Shown here in pieces: positions 1-60,513 of a DNA stretch of 60,513 nt. The notes beneath the pieces were generated by a model, which was not told the DNA's origin, made no database searches, and was given only the letters and a program-made list of their open reading frames with translations. Numbering within the stretch: the first letter of the stretch is position 1; each line of letters starts with the position of its first letter. Made by a program: the position numbers and the translations under genes. Source of the DNA: an uncultured Acidimicrobiaceae bacterium. Its GTDB lineage: Bacteria; Actinomycetota; Acidimicrobiia; Spongiisociales; ZC4RG35. The stretch lies in the NCBI GenBank assembly GCA_964501055.1, contig CAZCRP010000001.1, positions 1 to 60,513 of the forward strand. The letters are read 5' to 3'.

Positions 1-155
1 GAAGGACACGCCCGGGGTAAGACGATCGTGGCGGTGTCCTGATGGCATTGCCCATGGATGCGATCGACGGCGAGTCGTGCCAGTCGATGCGTCTGTTCCG
101 GAGTCGGTGGTTTTCCGGTCAGTCGACCGGAAGCCATCCTGGCCGATCCGCAGGC

Positions 156-1646
156 TCAGTCGAAGTCGAGTGCGGCGTCGGCGTCGAGGGGGAATGCGGG
201 TCTGGGGAGCCGCTGCCAATCGAAATCGAGCACCCGGGACTGGGTGTGTCCGGGGGTATCGACCCGGATCAGGTCTTCGGTCCAGTCGGCAAAGTACTGG
301 AAGTTGGAGGCGGTCTTCACCACCACCGTCCGCACCGCGTCCCGATCGGTGGCATCCACCCCCAGGTGGGTCCAGAAGAGCGGCTTGAGCACGGATCCGG
401 TCCGATAGCGGGAGACTCCGACGAAGACGTTGCCGATCTTGAGCAATGCGGTCGTACCGAACTCCTGTGCTTCGTCGTGAATGTCGGCGGCGATCACCCC
501 GTCTGTGATGTTGAGCACTTCGGCGCTCACGGTGATAGGTTCGCCCCAACGGGTGTCAGACGAGCGGCCCAGCTGCACTTCGATGGTGGCACCCACCCCG
601 GCCTCGGCCGCTTTCAACGCAGCCGCCTCGTCGACCATCGGAACCAGGGCGGTGTGCTGCACTTGCTGACGGATCATCTCTGCCAGAATCACGTTCGAGT
701 CGCCCGCCGCGCCACCGGCCACGCTGTCGCCCGTGTCGGAGAGCACGACGACTCCGCCGGTCGCGGCCTCGGCTCTGGCCACCGCGTCGGCGACCGGAAT
801 CGACTCCTGAACCATCAAGTCGTCGCGAAGCTCCCACACCTTGCGAGTCAGCTCCTTGGCCAACTCATCGGCCAACTGCGGATCGTCATCGGTGTAGACG
901 AGAGAAGCCCAACCACCCTCTTCCACATCCAGCCACGGCTGCATCGGATACGTCGACACCGAGATCACCCCTGGACGTGACTCCATCTCCCGAGCCAGGT
1001 CGAACCAGATCTTCATCGGCGGCTTGCGGGTCAGGTACTGCTCCTGATGGGTGATCATCGGCGCCTTCCGCATGGCGACCGTCGGTGTGATGTTCTCATC
1101 CACCATCCGGAACAGCGCTTCGGCCGTTTCCTTCCCGGTGTGATACGGATCATGCGGCTGAGTGCGGTGTCCGACGAGGATGTCGGCGTTCGCAACTTTC
1201 CGACGCGTGATGCACGCGTGATGGTCGGTCGATGCCACCAGCCACACATCCAGACCGATCCTGTTCCGAACCATCTCCAACAGTAGGCCCTCGGGATCGT
1301 CGTCGTGCTCGGCCGCCATCGCCCCGTGCAGCGCTAGATACACCGCGCCGACCTCGCCCATCGCGTTCAACTGCTGCTCGAACGCGGCGATGATCTCGTC
1401 GAAGGCCGCCTTCGTCACTCGGCCGCTCGCCCCCGCGCTGGCTCGAACCAACGGCATCAGTTCGACGCCGCCGCGTGCATCGGACACGTCGGCAAACGCC
1501 CACAGCGGGTTACGGGCTTTCCCCCCCGCCCGAAAGTCGATGTCGGTCCCGATGGCATATCCCTGACGACGAAACACTTCTATATCCGTCACCACGGGGC
1601 TGAACGTGTTCGACTCTTGGCTGAACCGGCCGACTGCGATCCTCAT
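156..1646 (-). CDS. M81-family metallopeptidase, MlrC-like (intact copy 1)
   Basis: 496-aa ORF. The N-terminus MRIAVGRFSQESNTFSP and the C-terminal VVKTASNFQYFAD...RVDTPGHTQS...PRPAFPLD strings are shared with the paralogues at 11358, 20939 and 29565. Confidence 0.85.
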   Translation of the reverse strand: MRIAVGRFSQESNTFSPVVTDIEVFRRQGYAIGTDIDFRAGGKARNPLWAFADVSDARGGVELMPLVRASAGASGRVTKAAFDEIIAAFEQQLNAMGEVGAVYLALHGAMAAEHDDDPEGLLLEMVRNRIGLDVWLVASTDHHACITRRKVANADILVGHRTQPHDPYHTGKETAEALFRMVDENITPTVAMRKAPMITHQEQYLTRKPPMKIWFDLAREMESRPGVISVSTYPMQPWLDVEEGGWASLVYTDDDPQLADELAKELTRKVWELRDDLMVQESIPVADAVARAEAATGGVVVLSDTGDSVAGGAAGDSNVILAEMIRQQVQHTALVPMVDEAAALKAAEAGVGATIEVQLGRSSDTRWGEPITVSAEVLNITDGVIAADIHDEAQEFGTTALLKIGNVFVGVSRYRTGSVLKPLFWTHLGVDATDRDAVRTVVVKTASNFQYFADWTEDLIRVDTPGHTQSRVLDFDWQRLPRPAFPLDADAALDFD

Positions 1647-2239
1647 GCGTCACTACTCCCGTGTCGTGATCTGCTCGACCACCGTAGACCGTTGGCGGCT
1701 AGCCTCCGTCGTCGCTATTTCTCGCCCAGATGGATCGTCGGAACGTTCTCGACGTCTCCTTGCGTGAGATGCGGGCGTGCAACACGTACGGTCCGGTCCC
1801 GGCAAGGAACTCTCGCGTAGAGACTGGACCTGATCCAAGCGGTGCTGGCGTTGTCCATGTCGCCTGGAGACGCGACTCGATGAAGGCAGCCATAGCGGTG
1901 CACGGCAGGGTCGTGGAGGGACTGGCGAGGCTTCGCCGACGCGAAGATCATACAAGCCCCGATCGAGCCTCCTCCCGCTCGCTTTTTGCATCGTCGAAGG
2001 AAAGCCCCAGACTCGACGTCATCGCTTGCCTTCGTGTATCCGAACCCTACGTTCGCCCGTCGGCGACGTCCGCGCGTGGTCCGGAACAAAGTGGTGAGAC
2101 GGTCGCAACCCATGGGGCCGATTTTTCCGGACGGCCAGCACATCGGACGAGGAGCTCATTCCGTTCTAGATGTATCGCCCGGCGAATGGCAACGCAACCG
2201 TGGAGCGGCACGTCCCCATGCACGGACGCGGCCAACCCC

Positions 2240-3664
2240 CTATGTTGTTGGGACGGGGGTGTGGTTGACGGTGTGGGTGGCGGCGGCTTCGACGCCGCCG
2301 ACCTCGGCCACCCTGCGGGCCTGGTCGGCTTTGGCTTCGGCGTCCACGGCCTCCGGCTCGCAGATCTCCCGTAGCCGAGCAGCCATCCCCGCCACGATCC
2401 CCCCCGACTCGGGATGCCGGGCAAGGTCGACCATCTCCGCGGGGTCGTCGACGACGTCGAAGAGCTGCGGACGCTCTCCCACGTACTCGATGTACTTGTA
2501 GCGGCGGTGACGGAGCATGAAGCTCGCCGAGGTCGAACCATTGGCGTGGTACTCGGCCAACACCCCCCGGTCCGAGCCGGCCAGCGCCTCTGGGTTCAGC
2601 AGTGACAGCCCCGGCACGTCGGCAGGCACCGCGTCCCGCAGCCCGGCGAGGTCGAGGAAGGTTGGAAACAGGTCCACATGGGACACCGGGGAATGGACGA
2701 CTCGCCCCTCTTCGACGCCCCGACCCGCCACGATCATCGGCACGCCCACCGACTCCCGGTTCATCAGATGCTTGAACCACAGGCCGTGCGCTCCTGCGCT
2801 CTCACCATGATCGGAGGTGTAAACGATGAGCGTGTCGTCGAGATGGCCGGTGCGTTCCAGGGCGGCGAGCACCTCGCCCACCCGGTCGTCGAGGAACGAG
2901 CACAGCGCCAGGTACGAATGCAGCGCAGCGCGATGTTCGGCGTCGGTCAACGGGCGGGTCAGGCCGAAAGACCGTTTGAAGGTCTCGACCGCCGGGTGCT
3001 GCCATGCCTCGTCCAACTCGGCCGGGCCGGGGAAATCCGCCTGGTCGTAACGGTCGTGGTGCTCCTGGGGGGCGATCAGCGGAAAGTGCGGGGTGACGAA
3101 GGAGACCATCAGCGCCCATGGTCTTTCGGCGGACTCGATCTCCAGGTAGCGCACTGCCGCGTCGGCCACCGCCCGGTCGAAACCGGTGTATTCGGATTCG
3201 CCGACACCAACCTCCAACAGGTTCTTGCTCAGCGCACCGTCAGGGCGGTCCGGCACCGCGGCCTGTGGACGCAGCGATACGCCTTCCATGTCGCCGCGGC
3301 CGTGGATATGCATCGCCAGCCGCTGGTCGGGAAAGCCGGTGTCGTCAGTGGTGTTGCGGTAGTGGAGCTTGCCGATCGTCGTCACCCGATACCCGGCGTC
3401 GCCCAGCACATGGCCCCAGCTCTGTGGCCCGCCGACGTACGGAGCGGAGTTGTCCCAGGTTCCCAACTCGTGGACATAACGACCCGTCGCCATGCTCGCC
3501 CGGGCCGGCACACAGATCGGACTGGTGCAGTACGCCTGGGAGAAGGCGGTGCCCCGGGCCGCGAGCCCGTCGATATGCGGGGTGTCGGCGAGTGCCGAAC
3601 CGGCCGCCATCAGCGGGTTCTGCTGGTCCGAAGAGATGAGGAGGATGTTGGGGCGGGTCGTCAT
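2240..3664 (-). CDS. Cys-type sulfatase (arylsulfatase family), no signal peptide
   Basis: An internal ATG at 3664 gives MTTRPNILLISSDQQ. The CxPxR formylglycine motif is present (SPICVPARAS), and the sulfatase strings YTSDHGE and LFPT are seen. The 69 codons upstream in the ORF track belong to a decayed CoA-transferase. Confidence 0.85.
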   Translation of the reverse strand: MTTRPNILLISSDQQNPLMAAGSALADTPHIDGLAARGTAFSQAYCTSPICVPARASMATGRYVHELGTWDNSAPYVGGPQSWGHVLGDAGYRVTTIGKLHYRNTTDDTGFPDQRLAMHIHGRGDMEGVSLRPQAAVPDRPDGALSKNLLEVGVGESEYTGFDRAVADAAVRYLEIESAERPWALMVSFVTPHFPLIAPQEHHDRYDQADFPGPAELDEAWQHPAVETFKRSFGLTRPLTDAEHRAALHSYLALCSFLDDRVGEVLAALERTGHLDDTLIVYTSDHGESAGAHGLWFKHLMNRESVGVPMIVAGRGVEEGRVVHSPVSHVDLFPTFLDLAGLRDAVPADVPGLSLLNPEALAGSDRGVLAEYHANGSTSASFMLRHRRYKYIEYVGERPQLFDVVDDPAEMVDLARHPESGGIVAGMAARLREICEPEAVDAEAKADQARRVAEVGGVEAAATHTVNHTPVPTT

Positions 3665-3811
3665 TTCGTCACCGTACAGCGCCGTGGCCGTCCCAACGGG
3701 TCTGCTCGCTCTGCGTGAACCGGTGAGGTCCGCGGTCGACGCACCGGTCCCAGCTCCGCGCTGCTCGGAGGTCTGCTTGGCGTCGGGCTTCAGTTGCGAG
3801 GTGGTCCGAGT

Positions 3812-4283
3812 GTTCCGGCACCGGAGCGCGTCGATCCGTGCCGTGTCGTAGCCGAGAAGCTCGCGCATCACGTCTCGTGGTCTTCGCCCCCGTCGGGGAG
3901 CGCGCTGGGTGTTCGGCGCATGGACTGTTGACGTTGACGGGTCCGGCGACCTGGTGTACTGGTCCGAGTCGGGGATGGCCGCACTCGATGACGAGGCCCC
4001 GAGCCTCGACCTGAGGATCTGCGAGGGCCGCCGGTACTTCGAGTGCGCGCCCGGTGGGACACCTGGTTCCTCGAGTCTGGTGATCCATGCTCCGGCGGGT
4101 CGCGTCGCGAACTCCGCATCGAGCGATCAGCTCATCCTTGTTGCGGTTCCGGGCGGCGCAGTGGACGAACTGCTCGTCGACCGCCAGTTCCGGGCGGTCG
4201 ATGGTCTCTGCCAGCCGGACCCAGAACTCTTCTTTGGTACACGCCACGACGAACCACTGCGCGTCGTCGCCCCGGAAGAACTG
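3812..4283 (-). pseudogene. Family III CoA-transferase (CaiB/BaiF-like) remnant, copy 1, frameshifted
   Basis: DAQWFVVACTKEEFWVRLAETIDRPELAVDEQF...NKDELIA, then VPAALADPQVEARGLVIECGHPRLGPVHQVAGPV. The C-terminal ELLGYDTARIDALR sits in another frame, fused to the sulfatase ORF. Confidence 0.55.
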
Positions 4284-4289
4284 GGACCC

Positions 4290-4740
4290 GCCACCTGGCG
4301 ACGCGTCCGAGGCGGGGATGCTCCGATTTGATGACAAGGCTGCGAGCCTCGAACTGGGGATCGGCGAGAGCGGCCGGAACGTCCAGAACGGGCCAGGTGG
4401 GGACGCCGACATGCCAGGTCGGCGACCCACTCGTTCGCCGGTCGGATGGCGAACTCGTCGTCGAGGATCGCTATGAGTTCGTCCCTGTTGCGGAGCCGCG
4501 GGCTGAAATCGATGAAGCGATCGTCGGTCGCCAGACCCGAGCGTCCAATCGCCTCGGCAAGGCGGGTCCAGAACTTCTCTTTGGCGCACGCCACCACGAA
4601 CCACTCGCCGTCCATCCTGGAAGATTTGAAACGGTACGAGGCTGGGGGAGGCAGTCCAGGTGCGCGCCGAGCGAGACTGCCGCAGCGTGCTTGTCCGGCT
4701 CGGCCACGAAGGTTCCACCTTTTCACACCCCGCCTGGTGA
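4290..4740 (-). pseudogene. Family III CoA-transferase remnant, copy 2 (tandem to copy 1), frameshifted and internally deleted
   Basis: An N-terminal-like AGCEKVEP string is followed after about 20 codons by DGEWFVVACAKEKFWTRLAEAIGRSGLATDDRF...NRDELIAILDDEF...NEWVADL. After a frameshift it continues GVPTWPVLDVPAALADPQFEARSLVIKSEHPRLG. Confidence 0.5.
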
Positions 4741-4995
4741 CGACGAGGTGTTGTGACTCCCACGCGCGGATCGCCTCTCGGTCCGTCGACCGCCCGATGC
4801 CGGATCGGGCAGAGAGCTCATGCTCGGTGGGGAGGCGGTCACCCGGCCGGTAGGTACCGTCAAGGATCTCGACTCGGAGCGATTCGGAGAGTGTCCGATA
4901 GGCCGGATGGCGGGTCTCGGTTGTCCTGGTACGTTGGAGATACGTCAGACATTTCGGCTAGTACCGCAGGAAGCGGTCGAATGAGGAAGAGCGGA

Positions 4996-5859
4996 ATGAA
5001 AGTCGTGTCATTGGGAGTCGGAACGCCCACCCCGACGGTGGAGAACTGGGGTTCGTCGTTCGTCGTCGAACACGGGAACGAGACGCTGATGTTCGACTGT
5101 GGTCCGGCAGCCACCGATCGGCTGGTCCGGGGCGGGAGGATGCCCACCGACATCAACAATCTCTTCCTGACGCACTTGCACTTCGACCACGTGGTCGACC
5201 TCCCGGCGCTGCTGCTCAGCCGCTGGGACCAGGGCGGTCACTATCTCCCCCCGATCGAGATCGTCGGACCGACCCCGACTGATGGATTTGTCGAGGATCT
5301 GATCGGACCGGACCGTGGTGCCTTTCGCCACGATATCGAGGCGCGTATCGGGTTCGCGGGGAGCCAGCAGGTGTTCATCAATCGCGGTGGGGTGCTACCC
5401 CGGCCATGGCCCACCTATGAGAACCGTGTGATCGTTGCCGGTGATGTCGTTGAGAACGACCGGTGGCGAGTGACCTCCGGTCATGCCCAGCATGTACAGC
5501 CGTACCTCGACTCGCTCGCGTACCGCCTCGAAACAGACGAGGGCTCGGTTGTCTTCACCGGAGACACCGGTCCCTGCCAGGAGGTCATCGACCTCGCCCG
5601 GGGTGCCGACGTCCTGTACTCGATGTGCTGGGATCTCCAGGGAGAGATGAGCCGGTTGCAGGAGGACATTGGTCAAACCGGGCCACTCACAGCAGGCGAG
5701 ATGGCCGCTGCGGCCGGGGTCAAGACCCTGGTGTTGGTGCACCATGGTCCGAACCTCGACATCGAGGAAAACCAACGTCGGGCCGTCGAGGAGGCCGGCG
5801 GGCCGTTCGAGGGCGAAGTCGTGTTCGCCGATGAGGGACACGTGCTGGACATCGGCTGA
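4996..5859 (+). CDS. MBL-fold metallo-hydrolase
   Basis: MKVVSLGVGTPTPT starts at an ATG preceded by AGGAAGAG. The HLHFDH (HxHxDH) motif is present. A paralogous N-terminus lies at 42434. Confidence 0.8.
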   Translation: MKVVSLGVGTPTPTVENWGSSFVVEHGNETLMFDCGPAATDRLVRGGRMPTDINNLFLTHLHFDHVVDLPALLLSRWDQGGHYLPPIEIVGPTPTDGFVEDLIGPDRGAFRHDIEARIGFAGSQQVFINRGGVLPRPWPTYENRVIVAGDVVENDRWRVTSGHAQHVQPYLDSLAYRLETDEGSVVFTGDTGPCQEVIDLARGADVLYSMCWDLQGEMSRLQEDIGQTGPLTAGEMAAAAGVKTLVLVHHGPNLDIEENQRRAVEEAGGPFEGEVVFADEGHVLDIG

Positions 5860-5885
5860 TCGCACCAACGAGACCCAGACGCATC

Positions 5886-6197
5886 GTGGAGCAATCGTCG
5901 GAGGAAACACGCTCGGCGGCTGATCACGCCGGGCTGCTGATTCCACCGGCCGTCGTCATCGCCGGTCTCGTCGTCGGCTTCGTCTCCTCGCTTCTGTTCG
6001 GAGCATTCGACAACCTGGCCGTACTTCCCGGCCATCCCCTGGCGGGAGGATATCCCGAGCCCATCGAGTTGACCTGGGAGAAGCTTCGGTCAATGGTCTG
6101 CTCGCCCTCGTCGTGCGTGTGGGAGTCGGAGCGGCGGTGGTGCTGGTCGGTCGGCTGGTCTCGCGCCGATCAGTCGTGGCCGGGTTTCGCGTGTTGA
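5886..6197 (+). CDS. Hypothetical membrane protein (possibly the 5' part of a frameshifted gene continuing in 6113..6511)
   Basis: One clear hydrophobic helix (LLIPPAVVIAGLVVGFVSSLLFGAF). No recognisable family. Confidence 0.3.
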   Translation: MEQSSEETRSAADHAGLLIPPAVVIAGLVVGFVSSLLFGAFDNLAVLPGHPLAGGYPEPIELTWEKLRSMVCSPSSCVWESERRWCWSVGWSRADQSWPGFAC

Positions 6198-6511
6198 TCT
6201 ACTCGGTCGGTGCGTGGGTCGTCGTCTATGGATGGCGGCTCACCGGTGGCGATGTGATCGGAACGGAGTTCACCGGCGGCAACGCTTGGATCTTGGCTGT
6301 CTTCGTGATCGGGCTGGTGCTCTTCTTGGGCGGGGCGCTGGCCGGCGGCGTGGATCTCGGGGTGCGGTTGGTGATCGGCGAGTTGGCAGGTCGGTCCCTG
6401 TGGCCAGTCAGGCTCGCGATTGTTCCGGCTCGGGCGTTCATGTCGAGGCCGTGCTGGTCTGGATGTGGGCGGGGCCGTGGAGGACTGTGGATCGGATGCA
6501 ACTCTCGGTGA
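6113..6511 (+). CDS. Hypothetical multi-pass membrane protein
   Basis: Several hydrophobic stretches (VGAAVVLVG, VLIYSVGAWVVVYGW, AWILAVFVIGLVLFLGGALAGG). It overlaps the previous ORF by 85 nt in another frame. Confidence 0.3.
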   Translation: MRVGVGAAVVLVGRLVSRRSVVAGFRVLIYSVGAWVVVYGWRLTGGDVIGTEFTGGNAWILAVFVIGLVLFLGGALAGGVDLGVRLVIGELAGRSLWPVRLAIVPARAFMSRPCWSGCGRGRGGLWIGCNSR

Positions 6512-6559
6512 GTGCGACCGTGCTCTGCCGCGGTGCGTTCGTCGGTGAGCGTTCGGCGC

Positions 6560-7531
6560 TCAGGCGCAGGCCGGAGCGTCCGAATCCCAGCGATTGAACT
6601 TCTCCGGCTCCGCGGCCGCTAGGCGCGTACGAGTGTCCTCCCACATTCGAGCCCAGACGGACGCGTCGCGCAGTTCGCGAGACGGATTCGACCGGCTGCG
6701 CGCCACGAAGCTAGGGAACGCGCTGCGACCCGTCGCTTGGCCCGTCGGGTTGTATCGGAGGTCGAAACTCCAGCGGATCTCGTTGCTGACGTTTGGGAGC
6801 GATGCGTGCGCCGTACGACGGTGGAGGAAAAGGGCGTCTCCAGGTTCGAGGGGGACGGCCACCGCTCCCTCCCTGGACAACACCGAGGACGGGATCTCGA
6901 GTCCTGCAGGTCCTCGAGGACAGTGCACCAGGATCTCTCCGCGATGGCTCCCCGGGATCACCTGCAGACAGCCGTGGCGAGCTGTCGCTCTCGTGAGTGG
7001 GATCCACACGGTGAGGATGTCGGAGTCGTCGGCATCCGGGGTGATGACTCCGTTGTCCTGGTGCCAGGAGGTGGCGTGCAACGCGTGTTGACCGGCGGCG
7101 AGATCGGGTGCCACGAGACCCTCTGGGGGCTTGATCCGCACGTGCTGAACCGGGTTCGACTCGATCTCCTCTCCGATGAGGCATTCGACTGCATCGAGCA
7201 GCGCGGGGTTTGTGAGGAGCGCGAATATTCCCGGCCCGGTCCACATTGGCGTGGCCGGTTCGATCGCCGTCTGCGGGAGGGAGAAGTCGAAGTACTGGGC
7301 GTGTGCGCTACCCGTGGCGGCGACGATTCGCATGAAGCGTTCAGCGAACGCCTGATCGGCGTACGTGTCCTCGATCGCTCCGGACGTGAGGAGGTTCGAC
7401 GCCAGTCGATCCAGCACACCTCGATATTCGTCGGTCACGGGGTCGAGATCTTTCGTCGGGTCCAGCAGACCGTGGACCGGAAGGTATCCGTAGATGTGGA
7501 AGTGTTCGAGTTGCGCGGAGTCGAGTGACAT
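6560..7531 (-). CDS. Phytanoyl-CoA dioxygenase (PhyH) family Fe(II)/2-oxoglutarate oxygenase
   Basis: 323 aa. HxD iron motif in SWHQDNG, with a downstream His in VIPGSHRGE. The start lies 7 nt after the upstream stop. Confidence 0.8.
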   Translation of the reverse strand: MSLDSAQLEHFHIYGYLPVHGLLDPTKDLDPVTDEYRGVLDRLASNLLTSGAIEDTYADQAFAERFMRIVAATGSAHAQYFDFSLPQTAIEPATPMWTGPGIFALLTNPALLDAVECLIGEEIESNPVQHVRIKPPEGLVAPDLAAGQHALHATSWHQDNGVITPDADDSDILTVWIPLTRATARHGCLQVIPGSHRGEILVHCPRGPAGLEIPSSVLSREGAVAVPLEPGDALFLHRRTAHASLPNVSNEIRWSFDLRYNPTGQATGRSAFPSFVARSRSNPSRELRDASVWARMWEDTRTRLAAAEPEKFNRWDSDAPACA

Positions 7532-7538
7532 ATGGAGA

Positions 7539-8444
7539 TCAATCGTGAGATGCGAGGCACACGACGAGGTCTCCGGCGACCACCGGCGAGCGTCGCTTGA
7601 GGGCCATCACGTGACCATCGTTGGAGGCAACCAGTTCCTCCAGGACTGTACCTACTACATCGACGACATGCCCCAGGTGCTGGCCCGTGGTGACTCGGTC
7701 GCCCCGGTCTACATCGGCAAGGAAGACGCCTGGGTGGGCGACGGAGACCATGTCGCTGTCGAGGTCGCCGCCGCCTGTCACGCGTATCTGGGGTTCGGTC
7801 CGGCGAGGCGGACCCTCTGCCACCCATCCCAGTTCGGCGAGGACCCGATGCACGCCGTCGACATAGGCGTCCACGGTGGCAGGATTCGTCGGGCCACCGC
7901 CGGGTGACTCGCAGTAGATAGCGTGCTCCACGACGCTGACCGTCCGCCCCTCGGACCGGTGCGGGTGTCGCCAAACGAAGTCCGCTCCGAAGGCGATCGC
8001 GGCCCGTTCATCGATGGTCTGTTCGTCAGGATCCTGACCGCGATAGCCGGCGAGAAACGGCATGTCGTACTGCTGTCCGCTGGTGTGCAGGTCGATGAGG
8101 AAGTCGGCTCCGTCGAGGACCTCGGTGAGGAGGTGGTGGGCGAGGCGGGCGGTGGCTGTACCGTCCGGGTCGCCGGGAAAGACACGTGCGAGGTTTCCGC
8201 CGTCGATCGGACTCGTGCGGCTGTCGGCTGCGAACGCCGCTTCGTGGCACACGGGCACGATGTCGATGATCCCCCGTACCGGAGTGAGCGGCGATGCTGC
8301 GAGCCGGCCGGCGGCGAGTGCACCTTCGGTTTCGTCGCCGTGCACGCCGCCCAGTACCACGAACCGTGGGCCGGAGACGCCACTGTCGACGCGGTGGATG
8401 TCGAAGCCCCCTGCCGGGCCGGCATCGATGCGTCGCACTGTCAT
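7539..8444 (-). CDS. Succinylglutamate desuccinylase/aspartoacylase (AstE/AspA) family zinc deacylase
   Basis: An internal ATG at 8444 gives MTVRRIDAG. The GGVHGDETEG zinc motif and LIDLHTSG are present. The ATGA overlaps the upstream stop at 8441. Confidence 0.8.
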   Translation of the reverse strand: MTVRRIDAGPAGGFDIHRVDSGVSGPRFVVLGGVHGDETEGALAAGRLAASPLTPVRGIIDIVPVCHEAAFAADSRTSPIDGGNLARVFPGDPDGTATARLAHHLLTEVLDGADFLIDLHTSGQQYDMPFLAGYRGQDPDEQTIDERAAIAFGADFVWRHPHRSEGRTVSVVEHAIYCESPGGGPTNPATVDAYVDGVHRVLAELGWVAEGPPRRTEPQIRVTGGGDLDSDMVSVAHPGVFLADVDRGDRVTTGQHLGHVVDVVGTVLEELVASNDGHVMALKRRSPVVAGDLVVCLASHD

Positions 8445-9538
8445 GCCCGCTCCTGAAGTCGGTTGAACGCCGCCTCGACTCGATCGGCGGAAACCCGAAG
8501 CGTGGTGTTGCCCTCCGCGAGCCTGGCGACGGCAGTCGAGTCCTTGTGACCCGCCCCCGACAGCACGGCGACGATGTCCGCGTCGGGTTCGAGACGACCA
8601 GAGGCAACGTCGACGAATACCCCGGCGAGTGCAGTCGCTCCCGCGGGTTCCACGAACACACCTTCTTCTCTCGCGAGCAGGCGCTGAGTGTCCCACACCC
8701 GCTCGTCTGTCACTTCTACGACATGCCCACCCGTCGCCTCGACGGCATCGATGGCGCCGAAATCGAAGAGAACAGGCACCTGCAGACCGGAGACCGTCGT
8801 GCTCACACGGTCGGGAAGCGGGGTGCGGTCTCCGGCAAGTGCCCGCGAAAGGGTGGGGCATCCTGCCGGCTGGACTCCGACGAGTCGGGGCATAGTCACG
8901 CCCAGTCGCTGATACCCCCGCCAGATGGATCCAAGGAGACCACCGCCGCCAACAGGTACATACACTGCGTCCGCGTCAGGGTGCTGTTCGGCGAGTTCGA
9001 ATGCGATCGTCTCGGCTCCACGCATCGCATCAGGCAGGTACCGGGCGCCGGTGAGAAACGGCAGCCAGCCCGCGTCTTCCGCCATGCGGGCGATAGTCGG
9101 AGCGACAGAGTCGGTCGCCGCACCGTCGACTCCTATGCCTTCCACCAGATGCGTCGTCGCTCCGTGGGCGAGGATCTGTTGCAGTTTGCCGTCGACGATG
9201 CCGGAGAGGGTGAAGAGGACGACAGGGAAGCCGGCGCGGGCACCGTATGCGGCGATGGCCGCTCCGCCGTTTCCCGACGACGTGCCAACTGCGCCCCGCA
9301 AACCTCCCTCGCGAATCAGCCCCGCGGCGACGGCGGCAATGCGATCCTTGAAACTCCCCGTCGGGTTCTGGTACTCGGCCTTCAATCGGACCGAGCCAGC
9401 AGCCAGATTCGCGATCGTCGGTCCTGCTGCCTCGATGAGCGGCGTGTCACCTTCGCCGAGTGAGACGACGGCCGATACGTCGGCCACCGGGAGAAATGAC
9501 GAGTGGCGCCAGAGGCCTCGGGTGGGGAAGCCGGTCAT
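8441..9538 (-). CDS. PLP-dependent threonine-synthase-like enzyme (Trp-synthase beta superfamily)
   Basis: 365 aa. The PLP-lysine motif YQNPTGSFKDR and the glycine loop TSSGNGG are present. Confidence 0.8.
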   Translation of the reverse strand: MTGFPTRGLWRHSSFLPVADVSAVVSLGEGDTPLIEAAGPTIANLAAGSVRLKAEYQNPTGSFKDRIAAVAAGLIREGGLRGAVGTSSGNGGAAIAAYGARAGFPVVLFTLSGIVDGKLQQILAHGATTHLVEGIGVDGAATDSVAPTIARMAEDAGWLPFLTGARYLPDAMRGAETIAFELAEQHPDADAVYVPVGGGGLLGSIWRGYQRLGVTMPRLVGVQPAGCPTLSRALAGDRTPLPDRVSTTVSGLQVPVLFDFGAIDAVEATGGHVVEVTDERVWDTQRLLAREEGVFVEPAGATALAGVFVDVASGRLEPDADIVAVLSGAGHKDSTAVARLAEGNTTLRVSADRVEAAFNRLQERA

Positions 9539-9595
9539 TACTGCGATGCTAGCTCGGATGAAAGTGCCAATTCACCATGTGAAACCGTCGTTACA

Positions 9596-10882
9596 ATGCC
9601 GGACATGGCTCAGCATGAAGGAACGCCGTCCGACTTGCCGCGATTCGAAGCTCCGACGCTTGGACTGAAGGGGCTTCCGTTCGGCGGGGAGGCCGGGACG
9701 GGCTGGAGCGTTTTTGACGCAGATACCGGGTTTCCCGTCGCCGTGCTCCACGAATCGGCGATCCGGCACAACAGCGCGACGATGGTTGCATTCTGCGCAC
9801 GCCACGGTGTGTCGCACGCCCCGCACGGCAAAACGACAATGGCGCCGGCGATCTTTCGGATCCAGCTTGAAGACGGTTGCTGGGGGATCACGGCTGCCAC
9901 GGTCTGGCAGGCGGCAAGGATGCGGGAAGCAGGCGTGCCACGGGTCATCATCGCCAATCAGGTAGTGGTCCCCGCCGAGATCGAATGGCTCGGCCGGGCG
10001 ATTGCCGACGGCTTCGACGTGATGTGTTACGTCGACTCACTCCGTGGCGTTCAGCTGCTCAGTGATGTCCTCGCCATCAATCCTGCTAGCCCACGACTCC
10101 CAGTCTTGCTTGAGGTCGGCGTGAACGGCGGACGCACCGGTGTTCGTTCACTCGACGAGGCGCTCACTGTGGCGCGAGCTGCCGCGGCCGCCCCCAACCT
10201 GGCATTCACGGGAGTGTCGGGGTTCGAAGGGATCCTCGGAGCGGACGGGGACAGAACTGCCCGAGAAGTCGTCGTCGAGTTCCTGGACGCGGTGGTGGAA
10301 GCCACCCACGCAGTCCATGCTGAGAACCTATTCGAGCCGTCCCCTGAGGTCGTCGTCACCGCCGGAGGCAGCGCATACTTCGATCATGTCGTCGATCGAT
10401 TCTCGCTTGTGAACCTCGGGGACACCCCGACTCGGATCGTGCTTCGTACGGGGGGGTACATCAGCCACGATGACGTCGGGTACAACCGGAAGTCGCCGAT
10501 GGGCGAGTCGCCTCGTGTCGACGACGACTCCCGTCTCAGAGCTTCGATCGAAATATGGGCCGCCGTGCTCTCCCGGCCCGAACCGACCCTAGCCCTCGTG
10601 GGTCTCGGCAAACGCGATGCCGCCTCGGACGGGCAGCTTCCCGTTGCCAAGAAGGTGCGTCGGTGCGGTTCGTCCGAGGTCGAGGAGATCGCACCGATCC
10701 AAGTCTCCGTGATCAACGACCAGCACGCGTATCTCGATCTCGACGCGGAGGACCCGCTCGCAGTCGGGGACCTCGTGGGCTTCGGCATCGGGCATCCGTG
10801 CACGACGTTCGACAAGTGGCGCGTGATGCTGATGGTCGACGACGACTACCGCGTGACCGAACTCGTCCACACGATCTTCTGA
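9596..10882 (+). CDS. D-serine dehydratase-like / D-threonine aldolase-like PLP enzyme (alanine racemase N-terminal fold)
   Basis: PLP lysine in APHGKTT, and a C-terminal GHPCTTFDKW string typical of the DSD1-like family. The start is uncertain (ATG at 9596 or 9605). Confidence 0.72.
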   Translation: MPDMAQHEGTPSDLPRFEAPTLGLKGLPFGGEAGTGWSVFDADTGFPVAVLHESAIRHNSATMVAFCARHGVSHAPHGKTTMAPAIFRIQLEDGCWGITAATVWQAARMREAGVPRVIIANQVVVPAEIEWLGRAIADGFDVMCYVDSLRGVQLLSDVLAINPASPRLPVLLEVGVNGGRTGVRSLDEALTVARAAAAAPNLAFTGVSGFEGILGADGDRTAREVVVEFLDAVVEATHAVHAENLFEPSPEVVVTAGGSAYFDHVVDRFSLVNLGDTPTRIVLRTGGYISHDDVGYNRKSPMGESPRVDDDSRLRASIEIWAAVLSRPEPTLALVGLGKRDAASDGQLPVAKKVRRCGSSEVEEIAPIQVSVINDQHAYLDLDAEDPLAVGDLVGFGIGHPCTTFDKWRVMLMVDDDYRVTELVHTIF

Positions 10883-10890
10883 TCGAGTGT

Positions 10891-11361
10891 TCAACGCACC
10901 GCGATGATCGCTTCGACCTCGACTGGTGTGCCGAGCGGCAGCTCCGACATGCCGACCGCGGATCGCGCGTGTGTTCCTGCATTGCCGAGAATGTCCCGGA
11001 ACACCTGTGACGCGCCGTTGGCGACCACGTGCTGTTCCCGGAACCCGGGTGCACTGGCCACGAACACGGTCAGCTTGACGACCTGTTCCACTTCGGCGAG
11101 CGACCCGAGCAGTTCCTGAGTTCGCCCGAGCAGGTTGATCGCGCACTGGCGGGCGCATGCCTGGCCCGTTTCCACGTCGACGTCGTCGCCGAGACGACCG
11201 ACCGCCATCAGCTCTGAGCCGCGGAATGCGACCTGGCCCGAGAGTACGAGCAGTCGATCGTGGAGGACTGCGGGTCGCACGGTGGTGTCGGGCCCAGGTG
11301 CGGCGCTGAGAACGGGTTCGAGCGCAACGAAGGCCGCGTCACGGTCATGATTGTCGGTCAT
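10891..11361 (-). CDS. RidA/YjgF-family protein (copy 1)
   Basis: 156 aa. Contains LVLSGQVA...VKLTVFV...VEVEAIIAV. The ATGA overlaps the MlrC-like stop at 11358. Confidence 0.8.
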   Translation of the reverse strand: MTDNHDRDAAFVALEPVLSAAPGPDTTVRPAVLHDRLLVLSGQVAFRGSELMAVGRLGDDVDVETGQACARQCAINLLGRTQELLGSLAEVEQVVKLTVFVASAPGFREQHVVANGASQVFRDILGNAGTHARSAVGMSELPLGTPVEVEAIIAVR

Positions 11362-12869
11362 CGGTCACTCCGATCGGTTGTGGCGGGGTGGTACTCGGCT
11401 TCAGGCTCGAAGGGGAACATCGGCCGCCGACGGTGCCGGTACTCGAGCGAGGAGAGGTCTGCGCTTGTGCATCCCGGCGTGTTCAGCCAGATCATTTCCG
11501 CTGCGATCGGCTCGAACGCGCCACGCGGGGAGTGCACGCCCTTGGCGACGATGATCGGTTGGGTGTGAGGGTTGATGCCGACACTGATCAGCTGCTGAAG
11601 GCTCGGATTACCTGCTGGAAGGCTGGTGAGCATGAGTGTGTGACCGTCTTCGGTGTGGACGACGGCTCTCAGCCCGACGTCGAAGAAGCGGAACCCGCCG
11701 TGCGTCGCACCCGGATCCTCGAAGCGGCCGCTGTCGAGGACCCGAACGACTCCGCGGATGGACACGGGCGAGCCGTGCAGGTCGTCGGTCTTGCCTCCAA
11801 CCTCGAGTTCCACGGTTGCGCCGACCCCGGCGACAGCACATGCGGCGACAGCTTCCGGGTCACAGAGGGACTGGAACAGGTCGCGCACGCCCAACCGCTG
11901 TGCGGCGGCGAGGACGTGGGTCGAATCCCCGGGGCTGCCCCCACCGACGTTGTCGCCGACGTCGAGCAGTACGACGGGATGATTCGTGGCAGCCGCGGCG
12001 TGGAGGAGGGCCTCGTCGATATCGGTTCCGTCGCCGGTCATATCGTCGCGGACATCCCAGGCGGCAGACGCCATCTTCTGGGCGATGTCTGTTGCGAGCA
12101 CCTCGTCGCCGTCGGTGATGGCTATGAAGGCCATCCCCACTTCTTCGACATCGGCGTATGGGAACCCTTCGGCGACGCTCACCGACAACACGCCGGGCCG
12201 TTTCCCCTGCTCGGCGGCAAATGCGACCAGTTCGCGCATCGGGGAGTCGCTAGTTCCCTGACGCAGGATGTTGATCACGAGCGGAGGCATCTCCAGTGCC
12301 TTCACCGGTCGGATCTCTCCACGCACGGTGCGGATGATCAACTCGGCTGCCAGTCTCGCCCGAGGACGCGGGTCGAGGTGCGGATTGGTCATGTAGGTGT
12401 TGATGATCGTTGCGTTGTCGACCATCGCCGACGAGATGTTGGCGTGCATGTCGAGCGACACGCCGACTGGGACGTCTGGTCCGACCAGTTCGCGCACCCG
12501 CCGCAGGATCTCGCCGTCGGCGTCGCGGTGGGCTTCGGACACCGCTGCCCCATGAAGCGCGAGCAGCACGGCGTCCCATGGTCCCTGCTCACGTAGTGCA
12601 TCGAGCAGTGCTCCCACCATCGTTTCGAACGCTTCTTCGGTGATGGCGTTCATCGGTGTCAGTCGATAAAACAGCAGCGGTACGACGTCGACGTCCGGAT
12701 GAGCGTCGCCGGCTTCGAGGTAGCCGCCAAGGGTGGCTTGGGATGTGGCGAACTCCCTGACGAGATCATCGCCTTCGACCGGCCCGGCCGCCAACCACTT
12801 GTCGAGACTGGCCGGAACCGGCGAGTACGTGTTGGACTCGTGGCTGAGCCCGAGGGTTGCTATCCGCAT
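11358..12869 (-). CDS. M81-family metallopeptidase, MlrC-like (intact copy 2)
   Basis: An internal ATG at 12869 is preceded by AAAGGA. The protein begins MRIATLGLSHESNTYSP and contains LHGA, VGGGSPGDST and IVAKGVHSPRGAF. Confidence 0.85.
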   Translation of the reverse strand: MRIATLGLSHESNTYSPVPASLDKWLAAGPVEGDDLVREFATSQATLGGYLEAGDAHPDVDVVPLLFYRLTPMNAITEEAFETMVGALLDALREQGPWDAVLLALHGAAVSEAHRDADGEILRRVRELVGPDVPVGVSLDMHANISSAMVDNATIINTYMTNPHLDPRPRARLAAELIIRTVRGEIRPVKALEMPPLVINILRQGTSDSPMRELVAFAAEQGKRPGVLSVSVAEGFPYADVEEVGMAFIAITDGDEVLATDIAQKMASAAWDVRDDMTGDGTDIDEALLHAAAATNHPVVLLDVGDNVGGGSPGDSTHVLAAAQRLGVRDLFQSLCDPEAVAACAVAGVGATVELEVGGKTDDLHGSPVSIRGVVRVLDSGRFEDPGATHGGFRFFDVGLRAVVHTEDGHTLMLTSLPAGNPSLQQLISVGINPHTQPIIVAKGVHSPRGAFEPIAAEMIWLNTPGCTSADLSSLEYRHRRRPMFPFEPEAEYHPATTDRSDR

Positions 12870-12912
12870 GTTCGTCCTTTCGTGGGAGATGTGTCTCGAA
12901 GGATCCGGATGG

Positions 12913-13704
12913 TCACCAGATCGACCACCCGCCGTCGACCACGAGGTTGTGGCCGGTGATGAAACGTCCGGCATCGGATGCGAGGAGCAGCACCGCCCCC
13001 TTCATGTCCTCAGGGACGCCCATCACACCGAGTGCATTTCCGTCGACGAGACGGCGTACGAACTCCGGGTTCGCGTCGGGCTTCGGCACATGTCCTGGGC
13101 TGATGCAGTTGACTCGGACGCCCGACCGTCCGAACTCGGCGGCGAGGTTCCGAGTCAGTCCGATGATCGCTGCTTTCGATGTCTGGTAGGCGAGGCTCGA
13201 GCGCTTTTTCATGTCGAGCCCGGCGTAGAGGCGAGGGTCGGCGGCCAGGGAGCCATGAACCGAGGACACGGTGATGATCGAACCTGAGTGGCGAGGAAGC
13301 ATGTAGCGGGCAGCGGCATTGGCGGTGGTGATGGTTCCGAGGAGATGGGACTCCCATGTGGCGCGGACGGCATCCAGATCGGTGTCGGGCGGGAACGAAC
13401 TCTCGGCGTTGGCGCCGGCATTGCACACCGCGATGTCGACAGGGCCGGCTTCGGAGGCGATATCGGAGAGGGCGGTGTCCACGCGCCTGGGATCGGTGAT
13501 GTCCATCTGCACCGCTTGGCACCATCCTCCGTTGTCGCGGACTGCAGCAGCCGTCTCCTCGATGAGTTCCGGCCGTCGTCCGCCGACGAACGTCCTGGCT
13601 CCGTGCGCTGCGAGTCCTTCGGCCATCGCCCGCCCCAGGTGGGTGCCGCCCCCTGTGACGAGCGCAACACGGTCGGTCAGGTCGAACATCGAGGCGTCGG
13701 TCAT
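12913..13704 (-). CDS. SDR-family oxidoreductase
   Basis: TGGGTHLG cofactor motif, YQTSK catalytic motif and NAG. Confidence 0.85.
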   Translation of the reverse strand: MTDASMFDLTDRVALVTGGGTHLGRAMAEGLAAHGARTFVGGRRPELIEETAAAVRDNGGWCQAVQMDITDPRRVDTALSDIASEAGPVDIAVCNAGANAESSFPPDTDLDAVRATWESHLLGTITTANAAARYMLPRHSGSIITVSSVHGSLAADPRLYAGLDMKKRSSLAYQTSKAAIIGLTRNLAAEFGRSGVRVNCISPGHVPKPDANPEFVRRLVDGNALGVMGVPEDMKGAVLLLASDAGRFITGHNLVVDGGWSIW

Positions 13705-14543
13705 TGTCGCCTTCCTTTCGGTGGGTAAGGGCCTTCATAGCCGAGCATTCGTGAGGCCCGCTCGGCGGAGGCAATCACATGAGCGGCGATCGAGGCTTCC
13801 TCCTCGACGAATCGACCGGCCGGCAGCGAGGTGCCGTAGGCGCCGTAGGGTCGGCCGTCGGAATCGACGATCACGGCGCCTATGCACGAGACACCGGTGG
13901 TGTACTCCTCGCGGTCGATGCCGTAGCCGCGCCGGCGAGTGGACTCGAGTTCTTCGAGTAATCCTCCCCAGGTCGTGATCGTGTTCGGGGTCAGGGCCTC
14001 GAATGTGCGGGTCTCGAAGAATTCATCGAGGGACTCCGGGGGGACATGCGCGAGGTAGGCCTTCGCCGAGGCTCGAATGTGAGTGTGGCCGGTATATCCG
14101 ACGGTCAGGCTGCCCACTCTGAGCATGTTGGTCCCTTCGAGCAGCCCGACGATTGGCAGGTCGGCGCTCCGACGGATGGTGATGTAGACGGTCTCACCCA
14201 GTTCCTGATGCAGGCCGCGCAGGATGTCGAGGAGCTCAGGCGACGGAGCCACGGTGGTGTCGTAACGGTCCGTGAGGTAGCCGACCCTGGTGCCGAGCAC
14301 GTACCGGCCGCCGGGGACTCTGTGAACGTATCCGGCGTTTTGGAGGGTTCGCAGGATCTGGTAGCACGTGCCGAGGTTGATCTCGAGCGCGGCAACGAGG
14401 GACTTGGCAGTTGCGTGGCCGCGTTCCATGGCGACCTTCTCGAGAACCTGGATACCTCGATTCAGCGTGAGGAGCAGGCCAGGAGTGCGGTCGCTCGGCT
14501 CCTTTGCCGGTCCTGCATTGGTGCCAGACATCGTCCTTCTCAC
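13701..14543 (-). CDS. IclR-family transcriptional regulator (copy 1)
   Basis: wHTH region LEINLGTCYQILRTLQNAGYV plus an effector domain. Clear paralogue of 42799..43611. The start could be GTG 14543 or ATG 14531. Confidence 0.85.
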   Translation of the reverse strand: MRRTMSGTNAGPAKEPSDRTPGLLLTLNRGIQVLEKVAMERGHATAKSLVAALEINLGTCYQILRTLQNAGYVHRVPGGRYVLGTRVGYLTDRYDTTVAPSPELLDILRGLHQELGETVYITIRRSADLPIVGLLEGTNMLRVGSLTVGYTGHTHIRASAKAYLAHVPPESLDEFFETRTFEALTPNTITTWGGLLEELESTRRRGYGIDREEYTTGVSCIGAVIVDSDGRPYGAYGTSLPAGRFVEEEASIAAHVIASAERASRMLGYEGPYPPKGRRQ

Positions 14544-14813
14544 TTCTCGATGTGCCGTCGGTCGCGACCGACGATTGGTCAGGACTCGGCGTCGCAGGAC
14601 GCGGAGATCAGTATTTCACTATCCTAAACAACCTCGGATATTCCGAACATGCAGAACAGCATGCCCGTGTTGCTCGCACGGACAGTCGGAAGTGGTCTTG
14701 CACATACCGACACCGAAATGGGCGATCTGTGAAGGTGGGTCGGCAAGTCTGTACGAGTTGGTCGCCCGTGTCGTCGGCCCGCGCTCTTGCGTCGTATGGA
14801 AAGGTGAACCCAC
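14544..14813. promoter_or_regulatory. Divergent control region between IclR-1 and the metallophosphoesterase-fusion/E1 operon
   Basis: 270-bp gap between divergent starts. It has a relatively AT-rich core (gtatttcactatcctaaacaacc) and GAAAGGTGA 6 nt before the ATG at 14814. Confidence 0.35.
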
Positions 14814-16871
14814 ATGGTCGATCGCACGCAGCTCGAGACGCCGATCTTCGAGTTCGTTGTCATGGCGGACACGCATTACGTCCTGCCCGAGAAGTCGAAT
14901 ACCGGCGAGTTCGAGACTCGTCGCTATCAGACCGCCCGAATCGGCCAGGCTGTCGACCTCTCTCGTCACCTCGATCCGAAGTTCGTGATCCACCTCGGTG
15001 ACCTGGTCCAGGAGTTCCCGGGTACGTCTGACTTCGCGGAGTCACTCCGGCAGGCAAAAGACCAACTCGACGCGCTCGGCATCACCATCCACCACGCCGC
15101 AGGAAATCACGATGTCGGAGACAAGCCGGATCCGACGACTGCGGCGCCCTGGACCACGGATGACTTCCTCGACTACTACCACGGGCACGTCGCGCCGTCG
15201 TGGTTCGACTTCACGGAAGGCGACGTGCACTTCGTGTTGCTCAACACGTCGGTGATGAACAACACCGCCCTCGCCGCCGAAGCCGAGCAGTGGCAATGGC
15301 TGGAGGCGACGTTGCGGGCGCATGCGGAGATGCGAACCGTGATTGGATATCACATCCCGGCCTATGTGATGGATGATGGCGAGCCGTCGCTCGGCCATTA
15401 CGACAACATCGCCGAGCCTGCCCGTTCCCGCCTCCTCGACCTGCTCACCCGGCATCAGGTGGAGAGGGTGTTCCAGGGCCACAGCCACTTCGCATTCGTC
15501 AATGAGCGCGCCGGCACCCGGTTTCATGTGCTCCCGTCGACTTCGACGACGCGTCCCGGGTTCTGTGAGTTGTTCTCGAGTGCGGCGCCGCCCGCCCAGG
15601 GTCACAACGACGCCGACAAGTTGGGCATGTTCCTCGTCCGTGTCTACCCAGATGACATGCGGATCAACTTCCTCCGCACGCAAGGGGCGGCGGCCACCAC
15701 GCCACCCGGGGAGGGGCGGGAGATCCTCCTCACCGGCACGCCGAGAGAACTGTCGACATCCCAGCTCGGAGTGACGTTGCGACATCCTCTTGCCAACTAC
15801 GCCGACGTGCCGATCACGTTTCCGTCGACGGTGCGCCAGCCGGTCAGGAACGACTACCCGCTCCTCGCGCTCGTCGAGATGGGAGCACAGTCTGTTCGGA
15901 TTCCCGGCAGCGAACTCGACGAAGACCGCCTCCGATCACGACACGAACTCCTCCGCTCCGAGGGATTGGCGACTGTGGCGACGTACCTGTGGGAGGCGGG
16001 GTCGGATCTGCGCGACCGGGTTGCGGCCGTCGCATCCGACGTCGACGGCGTCGAAATTCAGATCCCCGGAGACGTCGAGCCAGGTGAGGATGTGCTCGGC
16101 TCCCTCGGTGCGCTCTCGGAGGCTGCCGCGGGTGCGCTTTCGATCTGCCAGGTCACACTCGCGCACATCAAAGGCGTGCAGATGCATCGGCGACAGCGAT
16201 TCGGTTACAAGCCCGCTGCGCTTCGACCGCTCGATACCGTGCTGTCGGCAGGATCGGCGCCGGTCGATCGGGCGGTCTGTCACATCGACGACCGCGACGA
16301 ACTGTGGGATCTCGTGGATGTGCTGAGCGAAGGCCTATCAGCCGTGGCTCGCGTCGATGTGGTGATTGAAGTAGGGCTGCAGGGACTCGCCGCGGACGCG
16401 TGGCTCGCAGCCGAAGCCATGGTTGCCCTCGCGCCCTTCGCACACACCCGGATCTTTGTCGACACCCTCGTCGAACTCGACCGGACGATGGACCTGCGAG
16501 GCGGGCTTCTGACCCGCATGTGCAATCCCAGACCATCGTTCCGAGTCCTACAGACCCTCAACACGGTTCTGCACGGACGGCTCGTCTGCGGGGCGGTCAC
16601 GAAAAGCCGCCGCACACGGTTCGGAGTCTCAGCGGAGTTCGGTGACGGGGGCGCCCTGCTCCTGGTGCTTCCAGGGGTCGACCCTGATGGGCGGGCGGAA
16701 CTCGACACGCAACTGGGTCAGCTGGGTCCCGAGGGTGGTGACACCCCGACTGTCCGGTACGAGTTGTCCACGGGTTGGGTGCACCGCGGCGTTGCGTCGC
16801 GGGCGGTGTTCGCTCCGGCAGACCCCACGGCTCCCTATGTCGTCCAGACCGGGGCTCGGTCGAGCGGGTGA
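14814..16871 (+). CDS. Metallophosphoesterase domain fused to an uncharacterised C-terminal region of about 380 aa
   Basis: The N-terminal roughly 290 aa carry the calcineurin-like motifs MADTHY, LGDLV, GNHD, GYHIP and GHSHF. I could place no motif in the remaining residues. Confidence 0.75.
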   Translation: MVDRTQLETPIFEFVVMADTHYVLPEKSNTGEFETRRYQTARIGQAVDLSRHLDPKFVIHLGDLVQEFPGTSDFAESLRQAKDQLDALGITIHHAAGNHDVGDKPDPTTAAPWTTDDFLDYYHGHVAPSWFDFTEGDVHFVLLNTSVMNNTALAAEAEQWQWLEATLRAHAEMRTVIGYHIPAYVMDDGEPSLGHYDNIAEPARSRLLDLLTRHQVERVFQGHSHFAFVNERAGTRFHVLPSTSTTRPGFCELFSSAAPPAQGHNDADKLGMFLVRVYPDDMRINFLRTQGAAATTPPGEGREILLTGTPRELSTSQLGVTLRHPLANYADVPITFPSTVRQPVRNDYPLLALVEMGAQSVRIPGSELDEDRLRSRHELLRSEGLATVATYLWEAGSDLRDRVAAVASDVDGVEIQIPGDVEPGEDVLGSLGALSEAAAGALSICQVTLAHIKGVQMHRRQRFGYKPAALRPLDTVLSAGSAPVDRAVCHIDDRDELWDLVDVLSEGLSAVARVDVVIEVGLQGLAADAWLAAEAMVALAPFAHTRIFVDTLVELDRTMDLRGGLLTRMCNPRPSFRVLQTLNTVLHGRLVCGAVTKSRRTRFGVSAEFGDGGALLLVLPGVDPDGRAELDTQLGQLGPEGGDTPTVRYELSTGWVHRGVASRAVFAPADPTAPYVVQTGARSSG

Positions 16872-17039
16872 GGTCGCGTGTCTGCCCGCGCTCAGGACAA
16901 TGCTCATGATAGCTGAAATAAGTTCAGATTATTGGCAAGACGTTGAAGATCTGGCACTCTTGGTGCGCGGACGCGCATTGGCCATCCAGTCTTTTGTGCG
17001 AACTGCCATGGAGCAACAACCCTCGGAGGTCGTGACCCG

Positions 17040-18050
17040 ATGCTGATGCGAATGAACCAGGCGATCGCGGCTGGCCTGCGTGACGAGATGCGCGCCGACC
17101 CCTCCGTGGTGGTCTGGGGAGAGGATGTGGCCGAAGCCGAGGGTGTGTTCAAGGCCACGGTGGGGCTCTACGAAGAGTTCGGAAGTCGTGTGAGGGACAC
17201 TCCGATCTCCGAGATGGGCTTTCTCGGCGCAGCCGTCGGTGCGGCGGCCACCGGACTGCGGCCGGTAGTCGAGATCATGTTCGTCGAGTTCCTGGGGGTG
17301 GCCCTCGATCAACTCGTCACCGAGGCCGCCTTCTACCGCTACCTATCAGGCGGGGAGATCGGGGTCCCGCTGGTGGTCCGTGCCTCCGCCGGTGGAGGAA
17401 TCGGGTTCGGTGCCCAGCACTCCCAGACACTGGAGCGATGGCTGATCGGGAGTCCCGGAATCAAGGTCGCCATGCCGTCTGGCTCGCGCACCGCATATGG
17501 GCTGATCCGTGCGGCGGTGCGCGACGATGACCCAGTCGTCGTCCTCGAACCCCGTGCCCTGTACGCGGAGCGCGAGGAGTTCGATCCGTCCGACGATCAG
17601 ATATTCTCGCTTGGGGTGGGCGAGCTGCGGCAGCGTGGCGACGACGTCACGCTGGTGACGTTGGGAAGCACCGTGGGTGTGGCCGAGGCAGCTGCTCGTG
17701 CCGCTGGATGGACTGCCGATGTGATCGACCTGCTGACCATTCAGCCTTGGGATCGAGAACTCGTCTTCGAGTCCGTGTCCAAGACGGGAAGGCTCGTCGT
17801 CGTCGAAGAGAGCCCCTGGTCGGGCGGCTGGGGAGCTGACATCGTTGCCGCTGTCGCCGAAGAACTACTCGACGATCTCCTGGCGCCAGTCGTCCGGGTT
17901 ACGACTCCTGACGTCCCCGTGCCCTTCGCTCCGGACCTCGAAGCGCGATACCTGCCCTCCTCGGACGAAGTGGTCGCCCAGGTCGACTCCTTGCTGGCGA
18001 CGGGCCGATCTCTAGGCGCCTGGTGGGGGAGGGAGGGAGTGAGCGTATGA
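17040..18050 (+). CDS. 2-oxoacid dehydrogenase E1 component, beta subunit
   Basis: MNQAIAAGLRDEM...GEDV...DTPISE...GLRPVVEIMF, followed by a transketolase C-terminal-like end. GGAGG lies 10 nt upstream of the start. Confidence 0.9.
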   Translation: MLMRMNQAIAAGLRDEMRADPSVVVWGEDVAEAEGVFKATVGLYEEFGSRVRDTPISEMGFLGAAVGAAATGLRPVVEIMFVEFLGVALDQLVTEAAFYRYLSGGEIGVPLVVRASAGGGIGFGAQHSQTLERWLIGSPGIKVAMPSGSRTAYGLIRAAVRDDDPVVVLEPRALYAEREEFDPSDDQIFSLGVGELRQRGDDVTLVTLGSTVGVAEAAARAAGWTADVIDLLTIQPWDRELVFESVSKTGRLVVVEESPWSGGWGADIVAAVAEELLDDLLAPVVRVTTPDVPVPFAPDLEARYLPSSDEVVAQVDSLLATGRSLGAWWGREGVSV

Positions 18051-19036
18051 CTGTGGAACTCGAACGTCGAGAAGCGTTGAGCGACAGGGTCGCACAGCTC
18101 GACCGGATGCTCGAGATTCGCCGGACCGAGGAGTGCATCCAGGCGATGTTTGCCGAAGGGCTCGTGAAGGGCACCACCCACACCTGCCAGGGGCAGGAAG
18201 CGGTGTCCGTCGCGATCGCCGCGTCGACCACGCCCGAGGATGTGGTCACATGTACCTACCGAGGACATGGACATGCGCTCGCACTCGGGATGACTCCTAC
18301 ATCCGTGATGGGTGAGGTGCTCGGCAAGACGGTCGGTTCGATCGGCGGCGTTGGCGGATCGATGCACCTGTCCGATCTGTCGATTGGTCTCCTGCCGACC
18401 TTCGCCATCGTGGGCGCCGGCATCCCGGTTGCAGTCGGGGCGGCGATCGGGCGTCGGGCAGCCGGTACGGACGGGATCGGTGTCGCCGTGTTCGGTGACG
18501 GCGCCACCAACATCGGCGCATTCCACGAGGCGCTCAACCTGGCCAGCGTATGGAACGTGCCCGTCGTCTTCGTGTGCGAGAACAACCTGTATGGCGAGTA
18601 CAGCCGCATCGATCGGACGACTCCTTTCGAGGATCTGTATCGGCGGGGGGCCGCGTACGACATTCCGTCCCGGGCCGTCGACGGCCAGGACGTCGATTCT
18701 CTCATCGAGGAGCTGTCGGTCGAGTTCGAGGCCGCCAGGTCAGGGCCTGGTCCGCGCTTCGTCGAGGTCAAGACGTACCGCTTCGTGGGACACTCCCGCA
18801 GTGACACTGCGCCCTATCGTCGCGCCGGCGAACTCGATGAGTGGCTGGAGCGGGATCCGATCGCCATCCTCGGCAGCCGGCTCGTCGAGGAGGGTGCGCT
18901 CTCCGCGGACTCCCGAGCCGCGCTCGATCGCGACGTCACCGGCCGGGTCGAAGAGGCAATGGTGACAGTCAAGGCCGCCGAAGGGCCCCAGGTCCCAGCG
19001 ATGTTCGCCAACATCTACGCGGCACCCTCCGACTGA
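18047..19036 (+). CDS. 2-oxoacid dehydrogenase E1 component, alpha subunit (TPP-binding)
   Basis: ATGA overlap with the beta subunit. TPP motif FGDGATNIG...CENNLYG, plus YRGHGH. Confidence 0.9.
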   Translation: MTVELERREALSDRVAQLDRMLEIRRTEECIQAMFAEGLVKGTTHTCQGQEAVSVAIAASTTPEDVVTCTYRGHGHALALGMTPTSVMGEVLGKTVGSIGGVGGSMHLSDLSIGLLPTFAIVGAGIPVAVGAAIGRRAAGTDGIGVAVFGDGATNIGAFHEALNLASVWNVPVVFVCENNLYGEYSRIDRTTPFEDLYRRGAAYDIPSRAVDGQDVDSLIEELSVEFEAARSGPGPRFVEVKTYRFVGHSRSDTAPYRRAGELDEWLERDPIAILGSRLVEEGALSADSRAALDRDVTGRVEEAMVTVKAAEGPQVPAMFANIYAAPSD

Positions 19037-19275
19037 TGGCCAGGACACGTGTCAAGCTCCCGAACTTTGGGGACTCGGTGGATGCCGCGACACTCGTCGA
19101 GTGGCACGTGGGCACCGGTGATCGTGTGGAGCTCGAGCAAGTGCTGCTTACCGTTGAGACCGACAAGGTGGACGCCGATGGTCCGTCGCCCGTCGGAGGA
19201 GTGGTCGTCGAACTCCTTGCCGAGGCGGGGACGGAACTCCATGCCGGCGATCCGATCTGTGTGATCGAGACATGA
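19036..19275 (+). CDS. Stand-alone lipoyl/biotinyl-attachment domain protein (79 aa)
   Basis: TGATG junction with E1 alpha. The sequence VEWHVGTGDRVE...LLTVETDKVDADGPSP contains the ETDK lipoyl-lysine motif. There is no E2 catalytic domain. Confidence 0.8.
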   Translation: MARTRVKLPNFGDSVDAATLVEWHVGTGDRVELEQVLLTVETDKVDADGPSPVGGVVVELLAEAGTELHAGDPICVIET

Positions 19276-20012
19276 CCGACGTCGTGATCGTCACCGGTGC
19301 AGCCAGCGGAATCGGACCGAGTGTTGCGCGCGTCGTCCTGGAGCGTCACCAGACGACGCGAGTGGCGCTCGTGGATCGCGACATCGACATGCTCGAGCGG
19401 ACTACTGCCGCAATAGGGGAACGTGCGAGGGCGCATCTGTGCGACGTCTCGGATCCCGATGCGGTGGCGTCGATGGTCCCGGCGGCGGTAGACGATGATC
19501 GTCTCGTCGGACTGGTCAACTGCGCCGGTAGCCATCTCGATCGTCCGAGTCTCGATCTCACCCCTGCCGAGTGGCACGCGGTGTTGGGTGTACACCTCGA
19601 TGCCACGTTCTACATGTGTCAGGCGGCGGCCCGGCTGATGGTGGAGGGTGGGGGCGGCGCCATCGTCAATTTCTCGTCGGTCGCCCAGTCCTTCGGGTGG
19701 CCGCGACGACTTCCCTACGCCGTCGCCAAGGCCGCTGTCGGGGCGCTCACTCGCACGTTGGCGGTGGAGTGGGCACAGCACGGTATTCGCGTGAACGCCG
19801 TTGCTCCCGGATACGTGAACACACCGAGCATTGTGGTTGCGATCGAGCAGAAGATCTTCGATGCAGAATCCCGCCGGCTCGGCCATGCGCTCCAGCGGTT
19901 CGCCGAGCCGGTTGAGCTCGCTGAGGTGGTCGAGTTCCTCCTGTCGGATCGAGCATCGTTCATGACCGGGGAGGTCGTGAACGTCGATGGTGGATTCTCG
20001 GTGACAAAATGA
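19272..20012 (+). CDS. SDR-family oxidoreductase
   Basis: ATGA overlap with the upstream gene. TGAASGIG and YAVAKAAV motifs. Confidence 0.85.
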   Translation: MTDVVIVTGAASGIGPSVARVVLERHQTTRVALVDRDIDMLERTTAAIGERARAHLCDVSDPDAVASMVPAAVDDDRLVGLVNCAGSHLDRPSLDLTPAEWHAVLGVHLDATFYMCQAAARLMVEGGGGAIVNFSSVAQSFGWPRRLPYAVAKAAVGALTRTLAVEWAQHGIRVNAVAPGYVNTPSIVVAIEQKIFDAESRRLGHALQRFAEPVELAEVVEFLLSDRASFMTGEVVNVDGGFSVTK

Positions 20013-20025
20013 GGAGTGATCAGCC

Positions 20026-20436
20026 ATGAGCAACTACGTCGTGAGGGACCTCGATGTGCTCGTCGAAGGAGCGCTGGCGGTGCTCGACTCTGGTGTCGGC
20101 ACGGACAGGTTCCCCCTCATCGACGGCCGAGTTGTTGCCGTGCAGGCCTCGCCCGACCTTGAGTCGTCGGAGGACATGGCGTGGGGCATCTCTGCCCTGC
20201 CTGCGGGGTGCTCGGTGCCGGAGCACACGCATCGCGCCGAGGAGTTCGCGATGATCGTGCGCGGCTCCGGAACGATCGTGATCGAAGACGAGGAGATCCT
20301 GGTGTCGGAGGGATCCGTTGTCGTGACCCCTGCCCATCTGCGACATCGCACGACCGCCGGACCTGATGCTCCGATGGTTGTGTACTGGGTGTACGGACCT
20401 GCCGGCTCGGAAGCTCGCTGGCTCGACAAGAAGTGA
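20026..20436 (+). CDS. Cupin-domain protein
   Basis: Cupin motif 1 GCSVPEHTHRAEEFAMIVRG and motif 2 GSVVVTPAHLRH. GAGGAG RBS upstream. Confidence 0.7.
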   Translation: MSNYVVRDLDVLVEGALAVLDSGVGTDRFPLIDGRVVAVQASPDLESSEDMAWGISALPAGCSVPEHTHRAEEFAMIVRGSGTIVIEDEEILVSEGSVVVTPAHLRHRTTAGPDAPMVVYWVYGPAGSEARWLDKK

Positions 20437-20447
20437 AAGGTGAACGT

Positions 20448-20834
20448 ATGGACGTGCAGAGGGTGCCTTCGGAGAGGGCGTGGTCCCATGTCGGATACTC
20501 GCGCGCCGTGAGGGTGGGCGACGTGATCGAGGTCGCCGGGACCACAGCATCTGGGCCGGGCGGAGCCATCATCGCTCCTGGCGACATGTACGAGCAGGCC
20601 AAGTACTGCATCGATGTGATCAGGAAGGCGATCGAGGAGCTCGGCGGTCGCGTCGAGGATGTCGTACGTACCAGGGTCTTCCTGACGGACATCTCCCAGT
20701 GGGAGGAAGCCGGGCGCGCTCACGGAGAGGTGTTCGGCGAGATCCTGCCGGCGTCGGCGTTCGTCGGCGTCAGTGAGTTGCTCCATCCCGATCTGATGAT
20801 CGAAGTCGAGGCCACCGCCATCGTCCGGAGTTGA
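20448..20834 (+). CDS. RidA/YjgF-family protein (copy 2)
   Basis: Contains VIEVAGTTA...VVRTRVFLTD...MIEVEATAIV. The ATG is preceded by AAAGGTGA. An alternative GTG at 20433 overlaps the cupin stop. Confidence 0.8.
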   Translation: MDVQRVPSERAWSHVGYSRAVRVGDVIEVAGTTASGPGGAIIAPGDMYEQAKYCIDVIRKAIEELGGRVEDVVRTRVFLTDISQWEEAGRAHGEVFGEILPASAFVGVSELLHPDLMIEVEATAIVRS

Positions 20835-20938
20835 CCGGTTGCGGGCGTCGTAAGTCTGGCCCTCTGTTCCCAGGCGCGCTTTACCCACGCGAACGGTCGT
20901 GTTCTTGCGACCCTGGTTCGCCGAGAAGGCAGGTTTCT

Positions 20939-22417
20939 TCAGTCTTCCCAGGGTTCTTCGAGGTCGGCGTCCCATGGCCACAGGGGGCGGGGGATGCGGG
21001 TGTACGGGAGTGCCGTGAGGTCGCTGCCTGCGGGCCCGGGCACGTCGACGTCGATACAGGTGGCGATCTTCTCGTAATACTCTCGATAGGCCCCGGCCGA
21101 CTTGGGTTGCACGATCTTGGCGAGGCGCGGATCGAGTCCCACGCTCAGATACGCCTCGTAGTCGACCATACGGGGGCGGTGCGTCGTCACCATGATCGCG
21201 ATGCTCCCGATGTCGAGAACGGCGGTCGGCCCCATCTCTAGCCACCGGATGCCTCCGTAGTGGTTGAGGTAGTGGCCGTCGGTGAGTGTGCGGACCGTCC
21301 CTGAGACCTTCACGGGGGAGTAGAACTTCGGGTTGTACTTGCCGCCGAGTGTGGTGGTGACGGTGCCGCCGATTCCGGCGGCGATGCACTCTGCCACCGC
21401 TTCGCCGTCGCGCACCATGAGAATGCACGGCGCTGTCAGATCGGTTCTCGCGAGAAGGGCCTTGAGCAGCAGGTTTCCGTCACCGAGGCCGCCGGCGGTG
21501 GTGCTGTCCGCGCCCTCCGACAATGCGAATACGCCGTCTACGGCGAGGGCGGTGTCTATGGCCTCGTCGACGTCCGTCTTCTCGAGCAGGTACTCGTCGC
21601 GATGGTCCCAGGCCGTGCGGGCGATCGAATCTGCGGTCTCCTGCCCGAGGTCCTGGGCGGCGTCGGTGACGATCACCGTCGACCAACCCAGTTCGGAGAT
21701 GTCCAGCCACGGTTGGGTGCAGAACGCCGTCGCAGCCAAGATGCGGGGGTCCTCTTCGGCCTCGTGGAGGCGATCGATCACGCGCTTGTTCGGGAGCACG
21801 CGATCGTCGTGGGTCTCAGATGTCGTCAGCATGCGGTACTTCCGCATCGAGACCTTGGGGTGGACCTCGCCACGGATCGTTCGAACCAGGATTTCCATCG
21901 CTGCCTTCCCCGTGCGGCGGAGGTCGACATGGGGACAGGTCTGGTAGCCGACGATGATGTCAGCGCTTGCCGCCATGCGGGCGGTCATGTGGGTGTGGAG
22001 GTCGAATGTCGCTGCGATCGGCATCTCAGGACCGACCACCTCGCGCACCCTGGCGAGGATCTCCCCTTCGGCGTCGTCGAGGCTCTCGGTCACCATCGCG
22101 CCGTGGAGTCCGAGCATCACCCCATCGATGGAGTCCAGATTCGCCTTCACACCTTCGATGAGCATTCCGACGAAGTGCTCGAAGGCAGCATCGGCGACGA
22201 CAGGACCCGAGTGGGCCATCGCGTCGAACAGCGGGACGAGTTCGACGCTCTCGGCATCAGCGATATCGAGATAGCCGTCCATTTCGCGGTTGCCTGCCCG
22301 ACGAAGGACGTCTGCGCCCTCCGCGATCCCGTTCAGCTCGAAGTCGGCCAGCGACGTGACTCCCGGGACGAAACTGTGGCTCTCCTGACGAAGCAGCGCG
22401 ACGAGGACGCGTTCCAT
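20939..22417 (-). CDS. M81-family metallopeptidase, MlrC-like (intact copy 3)
   Basis: An internal ATG at 22417 is preceded by AGGAGA. The protein begins MERVLVALLRQESHSFVP and contains LHGAMV, GGLGDGN and IVQPKSAGAYREYY. Confidence 0.85.
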   Translation of the reverse strand: MERVLVALLRQESHSFVPGVTSLADFELNGIAEGADVLRRAGNREMDGYLDIADAESVELVPLFDAMAHSGPVVADAAFEHFVGMLIEGVKANLDSIDGVMLGLHGAMVTESLDDAEGEILARVREVVGPEMPIAATFDLHTHMTARMAASADIIVGYQTCPHVDLRRTGKAAMEILVRTIRGEVHPKVSMRKYRMLTTSETHDDRVLPNKRVIDRLHEAEEDPRILAATAFCTQPWLDISELGWSTVIVTDAAQDLGQETADSIARTAWDHRDEYLLEKTDVDEAIDTALAVDGVFALSEGADSTTAGGLGDGNLLLKALLARTDLTAPCILMVRDGEAVAECIAAGIGGTVTTTLGGKYNPKFYSPVKVSGTVRTLTDGHYLNHYGGIRWLEMGPTAVLDIGSIAIMVTTHRPRMVDYEAYLSVGLDPRLAKIVQPKSAGAYREYYEKIATCIDVDVPGPAGSDLTALPYTRIPRPLWPWDADLEEPWED

Positions 22418-22506
22418 TGTTCTCCTATCCGATTCGTGCCGCGCAGCATACCCATAACCCATATTCGATATCACGAACGAGTCGGTCGCCTACTCAAAGG
22501 GGATGG

Positions 22507-24117
22507 CTACGCCCTCGAATAGGCCACCGCACCGCCCAGCCGGCGCGGATCGGCCCCACCCCGGAAGTCGCCGTTCTCCACCATCGCCATCTGCACCGAG
22601 CCGAATGCCGGTTCGTAGTTGTGGAACGAGTGGACCAATTCCATACCTCGTGATCGGAGCTGCTCGACAGTCTTGGACGAGACACGCAGTTCCGCGTACA
22701 CCGGCTGGCCCTCACTGTGCAGGCGCGGTGCCGAGACGGCTTCCACCGGCGACATCCCGAAGTCCACGACGTTGCTGATCGCCTGCGCCACGGCGGAACT
22801 GATCGACCAACCGCCGGGGGCGCCGACCACCATCCACGGGGTCCCGTTCTTGCGGATGATCGTCGGAGAGACCGCGCTGGCCCGTGCTCTGCCCGGCTCG
22901 TAGGAGTTGGGACGACCAGGCACCGGATCCATCAGGCTCACACAGTCGTTCCAGGTGAACCCGGTGCCCGGGATCACGACGCCGGAGCATGTCGTCAGGG
23001 TCTGTGTGATCGACGCGCAGTTGCCTTGCTCGTCGATGATGGAGAGGTGGGTGGTGTCGCCCGGCATGTTGAGCTGGCGCCGGGTGGGGAGCTCGCCTAC
23101 GCGGATGCGGTCGGCGATTCGCGCTGCGTGCTCGTCGGACAGCAGTTCCTCGGTGGGAACCGGATTGAACGCGGGGTCGCTGAGGTGGTTGCCACGAGTC
23201 ACACCGACCCAGCTGAGGGCGGCCCCGACGATAAAGCAGTGGTCCGGTCCGCCGTGCTCCATAGACGACAGATCGAACTGGTTCAGGATGTTCAGTGCTT
23301 GCAGTGTGAGAAGTCCGCCACCCGGTACAGGCGACGAATGCACCTCAACGTGTCGATAACGCACGCGCAGCGGCGGCTCGATCGAGGGGCGGTAGTTCGC
23401 GAGATCCTCGCGAGTGACGAACGCTCCGTTGGCCTCGAAGTCGGCGATGATCGTGTCTGCCAGCCCTCCTCGGTAGAAGTCCTCGGCGCCATGGGTAGCG
23501 ATCCGTTCGATGGTGGCGGCCTGGTCCGGGTTCACGTAGTGCTCACCGGTTCGTTTCAACTCTCCGTCGGCGTTGTGGAACAGGACGCGGGCAGCGGGGG
23601 TGGCGGCGTACTTCTCCCGCGGATGGGGCATGCCTGGGAGGCTCGGCTGGTGGCCGCGATTGGCGACGTATTCGGGCATCGGGAAACCCTGCCGGCTCAA
23701 CTCGATGCTCGGCGCGAGGAGTTCGGACATCGATAGGGTGGAGAAACGACGGTGAATCTCGTCGAAGCCCGCGACAGTGCCCGGTGTCATGATGGAGCCG
23801 TAGCCGATCATGTTGCGCTGGTCGGCGAACAGGGCGAACCGCCATATCTCCGTGTAGCCCTCGATGTCGTCGACCCACATGTCGGGCGCCATGCGGGCAC
23901 CGATCCGTGGCCAGAAGCCGATGTGTTCGAACCGGTCGGCTGCAGCGTGATACAAGGTGGCTGCTCCCCAGCCGCCGAGTCCGCACATGAAGGGGTCCGT
24001 CACGATCTGCATGTATCCGGTGGCGATGGCCGCGTCGAACGCATTTCCGCCGCGTTCGAGGACCGCGGCGCCGGTCTCGACGGCGGCGGGCTGTGGGGCA
24101 ACGACGACGCCCTTCAT
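22507..24117 (-). CDS. ggt: Gamma-glutamyltransferase family protein
   Basis: The ATG at 24117 is preceded by AGGAAA. Begins MKGVVVAPQPAAVETG. Autoprocessing/nucleophile motif GDTTHLSIID, plus PGGWSI. Confidence 0.9.
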   Translation of the reverse strand: MKGVVVAPQPAAVETGAAVLERGGNAFDAAIATGYMQIVTDPFMCGLGGWGAATLYHAAADRFEHIGFWPRIGARMAPDMWVDDIEGYTEIWRFALFADQRNMIGYGSIMTPGTVAGFDEIHRRFSTLSMSELLAPSIELSRQGFPMPEYVANRGHQPSLPGMPHPREKYAATPAARVLFHNADGELKRTGEHYVNPDQAATIERIATHGAEDFYRGGLADTIIADFEANGAFVTREDLANYRPSIEPPLRVRYRHVEVHSSPVPGGGLLTLQALNILNQFDLSSMEHGGPDHCFIVGAALSWVGVTRGNHLSDPAFNPVPTEELLSDEHAARIADRIRVGELPTRRQLNMPGDTTHLSIIDEQGNCASITQTLTTCSGVVIPGTGFTWNDCVSLMDPVPGRPNSYEPGRARASAVSPTIIRKNGTPWMVVGAPGGWSISSAVAQAISNVVDFGMSPVEAVSAPRLHSEGQPVYAELRVSSKTVEQLRSRGMELVHSFHNYEPAFGSVQMAMVENGDFRGGADPRRLGGAVAYSRA

Positions 24118-24601
24118 GACATTTCCTGTGTGTGTAGCTGCCACTCACTGGTGGTGATCCGGTCTCCGAGCACCGAGGGATCGAAGGTTGCACCGATGCC
24201 GGGTACCGGAGTCAGGGTGAGTTCGCCGTTGGCGATTTCTTCGGCCGGGCTCACAACGGTCCTGCGATCGATCGGCTCCCCGAAGATGGTCGCCGATCCG
24301 ACGGCCGCGATGCCGGCGACGAGCCTGCGCAGGAACGACTCGGCGCGGCTCCCGCCATGACCGAGATGGTCGGTGATCCGTACGTCCAGTGCGTCGAGGT
24401 CGTCGCCAGACGGTTGGTTGCGAGGAGTGGTGCGACCGCCGAGATCACGGCTGCTCCGGCCTCCGAATCGCGGAGATCGGAGCACTCGCCCAGCCCTGTG
24501 AAACCGTCGGCCGTCGTGACCTCCGTCACAAACCACGTCGTTCGGTGGCTCACCGCGATCTGGTGGAGACGGACGGATTCGATGTATGGCGCAGTCGTCA
24601 T
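24114..24601 (-). pseudogene. Enolase-superfamily (mandelate racemase/muconate lactonizing) remnant with its middle deleted
   Basis: The N-terminal IESVRLHQIAVSHRTTWFVTEVTTADGFTGLGE and the C-terminal GELTLTPVPGIGATFDPSVL lie in two frames only about 490 nt apart. Both ATGA junctions, at 24598-24601 and 24114-24117, are intact. Confidence 0.5.
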
Positions 24602-26178
24602 GTCCGTCGGAGTACTCGTCCGGGCCGATCGGCAGACAGCGAGCCGTTCTCGACCATCACGGTCCCGGCCACCGCAACGATGTCGATTCCGGTCGGAGCG
24701 CCGGGTTCCTCGCCGAACTCCGCGTTGTCGCTTACCGTGGCGGGATCGAAGACGACGAAGTCGGCAACGGCTCCCTCGCGCAGCACGCCGCGGTCGGCGA
24801 GGCCGAGACGCCGCGCCGGTTCTCCCGTCATCTTATGAACGGCGTCGGCGAGCTGCAGGACACCCCTGTCACGCGTGTAGCGGCCGAGCACGCGGGGGAA
24901 GGTTCCGAAACTCCGGGGGTGCGGTCGTGCCGTCGGCTGGTGCAGCGGAATCGCGTTTCCGTCTGACCCCACAACCGAGAGCGGGTGGGCGAGGAACGTC
25001 TCCATGTCTTCCTCGGTCCGGTAGAAGAGGACCACCTGCATTTCGTTCCCGTATCGCTCGCAGAGTCGGATGGTGTGCTCGTACGGGTCGACGTCGGCTT
25101 CCGCGGCGAGGTCGGCAAGCGACGAGGCCACCCCGTACCCGTCGGGGGTGTGGCTCACCACGAAGCGGTCCCACAGCCAAGGAATGCCGCCAAACCATCC
25201 GGCGGTCATGTCGGAGAGTGCGCGATCCCGTTCGGCGGGATCGGCCATCCGCCGGCGGAGCTCCTCGGTTCCTCCGGCCTGGACCCACGGCGGGAGGTAT
25301 TGGGTGAGGGACGAGGACGAGGCGTGATACGGGTAGACGTCGAAGACGATGTCCACCCCGTCGTCACGCGCGTCCTCCAACATTCCCATGAGTTCTGCGC
25401 CTGTACCCCACCGGCTGGGATTGTTGATCGCCATGTGGCTGAACTCCACGGTGACCCCGGTTTCGCGTCCGAGGTCGATGGCTTCTCCCACCGAACCGCG
25501 TTCGAGTGTCCCGCTGACACGGGAGTGCGTTGCATAGAGGGCACCTCGCGCGGCGAGTACCCGAGCGAGGGCGGCCACCTCGTCGAAATCGCCGTAAGCG
25601 CTGGGCACGTGGGTGAGGCCGGTGCTCATCCCGAACGCCCCCTGGTCGAGGGCCACGGTGAGATCGCGTTCCATGCGGGCGAGTTCGTCTGCGGTCGGCG
25701 GCCTCTGATCGACGCCCATCGCTGCTACCCGGAGGGTGCCGTGGCCGGCGAGCGGGACGACATTGATCGCTAGTCCAGCGGCGGCGAGTGCCTCGGCATA
25801 GCCATCGAGGTCGGTCCACCACGGCACGATCGAGGCGGTGGCCCTGGCGAGATGGTCGGCGTGGAGATCGAGCCTGGACGGTTCGATCGGGAAGGCTGCG
25901 AACGAACAGTTGCCGACGACCTCGGTGGTGACGCCCTGACGGAGCTTGCTCTCGCCGGTGCCGTCCTCGACGAGCGTCAGATCCGAATGGGTGTGGATGT
26001 CGATGAAACCGGGGGCCAGGACCCGCCCGGCAACATCGATGGTTCGAGCGGCCGCCGCGTCTTCCGGAATCGTCCCGACGGCGGTGATGCGACCGTCGCG
26101 AGCGCCGAGATCAGACGCCCGCGCAGTCCGACCGGTGCCGTCGATCAGAGAGGCGTTGCGGATCACCAGATCGAACAT
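24598..26178 (-). CDS. N-acyl-D-amino-acid deacylase (D-aminoacylase) family amidohydrolase, copy 1
   Basis: 526 aa. Contains MFDLVIRNASLIDGTG, APGFIDIHTHSD and QGVTTEVVGNCSFAAFP. Confidence 0.9.
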   Translation of the reverse strand: MFDLVIRNASLIDGTGRTARASDLGARDGRITAVGTIPEDAAAARTIDVAGRVLAPGFIDIHTHSDLTLVEDGTGESKLRQGVTTEVVGNCSFAAFPIEPSRLDLHADHLARATASIVPWWTDLDGYAEALAAAGLAINVVPLAGHGTLRVAAMGVDQRPPTADELARMERDLTVALDQGAFGMSTGLTHVPSAYGDFDEVAALARVLAARGALYATHSRVSGTLERGSVGEAIDLGRETGVTVEFSHMAINNPSRWGTGAELMGMLEDARDDGVDIVFDVYPYHASSSSLTQYLPPWVQAGGTEELRRRMADPAERDRALSDMTAGWFGGIPWLWDRFVVSHTPDGYGVASSLADLAAEADVDPYEHTIRLCERYGNEMQVVLFYRTEEDMETFLAHPLSVVGSDGNAIPLHQPTARPHPRSFGTFPRVLGRYTRDRGVLQLADAVHKMTGEPARRLGLADRGVLREGAVADFVVFDPATVSDNAEFGEEPGAPTGIDIVAVAGTVMVENGSLSADRPGRVLRRT

Positions 26179-26632
26179 GAGATTCCTGTGTTTCGCATCG
26201 CGGACGGATCGTAGCGCTGGTGCACTAGCGTCCCTGGAGCCCGCGAATGCTCCCCATCAGGCCTGGCGGGAGCCGATCGAATCCGACCTCTCGACCTATC
26301 TTCCGTTCACTTCCGCCGTCGGGGCCGGAGCGTTCGTGTTTGTGAGTGGTCAGGCCTCCGTGGACGACGAGGGGACGATCATCCCTGACACTTTTGAAGA
26401 GGAAGTCGGCGCTCGCTGGACAACGTCGTTCGAGTCCTCGGGGACGCCGGGCTCCATGTTGCGTGATGTCGTGCGTGTGACGACGTACGTCCGCGACCCG
26501 GCCGATGGACCCCGCCACAACGAGATCCATCGCGAGTACTTCACCGACCCACTGCCAGCTCGGACGATCCTCTCGAATTGCCTGTCGCCTGCGCTCCGCT
26601 TCGAGGTGGATGTGATCGCAGTCCGTTCGTAA
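26177..26632 (+). CDS. RidA/YjgF-family protein (copy 3), probably damaged
   Basis: Contains FVFVSGQ...VVRVTTYVRD...PARTIL...FEVDVIAV. About 20 central codons read better in another frame (RSLDNVVRVLGDAGLHV). The only in-frame ATG, at 26177, overlaps the divergent D-aminoacylase start codon. Confidence 0.5.
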   Translation: MRFLCFASRTDRSAGALASLEPANAPHQAWREPIESDLSTYLPFTSAVGAGAFVFVSGQASVDDEGTIIPDTFEEEVGARWTTSFESSGTPGSMLRDVVRVTTYVRDPADGPRHNEIHREYFTDPLPARTILSNCLSPALRFEVDVIAVRS

Positions 26633-26634
26633 GT

Positions 26635-27603
26635 TCAGAGAGTCGACATGGGCGCGGTGGCCTGGATGAGCGCCCGGATGTAGCCGTAGGCGTAGAGACG
26701 GCCCAGCATCGTGTAACCGGGTGACCCCTCGTCCTCGCCGATGAGCTGGGGCACGTGGTCGGGCCGCACCGGGCCGTCGAAGCCAACCTCGCGATAGGCG
26801 CGCATGGCCTCGACCATGTCGGTCTGCCCGTTGTCCTGCCACGTTTCGGTGAACCGCTCCGGCGTTCCCTTGACATCCCTGAAGTGGACGTAGGCGATGT
26901 GTTGTCCCAGTCGGCGGATCGTGGCGGGGATGTCGATCCCCATCTCCGAGAATGTGCCCTGGCAGAAACCGATCGCATTGGCCGGGGACGGGACGAGTTC
27001 GACGAGTCGTTCGAATGCGGCGACGTCATACATGATCCGATCGTTGCCGAGCAGCGCGGGGAGAGGCGGGTCGTCGGGGTGCATCGCCATTGTCACCCCG
27101 GCCTCTTCTGCGACGGGGACCATCTCGGTCAGGAATGCTTCGAGATTTGTCCACAGTGCGTCGCGGGACATGCCGGACTCGGGTGGAGTCTCATGGTACG
27201 ACTCCCGTCCGGGGATGCCGGCGTTCCCCACCTCTGCGAGATCGAACGCCGTCACCTTGGCTCCGCCCCGCTCAGGAGCGTCGACGCGAGTTCGGATCCA
27301 GTCGGTTCCAGCCATGAAGTTGTAACACACCAGGGGAATCCCGATTTCGCCGAGATGTCTGACGAGTGCCTTCATCTGGGTCATCTCGGTGCCGTCGTCA
27401 CGTCCGAGCTTGATGGCGTGGATGGGGAGACCTCCCTCGATGACCCCGACCCGGAGCCCGAACGACTCGATCCTGGCCTTGGTCGCGTCGAGTTCGGACA
27501 GGTCCGGCCCAGGATTCCGGACCACGATCTCGTCCACCCCCGTTTGTGCAGCGAGCGTGAGGTTCAGATCGGAGAGGGGAGTCAGGACGGATGCGAGCTT
27601 CAT
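26635..27603 (-). CDS. uxuA: Mannonate dehydratase (UxuA family)
   Basis: Contains LVCYNFMAGTDWIRTR, YVHFRDVKG, RPDHVP and GYTMLGRLYAYGY. Confidence 0.8.
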   Translation of the reverse strand: MKLASVLTPLSDLNLTLAAQTGVDEIVVRNPGPDLSELDATKARIESFGLRVGVIEGGLPIHAIKLGRDDGTEMTQMKALVRHLGEIGIPLVCYNFMAGTDWIRTRVDAPERGGAKVTAFDLAEVGNAGIPGRESYHETPPESGMSRDALWTNLEAFLTEMVPVAEEAGVTMAMHPDDPPLPALLGNDRIMYDVAAFERLVELVPSPANAIGFCQGTFSEMGIDIPATIRRLGQHIAYVHFRDVKGTPERFTETWQDNGQTDMVEAMRAYREVGFDGPVRPDHVPQLIGEDEGSPGYTMLGRLYAYGYIRALIQATAPMSTL

Positions 27604-27854
27604 GTTCCAGCATGATAAGCAAAAACCCGTTCAGGTAATACGTAACGACGCATGCTCCTGGCGGCACCTTTCGGTCGTGTCCGTTTCTGCGCACTCGGTC
27701 GGTGTCACAGACGACGCGCCATCCCGTCGGAATGTGGTGCTGATCGTGTCGGCACAACGTGCCTCTCCGTTTCGCATGGTGGACCGCTCGCGAGGGGCGA
27801 GGCATCGATGGGCGCTGAGGGTGGATACTGTCAACTCCGGAGGTCGACCTGCGC

Positions 27855-28964
27855 ATGAGAATCGAACGGATCGAGGTGATACCCCTCGAGGTGCCCCTGG
27901 GCCGTACGTTCCACGGTTCCTATTACTCGATGGATACCAGGGCGACATTGATCGTCCGGGTCCACACCGACGACGGGGTGATCGGGGAGAGCTACAACGG
28001 CGACGAAGTCCACACCCAGCACGAGATCGGGCGAATCATCACCGAGGAGATCCAGCCCCGGCTGGCCGACCTGGACCCTGCGATGGTCGAACAGTGCTGG
28101 CAGGCGATGCTCCCCCTCACCTTCGACATCCTCCGTGATCGAAAGCTGGTGCTGATGGCGATGGCAGCAGTGGACAGCGCGCTGTGGGATCTCGTCGGGA
28201 AGGTCGCGGCGATGCCTCTCTTCCAACTCTGGGGTGGGGCGCGTACCGAACTGCCGATCGTTGCCATCGGCGGGTACTACCGGCTCTCAGAGGCCGAGTT
28301 GGCTGCCGAAGTCGAGACGTATCTCGAGATGGGAATCGGCGGCTGCAAGATGAAGGTGGGCTCTGCATCGCCCGAGGTCGACGCCGCGCGGTTCATCGCG
28401 ATGCGACGGGCTGCAGCCGGTGAGCCGTTCCTGCTGATGGCCGACGCCAACCAGGGCTACGAGGTGGCCGACGCGGTGCGGTTCGCCCGACTCGTCGAGC
28501 CGCACGGCCTGCGCTGGTTCGAAGAACCGGTGCGGTGGACTGCGGCGGATCTGTGGATGCGAGATGTGCGGGTGATGGCCAGCGTACCGGTTGCTGCGGG
28601 GCAGAGTGAGTTGGGTCGGGGCGACGTTCGTCGCTTGCTCGAGACAGGGGCGATCGATGTGTGCAACTTCGACGCCTCTTGGAGCGGAGGTCCGACGGAG
28701 TGGCGTCGCGTCGCCGGCCTGGCGGCGTCGTACGGCGTAGAGATGGCTCATCACGAAGAACCGCAGGTGTCGGCGCACCTGCTGGCGTCGGTGCCGCACG
28801 GCACCTACGTGGAGGTGTTTCACCCCGATCGCGATCCGATCTTCTGGAATCTGATCGCGAATCGGTCCCGGATCGCGGGCGGCTTTTACGACGTGCCCAC
28901 GGGGCCCGGACTCGGTTTGGAACTGGACTGGACCTTCATCCGGCTCTATCGGATCGACCACTGA
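27855..28964 (+). CDS. Enolase-superfamily enzyme (mandelate racemase/muconate lactonizing family; sugar-acid dehydratase-like)
   Basis: 369 aa. Begins MRIERIEVIPLEVPL and contains CKMKVG, LMADANQGY and FEEP. GGAGG RBS upstream. Confidence 0.85.
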   Translation: MRIERIEVIPLEVPLGRTFHGSYYSMDTRATLIVRVHTDDGVIGESYNGDEVHTQHEIGRIITEEIQPRLADLDPAMVEQCWQAMLPLTFDILRDRKLVLMAMAAVDSALWDLVGKVAAMPLFQLWGGARTELPIVAIGGYYRLSEAELAAEVETYLEMGIGGCKMKVGSASPEVDAARFIAMRRAAAGEPFLLMADANQGYEVADAVRFARLVEPHGLRWFEEPVRWTAADLWMRDVRVMASVPVAAGQSELGRGDVRRLLETGAIDVCNFDASWSGGPTEWRRVAGLAASYGVEMAHHEEPQVSAHLLASVPHGTYVEVFHPDRDPIFWNLIANRSRIAGGFYDVPTGPGLGLELDWTFIRLYRIDH

Positions 28965-29067
28965 GCATCGTCGTTATCATGAAAAGATCTCAGATATCGA
29001 GAATCACGAGCATCGGCGCTGTGTCGTCGGCGAGATCGTCCATGAGCCGGGAGAGGACCTCTGTGAC

Positions 29068-29553
29068 CACGACTGGACGGTCGCTGCCGTCGGCGACGCC
29101 ATCATCGGTACCCGGATCGCCCAGCACGATCGACCCGAGGATCCCCGGTTCGCCGAACTGTGCACCCTCATTCGCAACGCTGATGTGTCGTCGGTGAACC
29201 TCGAGACCAACCTCTTCGATCTCGACCGATTCAGAGGTTGGCCTGCCGCCGAGGGCGGTGGGAGCTATCTGGTCGGCCACCCGGCGGTGGCCGACGACCT
29301 TGTCACCGGTGGCCCGTTCTACGAGTCGCTGGTGCCGAGGATGACCTTCAGCGGCGGGCGTCTCGCCTCGATGTCTCTTCACCCGATCGAACTGTCCGTT
29401 GCCGCACCAGCGGGCTCCCGTGGTACCCCGCGGCTGGCGGAAGGCGAACTGGCAGTCACGATTCTTGAGCGGTTCGCCCGCCTCTGCGAGCCCTTCGGGC
29501 TCGAATTCTCGGTCGATGGCGGCATCGGCCGGTGGCAGACAGGAACTCAATGA
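29068..29553 (+). pseudogene. CapA/PGA_cap-family (poly-gamma-glutamate-associated metallophosphatase-like) remnant with its middle deleted
   Basis: The N-terminal WTVAAVGDAIIGTR...LIRNADVSSVNLETNLFD...LVGHPAVADDLVTGG joins directly to the C-terminal RMTFSGGRLASMSLHPIEL...RGTPRLAEGELAVTILERFARLCEPFG. There is no ATG at the family N-terminus. Confidence 0.45.
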
Positions 29554-29564
29554 AAGGCGACTCG

Positions 29565-31046
29565 ATGCGAATCGGCGTGATCTGGGTCTCCCAGGAGACC
29601 TCAACCTTCAATCCGTCCCCTACGACGAAAGAGCATTTCGAGTCGTTCGGTATCCACCACGGGCACGCGATTTTCGACACGCTCGCGACCTCGGGCTCGA
29701 TCGGCGGCTACCTCAAAGCCGCAGGCGAGCGATCCGACGTCGTGTCCGTGCCGATCTTCCAGGCCAGGGCGGGTGCGGGTGGGCGACTGGACGCCGAGAC
29801 CTTCGCCTATCTCACCGGCGAGATCGAGCGGGGGCTGCGGGAGGCGGGCGAATTGGACGGGCTGGCTCTTCAGGTGCACGGCGCCTGCTCGGCGGAAGCC
29901 GTCGACGACGTCGACGGCTACATCACCGAGCTCGCCCGTGGCATCGTCGGACCCGACGTGCCGATCGTGCTCACCCTCGACCACCACGCCAACATCACCA
30001 GGGCGATGGTGGAGCACAGCGATGCCATGGTCGGGTATCGGACCCAGCCGCACGACCCGTTCGACACCGGTTACGCCTCGGCCAAGGTCCTCTTTCGCAT
30101 CGTGGAGGGGGAGGTGTCGCCAATCACGGCGTTCCGCAAGATCCCGCTCATCTCCCACCAAGAGCAGTACCTCACTTCTCAGCATCCGATGAAGACCTGG
30201 TTCGACCGGGCGCGGGCGATGGAGTCGGAGAACGACACCGTGATCACGGTCTCCACGTTCCCGATGCAGCCGTGGCTCGATGTCGAGGAGGGCGGTTGGG
30301 CGGCGGTCGTGTACACCGACGGGAACCAAGAACTGGCAGACCGACTCGCCGACGAGCTCGGCGACCTTGCTTGGTCGATGCGCGAGGAGTTCCAGATCAA
30401 GACCAGCGTTCCCGTCGCCGCTGCCGTCGCCAGGGCCGAGGCTGCGCCCCAGGGCGTCATCGTTCTGAGCGACACCGGTGACTCTGTCCTCGGGGGTGCC
30501 GGCGGCGACAGCACGGTGTTGCTGAGGGAGATGCTCGAGACGGGCGTCCGTGGGCCGGCACTCGTTCCGCTCGTCCACCCCGCCATCGGTGATCTGATCG
30601 ACGCGTCTCAGGTCGGTTCCACCGTCGCGATCGATATCGGCGGCTCGGTGTCCGGGATGTACGAACCGATCACCGTCACCGGGACCCTGTGCCATCTCGG
30701 GCCATCGAGCTTCGAGATAGGTGGGGTCTCCGTTTTTGCTGGTCTCGTTGTCGACTTGGGCATCACGGCAGTGCTCGACGTGGCGTGTGGCACGGTTGTC
30801 ATCACCCAGCGGCACGGGATAGGCGGGGTCCATCCCGACATGTACCGCCATCTGGGGATCGATCCCGTCGAGTACAAGATGGCGGTCCTAAAGACGGCCT
30901 CGAACTTCCAGTATTTCGCGGATATCTCGCCGGAGACGATCAGGGTGGACACGCCGGGACCGACTCAGTCGGGCATCAGCGATCTGCCCTGGGAGCGGAT
31001 CCCTCGTCCGGTGTATCCGCTCGATGCGATCGAGTCGTGGCGATGA
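29565..31046 (+). CDS. M81-family metallopeptidase, MlrC-like (intact copy 4)
   Basis: MRIGVIWVSQETSTFNP starts after GAAAGG. Long near-identical strings are shared with copy 1 (YRTQPHDP, ISHQEQYLTS, FPMQPWLDVEEGGWA, VLKTASNFQYFAD). Confidence 0.9.
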   Translation: MRIGVIWVSQETSTFNPSPTTKEHFESFGIHHGHAIFDTLATSGSIGGYLKAAGERSDVVSVPIFQARAGAGGRLDAETFAYLTGEIERGLREAGELDGLALQVHGACSAEAVDDVDGYITELARGIVGPDVPIVLTLDHHANITRAMVEHSDAMVGYRTQPHDPFDTGYASAKVLFRIVEGEVSPITAFRKIPLISHQEQYLTSQHPMKTWFDRARAMESENDTVITVSTFPMQPWLDVEEGGWAAVVYTDGNQELADRLADELGDLAWSMREEFQIKTSVPVAAAVARAEAAPQGVIVLSDTGDSVLGGAGGDSTVLLREMLETGVRGPALVPLVHPAIGDLIDASQVGSTVAIDIGGSVSGMYEPITVTGTLCHLGPSSFEIGGVSVFAGLVVDLGITAVLDVACGTVVITQRHGIGGVHPDMYRHLGIDPVEYKMAVLKTASNFQYFADISPETIRVDTPGPTQSGISDLPWERIPRPVYPLDAIESWR

Positions 31047-32200
31047 CCGACATCCGAGAGATCCTGACCGACGCCCGTTCCCGTGAAGACGAGTGGCTTG
31101 ACCTCCTAAGGCAGATCGTCGACATCGACAGCGGGCCGGGTGATTTCGCCGGGATCGAGCTGGTCTACGGCGTGCTCACCAACGCACTCACAGACCTAGG
31201 CTTCGATTCCGAACGGGTGACCAATGCGGGACCCGATGTGCTCGTGTCGCGCCGTTCAGGTGGGGTGGACGCCACCAGAGTCGCCCTCATCGGGCATGCC
31301 GACACCGTCTTCGCCGAGGGCACGGTCGCACAGCGCCCATGCACGAGGGACGGAGACCGCGTGCGGGGTCCCGGCGTGGCCGACATGAAGGGCGGCCTGG
31401 TCGTCGCGCTCGCGGGACTGAGCTTGGCCGGAAGGTCGGTGCTCGACCGGCTCGACCTGACGGTGATCGTCAACGGCGACGAGGAGTCCGGGTCCAAAGA
31501 CTCACGTGCTGTCATCGAAGAACTCGCTCCCGGCTTCGACCTCGCGCTCGTGTTCGAGCCCGGACGCCCGCCAAACGGGTTCGTCGTCTCCCGGCGGGGC
31601 GCACATCGCTTCGAGGTCGCCGTCAAGGGACGGCCGGCGCACACCGGGGTCAACCCAGACGACGGAGCCAACGCCATCGAGACCGCCGCTCATCACATCC
31701 TGGCGATCCAGGAGTTGGGTCGGGCCATTCCCGACGCCACGGTCAACGCCGTGATGATCTCCGGAGGGACACGTCCGAACATCGTTCCCGAACACGCACG
31801 GATCAGGGTCGACAGCAGATTCGATCATGCGGATGGGGAGTCGGCGGTCGTCTCGGGAATGCGTTCGCTGGAAGGTTCCGGTCCGGTCGAGGGCACAATG
31901 ACCACGGTCCGTTCGCTTGATCAGCGACCTGCGTTCGCGGCTCGCCCGGAAGCGGAGTCGCTCACCCGGCTCGTCGTGGAGACAGGACGCGAACTCGGAT
32001 TCGACCTCACGGGCGAGTCAACCGGTGGATCATCGGACGGCAACTTCACGTCCGCTGCCGGAGTGCCGACCGTGGACGGGCTGGGAGCCGTAGGTCACGA
32101 ATTCCACACTCCCGACGAGTACGTGATCGCAGACAGCATTCCCCAACGGGCAGCACTGCTCGCAGTCCTCCTCGAGCGAATCGGCGACGGACGGCCGTGA
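31043..32200 (+). CDS. M20-family metallopeptidase (carboxypeptidase G2-like)
   Basis: ATGA overlap at the start. Metal motifs GHADTVF, GPGVADMKGG and NGDEESGS. Confidence 0.85.
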   Translation: MTDIREILTDARSREDEWLDLLRQIVDIDSGPGDFAGIELVYGVLTNALTDLGFDSERVTNAGPDVLVSRRSGGVDATRVALIGHADTVFAEGTVAQRPCTRDGDRVRGPGVADMKGGLVVALAGLSLAGRSVLDRLDLTVIVNGDEESGSKDSRAVIEELAPGFDLALVFEPGRPPNGFVVSRRGAHRFEVAVKGRPAHTGVNPDDGANAIETAAHHILAIQELGRAIPDATVNAVMISGGTRPNIVPEHARIRVDSRFDHADGESAVVSGMRSLEGSGPVEGTMTTVRSLDQRPAFAARPEAESLTRLVVETGRELGFDLTGESTGGSSDGNFTSAAGVPTVDGLGAVGHEFHTPDEYVIADSIPQRAALLAVLLERIGDGRP

Positions 32201-33432
32201 CTCCGCACACCGTCCTCGCCGGCGTTCGCGTCGTTCGAGTCGATGCACCGGGCATGCCTGTCACCGATCTGGTCGACATCGCGGTCACCGACGGCAGGAT
32301 CTCGTCGATCACTCCTCACGCCGACAAGGGAGACCATGTCGTGGACGGCGGCGGCAGATACATTCTGCCCGGCCTGGTGAACGCACACGATCACCTGTAC
32401 TCCAAGGAACTCCGCACCCCGGCACCGGGTCTGGACATCGCGGCGATGCGTCGACACATCGACACCCGGGACGAGGTGGAAACCGTCGCCGTCATGTTGC
32501 GCAACGCATGGCGGGCCCTGGCGGAGGGCATTGTGGTCATACGAGATCTCGGGTCACGACATGGGGTGAACACGCGCCTCGCATCCCTGCTCGATCGGGG
32601 CATCATGCCCGGACCCATGGTCGTTCCGGCCGGTCGCCCGATCGTGATGACCGGTGGGCACGTGTGGACGTTCGGGCGGGAAGCCGACGGCGCCGACGAC
32701 TGCCGCAGGGCGGTTCGTGAGCAGAAGAAGGCCGGGGCGCGGGTCATCAAGGTGATGGCTTCGGGCGGCCTCTCGAACTTCCCGCACGAGGACTACACGG
32801 TGTGCGAGTTCACGGACGAGGAGCTGGCGGCGATCACACACGAGGCCGCGAAGCTGGGATTGCCGACCTGCGCGCATGCGTTCGGAACGGACGCGATCGA
32901 AGCGGCGGTTCGGGCCGGGATAGACTCTGTCGAGCACGGGGTCCATCTTGATGACTCGACGGTGGCGATGATGATCGACAAGGGCACGGGTTACGTCCCG
33001 ACCATGGCGAACATGCACCGGATCGCCTCGCCGACGCTCAACGACAGCGCCGGCCTACCGGAGCGGAGTCAGCGATTGGACCGGGAGATCGTCCAACCTC
33101 AGATGGCCTCGGTCCGGCGGGCGATCGAGGCGGGTGTCCGTATCGGCGTCGGCACGGACTCGACCGGCACGTACCGCGAGGAGCTCGCCTTGCTGATGGA
33201 GGCGGGGATGGATGCCGAGCGGGTCATTCGCGCAGCCACGATCGACGGAGCGGCTATTTGCCGGGTGGACGCGGGCCTGGTGGCCGAGGGTCACCTGGGC
33301 ATGTTCAGTCTCTACGACGACGATCCACGCGACGATCCCCTCGATCTCGTGGAGCCATCTGCCATGTTCTGTTCGGGACGGATCTACGAGCGCGTTGACC
33401 TCGGGGTGCTCCTCGGGGAGAGTGCCGGATGA
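32197..33432 (+). CDS. Amidohydrolase-superfamily metal hydrolase
   Basis: GTGA overlap at the start. Contains VNAHDHLY (HxH), IKVMASGG, CAHAFG, VEHGVHL and GTDS. Confidence 0.85.
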   Translation: MTPHTVLAGVRVVRVDAPGMPVTDLVDIAVTDGRISSITPHADKGDHVVDGGGRYILPGLVNAHDHLYSKELRTPAPGLDIAAMRRHIDTRDEVETVAVMLRNAWRALAEGIVVIRDLGSRHGVNTRLASLLDRGIMPGPMVVPAGRPIVMTGGHVWTFGREADGADDCRRAVREQKKAGARVIKVMASGGLSNFPHEDYTVCEFTDEELAAITHEAAKLGLPTCAHAFGTDAIEAAVRAGIDSVEHGVHLDDSTVAMMIDKGTGYVPTMANMHRIASPTLNDSAGLPERSQRLDREIVQPQMASVRRAIEAGVRIGVGTDSTGTYREELALLMEAGMDAERVIRAATIDGAAICRVDAGLVAEGHLGMFSLYDDDPRDDPLDLVEPSAMFCSGRIYERVDLGVLLGESAG

Positions 33433-35027
33433 TCGATCCGCCGCTGACCCCGACGTTTGTGATTCGAGGGGGCACAATCGTCGACGGCACCGGTCGGGCC
33501 AGCTTCTCTGCCGACGTGGTTGTGGATGACGGAGTCGTTCGGCTCCTCGAGCCCGGAACCGGGACGGGCTCGCGGATCGTCGATGTCGACGGCCTCGCCG
33601 TCACGCCGGGTTTCATCGACGCTCACAGTCACGCCGACCTCGAGATGTTCCTGGGACCGGGAACGTCCAACGTGCACGAGTGCCGCCTGCTGCAGGGGGT
33701 CACCACCGAGGTGACGGGCAACTGTGGATTCAGCGCGTTCCCACTGCCTGAAGAACGCAGTGATGAGGCGCAGGCGTTCCTCGCATTCGTCTTCGGCGGA
33801 GCTGCCACCGCGTTCCCGTCTCTGGGCGAGTACGTCGCAGCCGTGTCTGCCGCCGGACTGGCATGCAACATCGCTCCACTCGTGGGCCACGGCACTCTGC
33901 GGATCGGCACACTCGGCTACGAGGATCGTCCCGCGACGGGAGTGGAACTCGAGCGGATGGGTGCGGCGCTCACCGCGGCTCTTGGCGCGGGCGCGTTCGG
34001 TCTGGCCACGGGTCTCTGTTACACGCCTGCGACGTACGCCGACACCTCTGAAGTTCGAGACCTTGCCGCGCTGGCGGCGAAGGCGGGTGCCATCTACGCC
34101 ACCCACGTCCGGAACGAGACCGATGGAATCTCTGTCGCAATCGACGAGGCTCTCGCCGTGGCTGAGGCAACGGGTGTGGCGCTCCACATCTCCCATCTCA
34201 AGGTGGCGGGACGCCGCAACTGGGGGACTGCGAGAGACCTGCTCGCCCGCCTGGACGACGCCCGTCGCCGGGGGATCTATGTCACGGCCGATGTGTACCC
34301 GTACACGGCGGCCAGCACGATGCTTCATTCGCTCCTCCCGCCGTGGCTGATCGATCAGGGGAGCGAAACCATGCTCAGCCGTCTTTCCGACCCCGGGGTC
34401 AGGGAACGTGTTGCCGGAGAGTTGGTGAGCGGGATCCCGGGGTGGCAAAACCTGGGTCACGCTGCCGGATGGGACAACGTCTCGGTGGCGTCTTCGCCGA
34501 GACATCCTGAACGGGAAGGCCGCTCGATCGATGAACTCTCGGACTCCGACGATCGGAACCCCGTCGACACGATTGCCCGGATTCTCATCGAAGATCATGG
34601 CCAGGTGGTGGCCGTGATCGAAGCAATGGACGGTGACGATGTGAGGTGCTTTCTGGGGTGGGACCACACAGTCGTCGGATCCGACGGGATACCGCTACCC
34701 GGAAAGCCGCATCCCCGGCTGACGGGGACGTTCCCGCGCGTCCTCGGCCGTTACCGCGATGTGTACGGCGGGTTCGAGGAATCCGTACACCGGATGACGG
34801 GAGCCACGGCGTCGCGTTTTGGTATCCCGCGACGCGGCACCATCAGTGATGGCCAGGTCGCCGATCTCGTCGTGCTCGACCCGGACCGAGTTCGGGACTC
34901 GGGTACCTTCGCCGATCCGTGGCAGAGCCCGATCGGTATCGAGCATGTGATCCTGGGTGGCCGAGCGGTCGTGTGGGACGGCGATGTCGTCGACGCCTCG
35001 CGCGGAAGAGTGCTCCGCCGCGCGTGA
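33429..35027 (+). CDS. N-acyl-D-amino-acid deacylase (D-aminoacylase) family amidohydrolase, copy 2
   Basis: ATGA overlap at the start. Contains TPGFIDAHSHAD and QGVTTEVTGNCGFSAFP, and is collinear with copy 1. Confidence 0.9.
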   Translation: MIDPPLTPTFVIRGGTIVDGTGRASFSADVVVDDGVVRLLEPGTGTGSRIVDVDGLAVTPGFIDAHSHADLEMFLGPGTSNVHECRLLQGVTTEVTGNCGFSAFPLPEERSDEAQAFLAFVFGGAATAFPSLGEYVAAVSAAGLACNIAPLVGHGTLRIGTLGYEDRPATGVELERMGAALTAALGAGAFGLATGLCYTPATYADTSEVRDLAALAAKAGAIYATHVRNETDGISVAIDEALAVAEATGVALHISHLKVAGRRNWGTARDLLARLDDARRRGIYVTADVYPYTAASTMLHSLLPPWLIDQGSETMLSRLSDPGVRERVAGELVSGIPGWQNLGHAAGWDNVSVASSPRHPEREGRSIDELSDSDDRNPVDTIARILIEDHGQVVAVIEAMDGDDVRCFLGWDHTVVGSDGIPLPGKPHPRLTGTFPRVLGRYRDVYGGFEESVHRMTGATASRFGIPRRGTISDGQVADLVVLDPDRVRDSGTFADPWQSPIGIEHVILGGRAVVWDGDVVDASRGRVLRRA

Positions 35028-35194
35028 GTTCGACCTTGATGCCAGCATCGGGACTCGGTCGACCGAGCGGAGGGAGGTTCGGTAGATGGGCCCATTCGAG
35101 GCCGCTGAACCAGGAGCGCCTCGTCTGTTGCGCGCCATCCGGTGGGGCAACCAGACCGAGCGTGGCGCGGCCCGCGGTGTCCACTGGACACGGG

Positions 35195-36026
35195 ATGAGC
35201 AACGATTCGCTTGTCGCTCTCGAGGGAGGACGCTTCCTGATGGGTACCGATGACGGAATTGGTCACCCTGGGGATGGTGAGGGTCCAGCACGAGAGGTCG
35301 CCGTCGATCCATTCGAGATCGATGCGTACGCCGTCAGCAACGCCCGCTTCGACGACTTCGTCCGCGACACAGGTCATGTGACGGACGCCGAGCGCTACGG
35401 ATGGTCGTTCGTGTTCGCCGAATTCCTCTCCGAGGACCGATTGCTGGCGACCGCCGCAGTGCCGGCGGCTCCTTGGCGGCGCCAAGTTCGTGGCGCTGAT
35501 TGGGCGGCATCCCGAAGGCCCTCATTCGGGCCTCGACGACCGTTCCGGCCATCGCGTGGTTCAGCTGTCGTGGAACGATGCGCCCTCGCCTACGCAGAAT
35601 GGGCGGGGTGCCGCGTTCCGAGCGAGGCGGGGTGGGAGGTCGCCGGCCGGCCTCGTGCAGAAGCGGTACACGTAGGGGGATGAGTTCGCGCCTGGCGGCG
35701 AGATCATGTGCACCATCTTCGAAGGGGAGTTCCGAGTCGCAACACAGCCGAGGACGGGTTTTTCGGGACCGTTCCGGTGGATGGCGTTCCGACCGAGCAG
35801 CTTCGGACTTCTCAACGTCGCCGGCAACGTGTGGGAGTGGTGTGTGAACCCGTTCGGGGGCCCGGAGGGTGCGGATGTTCCCCGAGCGTTGGGAGGGGGG
35901 TCGTATCTCTGTGACGACTCGTATTGCAACCGTCACCGTGTCGCCGCTCGTTCGGCGAACACTCCGGATTCAACTGCGGGGAACGTGGGTTTCCGGGTGG
36001 CGCGGAGTCCGGATCGTCGATCTTGA
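35195..36026 (+). pseudogene. Formylglycine-generating enzyme (FGE/SUMF1 family), multiply frameshifted with one in-frame stop
   Basis: FGE strings are scattered over three frames: GGRFLMGTDD...FEIDAYAVSN, GADW/RHPEGPHSGLDDRSGHRVVQLSWNDA, LAYAEWAGCRVPSEAGWEVA, RNTAEDGFFGTVPVDG and GLLNVAGNVWEWC...GGSYLCDDSYCNRHRVAARS. In RYT(TAG)GDEF the family would be expected to have a Trp codon. Confidence 0.7.
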
Positions 36027-36032
36027 TGATTG

Positions 36033-36821
36033 TCAGTCGGTCGGTCCAAGGAGTTCGGAGACCTCTGCTGCGACGGTCCTCACCAACTCTCCGAGTCCAC
36101 CGATCCGTTCGTCGGTCATGCGTGTCCTCGGGCCCGACAGCGAGATAGCACCGAGCACCCCGCCGTTGGAGAGGACGGGAGCAGCTACACATGCGACGCC
36201 CTCTACCACCTCTTCCATGTCGATGGCGTAACCGTCGGCTCGGACGGTTTCGAGCTTGGCTCGCAGTTGCGGCCACGTGGTGACCGCACCGGGACCGAGT
36301 GAGGGGTAGGGCTCGGGCGGGAGCAGTCGAGCGAGGTGATCCGGCTCGAGGTGTGCTGCGACGGCCTTGCCGATGGCAGCGGCATGGATCGGGACCTTCG
36401 TCCCGACTTCTTCGACGGTGCGCAACATGCCGGGACTCTCGAGTGCTTCGACGTACACGAGTTCGGTGTCTCGCAGCAGTGCGAGGTTGACGCTCTCGCC
36501 CGTCTCCCGCCACAACCGGCGCAGTCCGGATGCAGCCAGAGACCGAACATCGAGCTGATCGAGGAGTTTCGATGCCCACTGATAGGCAGTGGGTCCCGGC
36601 TGATAGCCGCCGCCGGCCGCTCGGTCCACCAAGCCCAGGTCTGAGAGGGTCATCACCAGCCGATACGCGGTGGACCGTGAGACATCGGCGACGGACGCTG
36701 CGGTTTCGAGGCTGACAGTTCCCTGGTCGACCACCGCGCCGAACACGGACAGGGCACTCGTGACGGCGTTCACGGAGTAGCGCGCAGTGCCTTCGGTTCG
36801 CCCAGTGGCGGGGTCGCTCAT
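36033..36821 (-). CDS. IclR-family transcriptional regulator (copy 2)
   Basis: 262 aa. wHTH region VADVSRSTAYRLVMTLSDLGLV plus an IclR effector domain. Confidence 0.85.
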   Translation of the reverse strand: MSDPATGRTEGTARYSVNAVTSALSVFGAVVDQGTVSLETAASVADVSRSTAYRLVMTLSDLGLVDRAAGGGYQPGPTAYQWASKLLDQLDVRSLAASGLRRLWRETGESVNLALLRDTELVYVEALESPGMLRTVEEVGTKVPIHAAAIGKAVAAHLEPDHLARLLPPEPYPSLGPGAVTTWPQLRAKLETVRADGYAIDMEEVVEGVACVAAPVLSNGGVLGAISLSGPRTRMTDERIGGLGELVRTVAAEVSELLGPTD

Positions 36822-37070
36822 CTCTGTTCTCTCTCCTGTACTGGTCTCACGGACCTGTCAACGCTAGCCCTGTCAGCTCTGCGGCGGTGTGGGGTTGGGA
36901 GCACCCGCTGTCCGGCAAGGAACGTTCGCGTACGAGGGTATCACTGGTAGAGATGAGAGTTCTATACTTTGAAACACCGGCGTGCGTCGCGCAGCACTCT
37001 ACCCCGCTTGGCGGTGAGCCATCGCGCGCGGTGCCGACAACGACACCATCCCGAACAGACAGGAGCGTCC
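36822..37070. promoter_or_regulatory. Divergent control region between IclR-2 and the aminotransferase
   Basis: Perfect GAACGTTC palindrome at 36920-36927, an AT-rich stretch (agagttctatactttgaaac), and AGGAG 5 nt before the GTG at 37071. Confidence 0.3.
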
Positions 37071-38369
37071 GTGTCTTCCAGCCCTTCGACATTGAAATTC
37101 ACCCTATCCGAGCAGCGAATCGCAGAGGCGCAGAAGCTGATGCCGGGCGGCGTCGGCAGCGATTTCCGCTTGGGTATCTCGCCGACGCCTCTCGTCATCG
37201 AGCGGGGAGACGGTGCGGAACTGTGGGATCTGGACGGCAACAGACTCATCGACTACTACCTCGGTATGGGTCCGATGATCCTGGGTCATCGGCCCAAAGC
37301 TGTGATCGACGCCGTGACCGAGCAGTTGAAGGATGGCTTCTTGTTCGCAGCTCAGTCCGAAATCGAGTACCGGGCCGCCGAACTCGTCACTGCAATGGTT
37401 CCCTGCGCGGACATGGTCAGATTCGGCTCTGCCGGAACCGAGGCGGTCCAGGCAGCCCTCCGACTGGCGCGAGCAGCCACCGGCCGCCAGACGATCGTCG
37501 CGTTCGAAGGCCATTATCACGGCTGGCTCGACAACGTGCTCTGGAACAAAGGCGACGACGGCAAGCCGGCCCCGAAGAGCAAGGGCCAGGACCCTGATGC
37601 CGGACTCCACTGGGAGCTTCGCACCTGGAACAGAGCCGACGACCTCGTCGAACGCTTGGAAAAGGGTGACGTGGCGGGCGTCATCATGGAACCCTCTATG
37701 TGCAACTCCAGCGCGATTCGCCCCGCACCAGGGTACCTGGAGGCAGTGCGCGACGCCTGTGACCGGACCGGCACGGTCCTCATCTTCGATGAGGTCATCA
37801 CCGGGTTCCGCATCGGGCCGGGGGGCGCGCAGGGACGTCTTGGCGTGACCCCCGATCTCGCAGTGTTCGGCAAGGCAATCGCCAACGGTTTTCCTGTCTC
37901 GGCGCTTGCAGGTAGGCGTGAGCTCATGGAGCAGATCGGAGGGGCCGGTGGTGTGATCCATGCCGGCACCTACAACGGTCAGGCGATTGGCATGGCGGCG
38001 ACCGTGGCGACCCTCACTGCACTTCAGGATGGTTCGGTGTACGACCTCATCGAAGAGCGCGGCACATGGCTGATGGAAGAACTCGGCACGCTGTTCGAGC
38101 ACCATGAGGTGCCAGCCGTGATCCAGGGTTGGCCGCAGATCTTCCACGTCGCGTTCGGGACAACAGAGCCGATCACCGAGTTCGGCCATCTCAAGCGGGC
38201 TGATCCTGCGAGGTACGTGCAGTTCACCTCGGGCCTGATGCGGCGCGGTGTTCGCCTGCTCGAGCGCGGGGCCTGGTTCCTCTCCAGCGAGCACGACGAC
38301 GACATCCTCGCCGAGACGCTCGAGGCCGTCGACGGGGTGCTCGCCGACATGGCTGCCGGATCCGACTGA
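37071..38369 (+). CDS. Class-III aminotransferase (glutamate-1-semialdehyde aminomutase-like)
   Basis: GTG start after AGGAG. Contains MPGGV, GSAGTEAVQAALRLARAATGR, FDEVITGFR and the PLP lysine in VFGKAIANG. Confidence 0.85.
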   Translation: MSSSPSTLKFTLSEQRIAEAQKLMPGGVGSDFRLGISPTPLVIERGDGAELWDLDGNRLIDYYLGMGPMILGHRPKAVIDAVTEQLKDGFLFAAQSEIEYRAAELVTAMVPCADMVRFGSAGTEAVQAALRLARAATGRQTIVAFEGHYHGWLDNVLWNKGDDGKPAPKSKGQDPDAGLHWELRTWNRADDLVERLEKGDVAGVIMEPSMCNSSAIRPAPGYLEAVRDACDRTGTVLIFDEVITGFRIGPGGAQGRLGVTPDLAVFGKAIANGFPVSALAGRRELMEQIGGAGGVIHAGTYNGQAIGMAATVATLTALQDGSVYDLIEERGTWLMEELGTLFEHHEVPAVIQGWPQIFHVAFGTTEPITEFGHLKRADPARYVQFTSGLMRRGVRLLERGAWFLSSEHDDDILAETLEAVDGVLADMAAGSD

Positions 38370-38375
38370 TCCCTC

Positions 38376-39062
38376 GTGATGGATGCCTATCAGGCCGACC
38401 TGCTCGACGACTGCAGGTGCCGGCTCGGCGAGACCCCGTTCTGGGACCCTTCGGTGGGGGCGATCGGGTGGGTGGACGTCGACCAATCAAAGCTCCTTCG
38501 ATTGATGCCGTCGATCGGCGGCGTCACGACCGTTGACCTCCCGACGGAGACCTCTTTCGTCGCCGCAGCCGAAGGCGGGGGCATCGTGGGAGCCTCGGCT
38601 CTGTGTGTGTTCGCCCGGCACGGCGATCAGTCGACGACGATGATCGCCCCTCCGTGGTTCGATTCTGCCCTCGCTCGGCCCAACGACAGAGCCGTGGACT
38701 TCGCAGGCATCGTACGACCCGGAGACCGCCGACCTTGATGACAACCACCCCCCGTCGAGCGCGAGCGAGCGCGCGGACTGATCGACGGAATCTGTGGACC
38801 TCGACGGGGCCGTCTTGGCAGCGTTGTGGGGTGGATACGAAGTACTGCGCATCGATGCCACCGGGCGCGAGATCGGAACGTGCGTGTCAGCCCAGAAAAA
38901 GTCACGAGCTGTGCTTTCGGTCCGCCGGGGAGCACCGAGCTGTATATCACCAGCGGCAATCCCGAGGGCGACGACGAGCGGGGTGAGGGCGGGCTGTTTG
39001 CTGCCGACGTCGGTGTTCAGGGTGTGCCGGTTGTCCCCGCCGCGGTCGGTCCGGGGAACTGA
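38376..39062 (+). pseudogene. SMP-30/gluconolactonase/LRE-like remnant, frameshifted and shortened
   Basis: RLGETPFWDP...WVDV...RPNDRAVDFAG, then LDGAVLAALWGGYEVLRIDATGREIG and KVTSCAFGPPGSTELYITS...GGLFAADVGVQGVP, each in a different frame. Total span is only about 229 codons. Confidence 0.55.
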
Positions 39063-39114
39063 TTCGGTTCAGCCGCTCGTGGTCTCGAGCGCGTCGGTGA
39101 ACGCCGTCTCCGGT

Positions 39115-40008
39115 TCAAGGGGGATACAGCGGCGTGCGTCGGGCCGGGTAGGCGAATCGTTGGAAGTCGGCGGTGCTCGGTCCCGGTGTGTCGACCACGA
39201 TGAAGTCGTCGGTGATTGCCGAGAAGGCCGCCCGCGGCGCGATCACACCCTTGGCGACGATCACTCGGATGTCGCAATGTCGATTTCCATCGCCTCGTAC
39301 GGCTCCAGCGAGAACGGCATGAACGGCAAGCTCGTGATCATCACGCTGCCGAACCCCGGACACGCCACCACTGCCGTTGGGCCGACGTGCTGATGGGGGC
39401 GGCCACCGTGCGATGCACCCCGCTGTGAGAACTCCCGTTCGACAGGTGCGTCACCTTCCCGCTGAGGTCGATCGTGCCGCGGACTGATTCAGAAAGTCCG
39501 CTTCCCAGTGTGAGGGTGATGTCGGCGCCGATCCCGGCGGAATGCGCGGCGGCAGCGCCTCGACTGTCGGTGAGGACAACGAATACGCCCTCCTGGCCGT
39601 GAAGGGCGTGTGCAAGCACCGTCGAATCGCCGCGAGTTCCGCCGCCGACGTTCTCGCCGACGTCGAGTAGCACCGTTGGACCGTTTCCGCTCGAGAACCA
39701 TCGCGGCTGCCTGCTCGGCGGTCGGTGCGACTCCCTGCAACGACTCGCGTTCGTTCCATACGGCTTCACCGAGTAGGCGGGCGGCCCTGGCCGAATGTTC
39801 GTTGTCGCTGTCGGCGATTACGAGGACGGTCGGCACCGTCTTCTTCGGCTGCGGCGAGGAAACCCGCAGTCGGCGCCCTGTGTCACGGTGCTCGTCGACG
39901 ATCGCTGAACCCCGGGGCACGGGAGCAGAAGTGAGCGCTTCCTTTCCGACCCGCGAAGCTGTTCGTCTCGTGGGAGAAACCGCCGACGGCGACGCGCAGG
40001 TGCTTCAC
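39115..40008 (-). pseudogene. M81/MlrC-like remnant (fifth copy), middle deleted and frameshifted
   Basis: The N-terminus VKHLRVAVGGFSHETNSF joins within about 45 codons to VLVIADSDNEHSARAARLLGEAVWNERE. It then continues VLLDVGENVGGGTRGDST...GIGADITLTLG and IVAKGVIAPRAAF...VVDTPGPSTADF, again in different frames. Confidence 0.55.
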
Positions 40009-40185
40009 TCTCCGGCCGCCTCGTCCGACAGCGTCACGTTCGCCCTCCCCTTCGGACTGGGACCCTGCTCGAAGACGTTGGCGGTCGGCAGGCTGGAGTC
40101 GGGCACACCGTTCCCTTCATGAAACTAGTGTTTCGTCTGGTCAGATGGTAGCCGGCCCTGAATGCTGGTGAGGAAAGGACAGTGC

Positions 40186-41037
40186 ATGCGCCTGATGCGA
40201 GTTGGTACTCCCGGCAACGAGTCTCCCGCAGTCGAACACGAGGGCACGATCCTCGACGTGTCGGCCCACATCGAGGACTACGACAGCGCGTTCTGGGTGT
40301 TGGGCGGACCTGCGCGCCTCGCAGCAGTGGTCCAGGCCGGCGGCCTGCCCGCGATCGGTGACGATGTCCGGGTCGGTCCTCCGATCGCCAAGCCGTCCAA
40401 GGTGGTCTGCGTCGGCCTCAACTACCGGGCCCATGCCATCGAGTCCGGTGCCGACATCCCCGATGAGCCGATCATCTTCTTCAAGGCAGCGAACACTGTG
40501 ATCGGGCCCGACGACGATGTGCTCATCCCGCCGGGTTCGAAGAAGACCGATTGGGAGGTGGAGTTGGGGGTGGTCATAGGCCGCGAGGGCCGCTATCTCG
40601 CCGACGAGCGCCAGGCGGCGGAGTCGATCGCCGGCTATGTCATCTCCAATGACATCTCTGAGCGCGAGTATCAGCTCGAGCGAGGCGGCCAGTGGGTGAA
40701 GGGCAAGTCGTGTGAGACGTTTAACCCGCTGGGGCCCGTCCTCGTTACCGCCGATGAGGTAGCGGATCCGCAGGCGCTGGGGTTGCGATTGTCTGTGAAC
40801 GGAGAGGAGCGCCAGTCCTCGACCACCGCCGACATGATCTTCGGGGTGCACCACATCGTGTGGTACCTAAGCCAGTTCATGGTCCTCGAACCCGGGGATC
40901 TCATCAACACCGGGACGCCGTCCGGAGTCGGTCTCGGGCTGAAGCCCCCGACATACCTGCGGCCTGGCGACGTGATGGAATTGTCGATCGACGGTCTCGG
41001 CCGCCAGCGGCAGGTGACCCGGCAGGCCACCGCCTGA
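40186..41037 (+). CDS. Fumarylacetoacetate hydrolase (FAH) family protein
   Basis: MRLMRVG starts after AGGAAAGGA. Contains VGLNYRAH, DWEVELGVVIG, NDISERE and TGTPSGVG. Confidence 0.85.
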   Translation: MRLMRVGTPGNESPAVEHEGTILDVSAHIEDYDSAFWVLGGPARLAAVVQAGGLPAIGDDVRVGPPIAKPSKVVCVGLNYRAHAIESGADIPDEPIIFFKAANTVIGPDDDVLIPPGSKKTDWEVELGVVIGREGRYLADERQAAESIAGYVISNDISEREYQLERGGQWVKGKSCETFNPLGPVLVTADEVADPQALGLRLSVNGEERQSSTTADMIFGVHHIVWYLSQFMVLEPGDLINTGTPSGVGLGLKPPTYLRPGDVMELSIDGLGRQRQVTRQATA

Positions 41038-41330
41038 GCGGTCATGGGTACGGCAGCCGGACGCCGGCGGGGTGCGCGACCCGCTTGCACTGGTCGGTGA
41101 TGGTGAAGGACACGAGTCAGGTGTCCGCCGCCGGACCTCCGGTGGTACGGCGAGCGCTCGGCCAGGGGATCATCGATCCGCAGACTCCTGCCGATCCATC
41201 ACCGCAGCACAGGCTCGTGATGTCGACTTCGTTGGGGCCAAAGGCGAGGGTCGGCGTTGGTCCGTGACCGTGTTGATTATCCAAACTCCACTTCAACTAT
41301 CGTCGCATCCAAGCTGGTCGCGAGGAGATC

Positions 41331-42434
41331 ATGAACCCGCCTGACCACCTGTCGCTTTGGACGTTCGGAGATGCCCATGTGGGCACGGATCTCCGCCATG
41401 GCCGTCGCAGCCTCGCCGAGTCGATCGGGCATTCCGAGCGGGGCGGCGAGGAGGGGGGACCGGCATTCGACTGGGACCTAGCCATCGACCTGGGTGACAT
41501 GTCAGGTGGTCAGGAGCCGCCCGAGGACGACGAAGGACGAGAACTGGTCGACCAGTTCTCAGACGGCCTGCGTGAGCACTCCCGGGAGCAGGTGTACAGC
41601 CTCGGCGGCAATCACGACCGAAACGCCCCGCACCAACCTTCGGGCTGGTGGTGGGAACGCTGGGTCGACCCGCTCGGCGATCATCCCGATCTCTCCCAGG
41701 TGGATCGCGCCAATCGTCCCTATTCCATAGATGGCACATGGGAGCGGTACTCGTTCCAGGTGGGGAACATCCTCTTTCTGATGATGAGCGACATCAACGA
41801 GCCCACTCAGGAGATCGGGCGCGGTGAGCTCGGAGGGAACCCTGGTGGTGTTGTCTCAGGCGAGACGTTCCAATGGTGGGTGGACAAGGTCGAGTCAAAC
41901 CGGGACAAGATCATCTTTAGTGCGCATCACTACATGCTGAAGAACACCACCGTCGCCTCCGGGCCGTGGGAGGGTGTCAGGCAGGTGGACGGCAAGTGGG
42001 TCAGCCACTATCACGGCTACAAGGAGCGAGGGACGCCAGGCGGCGCCTCGTACCTGTACTGGGTCGACAGCGTGCCCGACGCCGAGGCATTCGAGACCTA
42101 TCTCGCCGCACATCCCGGTGCGATCGATCTTTGGCTCGGGGCCCACACACACACCCACCCTGACGACACGCACGGCGACAAGTCCCACATCGAACGCAAG
42201 TGGGGGGTTTGGTTCATGAACTCCGGAGCGTTGACCGCCCATCACGGTTCGACATGCATGCCCATGAGTCGGGTGTGGGACATCGTCGGCGATACCGCCC
42301 GGATCCGCTGTTACCTGCACACATCCGACCACGCGCCCCAGGGCTGGTACCTGCCTGCCGAGCGAACTCTGACACTCTCGAAGCCGTTTCGGCGGGGAGC
42401 GGCGGAGGGTGATGCAACCGAAAGGAACGACTGA
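41331..42434 (+). CDS. Metallophosphoesterase-family protein
   Basis: Contains GDAHVG, LGDMSGG, GGNHD, SAHHY and GAHTHTH. GAGGAG RBS upstream. Confidence 0.72.
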   Translation: MNPPDHLSLWTFGDAHVGTDLRHGRRSLAESIGHSERGGEEGGPAFDWDLAIDLGDMSGGQEPPEDDEGRELVDQFSDGLREHSREQVYSLGGNHDRNAPHQPSGWWWERWVDPLGDHPDLSQVDRANRPYSIDGTWERYSFQVGNILFLMMSDINEPTQEIGRGELGGNPGGVVSGETFQWWVDKVESNRDKIIFSAHHYMLKNTTVASGPWEGVRQVDGKWVSHYHGYKERGTPGGASYLYWVDSVPDAEAFETYLAAHPGAIDLWLGAHTHTHPDDTHGDKSHIERKWGVWFMNSGALTAHHGSTCMPMSRVWDIVGDTARIRCYLHTSDHAPQGWYLPAERTLTLSKPFRRGAAEGDATERND

Positions 42435-42823
42435 TGACACGAGTTCACGTGCTGGGCGCGGGCACGCCCACCCCCACACCCGAACGGTTCGGCAGCGCCT
42501 ATGTGATCGACACGGGCAACGACCTGGCGATGTTCGACTGTGGGCCTGCAGCCACACACGAGCTCGTGAAGAGTGGACTGTTTCCGACGGAGATCGACCA
42601 TCTCTTCTTCACTCATCATCACTTCGACCACGATGCCGACTACCCGTGCTTCCTGCTGTGTCGGTGGGATCAGAGCATGGGCAAGGAAGAGATGCTCACC
42701 GTGCGGGCCGGGAGCACTCCGGTGCTCTGTGCCGATTCACTTGCGACACCACGCCAACGGAATTGGCCTCGGGATCGACAGGGCGCCCAGAGCGGGCGTC
42801 AGTCCGCGACAGTCGGTGGGTAG
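42434..42823 (+). pseudogene. Truncated MBL-fold hydrolase (paralogue of 4996..5859)
   Basis: The first roughly 85 aa are collinear with the intact paralogue (GAGTPTPT, MFDCGPAAT, THHHFDH, LLCRWDQ). The sequence then turns unrelated, and the ORF ends inside the convergent IclR-3 gene. Confidence 0.55.
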
Positions 42824-43611
42824 GGCCCCTCGTAGCCGAGTACTCGGGAGGCCTTCTCAGCGGCCGCCATCACCTGCTTCGCGATCGCCTCGCCCTCTGT
42901 TACGAGGCGTCCGGCGGGAAACGACGTCCCATACGACCCCATCGGCTCGCCCGACCCGTCGACCACCACTGCGCCGATGCACGACACACCCTCGGTGAAC
43001 TCCTCGTCGTCGATCGCATACCCCCGGAGTCGGGTGGCCTCGAGTTCTGAGTCGAGGCGAGCGCGGTCGGTGATCGTGTTGGGGGTCCGTGCCTCGAACA
43101 CGACGGCTTCGAGCAATTCGTCGACCGTCTCGGGGCGGGCATGGGCGAGGAATGACTTCACAGAGGCCCGGATGTGTGGATGTTCCCCGTAACCGACTTT
43201 CAGGTTCCCGACGCGCAGCGCCTTGGTGCCTTCGAGGACGGCGGCAATCTCGATTCTGCGGCCCCGGCGGATGGACACGTACACGGTCTCTTCGACCGAG
43301 GTGAGAAGTTCGTGGAGGATATCGATGAGTTCAGGCGGCGGGGCGGTGGTCGCCTGGTAGTGGTCGGCCAGGAATCCGATGCGACTCCCCAGTCCGTACC
43401 TGCCTCCAGGTAGTCGATGGACATATCCGTTCGCCTGCAGTGTCCGGAGGAGTTGGTAACACGTACCGAGGTTGATCTCGAGTGCCGCAGCGAGTGCTTT
43501 GGCGGTTGCCCGACCCTGCTCGTTCGCCACTTCCTCGAGCACCTGGATTCCCCGACTGAGCGTCAGGAGCAGACCGGACGTCGAGGGGGTGTTCGCTGTC
43601 GAGGGGGGCAT
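42799..43611 (-). CDS. IclR-family transcriptional regulator (copy 3, close paralogue of copy 1)
   Basis: Contains LLLTLSRGIQVLEEV...LEINLGTCYQLLRTLQANGYV...GVSCIGAVVVD...LGYEGPYPP. Long collinear identity with 13701..14543. Confidence 0.85.
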   Translation of the reverse strand: MPPSTANTPSTSGLLLTLSRGIQVLEEVANEQGRATAKALAAALEINLGTCYQLLRTLQANGYVHRLPGGRYGLGSRIGFLADHYQATTAPPPELIDILHELLTSVEETVYVSIRRGRRIEIAAVLEGTKALRVGNLKVGYGEHPHIRASVKSFLAHARPETVDELLEAVVFEARTPNTITDRARLDSELEATRLRGYAIDDEEFTEGVSCIGAVVVDGSGEPMGSYGTSFPAGRLVTEGEAIAKQVMAAAEKASRVLGYEGPYPPTVAD

Positions 43612-43733
43612 TCGCGGGCATCTTTCGTCGTCTGATCGCGGGTAAAAAGGGTAGACGGCGAATCGGGTTCGCCAGGTCTTCCGGCGGGCGGGCGCATTGG
43701 CGCTCCTGCCTAGGATACCCGGATCCCTCCTCG

Positions 43734-43772
43734 TGAGTCATGGATATCTTGTCGAGTGACTCATATATATGA
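43734..43772. promoter_or_regulatory. Candidate operator/promoter between IclR-3 and the MFS gene
   Basis: TGAGTCA (43734-43740) and its reverse complement TGACTCA (43757-43763). The latter overlaps a perfect 12-bp AT-rich palindrome, TCATATATATGA (43761-43772). Confidence 0.3.
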
Positions 43773-43940
43773 CAGTTCGCTACACGCATACGAATGTGCC
43801 GGCAGGCTGCTCGCGCGCCCGTGCGGTGCCGCCGAGTCCAGCCCAGATCTCCGCGGGCTTCGACGGTGCTGCTCCTCCGGCAGCCTCGCCGCGTACCGCG
43901 TCGTTCCTCGCCAATCGCCCTGGATCGTCCTGATCACCCG

Positions 43941-45707
43941 ATGACGAGCACCTCCGGCGCCCGCGATCCAAACGACACAGCTTTTGCTCCCTTGCGAGTC
44001 AGCCAGTTCCGCTCGCTGTGGACATCCTCGGTGTTCTCGAACGTCGGTTCCTTCTTCCAGGTCACAGCCGGGTCCTGGCTCATGTGGGAGATGACGGCAT
44101 CCCCTGCCTGGGTGGGTTGGATGGCGGCCTCTCGCAACCTTCCCCTGCTGGTGCTCGCCTTGCCCGCCGGCGTGCTCGCCGACCGGGTCAGCCGGACCAC
44201 GGTCCTCATCACCAGTCACATCCTGATGGCGATTGTGGCAGTGGTGATGGCCACCGCCGCCGCGCTGGATCTCATGACTCCGGCGATTCTGCTCGCGTTT
44301 GGCATTGTGCTGGGAGCGGGAGGTGCGGTGAATGCACCTTCGTGGCAAGCGCTGGTTCCCGATCTGGTCCCGCGGGCGATGGTCACCTCGGCCGTTGCAC
44401 TGAACTCCGTGTCGTTCAACGCCGCCCGTGCCGTCGGGCCGGCCCTCGCCGGGGTCGTCGTCGCCACGCTCGGTGCCGGTGCGGCATTCGGGGTCAACGC
44501 CGCGTCGTATCTCGGCATGATCGTCAGCCTGATACTGGTCGGGAGCAAGGTGAGGGCCCAGTCCCTCGACCGGTCCTCAGTCGTGCGATCGATCGTTTCC
44601 GGCCTCCGGTTCGCCGGCCACACCCGCCAGTTCCGACGTCTGCTTGTACTCGGCGCGCTGTTCGCGCTCGGGTCGGCGGTGCTGCAGGCGATGCTCCCTG
44701 TCAGGACAGAAGAACTCGGTGAGAGCGTGGGCACCTATGGACTGCTTCTAGGGGTGATAGGGGTGGGAGCCGCGGTTGGCGGAGTGAGCGTCAGGAAGGT
44801 CACGCGACGGCTCGGACGCCACGCCATCAGCTCGACGATCATCCTGTACGGCATCACGGCGGTCCTCACCGGACTCGCTCCGACCACGATCCTCACGGTC
44901 CTCCCGCTGCTGCTCTCCGGTGCGTGCTGGGTCTGGACCATCGCCACACTGAATGCGACCGTGCAGCTCATGGCGCCGGACTGGGTGCGGGGCCGGGCCG
45001 TGAGCCTCTGGCTCCTGGCCTACGCCGGAGTCGTTCCGATCGGATCCATCCTCGCCGGAGTCATCGCCGAGAGCATTGGGGCGGGAACGACGCTCGTCAT
45101 TCTCTCGATGGCAACGATCGTGCTCGGGTTCGCTGCGAGATACGTCGGGATCCAGGATCCTGCGACGGTGAGCACACCTGCGTTCTCGGAGCGGAAGACC
45201 CACCATCATCCATCCGCGAGCGGGGGGCCGGTGATGGTTCACAACACCTGGCGGGTCGATCCGACACGCACCGCGGAGTTCATCGAGGCGATGCGACGCG
45301 TTCGCCTGGTGCGCCTGCGAACGGGTGGCTACCGCTGGCGGCTCTTCCAGGACGTCGGTTCCCGCGATGTCTTCAGCGAGGTCTTCTTCGTGCGGTCGTG
45401 GGACGAGCACCTGACCCAGCATCGCCGCATCGACGACGCCTCCGCAGAGATCATCCGTGCCGCACGGACATACGATGTGTCTGCCGAGGGCCCCATTGCC
45501 CATCACTCGCTCACGGTGGACGTCAACTCGGGGAACGAGCCGCTGGCAGTCGCCAGCGACGACGGAGACCACCGGGCGATGCACGACGCCGACGGGTCGA
45601 TCCCGCTGGCGAGGGTCCCCAAGGTGGTCGCCGTCGCCGATCAAGGACTACCCCGATCACTCCGTCCTCGCCGACCCGTCAAGACAAGATGGCGACTCGG
45701 GAAGTGA
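43941..45707 (+). CDS. MFS transporter (MFS_3/EntS-like) with a soluble C-terminal extension of about 170 aa
   Basis: An internal ATG gives MTSTSGARD...FRSLWTSSVFSNVGSFF. The protein has 12 or more hydrophobic segments and then a hydrophilic tail (VMVHNTWRVDPTRTAEFIEAMRRVR...). Confidence 0.8.
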   Translation: MTSTSGARDPNDTAFAPLRVSQFRSLWTSSVFSNVGSFFQVTAGSWLMWEMTASPAWVGWMAASRNLPLLVLALPAGVLADRVSRTTVLITSHILMAIVAVVMATAAALDLMTPAILLAFGIVLGAGGAVNAPSWQALVPDLVPRAMVTSAVALNSVSFNAARAVGPALAGVVVATLGAGAAFGVNAASYLGMIVSLILVGSKVRAQSLDRSSVVRSIVSGLRFAGHTRQFRRLLVLGALFALGSAVLQAMLPVRTEELGESVGTYGLLLGVIGVGAAVGGVSVRKVTRRLGRHAISSTIILYGITAVLTGLAPTTILTVLPLLLSGACWVWTIATLNATVQLMAPDWVRGRAVSLWLLAYAGVVPIGSILAGVIAESIGAGTTLVILSMATIVLGFAARYVGIQDPATVSTPAFSERKTHHHPSASGGPVMVHNTWRVDPTRTAEFIEAMRRVRLVRLRTGGYRWRLFQDVGSRDVFSEVFFVRSWDEHLTQHRRIDDASAEIIRAARTYDVSAEGPIAHHSLTVDVNSGNEPLAVASDDGDHRAMHDADGSIPLARVPKVVAVADQGLPRSLRPRRPVKTRWRLGK

Positions 45708-45829
45708 CCCCTGTCAGTCGTTCCAAGTCCCCCAACGAAGGCGGACGCGTACTCCTCGGCCCGGAAGATGTCCTCGACGAAGGTCACTCTGATGTGCGTG
45801 GATCGCCGACCACGAGTTCGATCGCCAGA

Positions 45830-46406
45830 TCGGCGTAGCAGGCGGCTGTCGCGGCGGTATCGACGCCCTTCGTTCCTCCCGTGCGGCTTGGCGACATGCG
45901 GCGAGAAGCCGTGCGGTGCGAACCAGTTCTCGTACTACTCGCAGTTGGTGACAGCCAGCATGACGTGGAGGTTGGCGGCGATCATGCTCGGATTGCCACC
46001 CAACCCGAACTCGCAGTTCCCGCCGTAGTCACGCATGATCGCACTCGCTTCGAGCAGACCCGCTATCCCCAGCCAACGGCTGCTCGCTCGTAGCGTCGTG
46101 AATCCTCGGCTAGTGAAGAACCGCATCTGGGGAGGAGTGAAAAAAACACGGACTCGCTGATTGCGATGGGGGGGGGGGGGGTGGTCAGTGCCGCGCCGCG
46201 ACTGAGGGTTTCCTCGGTTTCGCCGGCCCCCAGTGGATCCTCGAATCAGCTGAACGCAACTCATCGAGGACTACCCCGATCTCGAGTGCTTCGGACAGCG
46301 TGTAGCGATTCCCCGGATCGAGCATCGGGTCGGCGTCCGCATCGAGTCCGCGCACGGCTCTTGCGCCCGCTGCCACTCGGTGAGCTGTCGGCGTCAGCTG
46401 GCCCAC
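45830..46406 (-). pseudogene. Enolase-superfamily remnant (central and C-terminal parts only), with an in-frame stop
   Basis: Contains [37 protein letters not shown] and WLGIAGLLEASAIMRDYG...MIAANLHVMLAVTNCE(TAG)YENWF. It is interrupted by the poly-C(14) run on this strand and lacks its N-terminal domain. Confidence 0.4.
46168..46181. repeat. Homopolymeric G(14) tract, with an A(7) run 21 nt upstream
   Basis: Read directly from the sequence: gtgaaaaaaacacggactcgctgattgcgat followed by 14 G. Confidence 0.95.
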
Positions 46407-46667
46407 GCCTCAGCTCGGAACGCTGCGGGGGCTGCCGCGGCGTTCGTGACCGTGATCGCACTCGAGCTTCTGATGAAGGCGGGATTGGACGACTCGTTCG
46501 TGCTGGCCGGCGTAATCGCGGGAGTCGGCCTCGGGCTCGAGTTCAGCGGGCGTCGCAGGCTCGCCGGCTGGAGCGGCGCGCCCGTGTATCGCCGACGACT
46601 TCCGACGCAGTATGACCGAGTGGCGCCCTCGGCGACGCAGATTTGTGTCTTCGCTACTGTCCGACGG

Positions 46668-48449
46668 GTGCGTATTTCGAACAGGCAACCATCGCTTCGC
46701 AGCCAGAACTGGTTCAACGATCCCGAGAATCCCGGGATGACGGCGCTCTACCTCGAGCGCTATCTGAACTACGGGCTGACGCCCCAGGAGCTTCTCTCGG
46801 GCAAACCGATCATCGGGATTGCCCAGACCGGAAGCGACCTCGCCCCCTGCAACCGGATCCACGTGGATCTCGCCCGGCGCATGCGCGATGGGATTCGTGA
46901 CGGGGGCGGGATCCCGTTCGAGTTCCCTGTGCATCCGATTCAGGAGACAGGCCGGCGACCGACCGCCGCGCTCGACCGGAACCTCGCGTATCTGGGTCTT
47001 GTCGAGGTTCTCCACGGCTATCCGATCGATGGGGTGATCTTGACCACCGGCTGTGACAAAACCACGCCTGCTTGTTTGATGGCCGCTGCGACCGTGGACA
47101 TCCCCGCCATCGCCATGAACGGCGGCCCGATGCTCGACGGACATTGGAAGGGTGAGCTGGCCGGAGCGGGGACGGTCTTGTGGGAGGGGCGGCGGATGCA
47201 CGCCGCGGGCGAGATCGACTACGACGAGTTCCTGGAGTTGGCGTCCGCGTCGGCTCCCAGCGCCGGACATTGCAACACGATGGGCACGGCCTTGTCGATG
47301 AACACGCTGGCCGAAGCGCTGGGGATGATGCTGCCCGGTGCTGCTTCGATCCCTGCCCCCTACCGGGAGCGTGGCCAGATGGCGTACGACACCGGACGCC
47401 GCATCGTCGAGATGGTGGGTGAGGATCTCACGCCTTCGACGGTGATGACGCGCGAGGCATTCGAAAACGCCATCGTTGTCAACTCGGCGATCGGTGGCTC
47501 AACGAACTGCCCGGTGCACATCACGGCGATAGCTCGTCACGTCGGGGTGGAACTCGATATCGAGGACTGGCAGACCCATGGCTTCGATGTTCCCCTCATC
47601 GTCAACTGTCAACCTGCCGGAACACATCTCGGAGAGGGATTTCACCGGGCCGGCGGGCTTCCGGCGGTGATGGGCGAGCTGATCCGCGCCGGAAAGATCA
47701 ACGCCGGAGCTCTGACGGTTTCCGGCAAGACGATGGGGGAGTTGCACTCCGAACGCGTGGCGTCAGATCGAGACGTGATCCGCACCTACGACGACCCGCT
47801 GATGGTTCAGGCTGGATTCGTGGTGCTCGGCGGGAATCTCTTCGACTCGGCGATAATGAAGACGTCCGTGATCTCGCCAGAGTTCCGGGAACGGTACCTC
47901 TCGACGCCGGGCGAGGAGAACTGTTTCGAGGGGCGTGCCATCGTGTTCGAAGGCCCCGAGGACTATCACGCGCGCATCAACGACCCGGCACTCCGGATCG
48001 ATGACTCCTGCCTGTTATCCATCCGGGGTGTCGGCCCGATCGGCTATCCCGGTTCGGCCGAGGTCGTCAACATGCAGCCCCCCGACGAGATGATCAAGGC
48101 CGGTGTCGTCGACCTTCCGACGATCGGCGACGGGCGGCAGAGCGGCACGTCGGGGAGTCCGTCCATCCTGAACGCATCGCCGGAGGCGGTGACGGGTTCG
48201 GGCCTGGCGATTCTACAAACCGGCGATCGGGTCCGAATCGATCTCAACGCGCGTCGGGTCGATGTACTCATCGACGATGACGAGATGGCCAGGAGGTGGG
48301 AGGAGTACACCCCACCGATGCTGGAACACCAGACGCCGTGGCAGGAGATCTACCGCTTCACGGTCGGTCAGCTCTCGACGGGAGGATGCATGGAGCTCGC
48401 CACCAAGTATCACCAGGTGCGGGTCCATGTGCCCCGCCACTCGCACTGA
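46668..48449 (+). CDS. IlvD/Edd-family dehydratase (sugar-acid / dihydroxy-acid dehydratase)
   Basis: A GTG at 46668 gives [16 protein letters not shown]. Contains [21 protein letters not shown] and GGSTNCPVH. The resulting length of about 593 aa fits the family. The upstream part of the 689-aa ORF looks like non-coding read-through. Confidence 0.85.
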
Positions 48450-48570
48450 GATCGCTCGAACCATGGACTGCCCAGGCGACTGAATAGGCTAGTTGTTTGC
48501 GGGCGACGCCGATGTGATCGTGTAGCGCTTGTTGAGATAGCAGACGCCTGTGGTGACGGTGACCCGGTGA

Positions 48571-48860
48571 AGACTGGGAGGGGTCCCGATCGGTCGATCG
48601 GTGGCACCGATCTTGGGGGAGGTCGAGACGCTCGACCAACTGGAAGAGTTGCTTGCACTCGACGTCGATGCGGTCCTCCTCGACGACATGGACCACCACA
48701 CGCTACGTCGAGCGGTGAGGAAAGTCGACGGCCGCCTGGTCACCGAGGCTTCAGGAGAAATCACCGAGGCCATTGCTGAGGTGGCGGGTGGGCGGGGTCC
48801 ACTACGTCTCGGTGGGATGGATCACTCACTCCCCCGCTCTCGATGTGTCCCCTCGAAAGC
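48571..48860 (+). pseudogene. Nicotinate-nucleotide pyrophosphorylase (NadC-like) C-terminal fragment, frameshifted
   Basis: GEVETLDQLEELLALDVDAVLLDDMD...EASGEIT, then GVHYVSVGWITHSPALDVS in another frame. There is no N-terminal two-thirds. Confidence 0.5.
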
Positions 48861-48944
48861 GATGCCTCTCGGAACGCCGGGGGTCGGCGCTGAGCGAGCC
48901 GAAGCGAACCAAGGGCTACACCTGCACGGGGTGTGTTCGTCGAA

Positions 48945-50018
48945 TCAGCCGACAGGTCGACGGCCGAAGTCGCTGAAGTGACAGGTGGTGGGGTGTGACT
49001 GACCCGACCGGATCTTCATCGGCGGCTCGTCGGTCGTGCAGATCTCCTCGGCACGCCAGCAGCGGGTACGGAACCGGCATCCGCTGGGCGGATCCGATGG
49101 ACTGGGGATGTTGTCCGAGAGTAGAATCCGCTGCTCCTTGCGCACCGCCCCGGGCTCCGGGACCGGAACGGCCGAGAGGAGCGCCTGGGTGTACGGGTGA
49201 AGCGGCTCGTTGTAGATCTGGTCGCGAGTTCCGATCTCGACCATACGCCCCAGATACATGACGGCGACCCGGTCGGAAATGTGACGCACGACGGAGAGGT
49301 CGTGGGCGATGAAGATGTACGCGAGCCCAAGCTCCTCTTGAAGTTCTTCGAGCAGGTTGACCACTTGCGCCTGAATCGAGACGTCCAGCGCCGATACCGG
49401 CTCGTCCAGCACGAGGAGTTGGGGATTGAGGGCGAGCGACCGAGCGATCCCGATCCGCTGCCGCTGTCCACCAGAGAACTCGTGCGGCAGTCGTTTGCGC
49501 TGATCGGGACTCAACCCGACCTGGCGCATCAGCTCCACCACCTTGTCATCCGTGTCCTCGTCGGCGAGTCCGTGAAGCCGAAAGGGTTCGCTGATGATCT
49601 CCTTCACCATGAGGCGGGGATTGAGCGAGGCGAAAGGATCCTGAAACACGATCTGCATGTCGCGGCGCACCGGCTTCATCTGCGACCGCGACATCTCGCT
49701 GATGTCTCGACCCTTGAACACCACCTTTCCGGCGGTGGGCTCGAGAAGTCGAATGATCGTCCTCCCCGCCGTGGTCTTCCCGCAGCCAGACTCCCCCACC
49801 AATCCGAGCGTCTCCCCGGCGTTCAGGGTGAGGTCCAGCCCGTCCACGGCCTGAACATGTCCGACGGTCCGACGCAGCACGCCGGCCTTGATCGGGAAGT
49901 GCTTCTTCAGCCCCTCGACTCTGAGCAGCTCCTTGCCGATGGGAACGGGAGTCTCGTCCCATGGAGCGTCCGGGCCGAGGGCCTCGATGGTGGGAGGACC
50001 GGCAGCAGTGATGTTCAT
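48945..50018 (-). CDS. Oligopeptide/dipeptide ABC transporter ATP-binding protein (OppF/DppF type)
   Basis: Walker A GESGCGKT, signature SGGQRQR, and a C-terminal oligopeptide-type Cys-rich tail (GCRFRTRC). Confidence 0.9.
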
Positions 50019-51064
50019 CGGGGACTCACTTCGGTATCGGACTCGATCTTCATCTCCGAACGCAGTCGCTCGGCATACTCGGGCACTTCATCGACGAAGT
50101 GACAACGGGAGGCGCGTGCCGGCCCGATCTCGTGAAGTTCAGGCATGTCCGTGAAACACGTCTCGCGGCCCTTCATCAGGTCGCAGCGATCGTGGAATCG
50201 GCATCCCGACGGGAAGTTGCTGGCGTTGGGAGGATTCCCCCGAATCGGTATCAGACGCTCCGCCTGCGCGTCGAGACGCGGCAGACTCGTCAAGAGGCCG
50301 ATGGTGTATGGATGGCGTGGAGCCATGAACACGTCCTCGACCGAGCCGGTTTCCACGATCTGGCCGGCGTACATAACGACCACCCGGTCGGCCATTTCGG
50401 CGATGACGCCGAGGTCGTGGGTGATCAGGATCGTCGAGGCGTGCGCCTCCTCTTTTGCCCGGATCAGCACGTTGAGCACCTGAGCCTGGATGGTGACGTC
50501 GAGGGCCGTGGTCGGCTCGTCGGCGATGAGGAGCCTGGGCCGGTTTGCCATCGCCATGGCGATCATCACCCGTTGCCGCATCCCGCCCGAGTACTCGTGG
50601 GGATACTGCTTGAGACGCTGCTGAGGATTGGGGACACCCACGACGGACAGCAACTGGATCGCCTGTTCCTCCGCGGCGTCATCGGAGAGGTCCGGGTCGT
50701 GGGTCTGCAGCATCTCGGTGATTTGGAAGCCGATGGTGAAAACAGGGTTGAGAGCGGTCATGGCGTCCTGGAAGATCATCCCGATCTCGCGGCCCCGAAT
50801 CTTGCGCATCTCCCTATTGCCCATCGCCAAGAGGTCGTCACCGTCGAAGTGGGCGGTACCGCTCTCGATGTTGCCGGGCGGCGTCGGGATGAGGCCCAGC
50901 AGCGACATGACCGTGACGCTCTTCCCGGACCCGGATTCGCCGACGATGCCAAGGGTCTCACCGGGGTACACCTCGAAGCTCACGCCGTCGACCGCGCGCA
51001 CACGAGCCCGAGCTGTTCCGAAGGTGACCCGCAGGTCCTCGACCCGCAGCAGTGCCCCTTCCAT
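50015..51064 (-). CDS. Oligopeptide/dipeptide ABC transporter ATP-binding protein (OppD/DppD type)
   Basis: The ATG at 51064 follows GAGGAG plus 6 nt. Walker A GESGSGKS, signature SGGMRQR, and GCRFHDRC. The ATGA overlaps the downstream ATPase gene. Confidence 0.9.
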
Positions 51065-51342
51065 CGTCGTGCTCCTCATCGATTGACCAACAACCTGTAG
51101 CTTCCCGGGGTCGGGCGACGATAACGCGTCGCGCGACTGTTCGACGCCTCCCGAACGCTGGCGACCCCGGTCGCGGGATCCGTGTCCGGGCAGCCTGGAC
51201 GATCGAGTAGTCTAGAGCCTCGGTTTTGACTGATGAATCATCCGTCTCGCACCGTGCATCGCTCAGTCTCGTCACGCTATGGTGCGGCCGATCACATGAC
51301 ACGAGCGAACGGACTCGACCGACCGACCTCGGGACCGGACGG
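51065..51342. promoter_or_regulatory. Divergent control region between the ABC ATPase pair and the permease/SBP genes
   Basis: Gap of about 280 bp between oppositely oriented transporter genes. Confidence 0.3.
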
Positions 51343-52329
51343 ATGGAGCCACTCGTGGCGGGTCGTGCGGGCGAAAGGCAGGCAGGCGTGACCAGTGCGA
51401 CGGACGAGGGCATCCGAGACGTCACCCAAGGAGAGGCCACTCCGCCTCCGCCGTCCGGACGTGGACGCGGTCCGATCGAGTTTGTCGTTTCCACGTTCCG
51501 TCGCAGTCCGAGCCTCGTGGTCGGAACGACGGTCATCCTCATTCTCAGCCTGCTGGCCGTACTCGCCCCCGTACTCTCGCCGTACGATCCCAGGGCGCTC
51601 GATCCGCTGGATCGCTTCCTGCCGCCCAGCGCCGACCATTGGTTCGGAACCGACGAACTAGGACGCGACATCTGGAGCCGTTCGCTCTTCGGGGCGAGAG
51701 TGTCACTCGCCACGGCCGGGCTCGCCGTACTGATCGGAATGGCGATCGGCGTTCCGCTCGGGCTCATCTCGGGATATTTCGGCAAGTGGTCCGACGCCAT
51801 CATCATGCGCTACGTCGACGTGCAGATCGCCGTTCCCGGGATTCTGCTGGCGATGATGATCATCCTCTTCGTAGGCAGAGGGTTCTTCGCACTCGTCGTC
51901 GCGATCGGGATCGGTTCCATCCCCAACTTCTCGCGGATCGTGAGGGCGTCCACGCTCTCCATCCAGGAAGAGGAGTATGTCGCCGCCGTGAAAGCGCTGG
52001 GCGCTGGACACCTCTACACGATGGTCCGCACCATCCTCCCGAACGCGATGGGTCCGATCATCGTGCAGGCGGTCATCACCGCTGCGGTCGCCGTGCTGCT
52101 GGAAGCCTCACTGTCCTTCCTCGGTCTCGGCACAGTCCCGCCGACCCCGAGTTGGGGCGCGATGCTGCAAACCGGGAAGGGATACATGAACGAGGCCCCC
52201 CACTATTCGATCATGCCCGGGATCCTGCTCACGATCACCATCATCGCCCTCGATCTGATGGGTAGGGGACTCCAGACACTGCGGGGCAGCTCCGCCTCCG
52301 CCACCGCCGAACTCGAAGGCCGGGCATGA
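51343..52329 (+). CDS. ABC transporter permease (DppC/OppC type)
   Basis: Contains DHWFGTDELGRDIWSR and the EAA-like loop AAVKALGAGHLYTMVRTILPN. The start is uncertain (ATG 51343 or GTG 51388). Confidence 0.8.
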   Translation: MEPLVAGRAGERQAGVTSATDEGIRDVTQGEATPPPPSGRGRGPIEFVVSTFRRSPSLVVGTTVILILSLLAVLAPVLSPYDPRALDPLDRFLPPSADHWFGTDELGRDIWSRSLFGARVSLATAGLAVLIGMAIGVPLGLISGYFGKWSDAIIMRYVDVQIAVPGILLAMMIILFVGRGFFALVVAIGIGSIPNFSRIVRASTLSIQEEEYVAAVKALGAGHLYTMVRTILPNAMGPIIVQAVITAAVAVLLEASLSFLGLGTVPPTPSWGAMLQTGKGYMNEAPHYSIMPGILLTITIIALDLMGRGLQTLRGSSASATAELEGRA

Positions 52330-53273
52330 CCACCTACATAATCCGGCGCTTCCTCCAGACGGTCCCGACGATCTTCATCGCGTCCGTCCTGGTATGGGCG
52401 ATGGTGTACGCCCTTCCCGGCGACCCCGTGGTCGCCATTCTCGGCGAGGACGCCAACCCGGGGGCAATCGCCGCCGAACGAGCCCGCTTGGGTCTCGACA
52501 AGCCGATCTACGCCCAGTATCTCACCTGGATCGGCAACGTCTTCCAGGGAGACCTCGGCTTTTCCTACTTCGGTGGCGAGCCCGTGATCGACCGTATCCG
52601 TCGGCGCGTCATGCCCACCGTGCAACTCGGCTTCGTAGCTTTCGTCATCGCCTGCATTCTCGCACTCCCGATCGCCGCTTTCGGCTCACTCAGGCCGAAG
52701 TCGCTCGCAGGTCGTGCCGTCAGCGTGCAAAGCGTGTTGTCGCTCAGCGTTCCCACCTTCTGGGTCGGCGTCCTCTTCATCCTGTTCTTTGCAGTGCAGT
52801 GGAACATCTTCCCGTCCGTGTCCGATTATTACCCGCTGTGGTCGGATCCGTGGCTCGCCCTTAAGAGCATCTTCCTTCCGGGCCTCACCCTCGGGATCTT
52901 CGTGTCCGCCATCTTCGGTCGGTTCCTCCGCCAGGCACTCACCGAGGTGCTGAGCAAGGACTACGTGCGCACCGCCCGCTCGAAGGGACTGCGAGAGGGC
53001 ATCGTCGTCGGCCGTCATGCGCTCAGGAATGCCTTGCTGCCCTTTGTGACCATCGCCGGACTACAGATGAGCAGCTTCATCAGCGGATCGGTGGTCACCG
53101 AGTCGGTGTTCAGCTACCCCGGCATCGGGCGCCTCATATACACCGCCATCCTGCAGCGGGACTACGCCCTGATTCAGGGAACGACCTTGCTGATCGTGGT
53201 GGCGGTGACTGTCATCAATCTCGTGGTCGACGTCATCTACGCCTACCTCGACCCACGGATCTCGTATTCGTGA
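52326..53273 (+). CDS. ABC transporter permease (DppB/OppB type)
   Basis: ATGA overlap at the start. Begins MTTYIIRRFLQTVPTIFI and contains DYVRTARSKGL. Confidence 0.9.
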   Translation: MTTYIIRRFLQTVPTIFIASVLVWAMVYALPGDPVVAILGEDANPGAIAAERARLGLDKPIYAQYLTWIGNVFQGDLGFSYFGGEPVIDRIRRRVMPTVQLGFVAFVIACILALPIAAFGSLRPKSLAGRAVSVQSVLSLSVPTFWVGVLFILFFAVQWNIFPSVSDYYPLWSDPWLALKSIFLPGLTLGIFVSAIFGRFLRQALTEVLSKDYVRTARSKGLREGIVVGRHALRNALLPFVTIAGLQMSSFISGSVVTESVFSYPGIGRLIYTAILQRDYALIQGTTLLIVVAVTVINLVVDVIYAYLDPRISYS

Positions 53274-53427
53274 CTAGATTTCAGTTATTCAGATATGGTT
53301 TCAGAATTGTCGATCTCGTGGCCACTGGGCCGGAACTCGGCATGTGCTGGGTTCGTTCACCAAGGACGATCCCGGACGGGAGACAGCCGCGCACCGTGCG
53401 GACTGATCGTAGGAGGAAGGAAACACA
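53274..53427. promoter_or_regulatory. Intergenic region upstream of the SBP gene, with TTCAG repeats and a strong RBS
   Basis: AT-rich gatTTCAGttatTCAGatatggtTTCAGaatt at 53277-53308. GTAGGAGGAAGGAAAC lies just before the ATG at 53428. Confidence 0.3.
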
Positions 53428-55047
53428 ATGAGAACACGACCACACGCGCTGGTCAGGATGCTTGCACTGTTCACAGTGCTGGCGATGGTCCTGGTCGCTT
53501 GCGGAGGTGACGAAGCCTCTGAAGAGGAGACGACCACCACCATCGAGACCACCACCACCGAGGCAGGGTCCGAAGAAACCACGACTACCGAAGCGATGGG
53601 AGAGAGCGAAGGCGGAACCCTAAGAGTCGGGATCCGAGATGACATCCAGCGCTGGGACTCCAGCCGGGTGCAGGTCATCTTCTTTGCCATCCACCGGAAT
53701 ATCTACGACACGCTGGCGGACTATCAAGACGGCCTGAATGCCGTCCCACAGCTCGCCACCGGCTGGGAGATCAACGACGCCCAGGACTCGGTCACGATCA
53801 CCCTACGTGAGGGCGTGCTGTTCCACTCCGGTCGGGAGATGACCGCAGAGGACGTGGCTGCCAACCTCGCGGTCTTCATTGACCCCGACACCGGCAACCA
53901 GACCTACGGCCCGACGTCCGGTGCCGTCGAGAACTGGGAGGTCACCGGGGATTACGAGATCGTCGTGAACTTCAAGCAGCCCACCGCAGAGCTGCAGATC
54001 ACCGACCTGCTCACATCGTGGGCCATCGGAGATCCCGAGTTCTTCGACGTGTACGACCAGCAGGGCCAGGGAACCGGACCCTTCAAGTTTGTCGAGTGGG
54101 TCCCGGGTGAGAGGATCACGCTGGAGGCCAACACGGACTATTGGGGCGAGGGCCCGTACATCGACGGCATCGAATACCGGATCTTCGGTGATGCCGACGC
54201 CATGGCTTCAGCACTCGAGGCGGGTGACATCGATGTGTTTTTCAACCCCGATGCGCCCGTCGCCAGCCGACTGGAAGGAAGAGGATTCACAACGGTGGCT
54301 GCACCTCCCGGTGCGATCATCGACGAGATCCGCATCAATCCCGAGGAGCCGCCGTTCGACAACATCAACGTCCGTCTGGCCCTGAACTACGCGACTGATC
54401 TCGAGTCGTTGAACGAGGCGCTGAACTCTGGACTGGGTACGGTCGTGAAACTGCCGTACGCCCCTACGTCACCAGCCTACGACGAGGCATTGGCCGCCGA
54501 GATGGCCTATGACATCGATCGCGCTCGCGAGTTGCTCGAAACGTCGGGTGTTCCAGAGAGCGAGTGGACGGCCACCATGCTCGTGTCCTCGGCGAGCACG
54601 GCGGCGCAGTTGGCAGCGCAGATCATCCAGCAGTCGATGGCCGAAATCGGGTTCACGGTCGAGATCGAACTTGTCGATGCGGCGGCTTTCACCGAAAAGC
54701 TGCTCGCCGGCGACTTCCAGTTCCTGTGGGGAGGCATCGGGAATGCCCAGAAGTACCCGACCCGCATCACCACCAACTCGATCTACCGCGCATCGGATAA
54801 CCCGGTGTTCGACGTCGATTCCGTCGTGCCGGACTATCCGGTTGCGGTCGCAGCCGCCAACGCAGCAGTGACCGAGGAAGAGCAGGCAGACGCATTCGCC
54901 GAACTCAACCGTGTGCTCACGGAGAACCTGTGGGTCGTGACGGGTGTCGCCCGTCCGATGCTGACCACAACGGCTCCGTACGTCACCGGCGCCTACAAGG
55001 ACATCGATGCACAGGACCGATTCCACCTGGTCCGTATCGAGCGCTGA
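53428..55047 (+). CDS. Family-5 peptide/nickel ABC substrate-binding lipoprotein
   Basis: Signal peptide with an LVAC lipobox, a Thr/Glu-rich linker, GTGPFKFVEW and DYWG. Confidence 0.9.
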   Translation: MRTRPHALVRMLALFTVLAMVLVACGGDEASEEETTTTIETTTTEAGSEETTTTEAMGESEGGTLRVGIRDDIQRWDSSRVQVIFFAIHRNIYDTLADYQDGLNAVPQLATGWEINDAQDSVTITLREGVLFHSGREMTAEDVAANLAVFIDPDTGNQTYGPTSGAVENWEVTGDYEIVVNFKQPTAELQITDLLTSWAIGDPEFFDVYDQQGQGTGPFKFVEWVPGERITLEANTDYWGEGPYIDGIEYRIFGDADAMASALEAGDIDVFFNPDAPVASRLEGRGFTTVAAPPGAIIDEIRINPEEPPFDNINVRLALNYATDLESLNEALNSGLGTVVKLPYAPTSPAYDEALAAEMAYDIDRARELLETSGVPESEWTATMLVSSASTAAQLAAQIIQQSMAEIGFTVEIELVDAAAFTEKLLAGDFQFLWGGIGNAQKYPTRITTNSIYRASDNPVFDVDSVVPDYPVAVAAANAAVTEEEQADAFAELNRVLTENLWVVTGVARPMLTTTAPYVTGAYKDIDAQDRFHLVRIER

Positions 55048-55052
55048 GACAC

Positions 55053-55114
55053 GAGTCCCTCTAGGGACTCTCGACTACGGCGAGGCCGGCACACGAGTGC
55101 CGGCCTCGCCTTTT
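55053..55114 (+). terminator. Two hairpins after the SBP gene; the second is a canonical intrinsic terminator
   Basis: First hairpin: GAGTCCC-tcta-GGGACTC. Second: perfect 14-bp stem GGCGAGGCCGGCAC-acga-GTGCCGGCCTCGCC followed by TTTT (55079-55114). Confidence 0.65.
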
Positions 55115-55124
55115 CAGGAGCAGA

Positions 55125-55260
55125 ATGAACACACCGGTCCTCATTCGCAACGGCACCGTCGTGGACGGAACCCGCGCGCTTCCACGGCAGGCAAGCGTGG
55201 CCGTCTCCGAAGGGCACATCGCCGCCGTCGGGGACCCCACCAGGAAGTGCCTCCGTCGCC
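55125..55260 (+). pseudogene. Amidohydrolase/D-aminoacylase N-terminal fragment (about 40 codons)
   Basis: MNTPVLIRNGTVVDGTRALPRQASVAVSEGHIAAVGDP follows an AGGAG RBS. Homology ends before the HxH metal motif. Confidence 0.4.
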
Positions 55261-55329
55261 GAGGTTCCGGCGTAGTCGAGGGACGCATTGGGAGTAGCGA
55301 ATGGCTGATGTGATCGATCAACTGCGGGC

Positions 55330-55677
55330 ATATCCCGCAGCTTTGCCAGGCCCCGCTCTGCGTGTGTGCGAACCGATGCCCGGGAGATATCGTCTTGAGT
55401 TTGGCGGCCCGCCTTTCAATGAGGTCAGTCAAGTATTCATCGAGATTCAGCCCTCCGACCATTCTCCGATCCTGCCAAGTGGGAGTTCGTATTGAACCAA
55501 GTCTGTCATCTTGGTGGCGGACCCGGCTGAACCGAACCGATGCTCGTGCCACCAGGAACGGAAGGGTCCATCGATCTGTTCGTCGACGAAACGCTTCGGC
55601 CGGTAGAACTCGGTGATGCGGGAATGAGCCTCCAGCGATGCCGAGATGTGTGGCTTCCCAGGTGACTTCGTCGCCAT
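55330..55677 (-). pseudogene. SRPBCC-superfamily fragment, N-terminally truncated and frameshifted
   Basis: Contains RITEFYRPKRFVDEQIDGPFRSWWHEHRF...MTDLVQYELPLGRIG. The expected C-terminal helix (LNLDEYLTDLIERRAAKL) is in another frame. Confidence 0.4.
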
Positions 55678-55695
55678 GACTGGACGGTGGATGAG

Positions 55696-55711
55696 TTATC
55701 GGATATGATAA
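55696..55711. promoter_or_regulatory. Palindrome upstream of the NTase/HTH pair (candidate operator)
   Basis: TTATC-ggatat-GATAA in an AT-rich patch, 26 nt before the ATG at 55737. Confidence 0.25.
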
Positions 55712-55736
55712 TCTAGTGACTGAGGTGAGTTCGACT

Positions 55737-56405
55737 ATGAAGCGGGTTCTGGCATCCGCTGCCCGACTGCAGGAGGTCGTGCCCGACGCAGTCCTGGTCG
55801 GAGGCTCGGCCGCGGCGCTCCACGCCGGTCACCGCGACTCATTCGACCACGATCACGTCCTGGCTGATCTGGTGGATCGGTATGAAGCGGTGCTGGAAGC
55901 CGTTGAGGCAGCCGAGGGGTGGGCGACATCCGTACGGGCTTCGAAGCCCCCGTTCACCATCATGGGCAGCCTCTGGGGTGTTGAGGCTGGCCTCCGCCAG
56001 ATGCGTCGGGTACGACCCCTGGAAACCTGTGAGGTCGCCGTGGGTGAAGATGCAGTGGTCGTAGCGCCCACTGCACCGGAGGCGTTACGCGTCAAGGCGT
56101 TTCTCGTCGTTCAGCGAAACGTGGTCCGTGACTACCTCGACGTCGTCGCGCTTGCTGAGCATCTCGGACTCGACACCGCGGTCGAGATCCTCTCCGACAT
56201 CGATGCCTACTACGTGGATCGGTCGGGCGAGCCGGGATCGGTCCTCACCTCGCTCGTGATTGCACTTGCCGATCCGAAGCCACGGGATACCGAGGTGATC
56301 AGCGAACTGCCCCGTTACAAGGGCCTCGCGTTGCGATATCACCGATGGGACGATGTCGTCGAAGTCTGTCACGCACTGGCGCTTCGATTGGGCGGAGCGG
56401 TCTGA
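55737..56405 (+). CDS. Nucleotidyltransferase-fold protein (AbiEii/MNT-like signature)
   Basis: The ATG follows GAGGTGAG. VLVGGSAAALHAGHRDSFDHDHVL matches the minimal NTase pattern hG[GS]-x(9-13)-DhD. 222 aa, alpha-helical C-terminal half. Confidence 0.6.
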   Translation: MKRVLASAARLQEVVPDAVLVGGSAAALHAGHRDSFDHDHVLADLVDRYEAVLEAVEAAEGWATSVRASKPPFTIMGSLWGVEAGLRQMRRVRPLETCEVAVGEDAVVVAPTAPEALRVKAFLVVQRNVVRDYLDVVALAEHLGLDTAVEILSDIDAYYVDRSGEPGSVLTSLVIALADPKPRDTEVISELPRYKGLALRYHRWDDVVEVCHALALRLGGAV

Positions 56406-56860
56406 TGCCGGTCGAGTTCCGTAACGTCGACGCGTCGCCGGAGGATGACGTCCGCACCTGGCCCTACGAGGCGCTCGTCACAGTGATCGATCGGGGGCTT
56501 GTAGGCGACTGGCAGCCGATCTTTGCCGAGCTGCGTCGATCCCCATGGGGACGGGTGGCACGCCGTGTCGAGCAATATCTCTCCTACCGCGAGCCCGACG
56601 GTGTGAGCACACTGTTCGCCCTCGCCATCGAGAACGCCCGCGTCGATGTTGAGCAAACAGATCGAGCCGAGGTGGCAACCCGGGTCCGCGACGCTGTCAA
56701 CCGCTCCGGGCTCACCAACCGCGAGTTCGCGCGGCTCGTGGGAACAAGTGGTTCCCGACTCAGCACCTACCTGAGCGGCAAGGTCACTCCGTCAGCCGCG
56801 ATGCTCGTGAGAATCGAACGGACCGCTAGGACCCTGCGGCACCCTTCGGCGATCGGGTGA
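56405..56860 (+). CDS. XRE-type HTH protein with an uncharacterised N-terminal domain
   Basis: TGATG overlap with the upstream gene. C-terminal HTH LTNREFARLVGTSGSRLSTYLSGKVTPSAAMLVRIE. Confidence 0.7.
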   Translation: MPVEFRNVDASPEDDVRTWPYEALVTVIDRGLVGDWQPIFAELRRSPWGRVARRVEQYLSYREPDGVSTLFALAIENARVDVEQTDRAEVATRVRDAVNRSGLTNREFARLVGTSGSRLSTYLSGKVTPSAAMLVRIERTARTLRHPSAIG

Positions 56861-56869
56861 GTCTCGCCT

Positions 56870-57400
56870 TTATCGGTGCGAACGCGAGTTGAGTGGTACC
56901 GCTCTCGTCGTGCGTCCATCGTGCGAGCCAGCGAGACATGCGTGCCTGTAGACCAACGGTGACCCGTACAGACCTGGGCCGGTGATGTCGAGTTGTTGGA
57001 GGAACGATCGGGCCACTTCGTAGGAGGCCTCGATGAGCTCGGGAGTGTGATCGAATTCGAGTGTCGACATGGGCCGTGGGTCGGGTCCTGGGAGGTATAC
57101 GACGGGGAGTGTGGCGGCAACCAGCGGCGCTTCGAGAACGGCTTGAGCCCTCATGGTCACGAGCCCGGTAGAGAACAGCACCTCGGCGATTGTCTCGGGC
57201 GTCGCTGGAATACGGCCGGCGAAGGCGCAGTCGAGCACCACCAGCGAACGGGCGTCCATGTCTTGGGCTTGACGCAGTGGAAAGTTGGCGACAACGCCGC
57301 CGTCGTAGAGGAGACGCCCTTCGTGCTCTAAGGGAGGCCAAACCCCGGGGATGGCCGCGCTCGCCAAGAGCGCAGGGAACCTTGCAGGCCCTCCGGTCAC
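56870..57400 (-). pseudogene. Patatin-like phospholipase, C-terminal half only
   Basis: ALLASAAIPGVWPPLEHEGRLLYDGGVVANFP carries the catalytic Asp (DGG) motif. The GxSxG half would lie where the CPBP gene now sits. Confidence 0.5.
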
Positions 57401-57402
57401 TC

Positions 57403-58194
57403 TCAGAGGACCAGGGTCAGTACCGCCATTGCCAGGAAGAGACTTTGTGCCGAGTGGACCGCAATGCCGAGCCAGGCGCTCTGGTAGCGCTTGGTCGGGT
57501 AGGCCAACACCAGGGCGTCGGCCAGGACGGCGGGAATGGCCCAGGGCATATGCAGGTGATAGGCGGCGAACAGAAAGCCGTTGACCACCCAGTCGGCCCG
57601 ACCGAAAGCTCCGTTCATACGGGGGAGCAATAGACCACGGAACAAGAGTTCTTCTCCGAGCACGGTGTTGAAGATCCACAGGACGATCACCAGTCCGTAC
57701 CACCCCCAAGCGCCGTGGAAGAAAGCCTCCCCAGCGGGTGATGAGAGAAAGGCCCCGAAGTCCCGACCCGCCACCGGCGTGAATGTCGGTATGAATTGCT
57801 CGGCGAAGAACAGCACCGCCAAGGGGATCAAGACCAACCAGACGCGCCCGCCGACTTGGTTGGTGCGTGGGCTCTTCGGTGAGCGAAGCCAGAGTGCGTC
57901 GCGTACCACTCGCCATCTCAGACTGCCCTGCTCCCGCCACACCAGCCAGACGACCATCACGAACTGCCAGATGAGCCCTATGGCGAGCAAGATGAGCAGT
58001 GCTTGCGCCAGCGGGGCAGGCCCATCGATAATCGAGGCCAATCTCGGGGCAACCAGCCACGCCAAGATTGCCATCGGAGCAGTTGCCACGGCCCACACTG
58101 CCAGGATCCAGCTGATCGAGTATTGGGGGATTTCGACGGCCCGCTCGCCATTGATCGTCTGCTGCGACGGCCGCCGGCGTATGTCATGTGTCAT
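57403..58194 (-). CDS. CPBP-family intramembrane glutamic endopeptidase (CAAX/Abi family)
   Basis: Multi-pass membrane protein with EELLFRG and FAAYHLH motifs. GAGGAGG RBS upstream. Confidence 0.85.
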   Translation of the reverse strand: MTHDIRRRPSQQTINGERAVEIPQYSISWILAVWAVATAPMAILAWLVAPRLASIIDGPAPLAQALLILLAIGLIWQFVMVVWLVWREQGSLRWRVVRDALWLRSPKSPRTNQVGGRVWLVLIPLAVLFFAEQFIPTFTPVAGRDFGAFLSSPAGEAFFHGAWGWYGLVIVLWIFNTVLGEELLFRGLLLPRMNGAFGRADWVVNGFLFAAYHLHMPWAIPAVLADALVLAYPTKRYQSAWLGIAVHSAQSLFLAMAVLTLVL

Positions 58195-58352
58195 TTCGTC
58201 CTCCTCATGTGCTTGTCGGATGAGGCGAACGTACGAGTGCGCTGCCGGAGTGGCATCCTTCCTTAGACGCTTTCCGTCTCAGATCCGGCGACGATTCATG
58301 CTCATACCTAGGTAGGAGGCGAGCGGGGAAACCCGCGAGTTACGTTGCGTGT

Positions 58353-59516
58353 GTGCAGACCATGGGCGTCTTCCTGAGGCGGTACGGATTCGACCTGGTC
58401 CTGGGCGTGGTCATTCTCGAGGGCGTCTTCGAGGTGACCAGTGCGGATGCCGAAGTGGGCGTGTCCGTACCCCAATGGGTGATCGTCTCCGGGATGGTCG
58501 CCATCGTGCTCCCCCTGTTCGCCCGTCGCTGGTTTCCGTTCATGGCTCCAGCCATGGTCTGGCTCATCGGGGCGGGCATCTCCTTCGTTGAGGGAAGACT
58601 GGCCGTAACGACCTTCAGTGTCTACGTCACCGGTGTCATCGCCGCCTATTTGCTCGGCAATCTCCCTGAACCGGCCCGCGCCCGAACTGGCTTGATCGTC
58701 TTGCTGATCGGCGCTGCAGTCGTGGTCTACAACGACCCGTCGCGGGCCACGTCAGACTTCGTGACGATCCCTGCCACCTTTGCCATCGCCTGGCTCGCCG
58801 GGTTCGCGCTCCGGGCTCGGGCCGACCGGATCGATGAGGCGGAGCAACGGGCCATTGCCGCCGAGCGGGACCGCGAGTCCGCCGCCCGTATCGCGGTGGC
58901 TGAGGAACGATCTCGGATCACCCGCGAGCTTCACGACGTCGTGGCGCACGCTGTGAGCGTCATGGTCCTCCAGGTCGGTGCAGTGCGCCACCGGCTCCCC
59001 GGCACGATGCGGGAAGACAAGGAAGCCCTCGAGACGGTTGAGGACACCGGGCGGTCAGCCCTCACCGAGATGCGCCGGCTACTCGGGGTGATACACGACG
59101 ACGGCCAGAGCGTGGAACTCTCCCCCCAGCCAGGTCTCGACCTGCTCGACACCCTGACAGAGGAGGTCCGGCTCGCCGGTCTCCGCGTGAGGGTGCATCG
59201 TCAAGGGGAGCCGACTGTACTTCCCCGCGCCATCGACTTGTCGGCCTATCGGATTGTGCAAGAAGGACTCACCAACTGCCTCAAGCACGCCAGAGCCAGC
59301 GTCGCGGACGTCACCGTGTGGCACACGCCGAACGACCTCGAGATCGAGGTGGTGGACGACGGAGTCGGTCCAACGACTAGCGACGGGCTCGGCCGCGGTA
59401 TCACGGGCATCCGGGAACGGGTCAAGATCTATGGAGGGGAGATGACAACCGGCCCAGGTCCCAACGGGGGCTTCCGGCTCAATGTTCGATTGCCGATCCG
59501 GGGATACCCACGGTGA
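58353..59516 (+). CDS. Sensor histidine kinase (HisKA_3 / NarL-partner type)
   Basis: N-terminal TM segments, ITRELHDVVAHAVSVMVLQ (H box), and GRGITGIRERVKIYGG. Confidence 0.85.
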   Translation: MQTMGVFLRRYGFDLVLGVVILEGVFEVTSADAEVGVSVPQWVIVSGMVAIVLPLFARRWFPFMAPAMVWLIGAGISFVEGRLAVTTFSVYVTGVIAAYLLGNLPEPARARTGLIVLLIGAAVVVYNDPSRATSDFVTIPATFAIAWLAGFALRARADRIDEAEQRAIAAERDRESAARIAVAEERSRITRELHDVVAHAVSVMVLQVGAVRHRLPGTMREDKEALETVEDTGRSALTEMRRLLGVIHDDGQSVELSPQPGLDLLDTLTEEVRLAGLRVRVHRQGEPTVLPRAIDLSAYRIVQEGLTNCLKHARASVADVTVWHTPNDLEIEVVDDGVGPTTSDGLGRGITGIRERVKIYGGEMTTGPGPNGGFRLNVRLPIRGYPR

Positions 59517-60184
59517 CGATCCGCGTGATAGTCGCTGACGACCAGTCGATGGTCAGAGCTGGCTTTCGCATGCTGTTGGCCGGCGAGCCCGACATCGAAG
59601 TCGTCGCCGAAGCAAGCAATGGGCGTGAGGCGGTCGCGCAGACGCTGCGTCTGCGGCCCACAGTCGTCCTGATGGACATACGCATGCCCGAGCTCGACGG
59701 GCTCGAGGCGACCCAACGTATCCTCGCCGCCGACGAGGCCGTCCGGGTGCTGGTCCTGACGACTTTCGACCTCGACGAGTACATCTACAAGGCACTGCGT
59801 GCAGGCGCCAGCGGTTTCGTCCTCAAGGACGACCCACCCGAACAGCCCATTTCCGCCATTAGAACCGTCGCCCGCGGGGACGCGCTCCTCTCGCCGGCGG
59901 TGACCAAGCGTGTGATCGAACAGTTCACTCAGCGTCCTCGGATCGCCGTGCCGACGGGGTTCAATGACCTCACCGACCGAGAGATGGACGTCTTTCGCCT
60001 GACGGCTCGCGGTCTCTCCAACGCCGAGATCGGTGAGGAGCTCTTCATCAGCGAAACCACGGTCAAGACGCATATGACCCACATCCTGCAAAAGCTCCAT
60101 CTACGCGACCGGGTCCAAGCCATCGTCCTCGCCTATCAAGGGGGGCTCTTCGAAAAAGGGCGGCGAGACCTACCGGGCGTATAG
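59513..60184 (+). CDS. LuxR/NarL-family response regulator
   Basis: GTGA overlap at the start. Contains VIVADDQ, VVLMDIRMPELDG and the LuxR HTH LSNAEIGEELFISETTVKTHMTHILQKL. Confidence 0.9.
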   Translation: MTIRVIVADDQSMVRAGFRMLLAGEPDIEVVAEASNGREAVAQTLRLRPTVVLMDIRMPELDGLEATQRILAADEAVRVLVLTTFDLDEYIYKALRAGASGFVLKDDPPEQPISAIRTVARGDALLSPAVTKRVIEQFTQRPRIAVPTGFNDLTDREMDVFRLTARGLSNAEIGEELFISETTVKTHMTHILQKLHLRDRVQAIVLAYQGGLFEKGRRDLPGV

Positions 60185-60425
60185 GCGGATCGTCATCATC
60201 GTCCCCACCTCAATGGAAAACGTGATCCAACCGCTGCCTCCCCGACGCATGAATAGAGCGAGTCCGGTCACCGGTCGGCCCGCGAATCGCCGAAGCACGG
60301 GTCGGGATCTACCGACACGAGGTCTCGGCGGCTGTTCACACGGCGACCGTGCTCGACGCCGCTGAGTTTCAACGCCTCGTCGCGACATGCGCGCACTGGG
60401 GTTTGGCGGAGGTGAGTTCGTGCAG

Positions 60426-60513
60426 TTAGCGCTCCCGGATGGTGTAGGTCAGGTGCGTAACCCTCGAGGAAGGCTCCGCGCGGGCCGGCTCCAGGACGAT
60501 GCGGCCCGCGTCC
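60426..60513 (-). CDS. 3' end of an unidentified gene running off the window
   Basis: Open frame with GC-rich third positions, ending ...RVTHLTYTIRER-TAA. Too short to assign. Confidence 0.25.
   Translation of the reverse strand, partial: DAGRIVLEPARAEPSSRVTHLTYTIRER

Follow-up and report, generated by a model that had tools for sequence, protein, structure and literature searches.

The window analyzed here, the whole 60,513-bp contig of an uncultured Acidimicrobiaceae bacterium, carries an operon that we read, with somewhat better than even confidence, as an intact lipoate-dependent 2-oxoacid dehydrogenase module without an E2 core, in which an acyl group is proposed to be loaded onto a free lipoyl carrier. 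The layout itself, E1beta-E1alpha with a free lipoyl protein and without an E2 core, is conserved across bacterial phyla.

Operon layout and E1 subunits

The operon comprises six genes on the plus strand (Table 1). The co-directional layout and the gene order, with the beta subunit encoded before the alpha subunit, were found as given in the preliminary description, including all open reading frames and all three junctions. As read off the sequence, these junctions are ATGA for E1beta/E1alpha (18047-18050), TGATG for E1alpha/lipoyl protein (19034-19038), and ATGA for lipoyl protein/SDR (19272-19275). The operon genes are translationally coupled. Their GC3 (0.71-0.80), together with the third-position bias of the nucleotide differences in the lipoyl gene (see below), shows that they behave as coding sequence.

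Table 1. Positions of the operon genes and of neighboring features in the window
Feature	Position	Strand	Evidence or remark
M81/MlrC-like peptidase, divergent to operon	11358..12974	-	Pfam
Second SDR, divergent to operon	12913..13704	-	Pfam
IclR-family regulator, candidate for operon	13701..14543	-	Pfam IclR_C, HTH_IclR
AT-rich conserved element, candidate promoter/operator	16901..16936	+	~100-140 bp upstream of E1beta
E1beta, 336 aa, first operon gene	17040..18050	+	Pfam Transket_pyr 4e-37, Transketolase_C 3e-33
E1alpha, 329 aa	18047..19036	+	Pfam E1_dh 5e-66; start overlaps E1beta stop
Free-standing lipoyl-domain protein, 79 aa	19036..19275	+	Pfam Biotin_lipoyl 1e-18, residues 5-77, full model length
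Classical SDR, 246 aa	19272..20012	+	Pfam adh_short_C2 4e-55
Single-domain metal-binding cupin, 136 aa	20026..20436	+	Pfam Cupin_2 1e-14
Rid (YjgF/UK114) protein, 128 aa (133 aa from GTG 20433)	20448..20834	+	Pfam Ribonuc_L-PSP 4e-24
UxuA-like dehydratase, candidate 2-keto-3-deoxy acid producer	26635..27603	-	Pfam
MR_MLE enolase-superfamily enzyme, candidate 2-keto-3-deoxy acid producer	27855..28964	+	Pfam

The two E1 subunits represent a TPP-dependent alpha/beta E1 as required in PDH/BCKDH complexes. In the beta subunit, the motifs PISE, which contains the TPP-activating glutamate, and QHSQ with the active-site histidine are intact. E1alpha, for which the gene call of the public collection also gives 329 aa, carries the TPP motif GDG...ENN and the loop YRFVGHSRSD; GDG..NN, the histidine of GHS, and GGSMH are all preserved. 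An alignment of 79 E1alpha sequences gives a conservation of 97% or more for the catalytic residues. The best PDB match of E1alpha is human PDH E1alpha. The best solved relatives of E1beta are the proteins of T. thermophilus and Pyrobaculum, and Bacillus E1beta is also among the best PDB matches. The NCBIfam models for PDH E1beta scored 289-293 bits on the E1beta of the window, under their cut-offs.

The free lipoyl protein

The preliminary description had noted a protein that carries the ETDK motif and stops after 79 aa without an acyltransferase domain. This holds: the Biotin_lipoyl match spans the full model, no E2-like sequence follows downstream in any frame, and the protein has neither a linker nor a subunit-binding or catalytic domain. 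The predicted lipoyl-lysine is K44 of ETDK (codon 19165-19167). In the AF2 model (pLDDT 93.6), K44 lies in a turn between strands 36-41 and 46-50, so that the DK motif of the predicted lipoylation site is placed at the tip of a beta-hairpin of a flattened beta-barrel. TM-scores of this model against lipoyl domains of E2 proteins range from 0.87 to 0.94. The protein also aligns to positions 3-76 of the 464-aa NCBIfam model NF008854. Pfam returned only Biotin_lipoyl and a sub-threshold Biotin_lipoyl_2 match and no match to GCV_H; the protein does not belong to the glycine-cleavage H protein family, and its likeness to H protein is functional only.

All 20 protein homologues are 78-80 aa long, and a free lipoyl reading frame of 77-82 aa is present in 18 of 19 beta-alpha loci, some of which are duplicates. 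In each of the 22 loci matched by tblastn, translation would stop 0-4 residues past the end of the domain. Between relatives, 38-40 of approximately 64 nucleotide differences in the lipoyl gene fall on third codon positions; at the sequence level, the gene appears to be under purifying selection.

Absence of an E2 core and of E3 from the window

Canonical PDH, BCKDH, and acetoin complexes need an E2 with lipoyl and catalytic domains, plus E3. Neither the E2 catalytic motif DHRxxDG nor the E3 redox motif CxNxGCxP[ST]K was detected in any of the six frames of the whole 60,513-bp contig, and the lipoyl-lysine motif occurred once in the same scan. With six canonical E2 proteins as tblastn queries, the lipoyl region was the sole match on the contig, and Pfam scans of the other contig genes revealed no 2-oxoacid_dh or E3-type protein. 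An E2 in which lipoyl domain, subunit-binding domain, and acyltransferase core are fused is thus not encoded in the window, and the reported lack of a dihydrolipoamide dehydrogenase is borne out by both the motif and the Pfam scans. The latter absence is nevertheless no sign of an unusual module. Of about 99 related loci, 30 of them with a canonical fused E2, not one had the E3 motif nearby, and a missing nearby E3 therefore carries no weight. A normal E2/E3 pair directly downstream was not seen in the loci of close relatives either.

Distribution of the beta-alpha module

The module was found in Acidimicrobiia, Nanopelagicaceae, Mesorhizobium, and one proteobacterial MAG. In the E1alpha tree, the beta-alpha loci are monophyletic and separate from the alpha-beta loci. 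The latter comprise 30 loci with a fused E2 (335-464 aa), 31 without a lipoyl domain, and two with a free lipoyl protein. In the 79-sequence alignment, L80, P117, and T118 are specific for the beta-alpha clade, corresponding to the substitutions R80L, G117P, and S118T near the active site. Since independent assemblies show the same gene order and again a stand-alone lipoyl gene, neither chance nor an assembly artefact accounts for these features.

The arrangement E1beta-E1alpha-lipoyl-SDR-cupin-Rid, whose conservation had been proposed for examination, is real and conserved, but its last three members are not universal partners. The SDR is kept in the operon in the related loci L001, L005, L013, L009, L093, and L098, and is rearranged in L019. 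An SDR is encoded close to the module in 14 of 16 lineages; cupin and Rid accompany the module in five of 16. The constant part across very different neighborhoods consists of E1beta, E1alpha, and the lipoyl protein alone.

SDR, cupin, and Rid protein

For the SDR of the operon, no NCBIfam model scored above its cut-off, and its PDB relatives are generic. The cupin has the invariant columns H67, H69, E73, and H107 (32 homologues) and a conserved C-terminal motif YGPAGSExRW. A Foldseek search with its AF2 model (pLDDT 94.5) retrieved generic monocupins, including KdgF, DddK, TM1459, and ectoine synthase. Cupin homologues lie beside E1beta-E1alpha-lipoyl in two of three contexts examined, and the third (L098) ends at a contig edge.

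The Rid protein has the YjgF/UK114 fold according to Pfam and its PDB relatives, with 3i7t as the best match; TIGR00004 gave 57 bits, well short of its cut-off (106). Archetypal RidA requires an arginine (R105 in E. coli) for imine hydrolysis (PMC4433059). In the Rid protein of the window, PAS aligns opposite PAR of PH0854 and 2cwj, i.e., a serine replaces the catalytic arginine, and this serine is kept in all eight Rid orthologues. The earlier idea that a RidA handles an imine-derived 2-oxoacid is weakened by this replacement.

Genomic neighborhood and candidate regulation

The AT-rich element upstream of E1beta aligns in the window, L001, L005, L013, and L009; the rest of the intergenic region is poorly conserved. 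A scan for the sigma-70 consensus gave nothing above chance. The gene of the candidate IclR regulator adjoins the operon in L001, L005, and L013 and, on the downstream side, in L093, but not in L009. In L009 and L093, the peptidase and the second SDR form a pair directly upstream of E1beta; in L001, L005, and L013, this pair lies on the far side of the IclR gene and a phosphoesterase gene.

L001, L009, and L093 likewise have a UxuA-like gene close to the operon, and 11 of 16 lineages have MR_MLE close to the module. At least one neighbor making a 2-oxoacid (MR_MLE, UxuA, IlvD/EDD, or Iso_dh) was found in 15 of 16. GFO_IDH_MocA and AP_endonuc_2 genes are frequent neighbors as well. Family III CoA-transferases are encoded nearby in six of 16 module lineages versus none of 44 alpha-beta loci, where the enrichment statistics are biased towards beta-alpha loci, from which the queries were drawn. 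The neighborhoods vary in character: that of the window is peptide- or D-amino-acid-like, L007 and L095 have deoxysugar-like surroundings, and in Mesorhizobium CoA-transferases abound.

Proposed reaction and alternative explanations

According to our proposal, the TPP-dependent heterotetrameric E1 would decarboxylate a 2-oxoacid, probably a 2-keto-3-deoxy-type acid from the dehydratases encoded nearby, and would transfer the acyl group in a reductive step to Lys44 of the free 79-aa protein, which could then serve as a diffusible carrier like H protein in glycine cleavage. Such a loading step fits the intact E1 motifs and the confidently modelled lipoyl fold. The dihydrolipoyl protein would be reoxidized by the general dihydrolipoamide dehydrogenase of the cell, encoded elsewhere, and the acyl group would depart without a dedicated E2. 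Because the module has no constant parts beyond the two E1 subunits and the lipoyl protein, discharge and reoxidation of the carrier must be either housekeeping functions or intrinsic to the module. SDR, metal-binding cupin, and Ser-type Rid protein may act on the substrate or product in the pathway version of this lineage.

For the release step, a free acid or lactone is our tentative choice, slightly preferred over transfer to CoA. The nearby family III CoA-transferases fit a product released as free acid, and lactone release could fit the Amidohydro_2 genes near the module in five of 16 lineages, as this family includes sugar lactonases. Acyl transfer onto CoA through the catalytic domain of a housekeeping E2 ranks only slightly lower, as a minority possibility.

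The operon might instead be one piece of an ordinary complex, in which a housekeeping or unlinked E2 domain discharges to CoA, E3 is the housekeeping enzyme, and an acyl-CoA is formed, as it is by PDH or BCKDH. We consider this a minority possibility. Known systems do share components in trans (OdhA/AceF; human 2-oxoadipate E1), none of the enzymes encoded with the module is a universal candidate for discharge, and in L022/L023 a sucB/dlaT-like E2 catalytic domain is located beside lipB-lipA approximately 9 kb from the module. However, this E2 was seen in one lineage only, in the usual actinobacterial housekeeping lipB/lipA arrangement, and known sharing uses lipoyl domains already present on E2 and no separate lipoyl protein. 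The conservation of a dedicated free carrier in several phyla suggests that the module follows another logic, and the CoA-transferases or acyl-CoA ligases beside it in eight of 16 lineages would be superfluous for a product that is a CoA ester from the start.

Decidedly improbable is an acyloin cleavage of the acetoin type, in which E1 would split an alpha-hydroxyketone or diketone, derived, for example, from an SDR acting on a diol or sugar, into an aldehyde and acyl-lipoyl without decarboxylation of a 2-oxoacid. Close E1 homologues are named acetoin:DCPIP oxidoreductase subunit alpha at JGI, the closest characterized relatives of Haloferax OadhA2/B2 are acetoin E1 proteins, and an SDR near the module in most lineages as well as the frequent GFO_IDH_MocA and AP_endonuc_2 neighbors, as in inositol or keto-sugar pathways, would suit such a reaction. 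The names, however, are based on similarity, and the beta-alpha loci form a separate clade with reversed gene order and the three substitutions near the active site. In addition, an AcoC-type E2 is absent, and enzymes making 2-oxoacids are the most consistent neighbors.

A lipoyl reading frame produced by sequencing truncation, frameshift, or decay of an E2, in favor of which nothing was found although frameshifted genes on the related contig L096 show that such artefacts occur, is virtually excluded and was rejected on the comparative data given above, i.e., the uniform lengths and stop codon positions, the overlap of the next gene with the lipoyl stop codon, the third-position substitutions, and the missing E2 sequence downstream.

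Comparison with known systems

The closest published precedent, compared by description, is oadhA2-oadhB2-oadhL of Haloferax volcanii (HVO_2595-2597), in which the oadhL product of 86 aa consists of a lipoyl domain only and for which pyruvate and 2-oxoglutarate were excluded as substrates (PMC8305020). Both systems combine adjacent E1alpha and E1beta genes with a subsequent short lipoyl-only protein of about 80 aa and no E2 in the cluster. The Haloferax system differs in being archaeal and in its alpha-then-beta order, and cupin, Rid, and SDR partners are not reported for it.

Acetoin dehydrogenase (AcoA/AcoB/AcoC/AcoL) shares the heterotetrameric TPP-dependent E1 of the same superfamily, but acoA-acoB is followed there by AcoC, an E2 with fused lipoyl domain, whereas the window has the reversed order, a free lipoyl protein, and no E2. 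Acetoin systems often encode an SDR (butanediol dehydrogenase) alongside. With PDH/BCKDH, the operon has in common the catalytic motifs of E1, the motif around the lipoyl-lysine, and the fold of the lipoyl domain; it is set apart from them by the lack of an E2 core and a subunit-binding domain in the window and by the sub-cut-off NCBIfam scores.

In corynebacteria, OdhA acts with the lipoyl domains carried by AceF, and in humans the 2-oxoadipate E1 (DHTKD1) borrows E2o and E3. As proposed for the module, these E1 enzymes function with no E2 or E3 dedicated to them, but the lipoyl domains that they use stay part of an existing E2. A description of the OADH complex is given in PMC9367764.

With glycine cleavage, the module would share a small free lipoyl protein shuttling between separate enzymes. 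In that system, the decarboxylase (P protein) loads the free H protein, and the shared L protein/Lpd, the general E3, reoxidizes it. H protein belongs to the GCV_H family, whereas the window encodes a carrier with the lipoyl domain typical of E2 (PF00364), and the glycine decarboxylase is PLP-dependent, in contrast to the TPP-dependent E1. In the alphaproteobacterial PDH E1beta (NF008854), an N-terminal lipoyl domain is fused to E1beta while a normal E2 is still present; as in the operon described here, the lipoyl domain goes with E1 and not with E2.

Gene organization and the free lipoyl protein

The window spans an entire contig of 60,513 bp from an Acidimicrobiia MAG, with a G+C content of approximately 65%. 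Between positions 17040 and 20834 of the plus strand, six ORFs with a codon-position G+C of the coding type were found, which confirms the six co-directional genes of the preliminary description; their junctions (ATGA at 18047, TGATG at 19034–19038, and ATGA at 19272) were exact when read from the sequence. A GAGGAG ribosome-binding site lies in the 13-bp gap before the cupin gene, and the Rid gene either overlaps the cupin gene (GTG start at 20433) or follows it after an 11-bp gap (ATG start at 20448). Gene calls in the public collection give 79 aa for the lipoyl protein, 329 aa for E1alpha, and 128 aa for Rid.

Features of the operon and of the surrounding contig
Feature	Position	Strand	Evidence
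E1beta	17040–18050	+	Pfam Transket_pyr, Transketolase_C
E1alpha	18047–19036	+	Pfam E1_dh, 5e-66
79-aa lipoyl protein	19036–19275	+	Single full Biotin_lipoyl domain, 1e-18; ETDK
SDR, classical	19272–20012	+	Pfam adh_short_C2, 4e-55
Cupin	20026–20436	+	Pfam Cupin_2
Rid-family protein	20448 (or 20433)–20834	+	Pfam Ribonuc_L-PSP
685-aa protein	14814–16871	+	Metallophosphoesterase domain at residues 14–225
M81/MlrC-like peptidases (four paralogues)	156–1646, 11358–12974, 20939–22474, 29532–31046	−, −, −, +	Pfam
D-Ser-dehydratase-like gene	9503–10882		Pfam
Second Rid-family gene (156 aa)	10891–11361	−	Ribonuc_L-PSP, YjgF_endoribonc
Gamma-glutamyltranspeptidase	22507–24144		Pfam
Amidohydrolases (three)	24598–26178, 32197–33432, 33429–35027		Pfam
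Dpp-type ABC transporter	48945–55047		Pfam

Scans for promoters, terminators, and inverted repeats around the operon yielded nothing beyond chance, and the entire window was without a match in Rfam. An AT-rich element upstream of E1beta (16901–16936) contains a loosely repeated pair, TCAGAATA / TCAGATTA, approximately 22 bp apart. It is kept in the window and in the related loci L001, L005, L013, and L009 and is a candidate promoter or operator.

The preliminary description had allowed for the short lipoyl ORF being a full E2 truncated by a sequencing error. This was ruled out by its constant length (78–80 aa in 20 of 20 homologues from a search of 5.8 billion proteins), its fold, and its substitution pattern. 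The AF2 model (pLDDT 93.6) uses the whole chain, places the predicted lipoyl-lysine K44 in the turn between two strands, and aligns with E2 lipoyl domains at TM-scores of 0.87–0.94; nucleotide differences between relatives fall chiefly on third codon positions. The short lipoyl gene is genuine. Cys75, invariant in the lipoyl proteins of close relatives, was dropped from consideration, since clade members at a greater distance have G, V, or A at this position. The 448-aa "E1alpha" P0133 was taken for an artifact rather than an E1alpha–lipoyl fusion: its contig is frameshift-ridden, the lipoyl match lies in another frame, and the neighboring E1beta is split. In a profile search with the lipoyl family among 1.84 billion representative proteins, multi-lipoyl E2s swamped the result, which was uninformative on the frequency of the free form. 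Five homologues of 78–80 aa without a catalytic domain (P0005, P0010, P0013, P0017, and P0018) bear the JGI name "E2 component (dihydrolipoyl transacylase/acyltransferase)," so that the E2-less architecture is hidden by automated annotation.

Search for E2 and E3

The absence of an E2 core and E3, as claimed in the preliminary description, holds for the contig. A six-frame translation of the whole contig contained one lipoyl-lysine motif and neither the E2 catalytic-center motif DHRxxDG nor the E3 redox-center motif. Using tblastn, six canonical E2 proteins from related loci matched the contig only in the lipoyl region, and Pfam scans of its remaining genes revealed neither an acyltransferase nor a disulfide reductase. 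An operon neighborhood without E3 is normal, because the E3 motif was absent from all of the approximately 99 loci examined, including those with a canonical E2.

In the related loci examined, no acyltransferase travels with the module (E1beta–E1alpha–lipoyl). An E2 catalytic domain was found near it only in L022 and L023, on the opposite strand at a distance of approximately 9 kb and adjoining lipB–lipA, which is the usual actinobacterial housekeeping arrangement. This shows that carrier genomes do possess a general E2; a connection of that E2 with the module does not follow. In both loci, from two Acidimicrobiia genomes, LipB-like and LipA-like domains share one long ORF (L022, 18415–20887; L023, 18560–20978), which may be a fusion or have been called too long, and the adjacent E2 catalytic-domain gene is cut by the locus end.

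The beta–alpha clade

An E1alpha scan with one genome per GTDB species gave 80 loci, which were pooled with loci from an exact protein look-up. At an E1alpha identity of at least 50%, the E1beta gene preceded E1alpha in every locus, and each lipoyl ORF found stopped 0–4 residues past the domain end. In the sister group with the reverse order (alpha–beta loci), the lipoyl domain forms the N-terminus of a 335–464 aa protein with SFDHRAxDG. According to HMM scans, 18 of 19 beta–alpha loci have a free lipoyl ORF, the exception being a 5-kb contig; the alpha–beta loci comprised 30 with a fused lipoyl domain, 31 with none within 10 kb, two with a free one (L061 and L066), and five that were cut or ambiguous. 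The 31 loci, about half of the group (e.g., L039, L043, L051, L054, and L058 [Streptomyces]), also have no E2 within that distance and are orphan E1alpha/E1beta pairs.

In a neighbor-joining tree of 79 E1alpha sequences, the 17 beta–alpha sequences formed one clade without intruders. The catalytic residues of E1 are conserved in the whole set. Clade-specific residues are L80 (Arg in most others) and P117 and T118, where the others have Gly and Ser, all located in loops beside conserved catalytic motifs. A tblastn search of E1alpha against plasmids detected no member of the clade (best identity 43%). The E2 core may have been lost more than once, since a lipoyl ORF that is free, or almost so, also follows E1beta in some loci of canonical order: L061 (11815–12208), L066 (3275–3515), and L045 (11983–12274), hosted by a betaproteobacterium, a Eubacteriales MAG, and a Spirochaetota MAG.

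Distribution and genomic neighborhoods

The triad of E1beta, E1alpha, and lipoyl genes is carried by Acidimicrobiia and other Actinomycetota, Candidatus Nanopelagicaceae, two Mesorhizobium species with a nearby lipoyl gene on the opposite strand, and a MAG labeled Proteobacteria. The conservation of gene order in relatives, proposed as a check in the preliminary description, was verified: the full six-gene operon is intact down to 64% E1alpha identity (L001, L005, L013, L009, and L093), accompanied by a divergent M81 peptidase gene and a second SDR gene. Two lineages at a greater distance likewise have cupin and Rid genes with the triad. One is the Nanopelagicaceae, with a rearranged gene order and with MR_MLE, IlvD/EDD, and Dpp-type transporter genes. 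The other, the proteobacterial MAG, has the order E1beta–E1alpha–lipoyl–cupin–Rid–Iso_dh with overlapping stop and start codons, and its Rid is 67% identical to that of the window. The proteobacterial module (L097) also has, immediately upstream of E1beta, genes for two tandem, near-identical proteins of approximately 262 aa (4168–4959 and 4966–5754), to which nothing in the window or loci L001–L092 corresponds; the one scanned (4168–4959) had no Pfam match.

Other settings of the triad are a deoxysugar-type cluster (rhaM mutarotase, MR_MLE dehydratase, Amidohydro_2, GFO_IDH, SDR, and sugar ABC transporter), adjoining family III CoA-transferases, and DMFase-like and DAP-dehydrogenase-like genes with a peptide-type transporter. 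A neighbor producing 2-oxoacids was found in 15 of 16 beta–alpha lineages. The constant parts across lineages are E1 and the free lipoyl protein.

Neighboring gene families in 16 non-redundant beta–alpha lineages and 44 alpha–beta loci; contrasts are biased upward because the query proteins were taken from beta–alpha loci
Family	Beta–alpha	Alpha–beta
SDR	14/16	6/44
MR_MLE	11/16	5/44
CoA_transf_3	6/16	0/44
Amidohydro_2	5/16	0/44
UxuA	4/16	0/44
Iso_dh	4/16	1/44

Accessory proteins and the remaining contig

In the Rid protein, Ser replaces the Arg that RidA needs for imine hydrolysis, as it does in eight of eight orthologues. A survey of the Rid family described this Arg as essential and Rid4–7 as devoid of imine hydrolase activity; approximately 10% of RidA-like proteins have Ser at this position, with unknown consequence (PMC4433059). 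The cupin has an invariant His-His-Glu-His metal site and a confident structure model, with which Foldseek retrieved only generic monocupins (among them KdgF, DddK, TM1459, and ectoine synthase), so that no function could be assigned. For both SDRs, matches in PDB and NCBIfam were no more than generic, and no substrate could be assigned.

The other Pfam types of the contig include gamma-glutamyltranspeptidase, amidohydrolases, UxuA-, MR_MLE-, and IlvD-type dehydratases, an FAH-family hydrolase, and IclR regulators. From its gene content, the set of peptidases, gamma-glutamyltranspeptidase, amidohydrolases, D-Ser-dehydratase-like protein, and Dpp transporter looks like an island degrading unusual peptides or D-amino-acid conjugates. 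The second Rid gene adjoins the D-Ser-dehydratase-like gene, with a PALP enzyme also nearby in relatives; this is the classic pairing of Rid with a PLP-dependent dehydratase and is separate from the Rid of the operon. The approximately 450 C-terminal residues of the 685-aa protein had no Pfam or NCBIfam match; its gene separates IclR from E1beta in the closest relatives alone (L001, L005, and L013) and is absent in L009 and L093. Two ORFs carry only domain fragments (38376–38738, 120 aa, SMP-30/gluconolactonase; 42434–42823, 129 aa, metallo-beta-lactamase) and may be pseudogenes or have mis-called starts.

Proposed function of the module

The interpretation in the preliminary description is supported in part. 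Its loading of a free lipoyl carrier by E1 is retained, and the imine-derived 2-oxoacid it had considered is made less likely by the Ser-type Rid. In the simplest reading, E1 would load the free carrier and a general E3 recycle it. E1 would reductively acylate the diffusible carrier with a substrate that is probably a 2-oxoacid from neighboring dehydratases or dehydrogenases, and the cell's general E3 would reoxidize the carrier. The acyl group might be released by a housekeeping E2 or leave independently of CoA as a free acid or lactone. We slightly favor the CoA-independent exit, because component sharing is not known to involve a separate lipoyl protein and because CoA-transferases or acyl-CoA ligases often adjoin the module.

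A bolder and, in our estimation, rather unlikely proposal is a further kind of lipoate-dependent system, namely the E2-independent oxidative decarboxylation of 2-keto-3-deoxy acids with release of the acyl group from the carrier without CoA. The acids would derive from sugar acids or amino acids, release would occur by hydrolysis or, from a gamma- or delta-hydroxyacyl thioester, by lactonization, and the general Lpd would recycle the 79-aa carrier; the metal-binding cupin and the Ser-type Rid would be dedicated partner enzymes in some lineages. An acetoin-like cleavage of acyloins by E1 is a possible alternative to the loading of the carrier from a 2-oxoacid.

Comparison with known systems

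Only five lipoate-dependent complexes, plus the LbpA sulfur-oxidation system, have been characterized (PMC6067878). In all 2-oxoacid and acetoin systems among them, the E2 core is both scaffold and acyltransferase. In the literature, we found neither a characterized bacterial example of a stand-alone, unattached, or orphan lipoyl domain with an E1 nor a description of the bacterial beta–alpha–lipoyl clade or its association with cupin and Rid. Pipelines name the 79-aa proteins "E2 dihydrolipoyl transacylase" and the E1 PDH or acetoin dehydrogenase, and both labels mislead metabolic reconstructions. The layout of an E1 with a free carrier is conserved from streamlined freshwater Nanopelagicaceae to Mesorhizobium. 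If E1 does work with this carrier, the swinging arm would also be a diffusible shuttle in 2-oxoacid metabolism, and a fate of 2-keto-3-deoxy acids not recognized so far would come to light.

A precedent for a free lipoyl shuttle is the H protein of glycine cleavage. The Pelobacter "lipoyl carrier protein" LarG is GcvH-like and unrelated. The closest published case is oadhA2-oadhB2-oadhL of Haloferax volcanii, in which the substrate of oadh2 is unknown, pyruvate and 2-oxoglutarate being excluded (PMC8305020); the short lipoyl protein occurs in oadh2 only, and oadh3 has dsa2 (PMC8305020 supplement). For this Haloferax problem, open since 2002, Mesorhizobium would provide a bacterial and partly culturable handle.

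Follow-up and report, generated by a model that had tools for sequence, protein, structure and literature searches.

A conserved core of two genes, a D-aminoacylase-type amidohydrolase (DAA1) followed by an M81 zinc peptidase, underlies a hydrolase operon in 60,513 nt of DNA from an uncultured Acidimicrobiaceae bacterium (the whole analysed stretch, hereafter the window). The linkage of DAA1-type and M81 genes is real but clade-specific. Two further genes, one for a gamma-glutamyltransferase (GGT)-like protein and one for a dead enolase-superfamily enzyme, are accessory and are located between the core genes in one Acidimicrobiia lineage. Judging from the sequences, the enzymes would most likely serve to break down unusual D-amino-acid compounds, N-acyl or peptide-linked, in the cytoplasm.

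A predicted operon of three hydrolases and a pseudogene

The locus packs three intact genes for amide-bond hydrolases and one dead gene closely together as a predicted operon (Table 1). All four elements described in the initial annotation were recovered from the open reading frames of the minus strand, and the ATGA overlaps that it had reported at two junctions could be read at 24598-24601 and 24114-24117; such start-stop overlaps are translational coupling signals. The spacer between GGT and M81 measures 89 nt and contains no minus-strand terminator-like site, and we infer that the DAA1, GGT and M81 genes are co-transcribed. The probable promoter region upstream of DAA1 contains the palindrome CGCTGGTGCACTAGCG at 26215-26230, kept in part in the related locus L001; no sigma-70-like consensus site was found in this intergenic region. 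Inspection of the DAA1, GGT-like and M81 proteins revealed no signal peptide on any of them. Relative to L001, dN/dS was 0.07 for DAA1, 0.09 for GGT, 0.08 for M81 and 0.21 for the enolase remnant; the three enzyme genes are under strong purifying selection. A second association of M81 with a D-aminoacylase, also proposed earlier, was borne out by Pfam and NCBIfam matches.

Table 1. Features of the operon and its surroundings in the window
Feature	Position	Strand	Product or basis
D-aminoacylase-family gene DAA1	24598-26178	-	526 aa; Amidohydro_3
Enolase-superfamily pseudogene	24114-24601	-	translations; tblastn against intact L001 orthologue
GGT-family Ntn hydrolase gene	22507-24117	-	536 aa; PF01019
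M81 (MlrC-like) zinc metallopeptidase gene, copy 3	20939-22417	-	492 aa; PF07364 + PF07171
Short divergent intergenic region upstream of DAA1, probable operon promoter	26179-26260	.	gene layout
RidA-like (Rid family) gene	26261-26632	+	tblastn + NCBIfam
UxuA-like (short mannonate-dehydratase-family) gene	26635-27603	-	PF03786 + NF003027
Second pairing: M81 copy 2 (29532-31046), M20, Amidohydro_1, canonical D-aminoacylase DAA2 (33429-35027)	29532-35027	+	Pfam, NCBIfam, residues
D-Ser-dehydratase-like gene	9503-10882

The supposed enolase-like remnant is a genuine pseudogene, as tblastn comparison with the intact 382-aa orthologue of L001 showed. Codons 1-64 are retained in one frame and codons 66-97 and 327-382 in another, with a 1-nt deletion near 24408 and a frameshift at codon 65. 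A stretch of 687 nt in L001 is represented by only 27 nt here; the loss covers orthologue codons 98-326 and with them the TIM-barrel catalytic core. Neither piece of the remnant has a Pfam match, and it does not have the combination of capping domain and TIM barrel, with metal ligands and acid/base residues, of an intact enolase-superfamily protein. The gene resembles acid-sugar dehydratases, not dipeptide epimerases, and is absent from several relatives.

The RidA-like gene, which sits between the UxuA-like gene and DAA1, is 67% identical to the RidA of L001 (tblastn; NCBIfam Rid family, 1.4e-10), and the ATG start of that orthologue is missing from the window copy. The UxuA-like gene matches PF03786 (3.6e-71) and scores above the NF003027 cut-off (202.6 bits, cut-off 191), with a product some 70 residues shorter than canonical UxuA.

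Conservation of the DAA1-type/M81 pairing

An M81 gene lies downstream of the DAA1-type amidohydrolase in all eight related loci examined, the window included. The two genes directly adjoin in L003 (6-nt gap), L011, L094 and L095, GGT separates them in L002 and L096, and L001 has the full order DAA-enolase-GGT-M81; the pairing thus persists despite insertion or loss of the GGT and enolase genes. The M81 partner is of the copy-1 type in L094 and L095 and of the copy-3 type in the other loci, indicating that the pairing survives replacement of one M81 paralogue by another. Parsimony on the M81 tree gave nine linkage changes, at least seven of them forced by well-supported branches, and the pairing arose in at least five to seven M81 lineages, an archaeon among them. 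Further independent linkages were found in G107, G453, G343 and a Bathyarchaeia contig.

Co-occurrence across actinobacterial genomes, set beforehand as a refuting test, was negative at the level of the two families. In 400 sampled Actinomycetota genomes, M81 was present in 23, D-aminoacylase-like genes in 107 and both in 7, which is not above chance (30% vs 27%, Fisher p = 0.64), and of 80 phylogenetically diverse M81 loci just 2 had a D-aminoacylase within about 10 kb. The link is thus a feature of certain subclades and not of both families as a whole. The earlier contention that the association is not due to chance nevertheless holds, now on better grounds than two copies within 15 kb: eight-locus synteny, the paralogue swap and recurrence in separate M81 lineages.

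The genes surrounding the core are also partly conserved. A UxuA-like gene adjoins the DAA1-type gene in L001, L002, L003, L007, L094, L095 and L096; UxuA-like and RidA genes adjoin DAA1-type genes in seven loci and are their most constant neighbours. They make up the conserved upstream set, often joined by a D-serine-dehydratase-like PLP enzyme, genes for which lie next to M81 in L094, L095, L007 and L008 and, at 9503-10882, in the window. Downstream, the set comprises an SDR, a cupin, RidA and an E1 alpha/beta plus free-lipoyl-protein set. Around the module are genes for enolase-superfamily acid-sugar-dehydratase-like proteins, FAH (2,4-didehydro-3-deoxy-L-rhamnonate-hydrolase-like), SDR and aldo-keto reductases. 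Dpp-type peptide ABC transporter genes occur in L002, L003 and L010; neither the window nor L096 has the ones that flank the pair in L002 and L003. The window showed neither chitin nor LPMO genes.

Substrate-binding residues of the three enzymes

DAA1 (Pfam Amidohydro_3, 4.1e-24) has its best PDB match in N-acyl-D-glutamate deacylase (3gip, 1.2e-80) and also matches D-aminoacylase (1m7j, 8e-78) and a structure of OngB (9kb1, 1.6e-65). It belongs to a divergent subclade with the motifs SHMAIN, STGLTH and YPYHASSSS. The metal ligands and catalytic Asp of the amidohydrolases (HxH, Cys96, His220, His250 and Asp366 in AfDam) are present in DAA1 as IHTH, GNC, ATH, SH and GSDG, and the carboxylate-binding Tyr of YPY and Arg of RPHPR are retained. 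In characterised enzymes, a Lys (AfDam 252, OngB 254) binds the alpha-carboxylate and a Tyr (AfDam 192, OngB 194) the amide oxygen, and both are reported to be strictly conserved in all characterised D-aminoacylases and OngB (PMC12017989). DAA1 has Ala (SHMAIN) in place of this Lys and His (STGLTH) in place of this Tyr. With two strictly conserved anchors lost, DAA1 may act on something other than an N-acyl-D-amino acid altogether; the label "D-aminoacylase-1" is attached to an enzyme whose predicted active site is atypical. The D-aminoacylase of the other operon, DAA2, has the canonical residues at both anchors and keeps SHLK, GLCY and AST.

To our knowledge, MlrC is the only characterised member of the large M81 family. 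M81 copy 3, whose start at 22417 agrees with 492-aa orthologues, carries both family domains well above their gathering scores (PF07364, 3.6e-81, 273.1 bits, cut-off 22.8; PF07171, 3.6e-38, 132 bits, cut-off 27.2), and its PDB matches include 3iuu (7e-46) and MlrC itself (7ylq, 3e-32). The zinc ligands E12, D139, H141 and H163 show no variation across 14 homologues and align to E39, D167, H169 and H191 of MlrC, for which these roles have been described (PMC9982164). The protein scores far below the cut-off for MlrC proper (NF041767, 132.1 bits, cut-off 999), and the MlrC substrate/catalytic residue E70 and binding residue N41 align to Arg and His, respectively. Linearised microcystin and its tetrapeptide are both broken down by MlrC, with Adda as the product (PMC9982164).

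The GGT-like protein gives a clear family match (PF01019, 8.3e-113; PDB 2e0w, 2.9e-68), and its start at 24117 agrees with 536-aa orthologues. Its autoprocessing and catalytic Thr355 aligns to E. coli Thr391, and the equivalents of Thr409 and of the oxyanion glycines Gly483 and Gly484 are kept. It scores below the TIGR00066 equivalog cut-off (343.4 vs 357.85 bits). In the E. coli enzyme, six residues bind the alpha-amino and alpha-carboxylate groups of the glutamyl moiety; here five of them are replaced (R114W, N411T, Q430C, D433L and S463A), and only Ser462 is retained. In a 14-sequence alignment of the subfamily, the Asp433 position is Leu in 14/14, Gln430, Asn411 and Ser463 are replaced almost uniformly, and the Arg114 position varies (W/P/S/H) without ever being Arg; none of the five is restored in any of the 13 aligned homologues. 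The roles of these residues have been described, and substituting either Asp433 or Arg114 by itself is enough to abolish GGT activity or to redirect it (PMC8062742). Because the single change D433N gives E. coli GGT glutaryl-acylase activity (PMC8062742), it is plausible that the acyl donor is not a glutamyl compound. Elsewhere, genes of the same subfamily adjoin CoA-transferase, MaoC and HpcH genes, or an amidase gene.

Candidate pathways

We favour, with modest confidence, a cytoplasmic amide-hydrolase operon within a larger catabolic island, with DAA1-type and M81 enzymes as the core and GGT and enolase as accessories, degrading imported non-standard amides. The substrate class and the order of reactions, as we infer them, would be as follows. 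Small non-standard amides would be imported, candidates being D-amino acids that are N-acylated or peptide-linked, possibly beta-hydroxy ones; the M81 and DAA1-type enzymes would cleave bonds beyond the reach of ordinary L-specific peptidases; the GGT-like enzyme would remove a further acyl group other than a classical gamma-glutamyl group; and the freed D-amino acid would be deaminated by the PLP dehydratase with RidA, yielding a keto acid that would then be oxidised. MlrC offers a biochemical precedent: the bond that it cuts lies N-terminal to a D-Glu residue. Counting against this reading are the Dpp-type transporter genes missing from the window, the two anchor residues lost from DAA1 and the lack of family-wide M81/D-aminoacylase co-occurrence. 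The sugar-acid-type neighbours (UxuA-like, enolase-superfamily dehydratase, FAH, SDR) fit a peptide pathway poorly and also count against it. A tentative possibility is a dedicated pathway for an unrecognised class of amide-linked D-amino/hydroxy-amino acid compounds in environmental organic matter, which, if true, would give each of three enzyme families a new substrate specificity. Its members would be DAA1 without a carboxylate clamp, the GGT-like protein with a hydrophobic, non-glutamyl pocket, M81, the UxuA-like protein, RidA and the D-Ser-dehydratase-like enzyme.

The constancy of UxuA-like and RidA genes beside DAA1, together with the acid-sugar-dehydratase-like, FAH, SDR and aldo-keto reductase genes around the module, would suit a pathway for amino-sugar-acid or hydroxy-amino-acid conjugates in which an OngB-like DAA1 deacylates an N-acyl 2-amino-2-deoxy-aldonic acid. 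UxuA-like and RidA proteins would then convert the product by dehydration and deamination into a 2-keto-3-deoxy acid, with M81 and GGT removing other amide-linked groups. DAA1 does match OngB structures and has Ser at the D-aminoacylase Thr position, as OngB does. We nevertheless consider this pathway unlikely: OngB retains the carboxylate-binding Lys254 and Tyr194 that DAA1 has lost, its Gln298 could not be mapped onto DAA1, the UxuA-like protein is short, and the window shows no chitin or LPMO genes. The initial annotation had pointed to substrates of the gamma-glutamyl or D-glutamyl kind. On that reading the operon would degrade, for example, fragments of poly-gamma-glutamate or stem peptides of peptidoglycan, with GGT cutting the gamma-glutamyl bond and the D-aminoacylase freeing D-Glu. 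This agrees with the top PDB match of DAA1, with the GGT family match and with MlrC, whose natural substrate microcystin contains D-Glu. The proposal is improbable and found no support in the GGT-like protein, which has lost the glutamyl pocket throughout its subfamily, has no signal peptide, falls short of the equivalog cut-off, keeps different company elsewhere and is accessory, being absent from half of the orthologous loci (L003, L011, L094 and L095). Moreover, the stretch with the gamma-carboxylate binder Arg295 of BbDam falls outside the part that could be aligned with DAA1, whose insertion domain is longer there. It is very unlikely that the genes are not functionally coupled at all and merely share a catabolic island of mosaic make-up, in which hydrolase paralogues and decaying genes abound, with the pairing inherited by descent in one clade. 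Of the five M81 matches in the assembly, this one contig does carry four, and two of the assembly's four full-length D-aminoacylase paralogues lie on it as well. Remnants and losses are many (enolase gene, transporter genes, RidA start), and both the genome-level counts and the 2/80 linked loci show no general association; yet the pairing has outlasted paralogue replacement and GGT/enolase insertion or loss, recurs in at least five to seven M81 lineages including the archaeon, and comes with translational coupling signals and strong purifying selection.

A conserved D-aminoacylase-type partner allows the hunt for M81 substrates to concentrate on amide bonds beside D-configured or otherwise non-standard residues. 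The automatic names "D-aminoacylase" and "gamma-glutamyltransferase" are probably misleading for two subfamilies, because the substrate-binding residues have changed. For Acidimicrobiia, the locus points to a capacity to use unusual peptide-like nitrogen compounds.

Comparison with known systems

The finding reveals no new kind of system. With D-aminoacylases, DAA1 shares the amidohydrolase fold with its insertion domain and the HxH, Cys, His, His and Asp metal and catalytic residues; its clade differs in having Ala for the carboxylate-binding Lys (SH[ML]AIN), mostly His for the amide-oxygen Tyr, Ser in place of Thr, additional residues after GSDG and a longer insertion domain. M81 copy 3 has in common with MlrC and the uncharacterised M81 protein 3iuu the two domains, the zinc ligands (E, DxH, H), conserved H105 and D304 equivalents and a predicted role as a cytoplasmic hydrolase of unusual amide bonds. 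It differs from MlrC in scoring only 115 bits, in E70 and N41 and in its neighbours, and no mlrA, mlrB or mlrD genes are present. The GGT-like protein shares the full-length Ntn-hydrolase fold, Thr nucleophile, Thr409 equivalent and Gly-Gly oxyanion hole with E. coli GGT (2e0w/2dbx) and class IV cephalosporin acylase-like proteins (2nlz), and departs from bacterial gamma-glutamyltranspeptidase in its glutamyl-binding residues, its score and its lack of a signal peptide. Murein-peptide recycling in E. coli (MpaA, the L-Ala-D/L-Glu epimerase YcjG and PepD) likewise combines cytoplasmic amide hydrolases with an enolase-superfamily enzyme on peptides with D-residues, as at this locus; the enzyme families differ from those of the operon, and the enolase gene of this genome is dead and acid-sugar-dehydratase-like.

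A predicted operon of three maintained enzymes and an enolase-superfamily pseudogene

The initial annotation had described four minus-strand elements, running from a D-aminoacylase gene (here DAA1) through an enolase-like remnant and a gamma-glutamyltransferase (GGT) to a third M81 copy, with ATGA overlaps at the first two junctions, and an additional M81/D-aminoacylase pairing accompanied by M20 and amidohydrolase genes; all were recovered in our analysis. The third junction is a spacer of 89 nt. The window (G+C ~65%) is the entire contig C1 of a 3.05-Mb MAG that is 82% complete, and named close homologues come from Acidimicrobiia. A terminator scan found no terminator-like sites on the minus strand (three occurred on the plus strand, a count no higher than in shuffles), and a promoter scan found no sigma-70-like site. 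The protein sequences of DAA1, the GGT-like protein and M81 copy 3 all lack an N-terminal signal peptide. Four of the five M81 matches in the assembly lie on the window contig, as do two of its four full-length D-aminoacylase paralogues; the tandem pair on 9-kb contig C104 has no M81 gene on the same contig.

Features of the operon and related sites
Feature	Position	Strand	Remarks
DAA1, Amidohydro_3 protein, 526 aa	24598-26178	-	best solved relatives 3gip (N-acyl-D-glutamate deacylase), 1.2e-80, and 1m7j (D-aminoacylase), 8e-78
ATGA overlap, DAA1/remnant	24598-24601	-	
Enolase-superfamily remnant	24114-24601	-	
ATGA overlap, remnant/GGT	24114-24117	-	
GGT-family protein, 536 aa	22507-24117	-	PF01019, 8.3e-113
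M81 copy 3, 492 aa	20939-22417	-	PF07364 and PF07171
Palindrome CGCTGGTGCACTAGCG	26215-26230		candidate operator
RidA-like gene	26261-26632	+	adjoins DAA1
Intact enolase-superfamily gene	27855-28964	+	acid-sugar-dehydratase-like; divergent from UxuA-like gene
Gap before M81 copy 2	28965-29531		567 nt
M81 copy 2	29532-31046	+	second pairing
M20 gene			second pairing
Amidohydro_1 gene			second pairing
D-aminoacylase (DAA2)	33429-35027	+	second pairing
M81 copy 1 and D-Ser-dehydratase-like PLP gene	9503-12974		convergent
Paralogous transporter	48969-55008		
Two tandem D-aminoacylase paralogues	1065-7479 of contig C104, source assembly		FAH-family gene adjoining

In L001, a metagenome contig with 83-86% DNA identity to the window, the same operon holds an intact enolase-superfamily gene of 382 aa. 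A stretch of 687 nt there is 27 nt in the window, which removes codons 98-326 and with them the whole catalytic barrel, and the window remnant also carries a 1-nt deletion at ~codon 65. dN/dS against L001 was 0.07 for the D-aminoacylase-like gene, 0.09 for the GGT-like gene and 0.08 for M81 versus 0.21 for the remnant, indicating that the three enzymes are maintained while the remnant, a true pseudogene, is decaying. The gene is absent from L096 (a locus found via DAA1), where the D-aminoacylase-like and GGT genes overlap by 4 nt, and in the related locus L002 a weak trace of the enolase C-terminus is left in a spacer of 188 nt; together with its decay in the window, the gene thus looks repeatedly dispensable. 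A programmed frameshift or a small functional protein is ruled out by the deleted barrel, the raised dN/dS and the loss or near-loss of the gene in these two loci. The intact orthologue is closest to galactonate and mannonate dehydratases (best characterised-family matches 2e-22), and a role as dipeptide epimerase is likewise ruled out, since acid-sugar dehydratases match far better than L-Ala-D/L-Glu epimerase. Separately, the gap before M81 copy 2, whose counterpart in locus L003 is ~96 nt, may hold another remnant.

The M81/D-aminoacylase link is real but clade-specific

Our family-wide locus scan used a 6-sequence M81 alignment. In the loci reached from M81 copy 3, gene order is D-aminoacylase, enolase, GGT, M81 in L001; D-aminoacylase, GGT, M81 in L002; and D-aminoacylase, M81 in L003 (6 nt between them) and L011. 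An independent start from the D-aminoacylase-like gene yielded three further loci, all three with M81 downstream, directly so in L094 and L095. The M81 proteins of these two loci match copy 1 of the window (65-68% identity) rather than copy 3, so the pairing has outlived a change of M81 paralogue. Genome G107 has a copy-1-type M81 gene 2.6 kb from a D-aminoacylase-like gene; G453 holds M81, a D-Ser-dehydratase-like gene, an SDR and a D-aminoacylase-like gene on one strand; G343 has three M81 genes with two canonical D-aminoacylases; and the pair is also found on a Bathyarchaeia contig (L019). On an M81 tree of 102 rows, the linked state requires nine changes, at least seven of them forced by well-supported branches; as some rows were picked for being linked, the tree informs on independent origins, not on frequency.

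The initial annotation had argued that a repeated association is harder to attribute to chance, and had proposed a co-occurrence count across actinobacterial genomes. Within the clade its argument stands, upheld by the relatives' loci, the paralogue swap and the tree, but it does not extend across the families. Among 400 sampled Actinomycetota genomes, M81 occurred in 23, D-aminoacylase-like genes (E <= 1e-25) in 107 and both in 7; D-aminoacylase-like genes were thus no more frequent than expected by chance in genomes with M81 (30%, versus 27% without; Fisher p = 0.64). Across 1.17 Mb of sequence around 80 diverse M81 genes, only 2 loci contained a D-aminoacylase. The commonest neighbour in these loci (L011-L090, from many phyla) was a class-III aminotransferase (17/80, ~10-12x this genome's density), and an enolase-superfamily gene was present in eight (~10x this genome's density); compared with the D-aminoacylase link, these neighbours may be the better guide to what M81 enzymes do.

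Neighbouring genes

The most constant neighbours of DAA1-type genes are a short UxuA-like dehydratase and RidA (7 loci). M81 often has a gene for a D-Ser-dehydratase-like PLP enzyme beside it (L094, L095, L007, L008, and the window beside copy 1). In L094 and L095 this M81/dehydratase pair directly follows the DAA1-type gene, suggesting that an ancestral unit of DAA1, M81 copy 1 and the dehydratase was separated in the window lineage. M81 copy 3 is followed downstream by RidA, cupin, SDR, free lipoyl protein and E1 alpha/beta genes. In the orthologous loci L002 and L003 this region is interspersed with Dpp-type ABC genes for two ATPases and two permeases, which are cleanly absent from L096 and from the window (19036-19272 and 20834-20939 compared with L002/L003); a solute-binding-protein gene that lies ahead of E1 beta in both L002 and L003 is likewise missing at that window position. 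A paralogous transporter lies elsewhere in the window.

The RidA-like gene adjoining DAA1 has 67% identity to its L001 orthologue and lacks the latter's ATG. Its nearest upstream in-frame common start codon (ATG/GTG/TTG) is a TTG at 25946, and the gene may be decaying or using an unusual start. The 80-nt divergent region between it and DAA1 contains a palindrome, partly conserved in L001, that could be an operator.

Active-site residues and the substrate of the operon

DAA1 retains the metal ligands, the catalytic Asp, the YPY Tyr and the RPHPR Arg. Throughout its clade, however, the alpha-carboxylate Lys is Ala (SH[ML]AIN), the amide-oxygen Tyr is usually His (STGLTH) and the Thr of D-aminoacylases is usually Ser. 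That Lys and Tyr are reported to be strictly conserved in AfDam-like, BbDam-like and OngB-like enzymes (PMC12017989), so the DAA1 clade is a fourth, uncharacterised subgroup beside these three; DAA2 is canonical at the Lys, Tyr and Thr positions. DAA1 also differs in the length of its insertion domain, which leaves OngB Gln298 and BbDam Arg295 without a placed counterpart.

In the GGT-like protein, Thr355 corresponds to Thr391 of E. coli GGT, and the Thr409 equivalent and Gly-Gly oxyanion hole are also retained. By contrast, Arg114, Asn411, Gln430, Asp433 and Ser463 are replaced by W, T, C, L and A, Ser462 alone being kept. These five residues hold the gamma-glutamyl alpha-amino and alpha-carboxylate groups, and the single change D433N is enough to give glutaryl-acylase activity (PMC8062742). 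Across 13 homologues with identities as low as 48%, the E. coli residue is regained at none of the five positions; the Asp433 position is Leu in all 13 and the Arg114 position is variable (W/P/S/H). Furthermore, the protein does not reach the TIGR00066 cut-off, and members of its subfamily keep quite different company elsewhere (CoA-transferase, MaoC and HpcH; amidase; or UxuA-like and PhyH). In Trueperaceae and Amycolatopsis loci (L091, L093), the same subfamily accompanies a family-III CoA-transferase, a MaoC-type hydratase and an HpcH/HpaI lyase; this gene set resembles itaconate- or mesaconate-type acyl-CoA pathways, a hint that the substrate may be a dicarboxylic acyl amide.

We lean, with little better than even confidence, towards a cytoplasmic module that would dismantle unusual N-acyl or peptide-linked D-(hydroxy)amino-acid compounds inside the cell, the GGT-like protein acting as an optional additional acylase. 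The gamma-glutamyl or D-glutamyl substrates that the initial annotation had drawn from the GGT family were not borne out: the catalytic Thr positions are kept, but the replaced head-group residues, the TIGR00066 score and the varied clusters make them quite unlikely. An OngB-like route for amino-sugar acids, which can be set beside the UxuA-like neighbours, is improbable. Mere juxtaposition of the genes would agree with the genome counts across Actinomycetota, but the clade's persistent linkage makes it very unlikely.

M81 copy 3 keeps the zinc ligands of the characterised M81 enzyme MlrC (E12, D139, H141 and H163, corresponding to E39, D167, H169 and H191) and the equivalents of H133 and D332, but not those of E70 and N41, and it scores far under the MlrC model cut-off; a literature search on M81 and DUF1485 yielded MlrC papers alone. 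We regard the operon as a catabolic hydrolase operon of an ordinary kind, in an uncharacterised variant.
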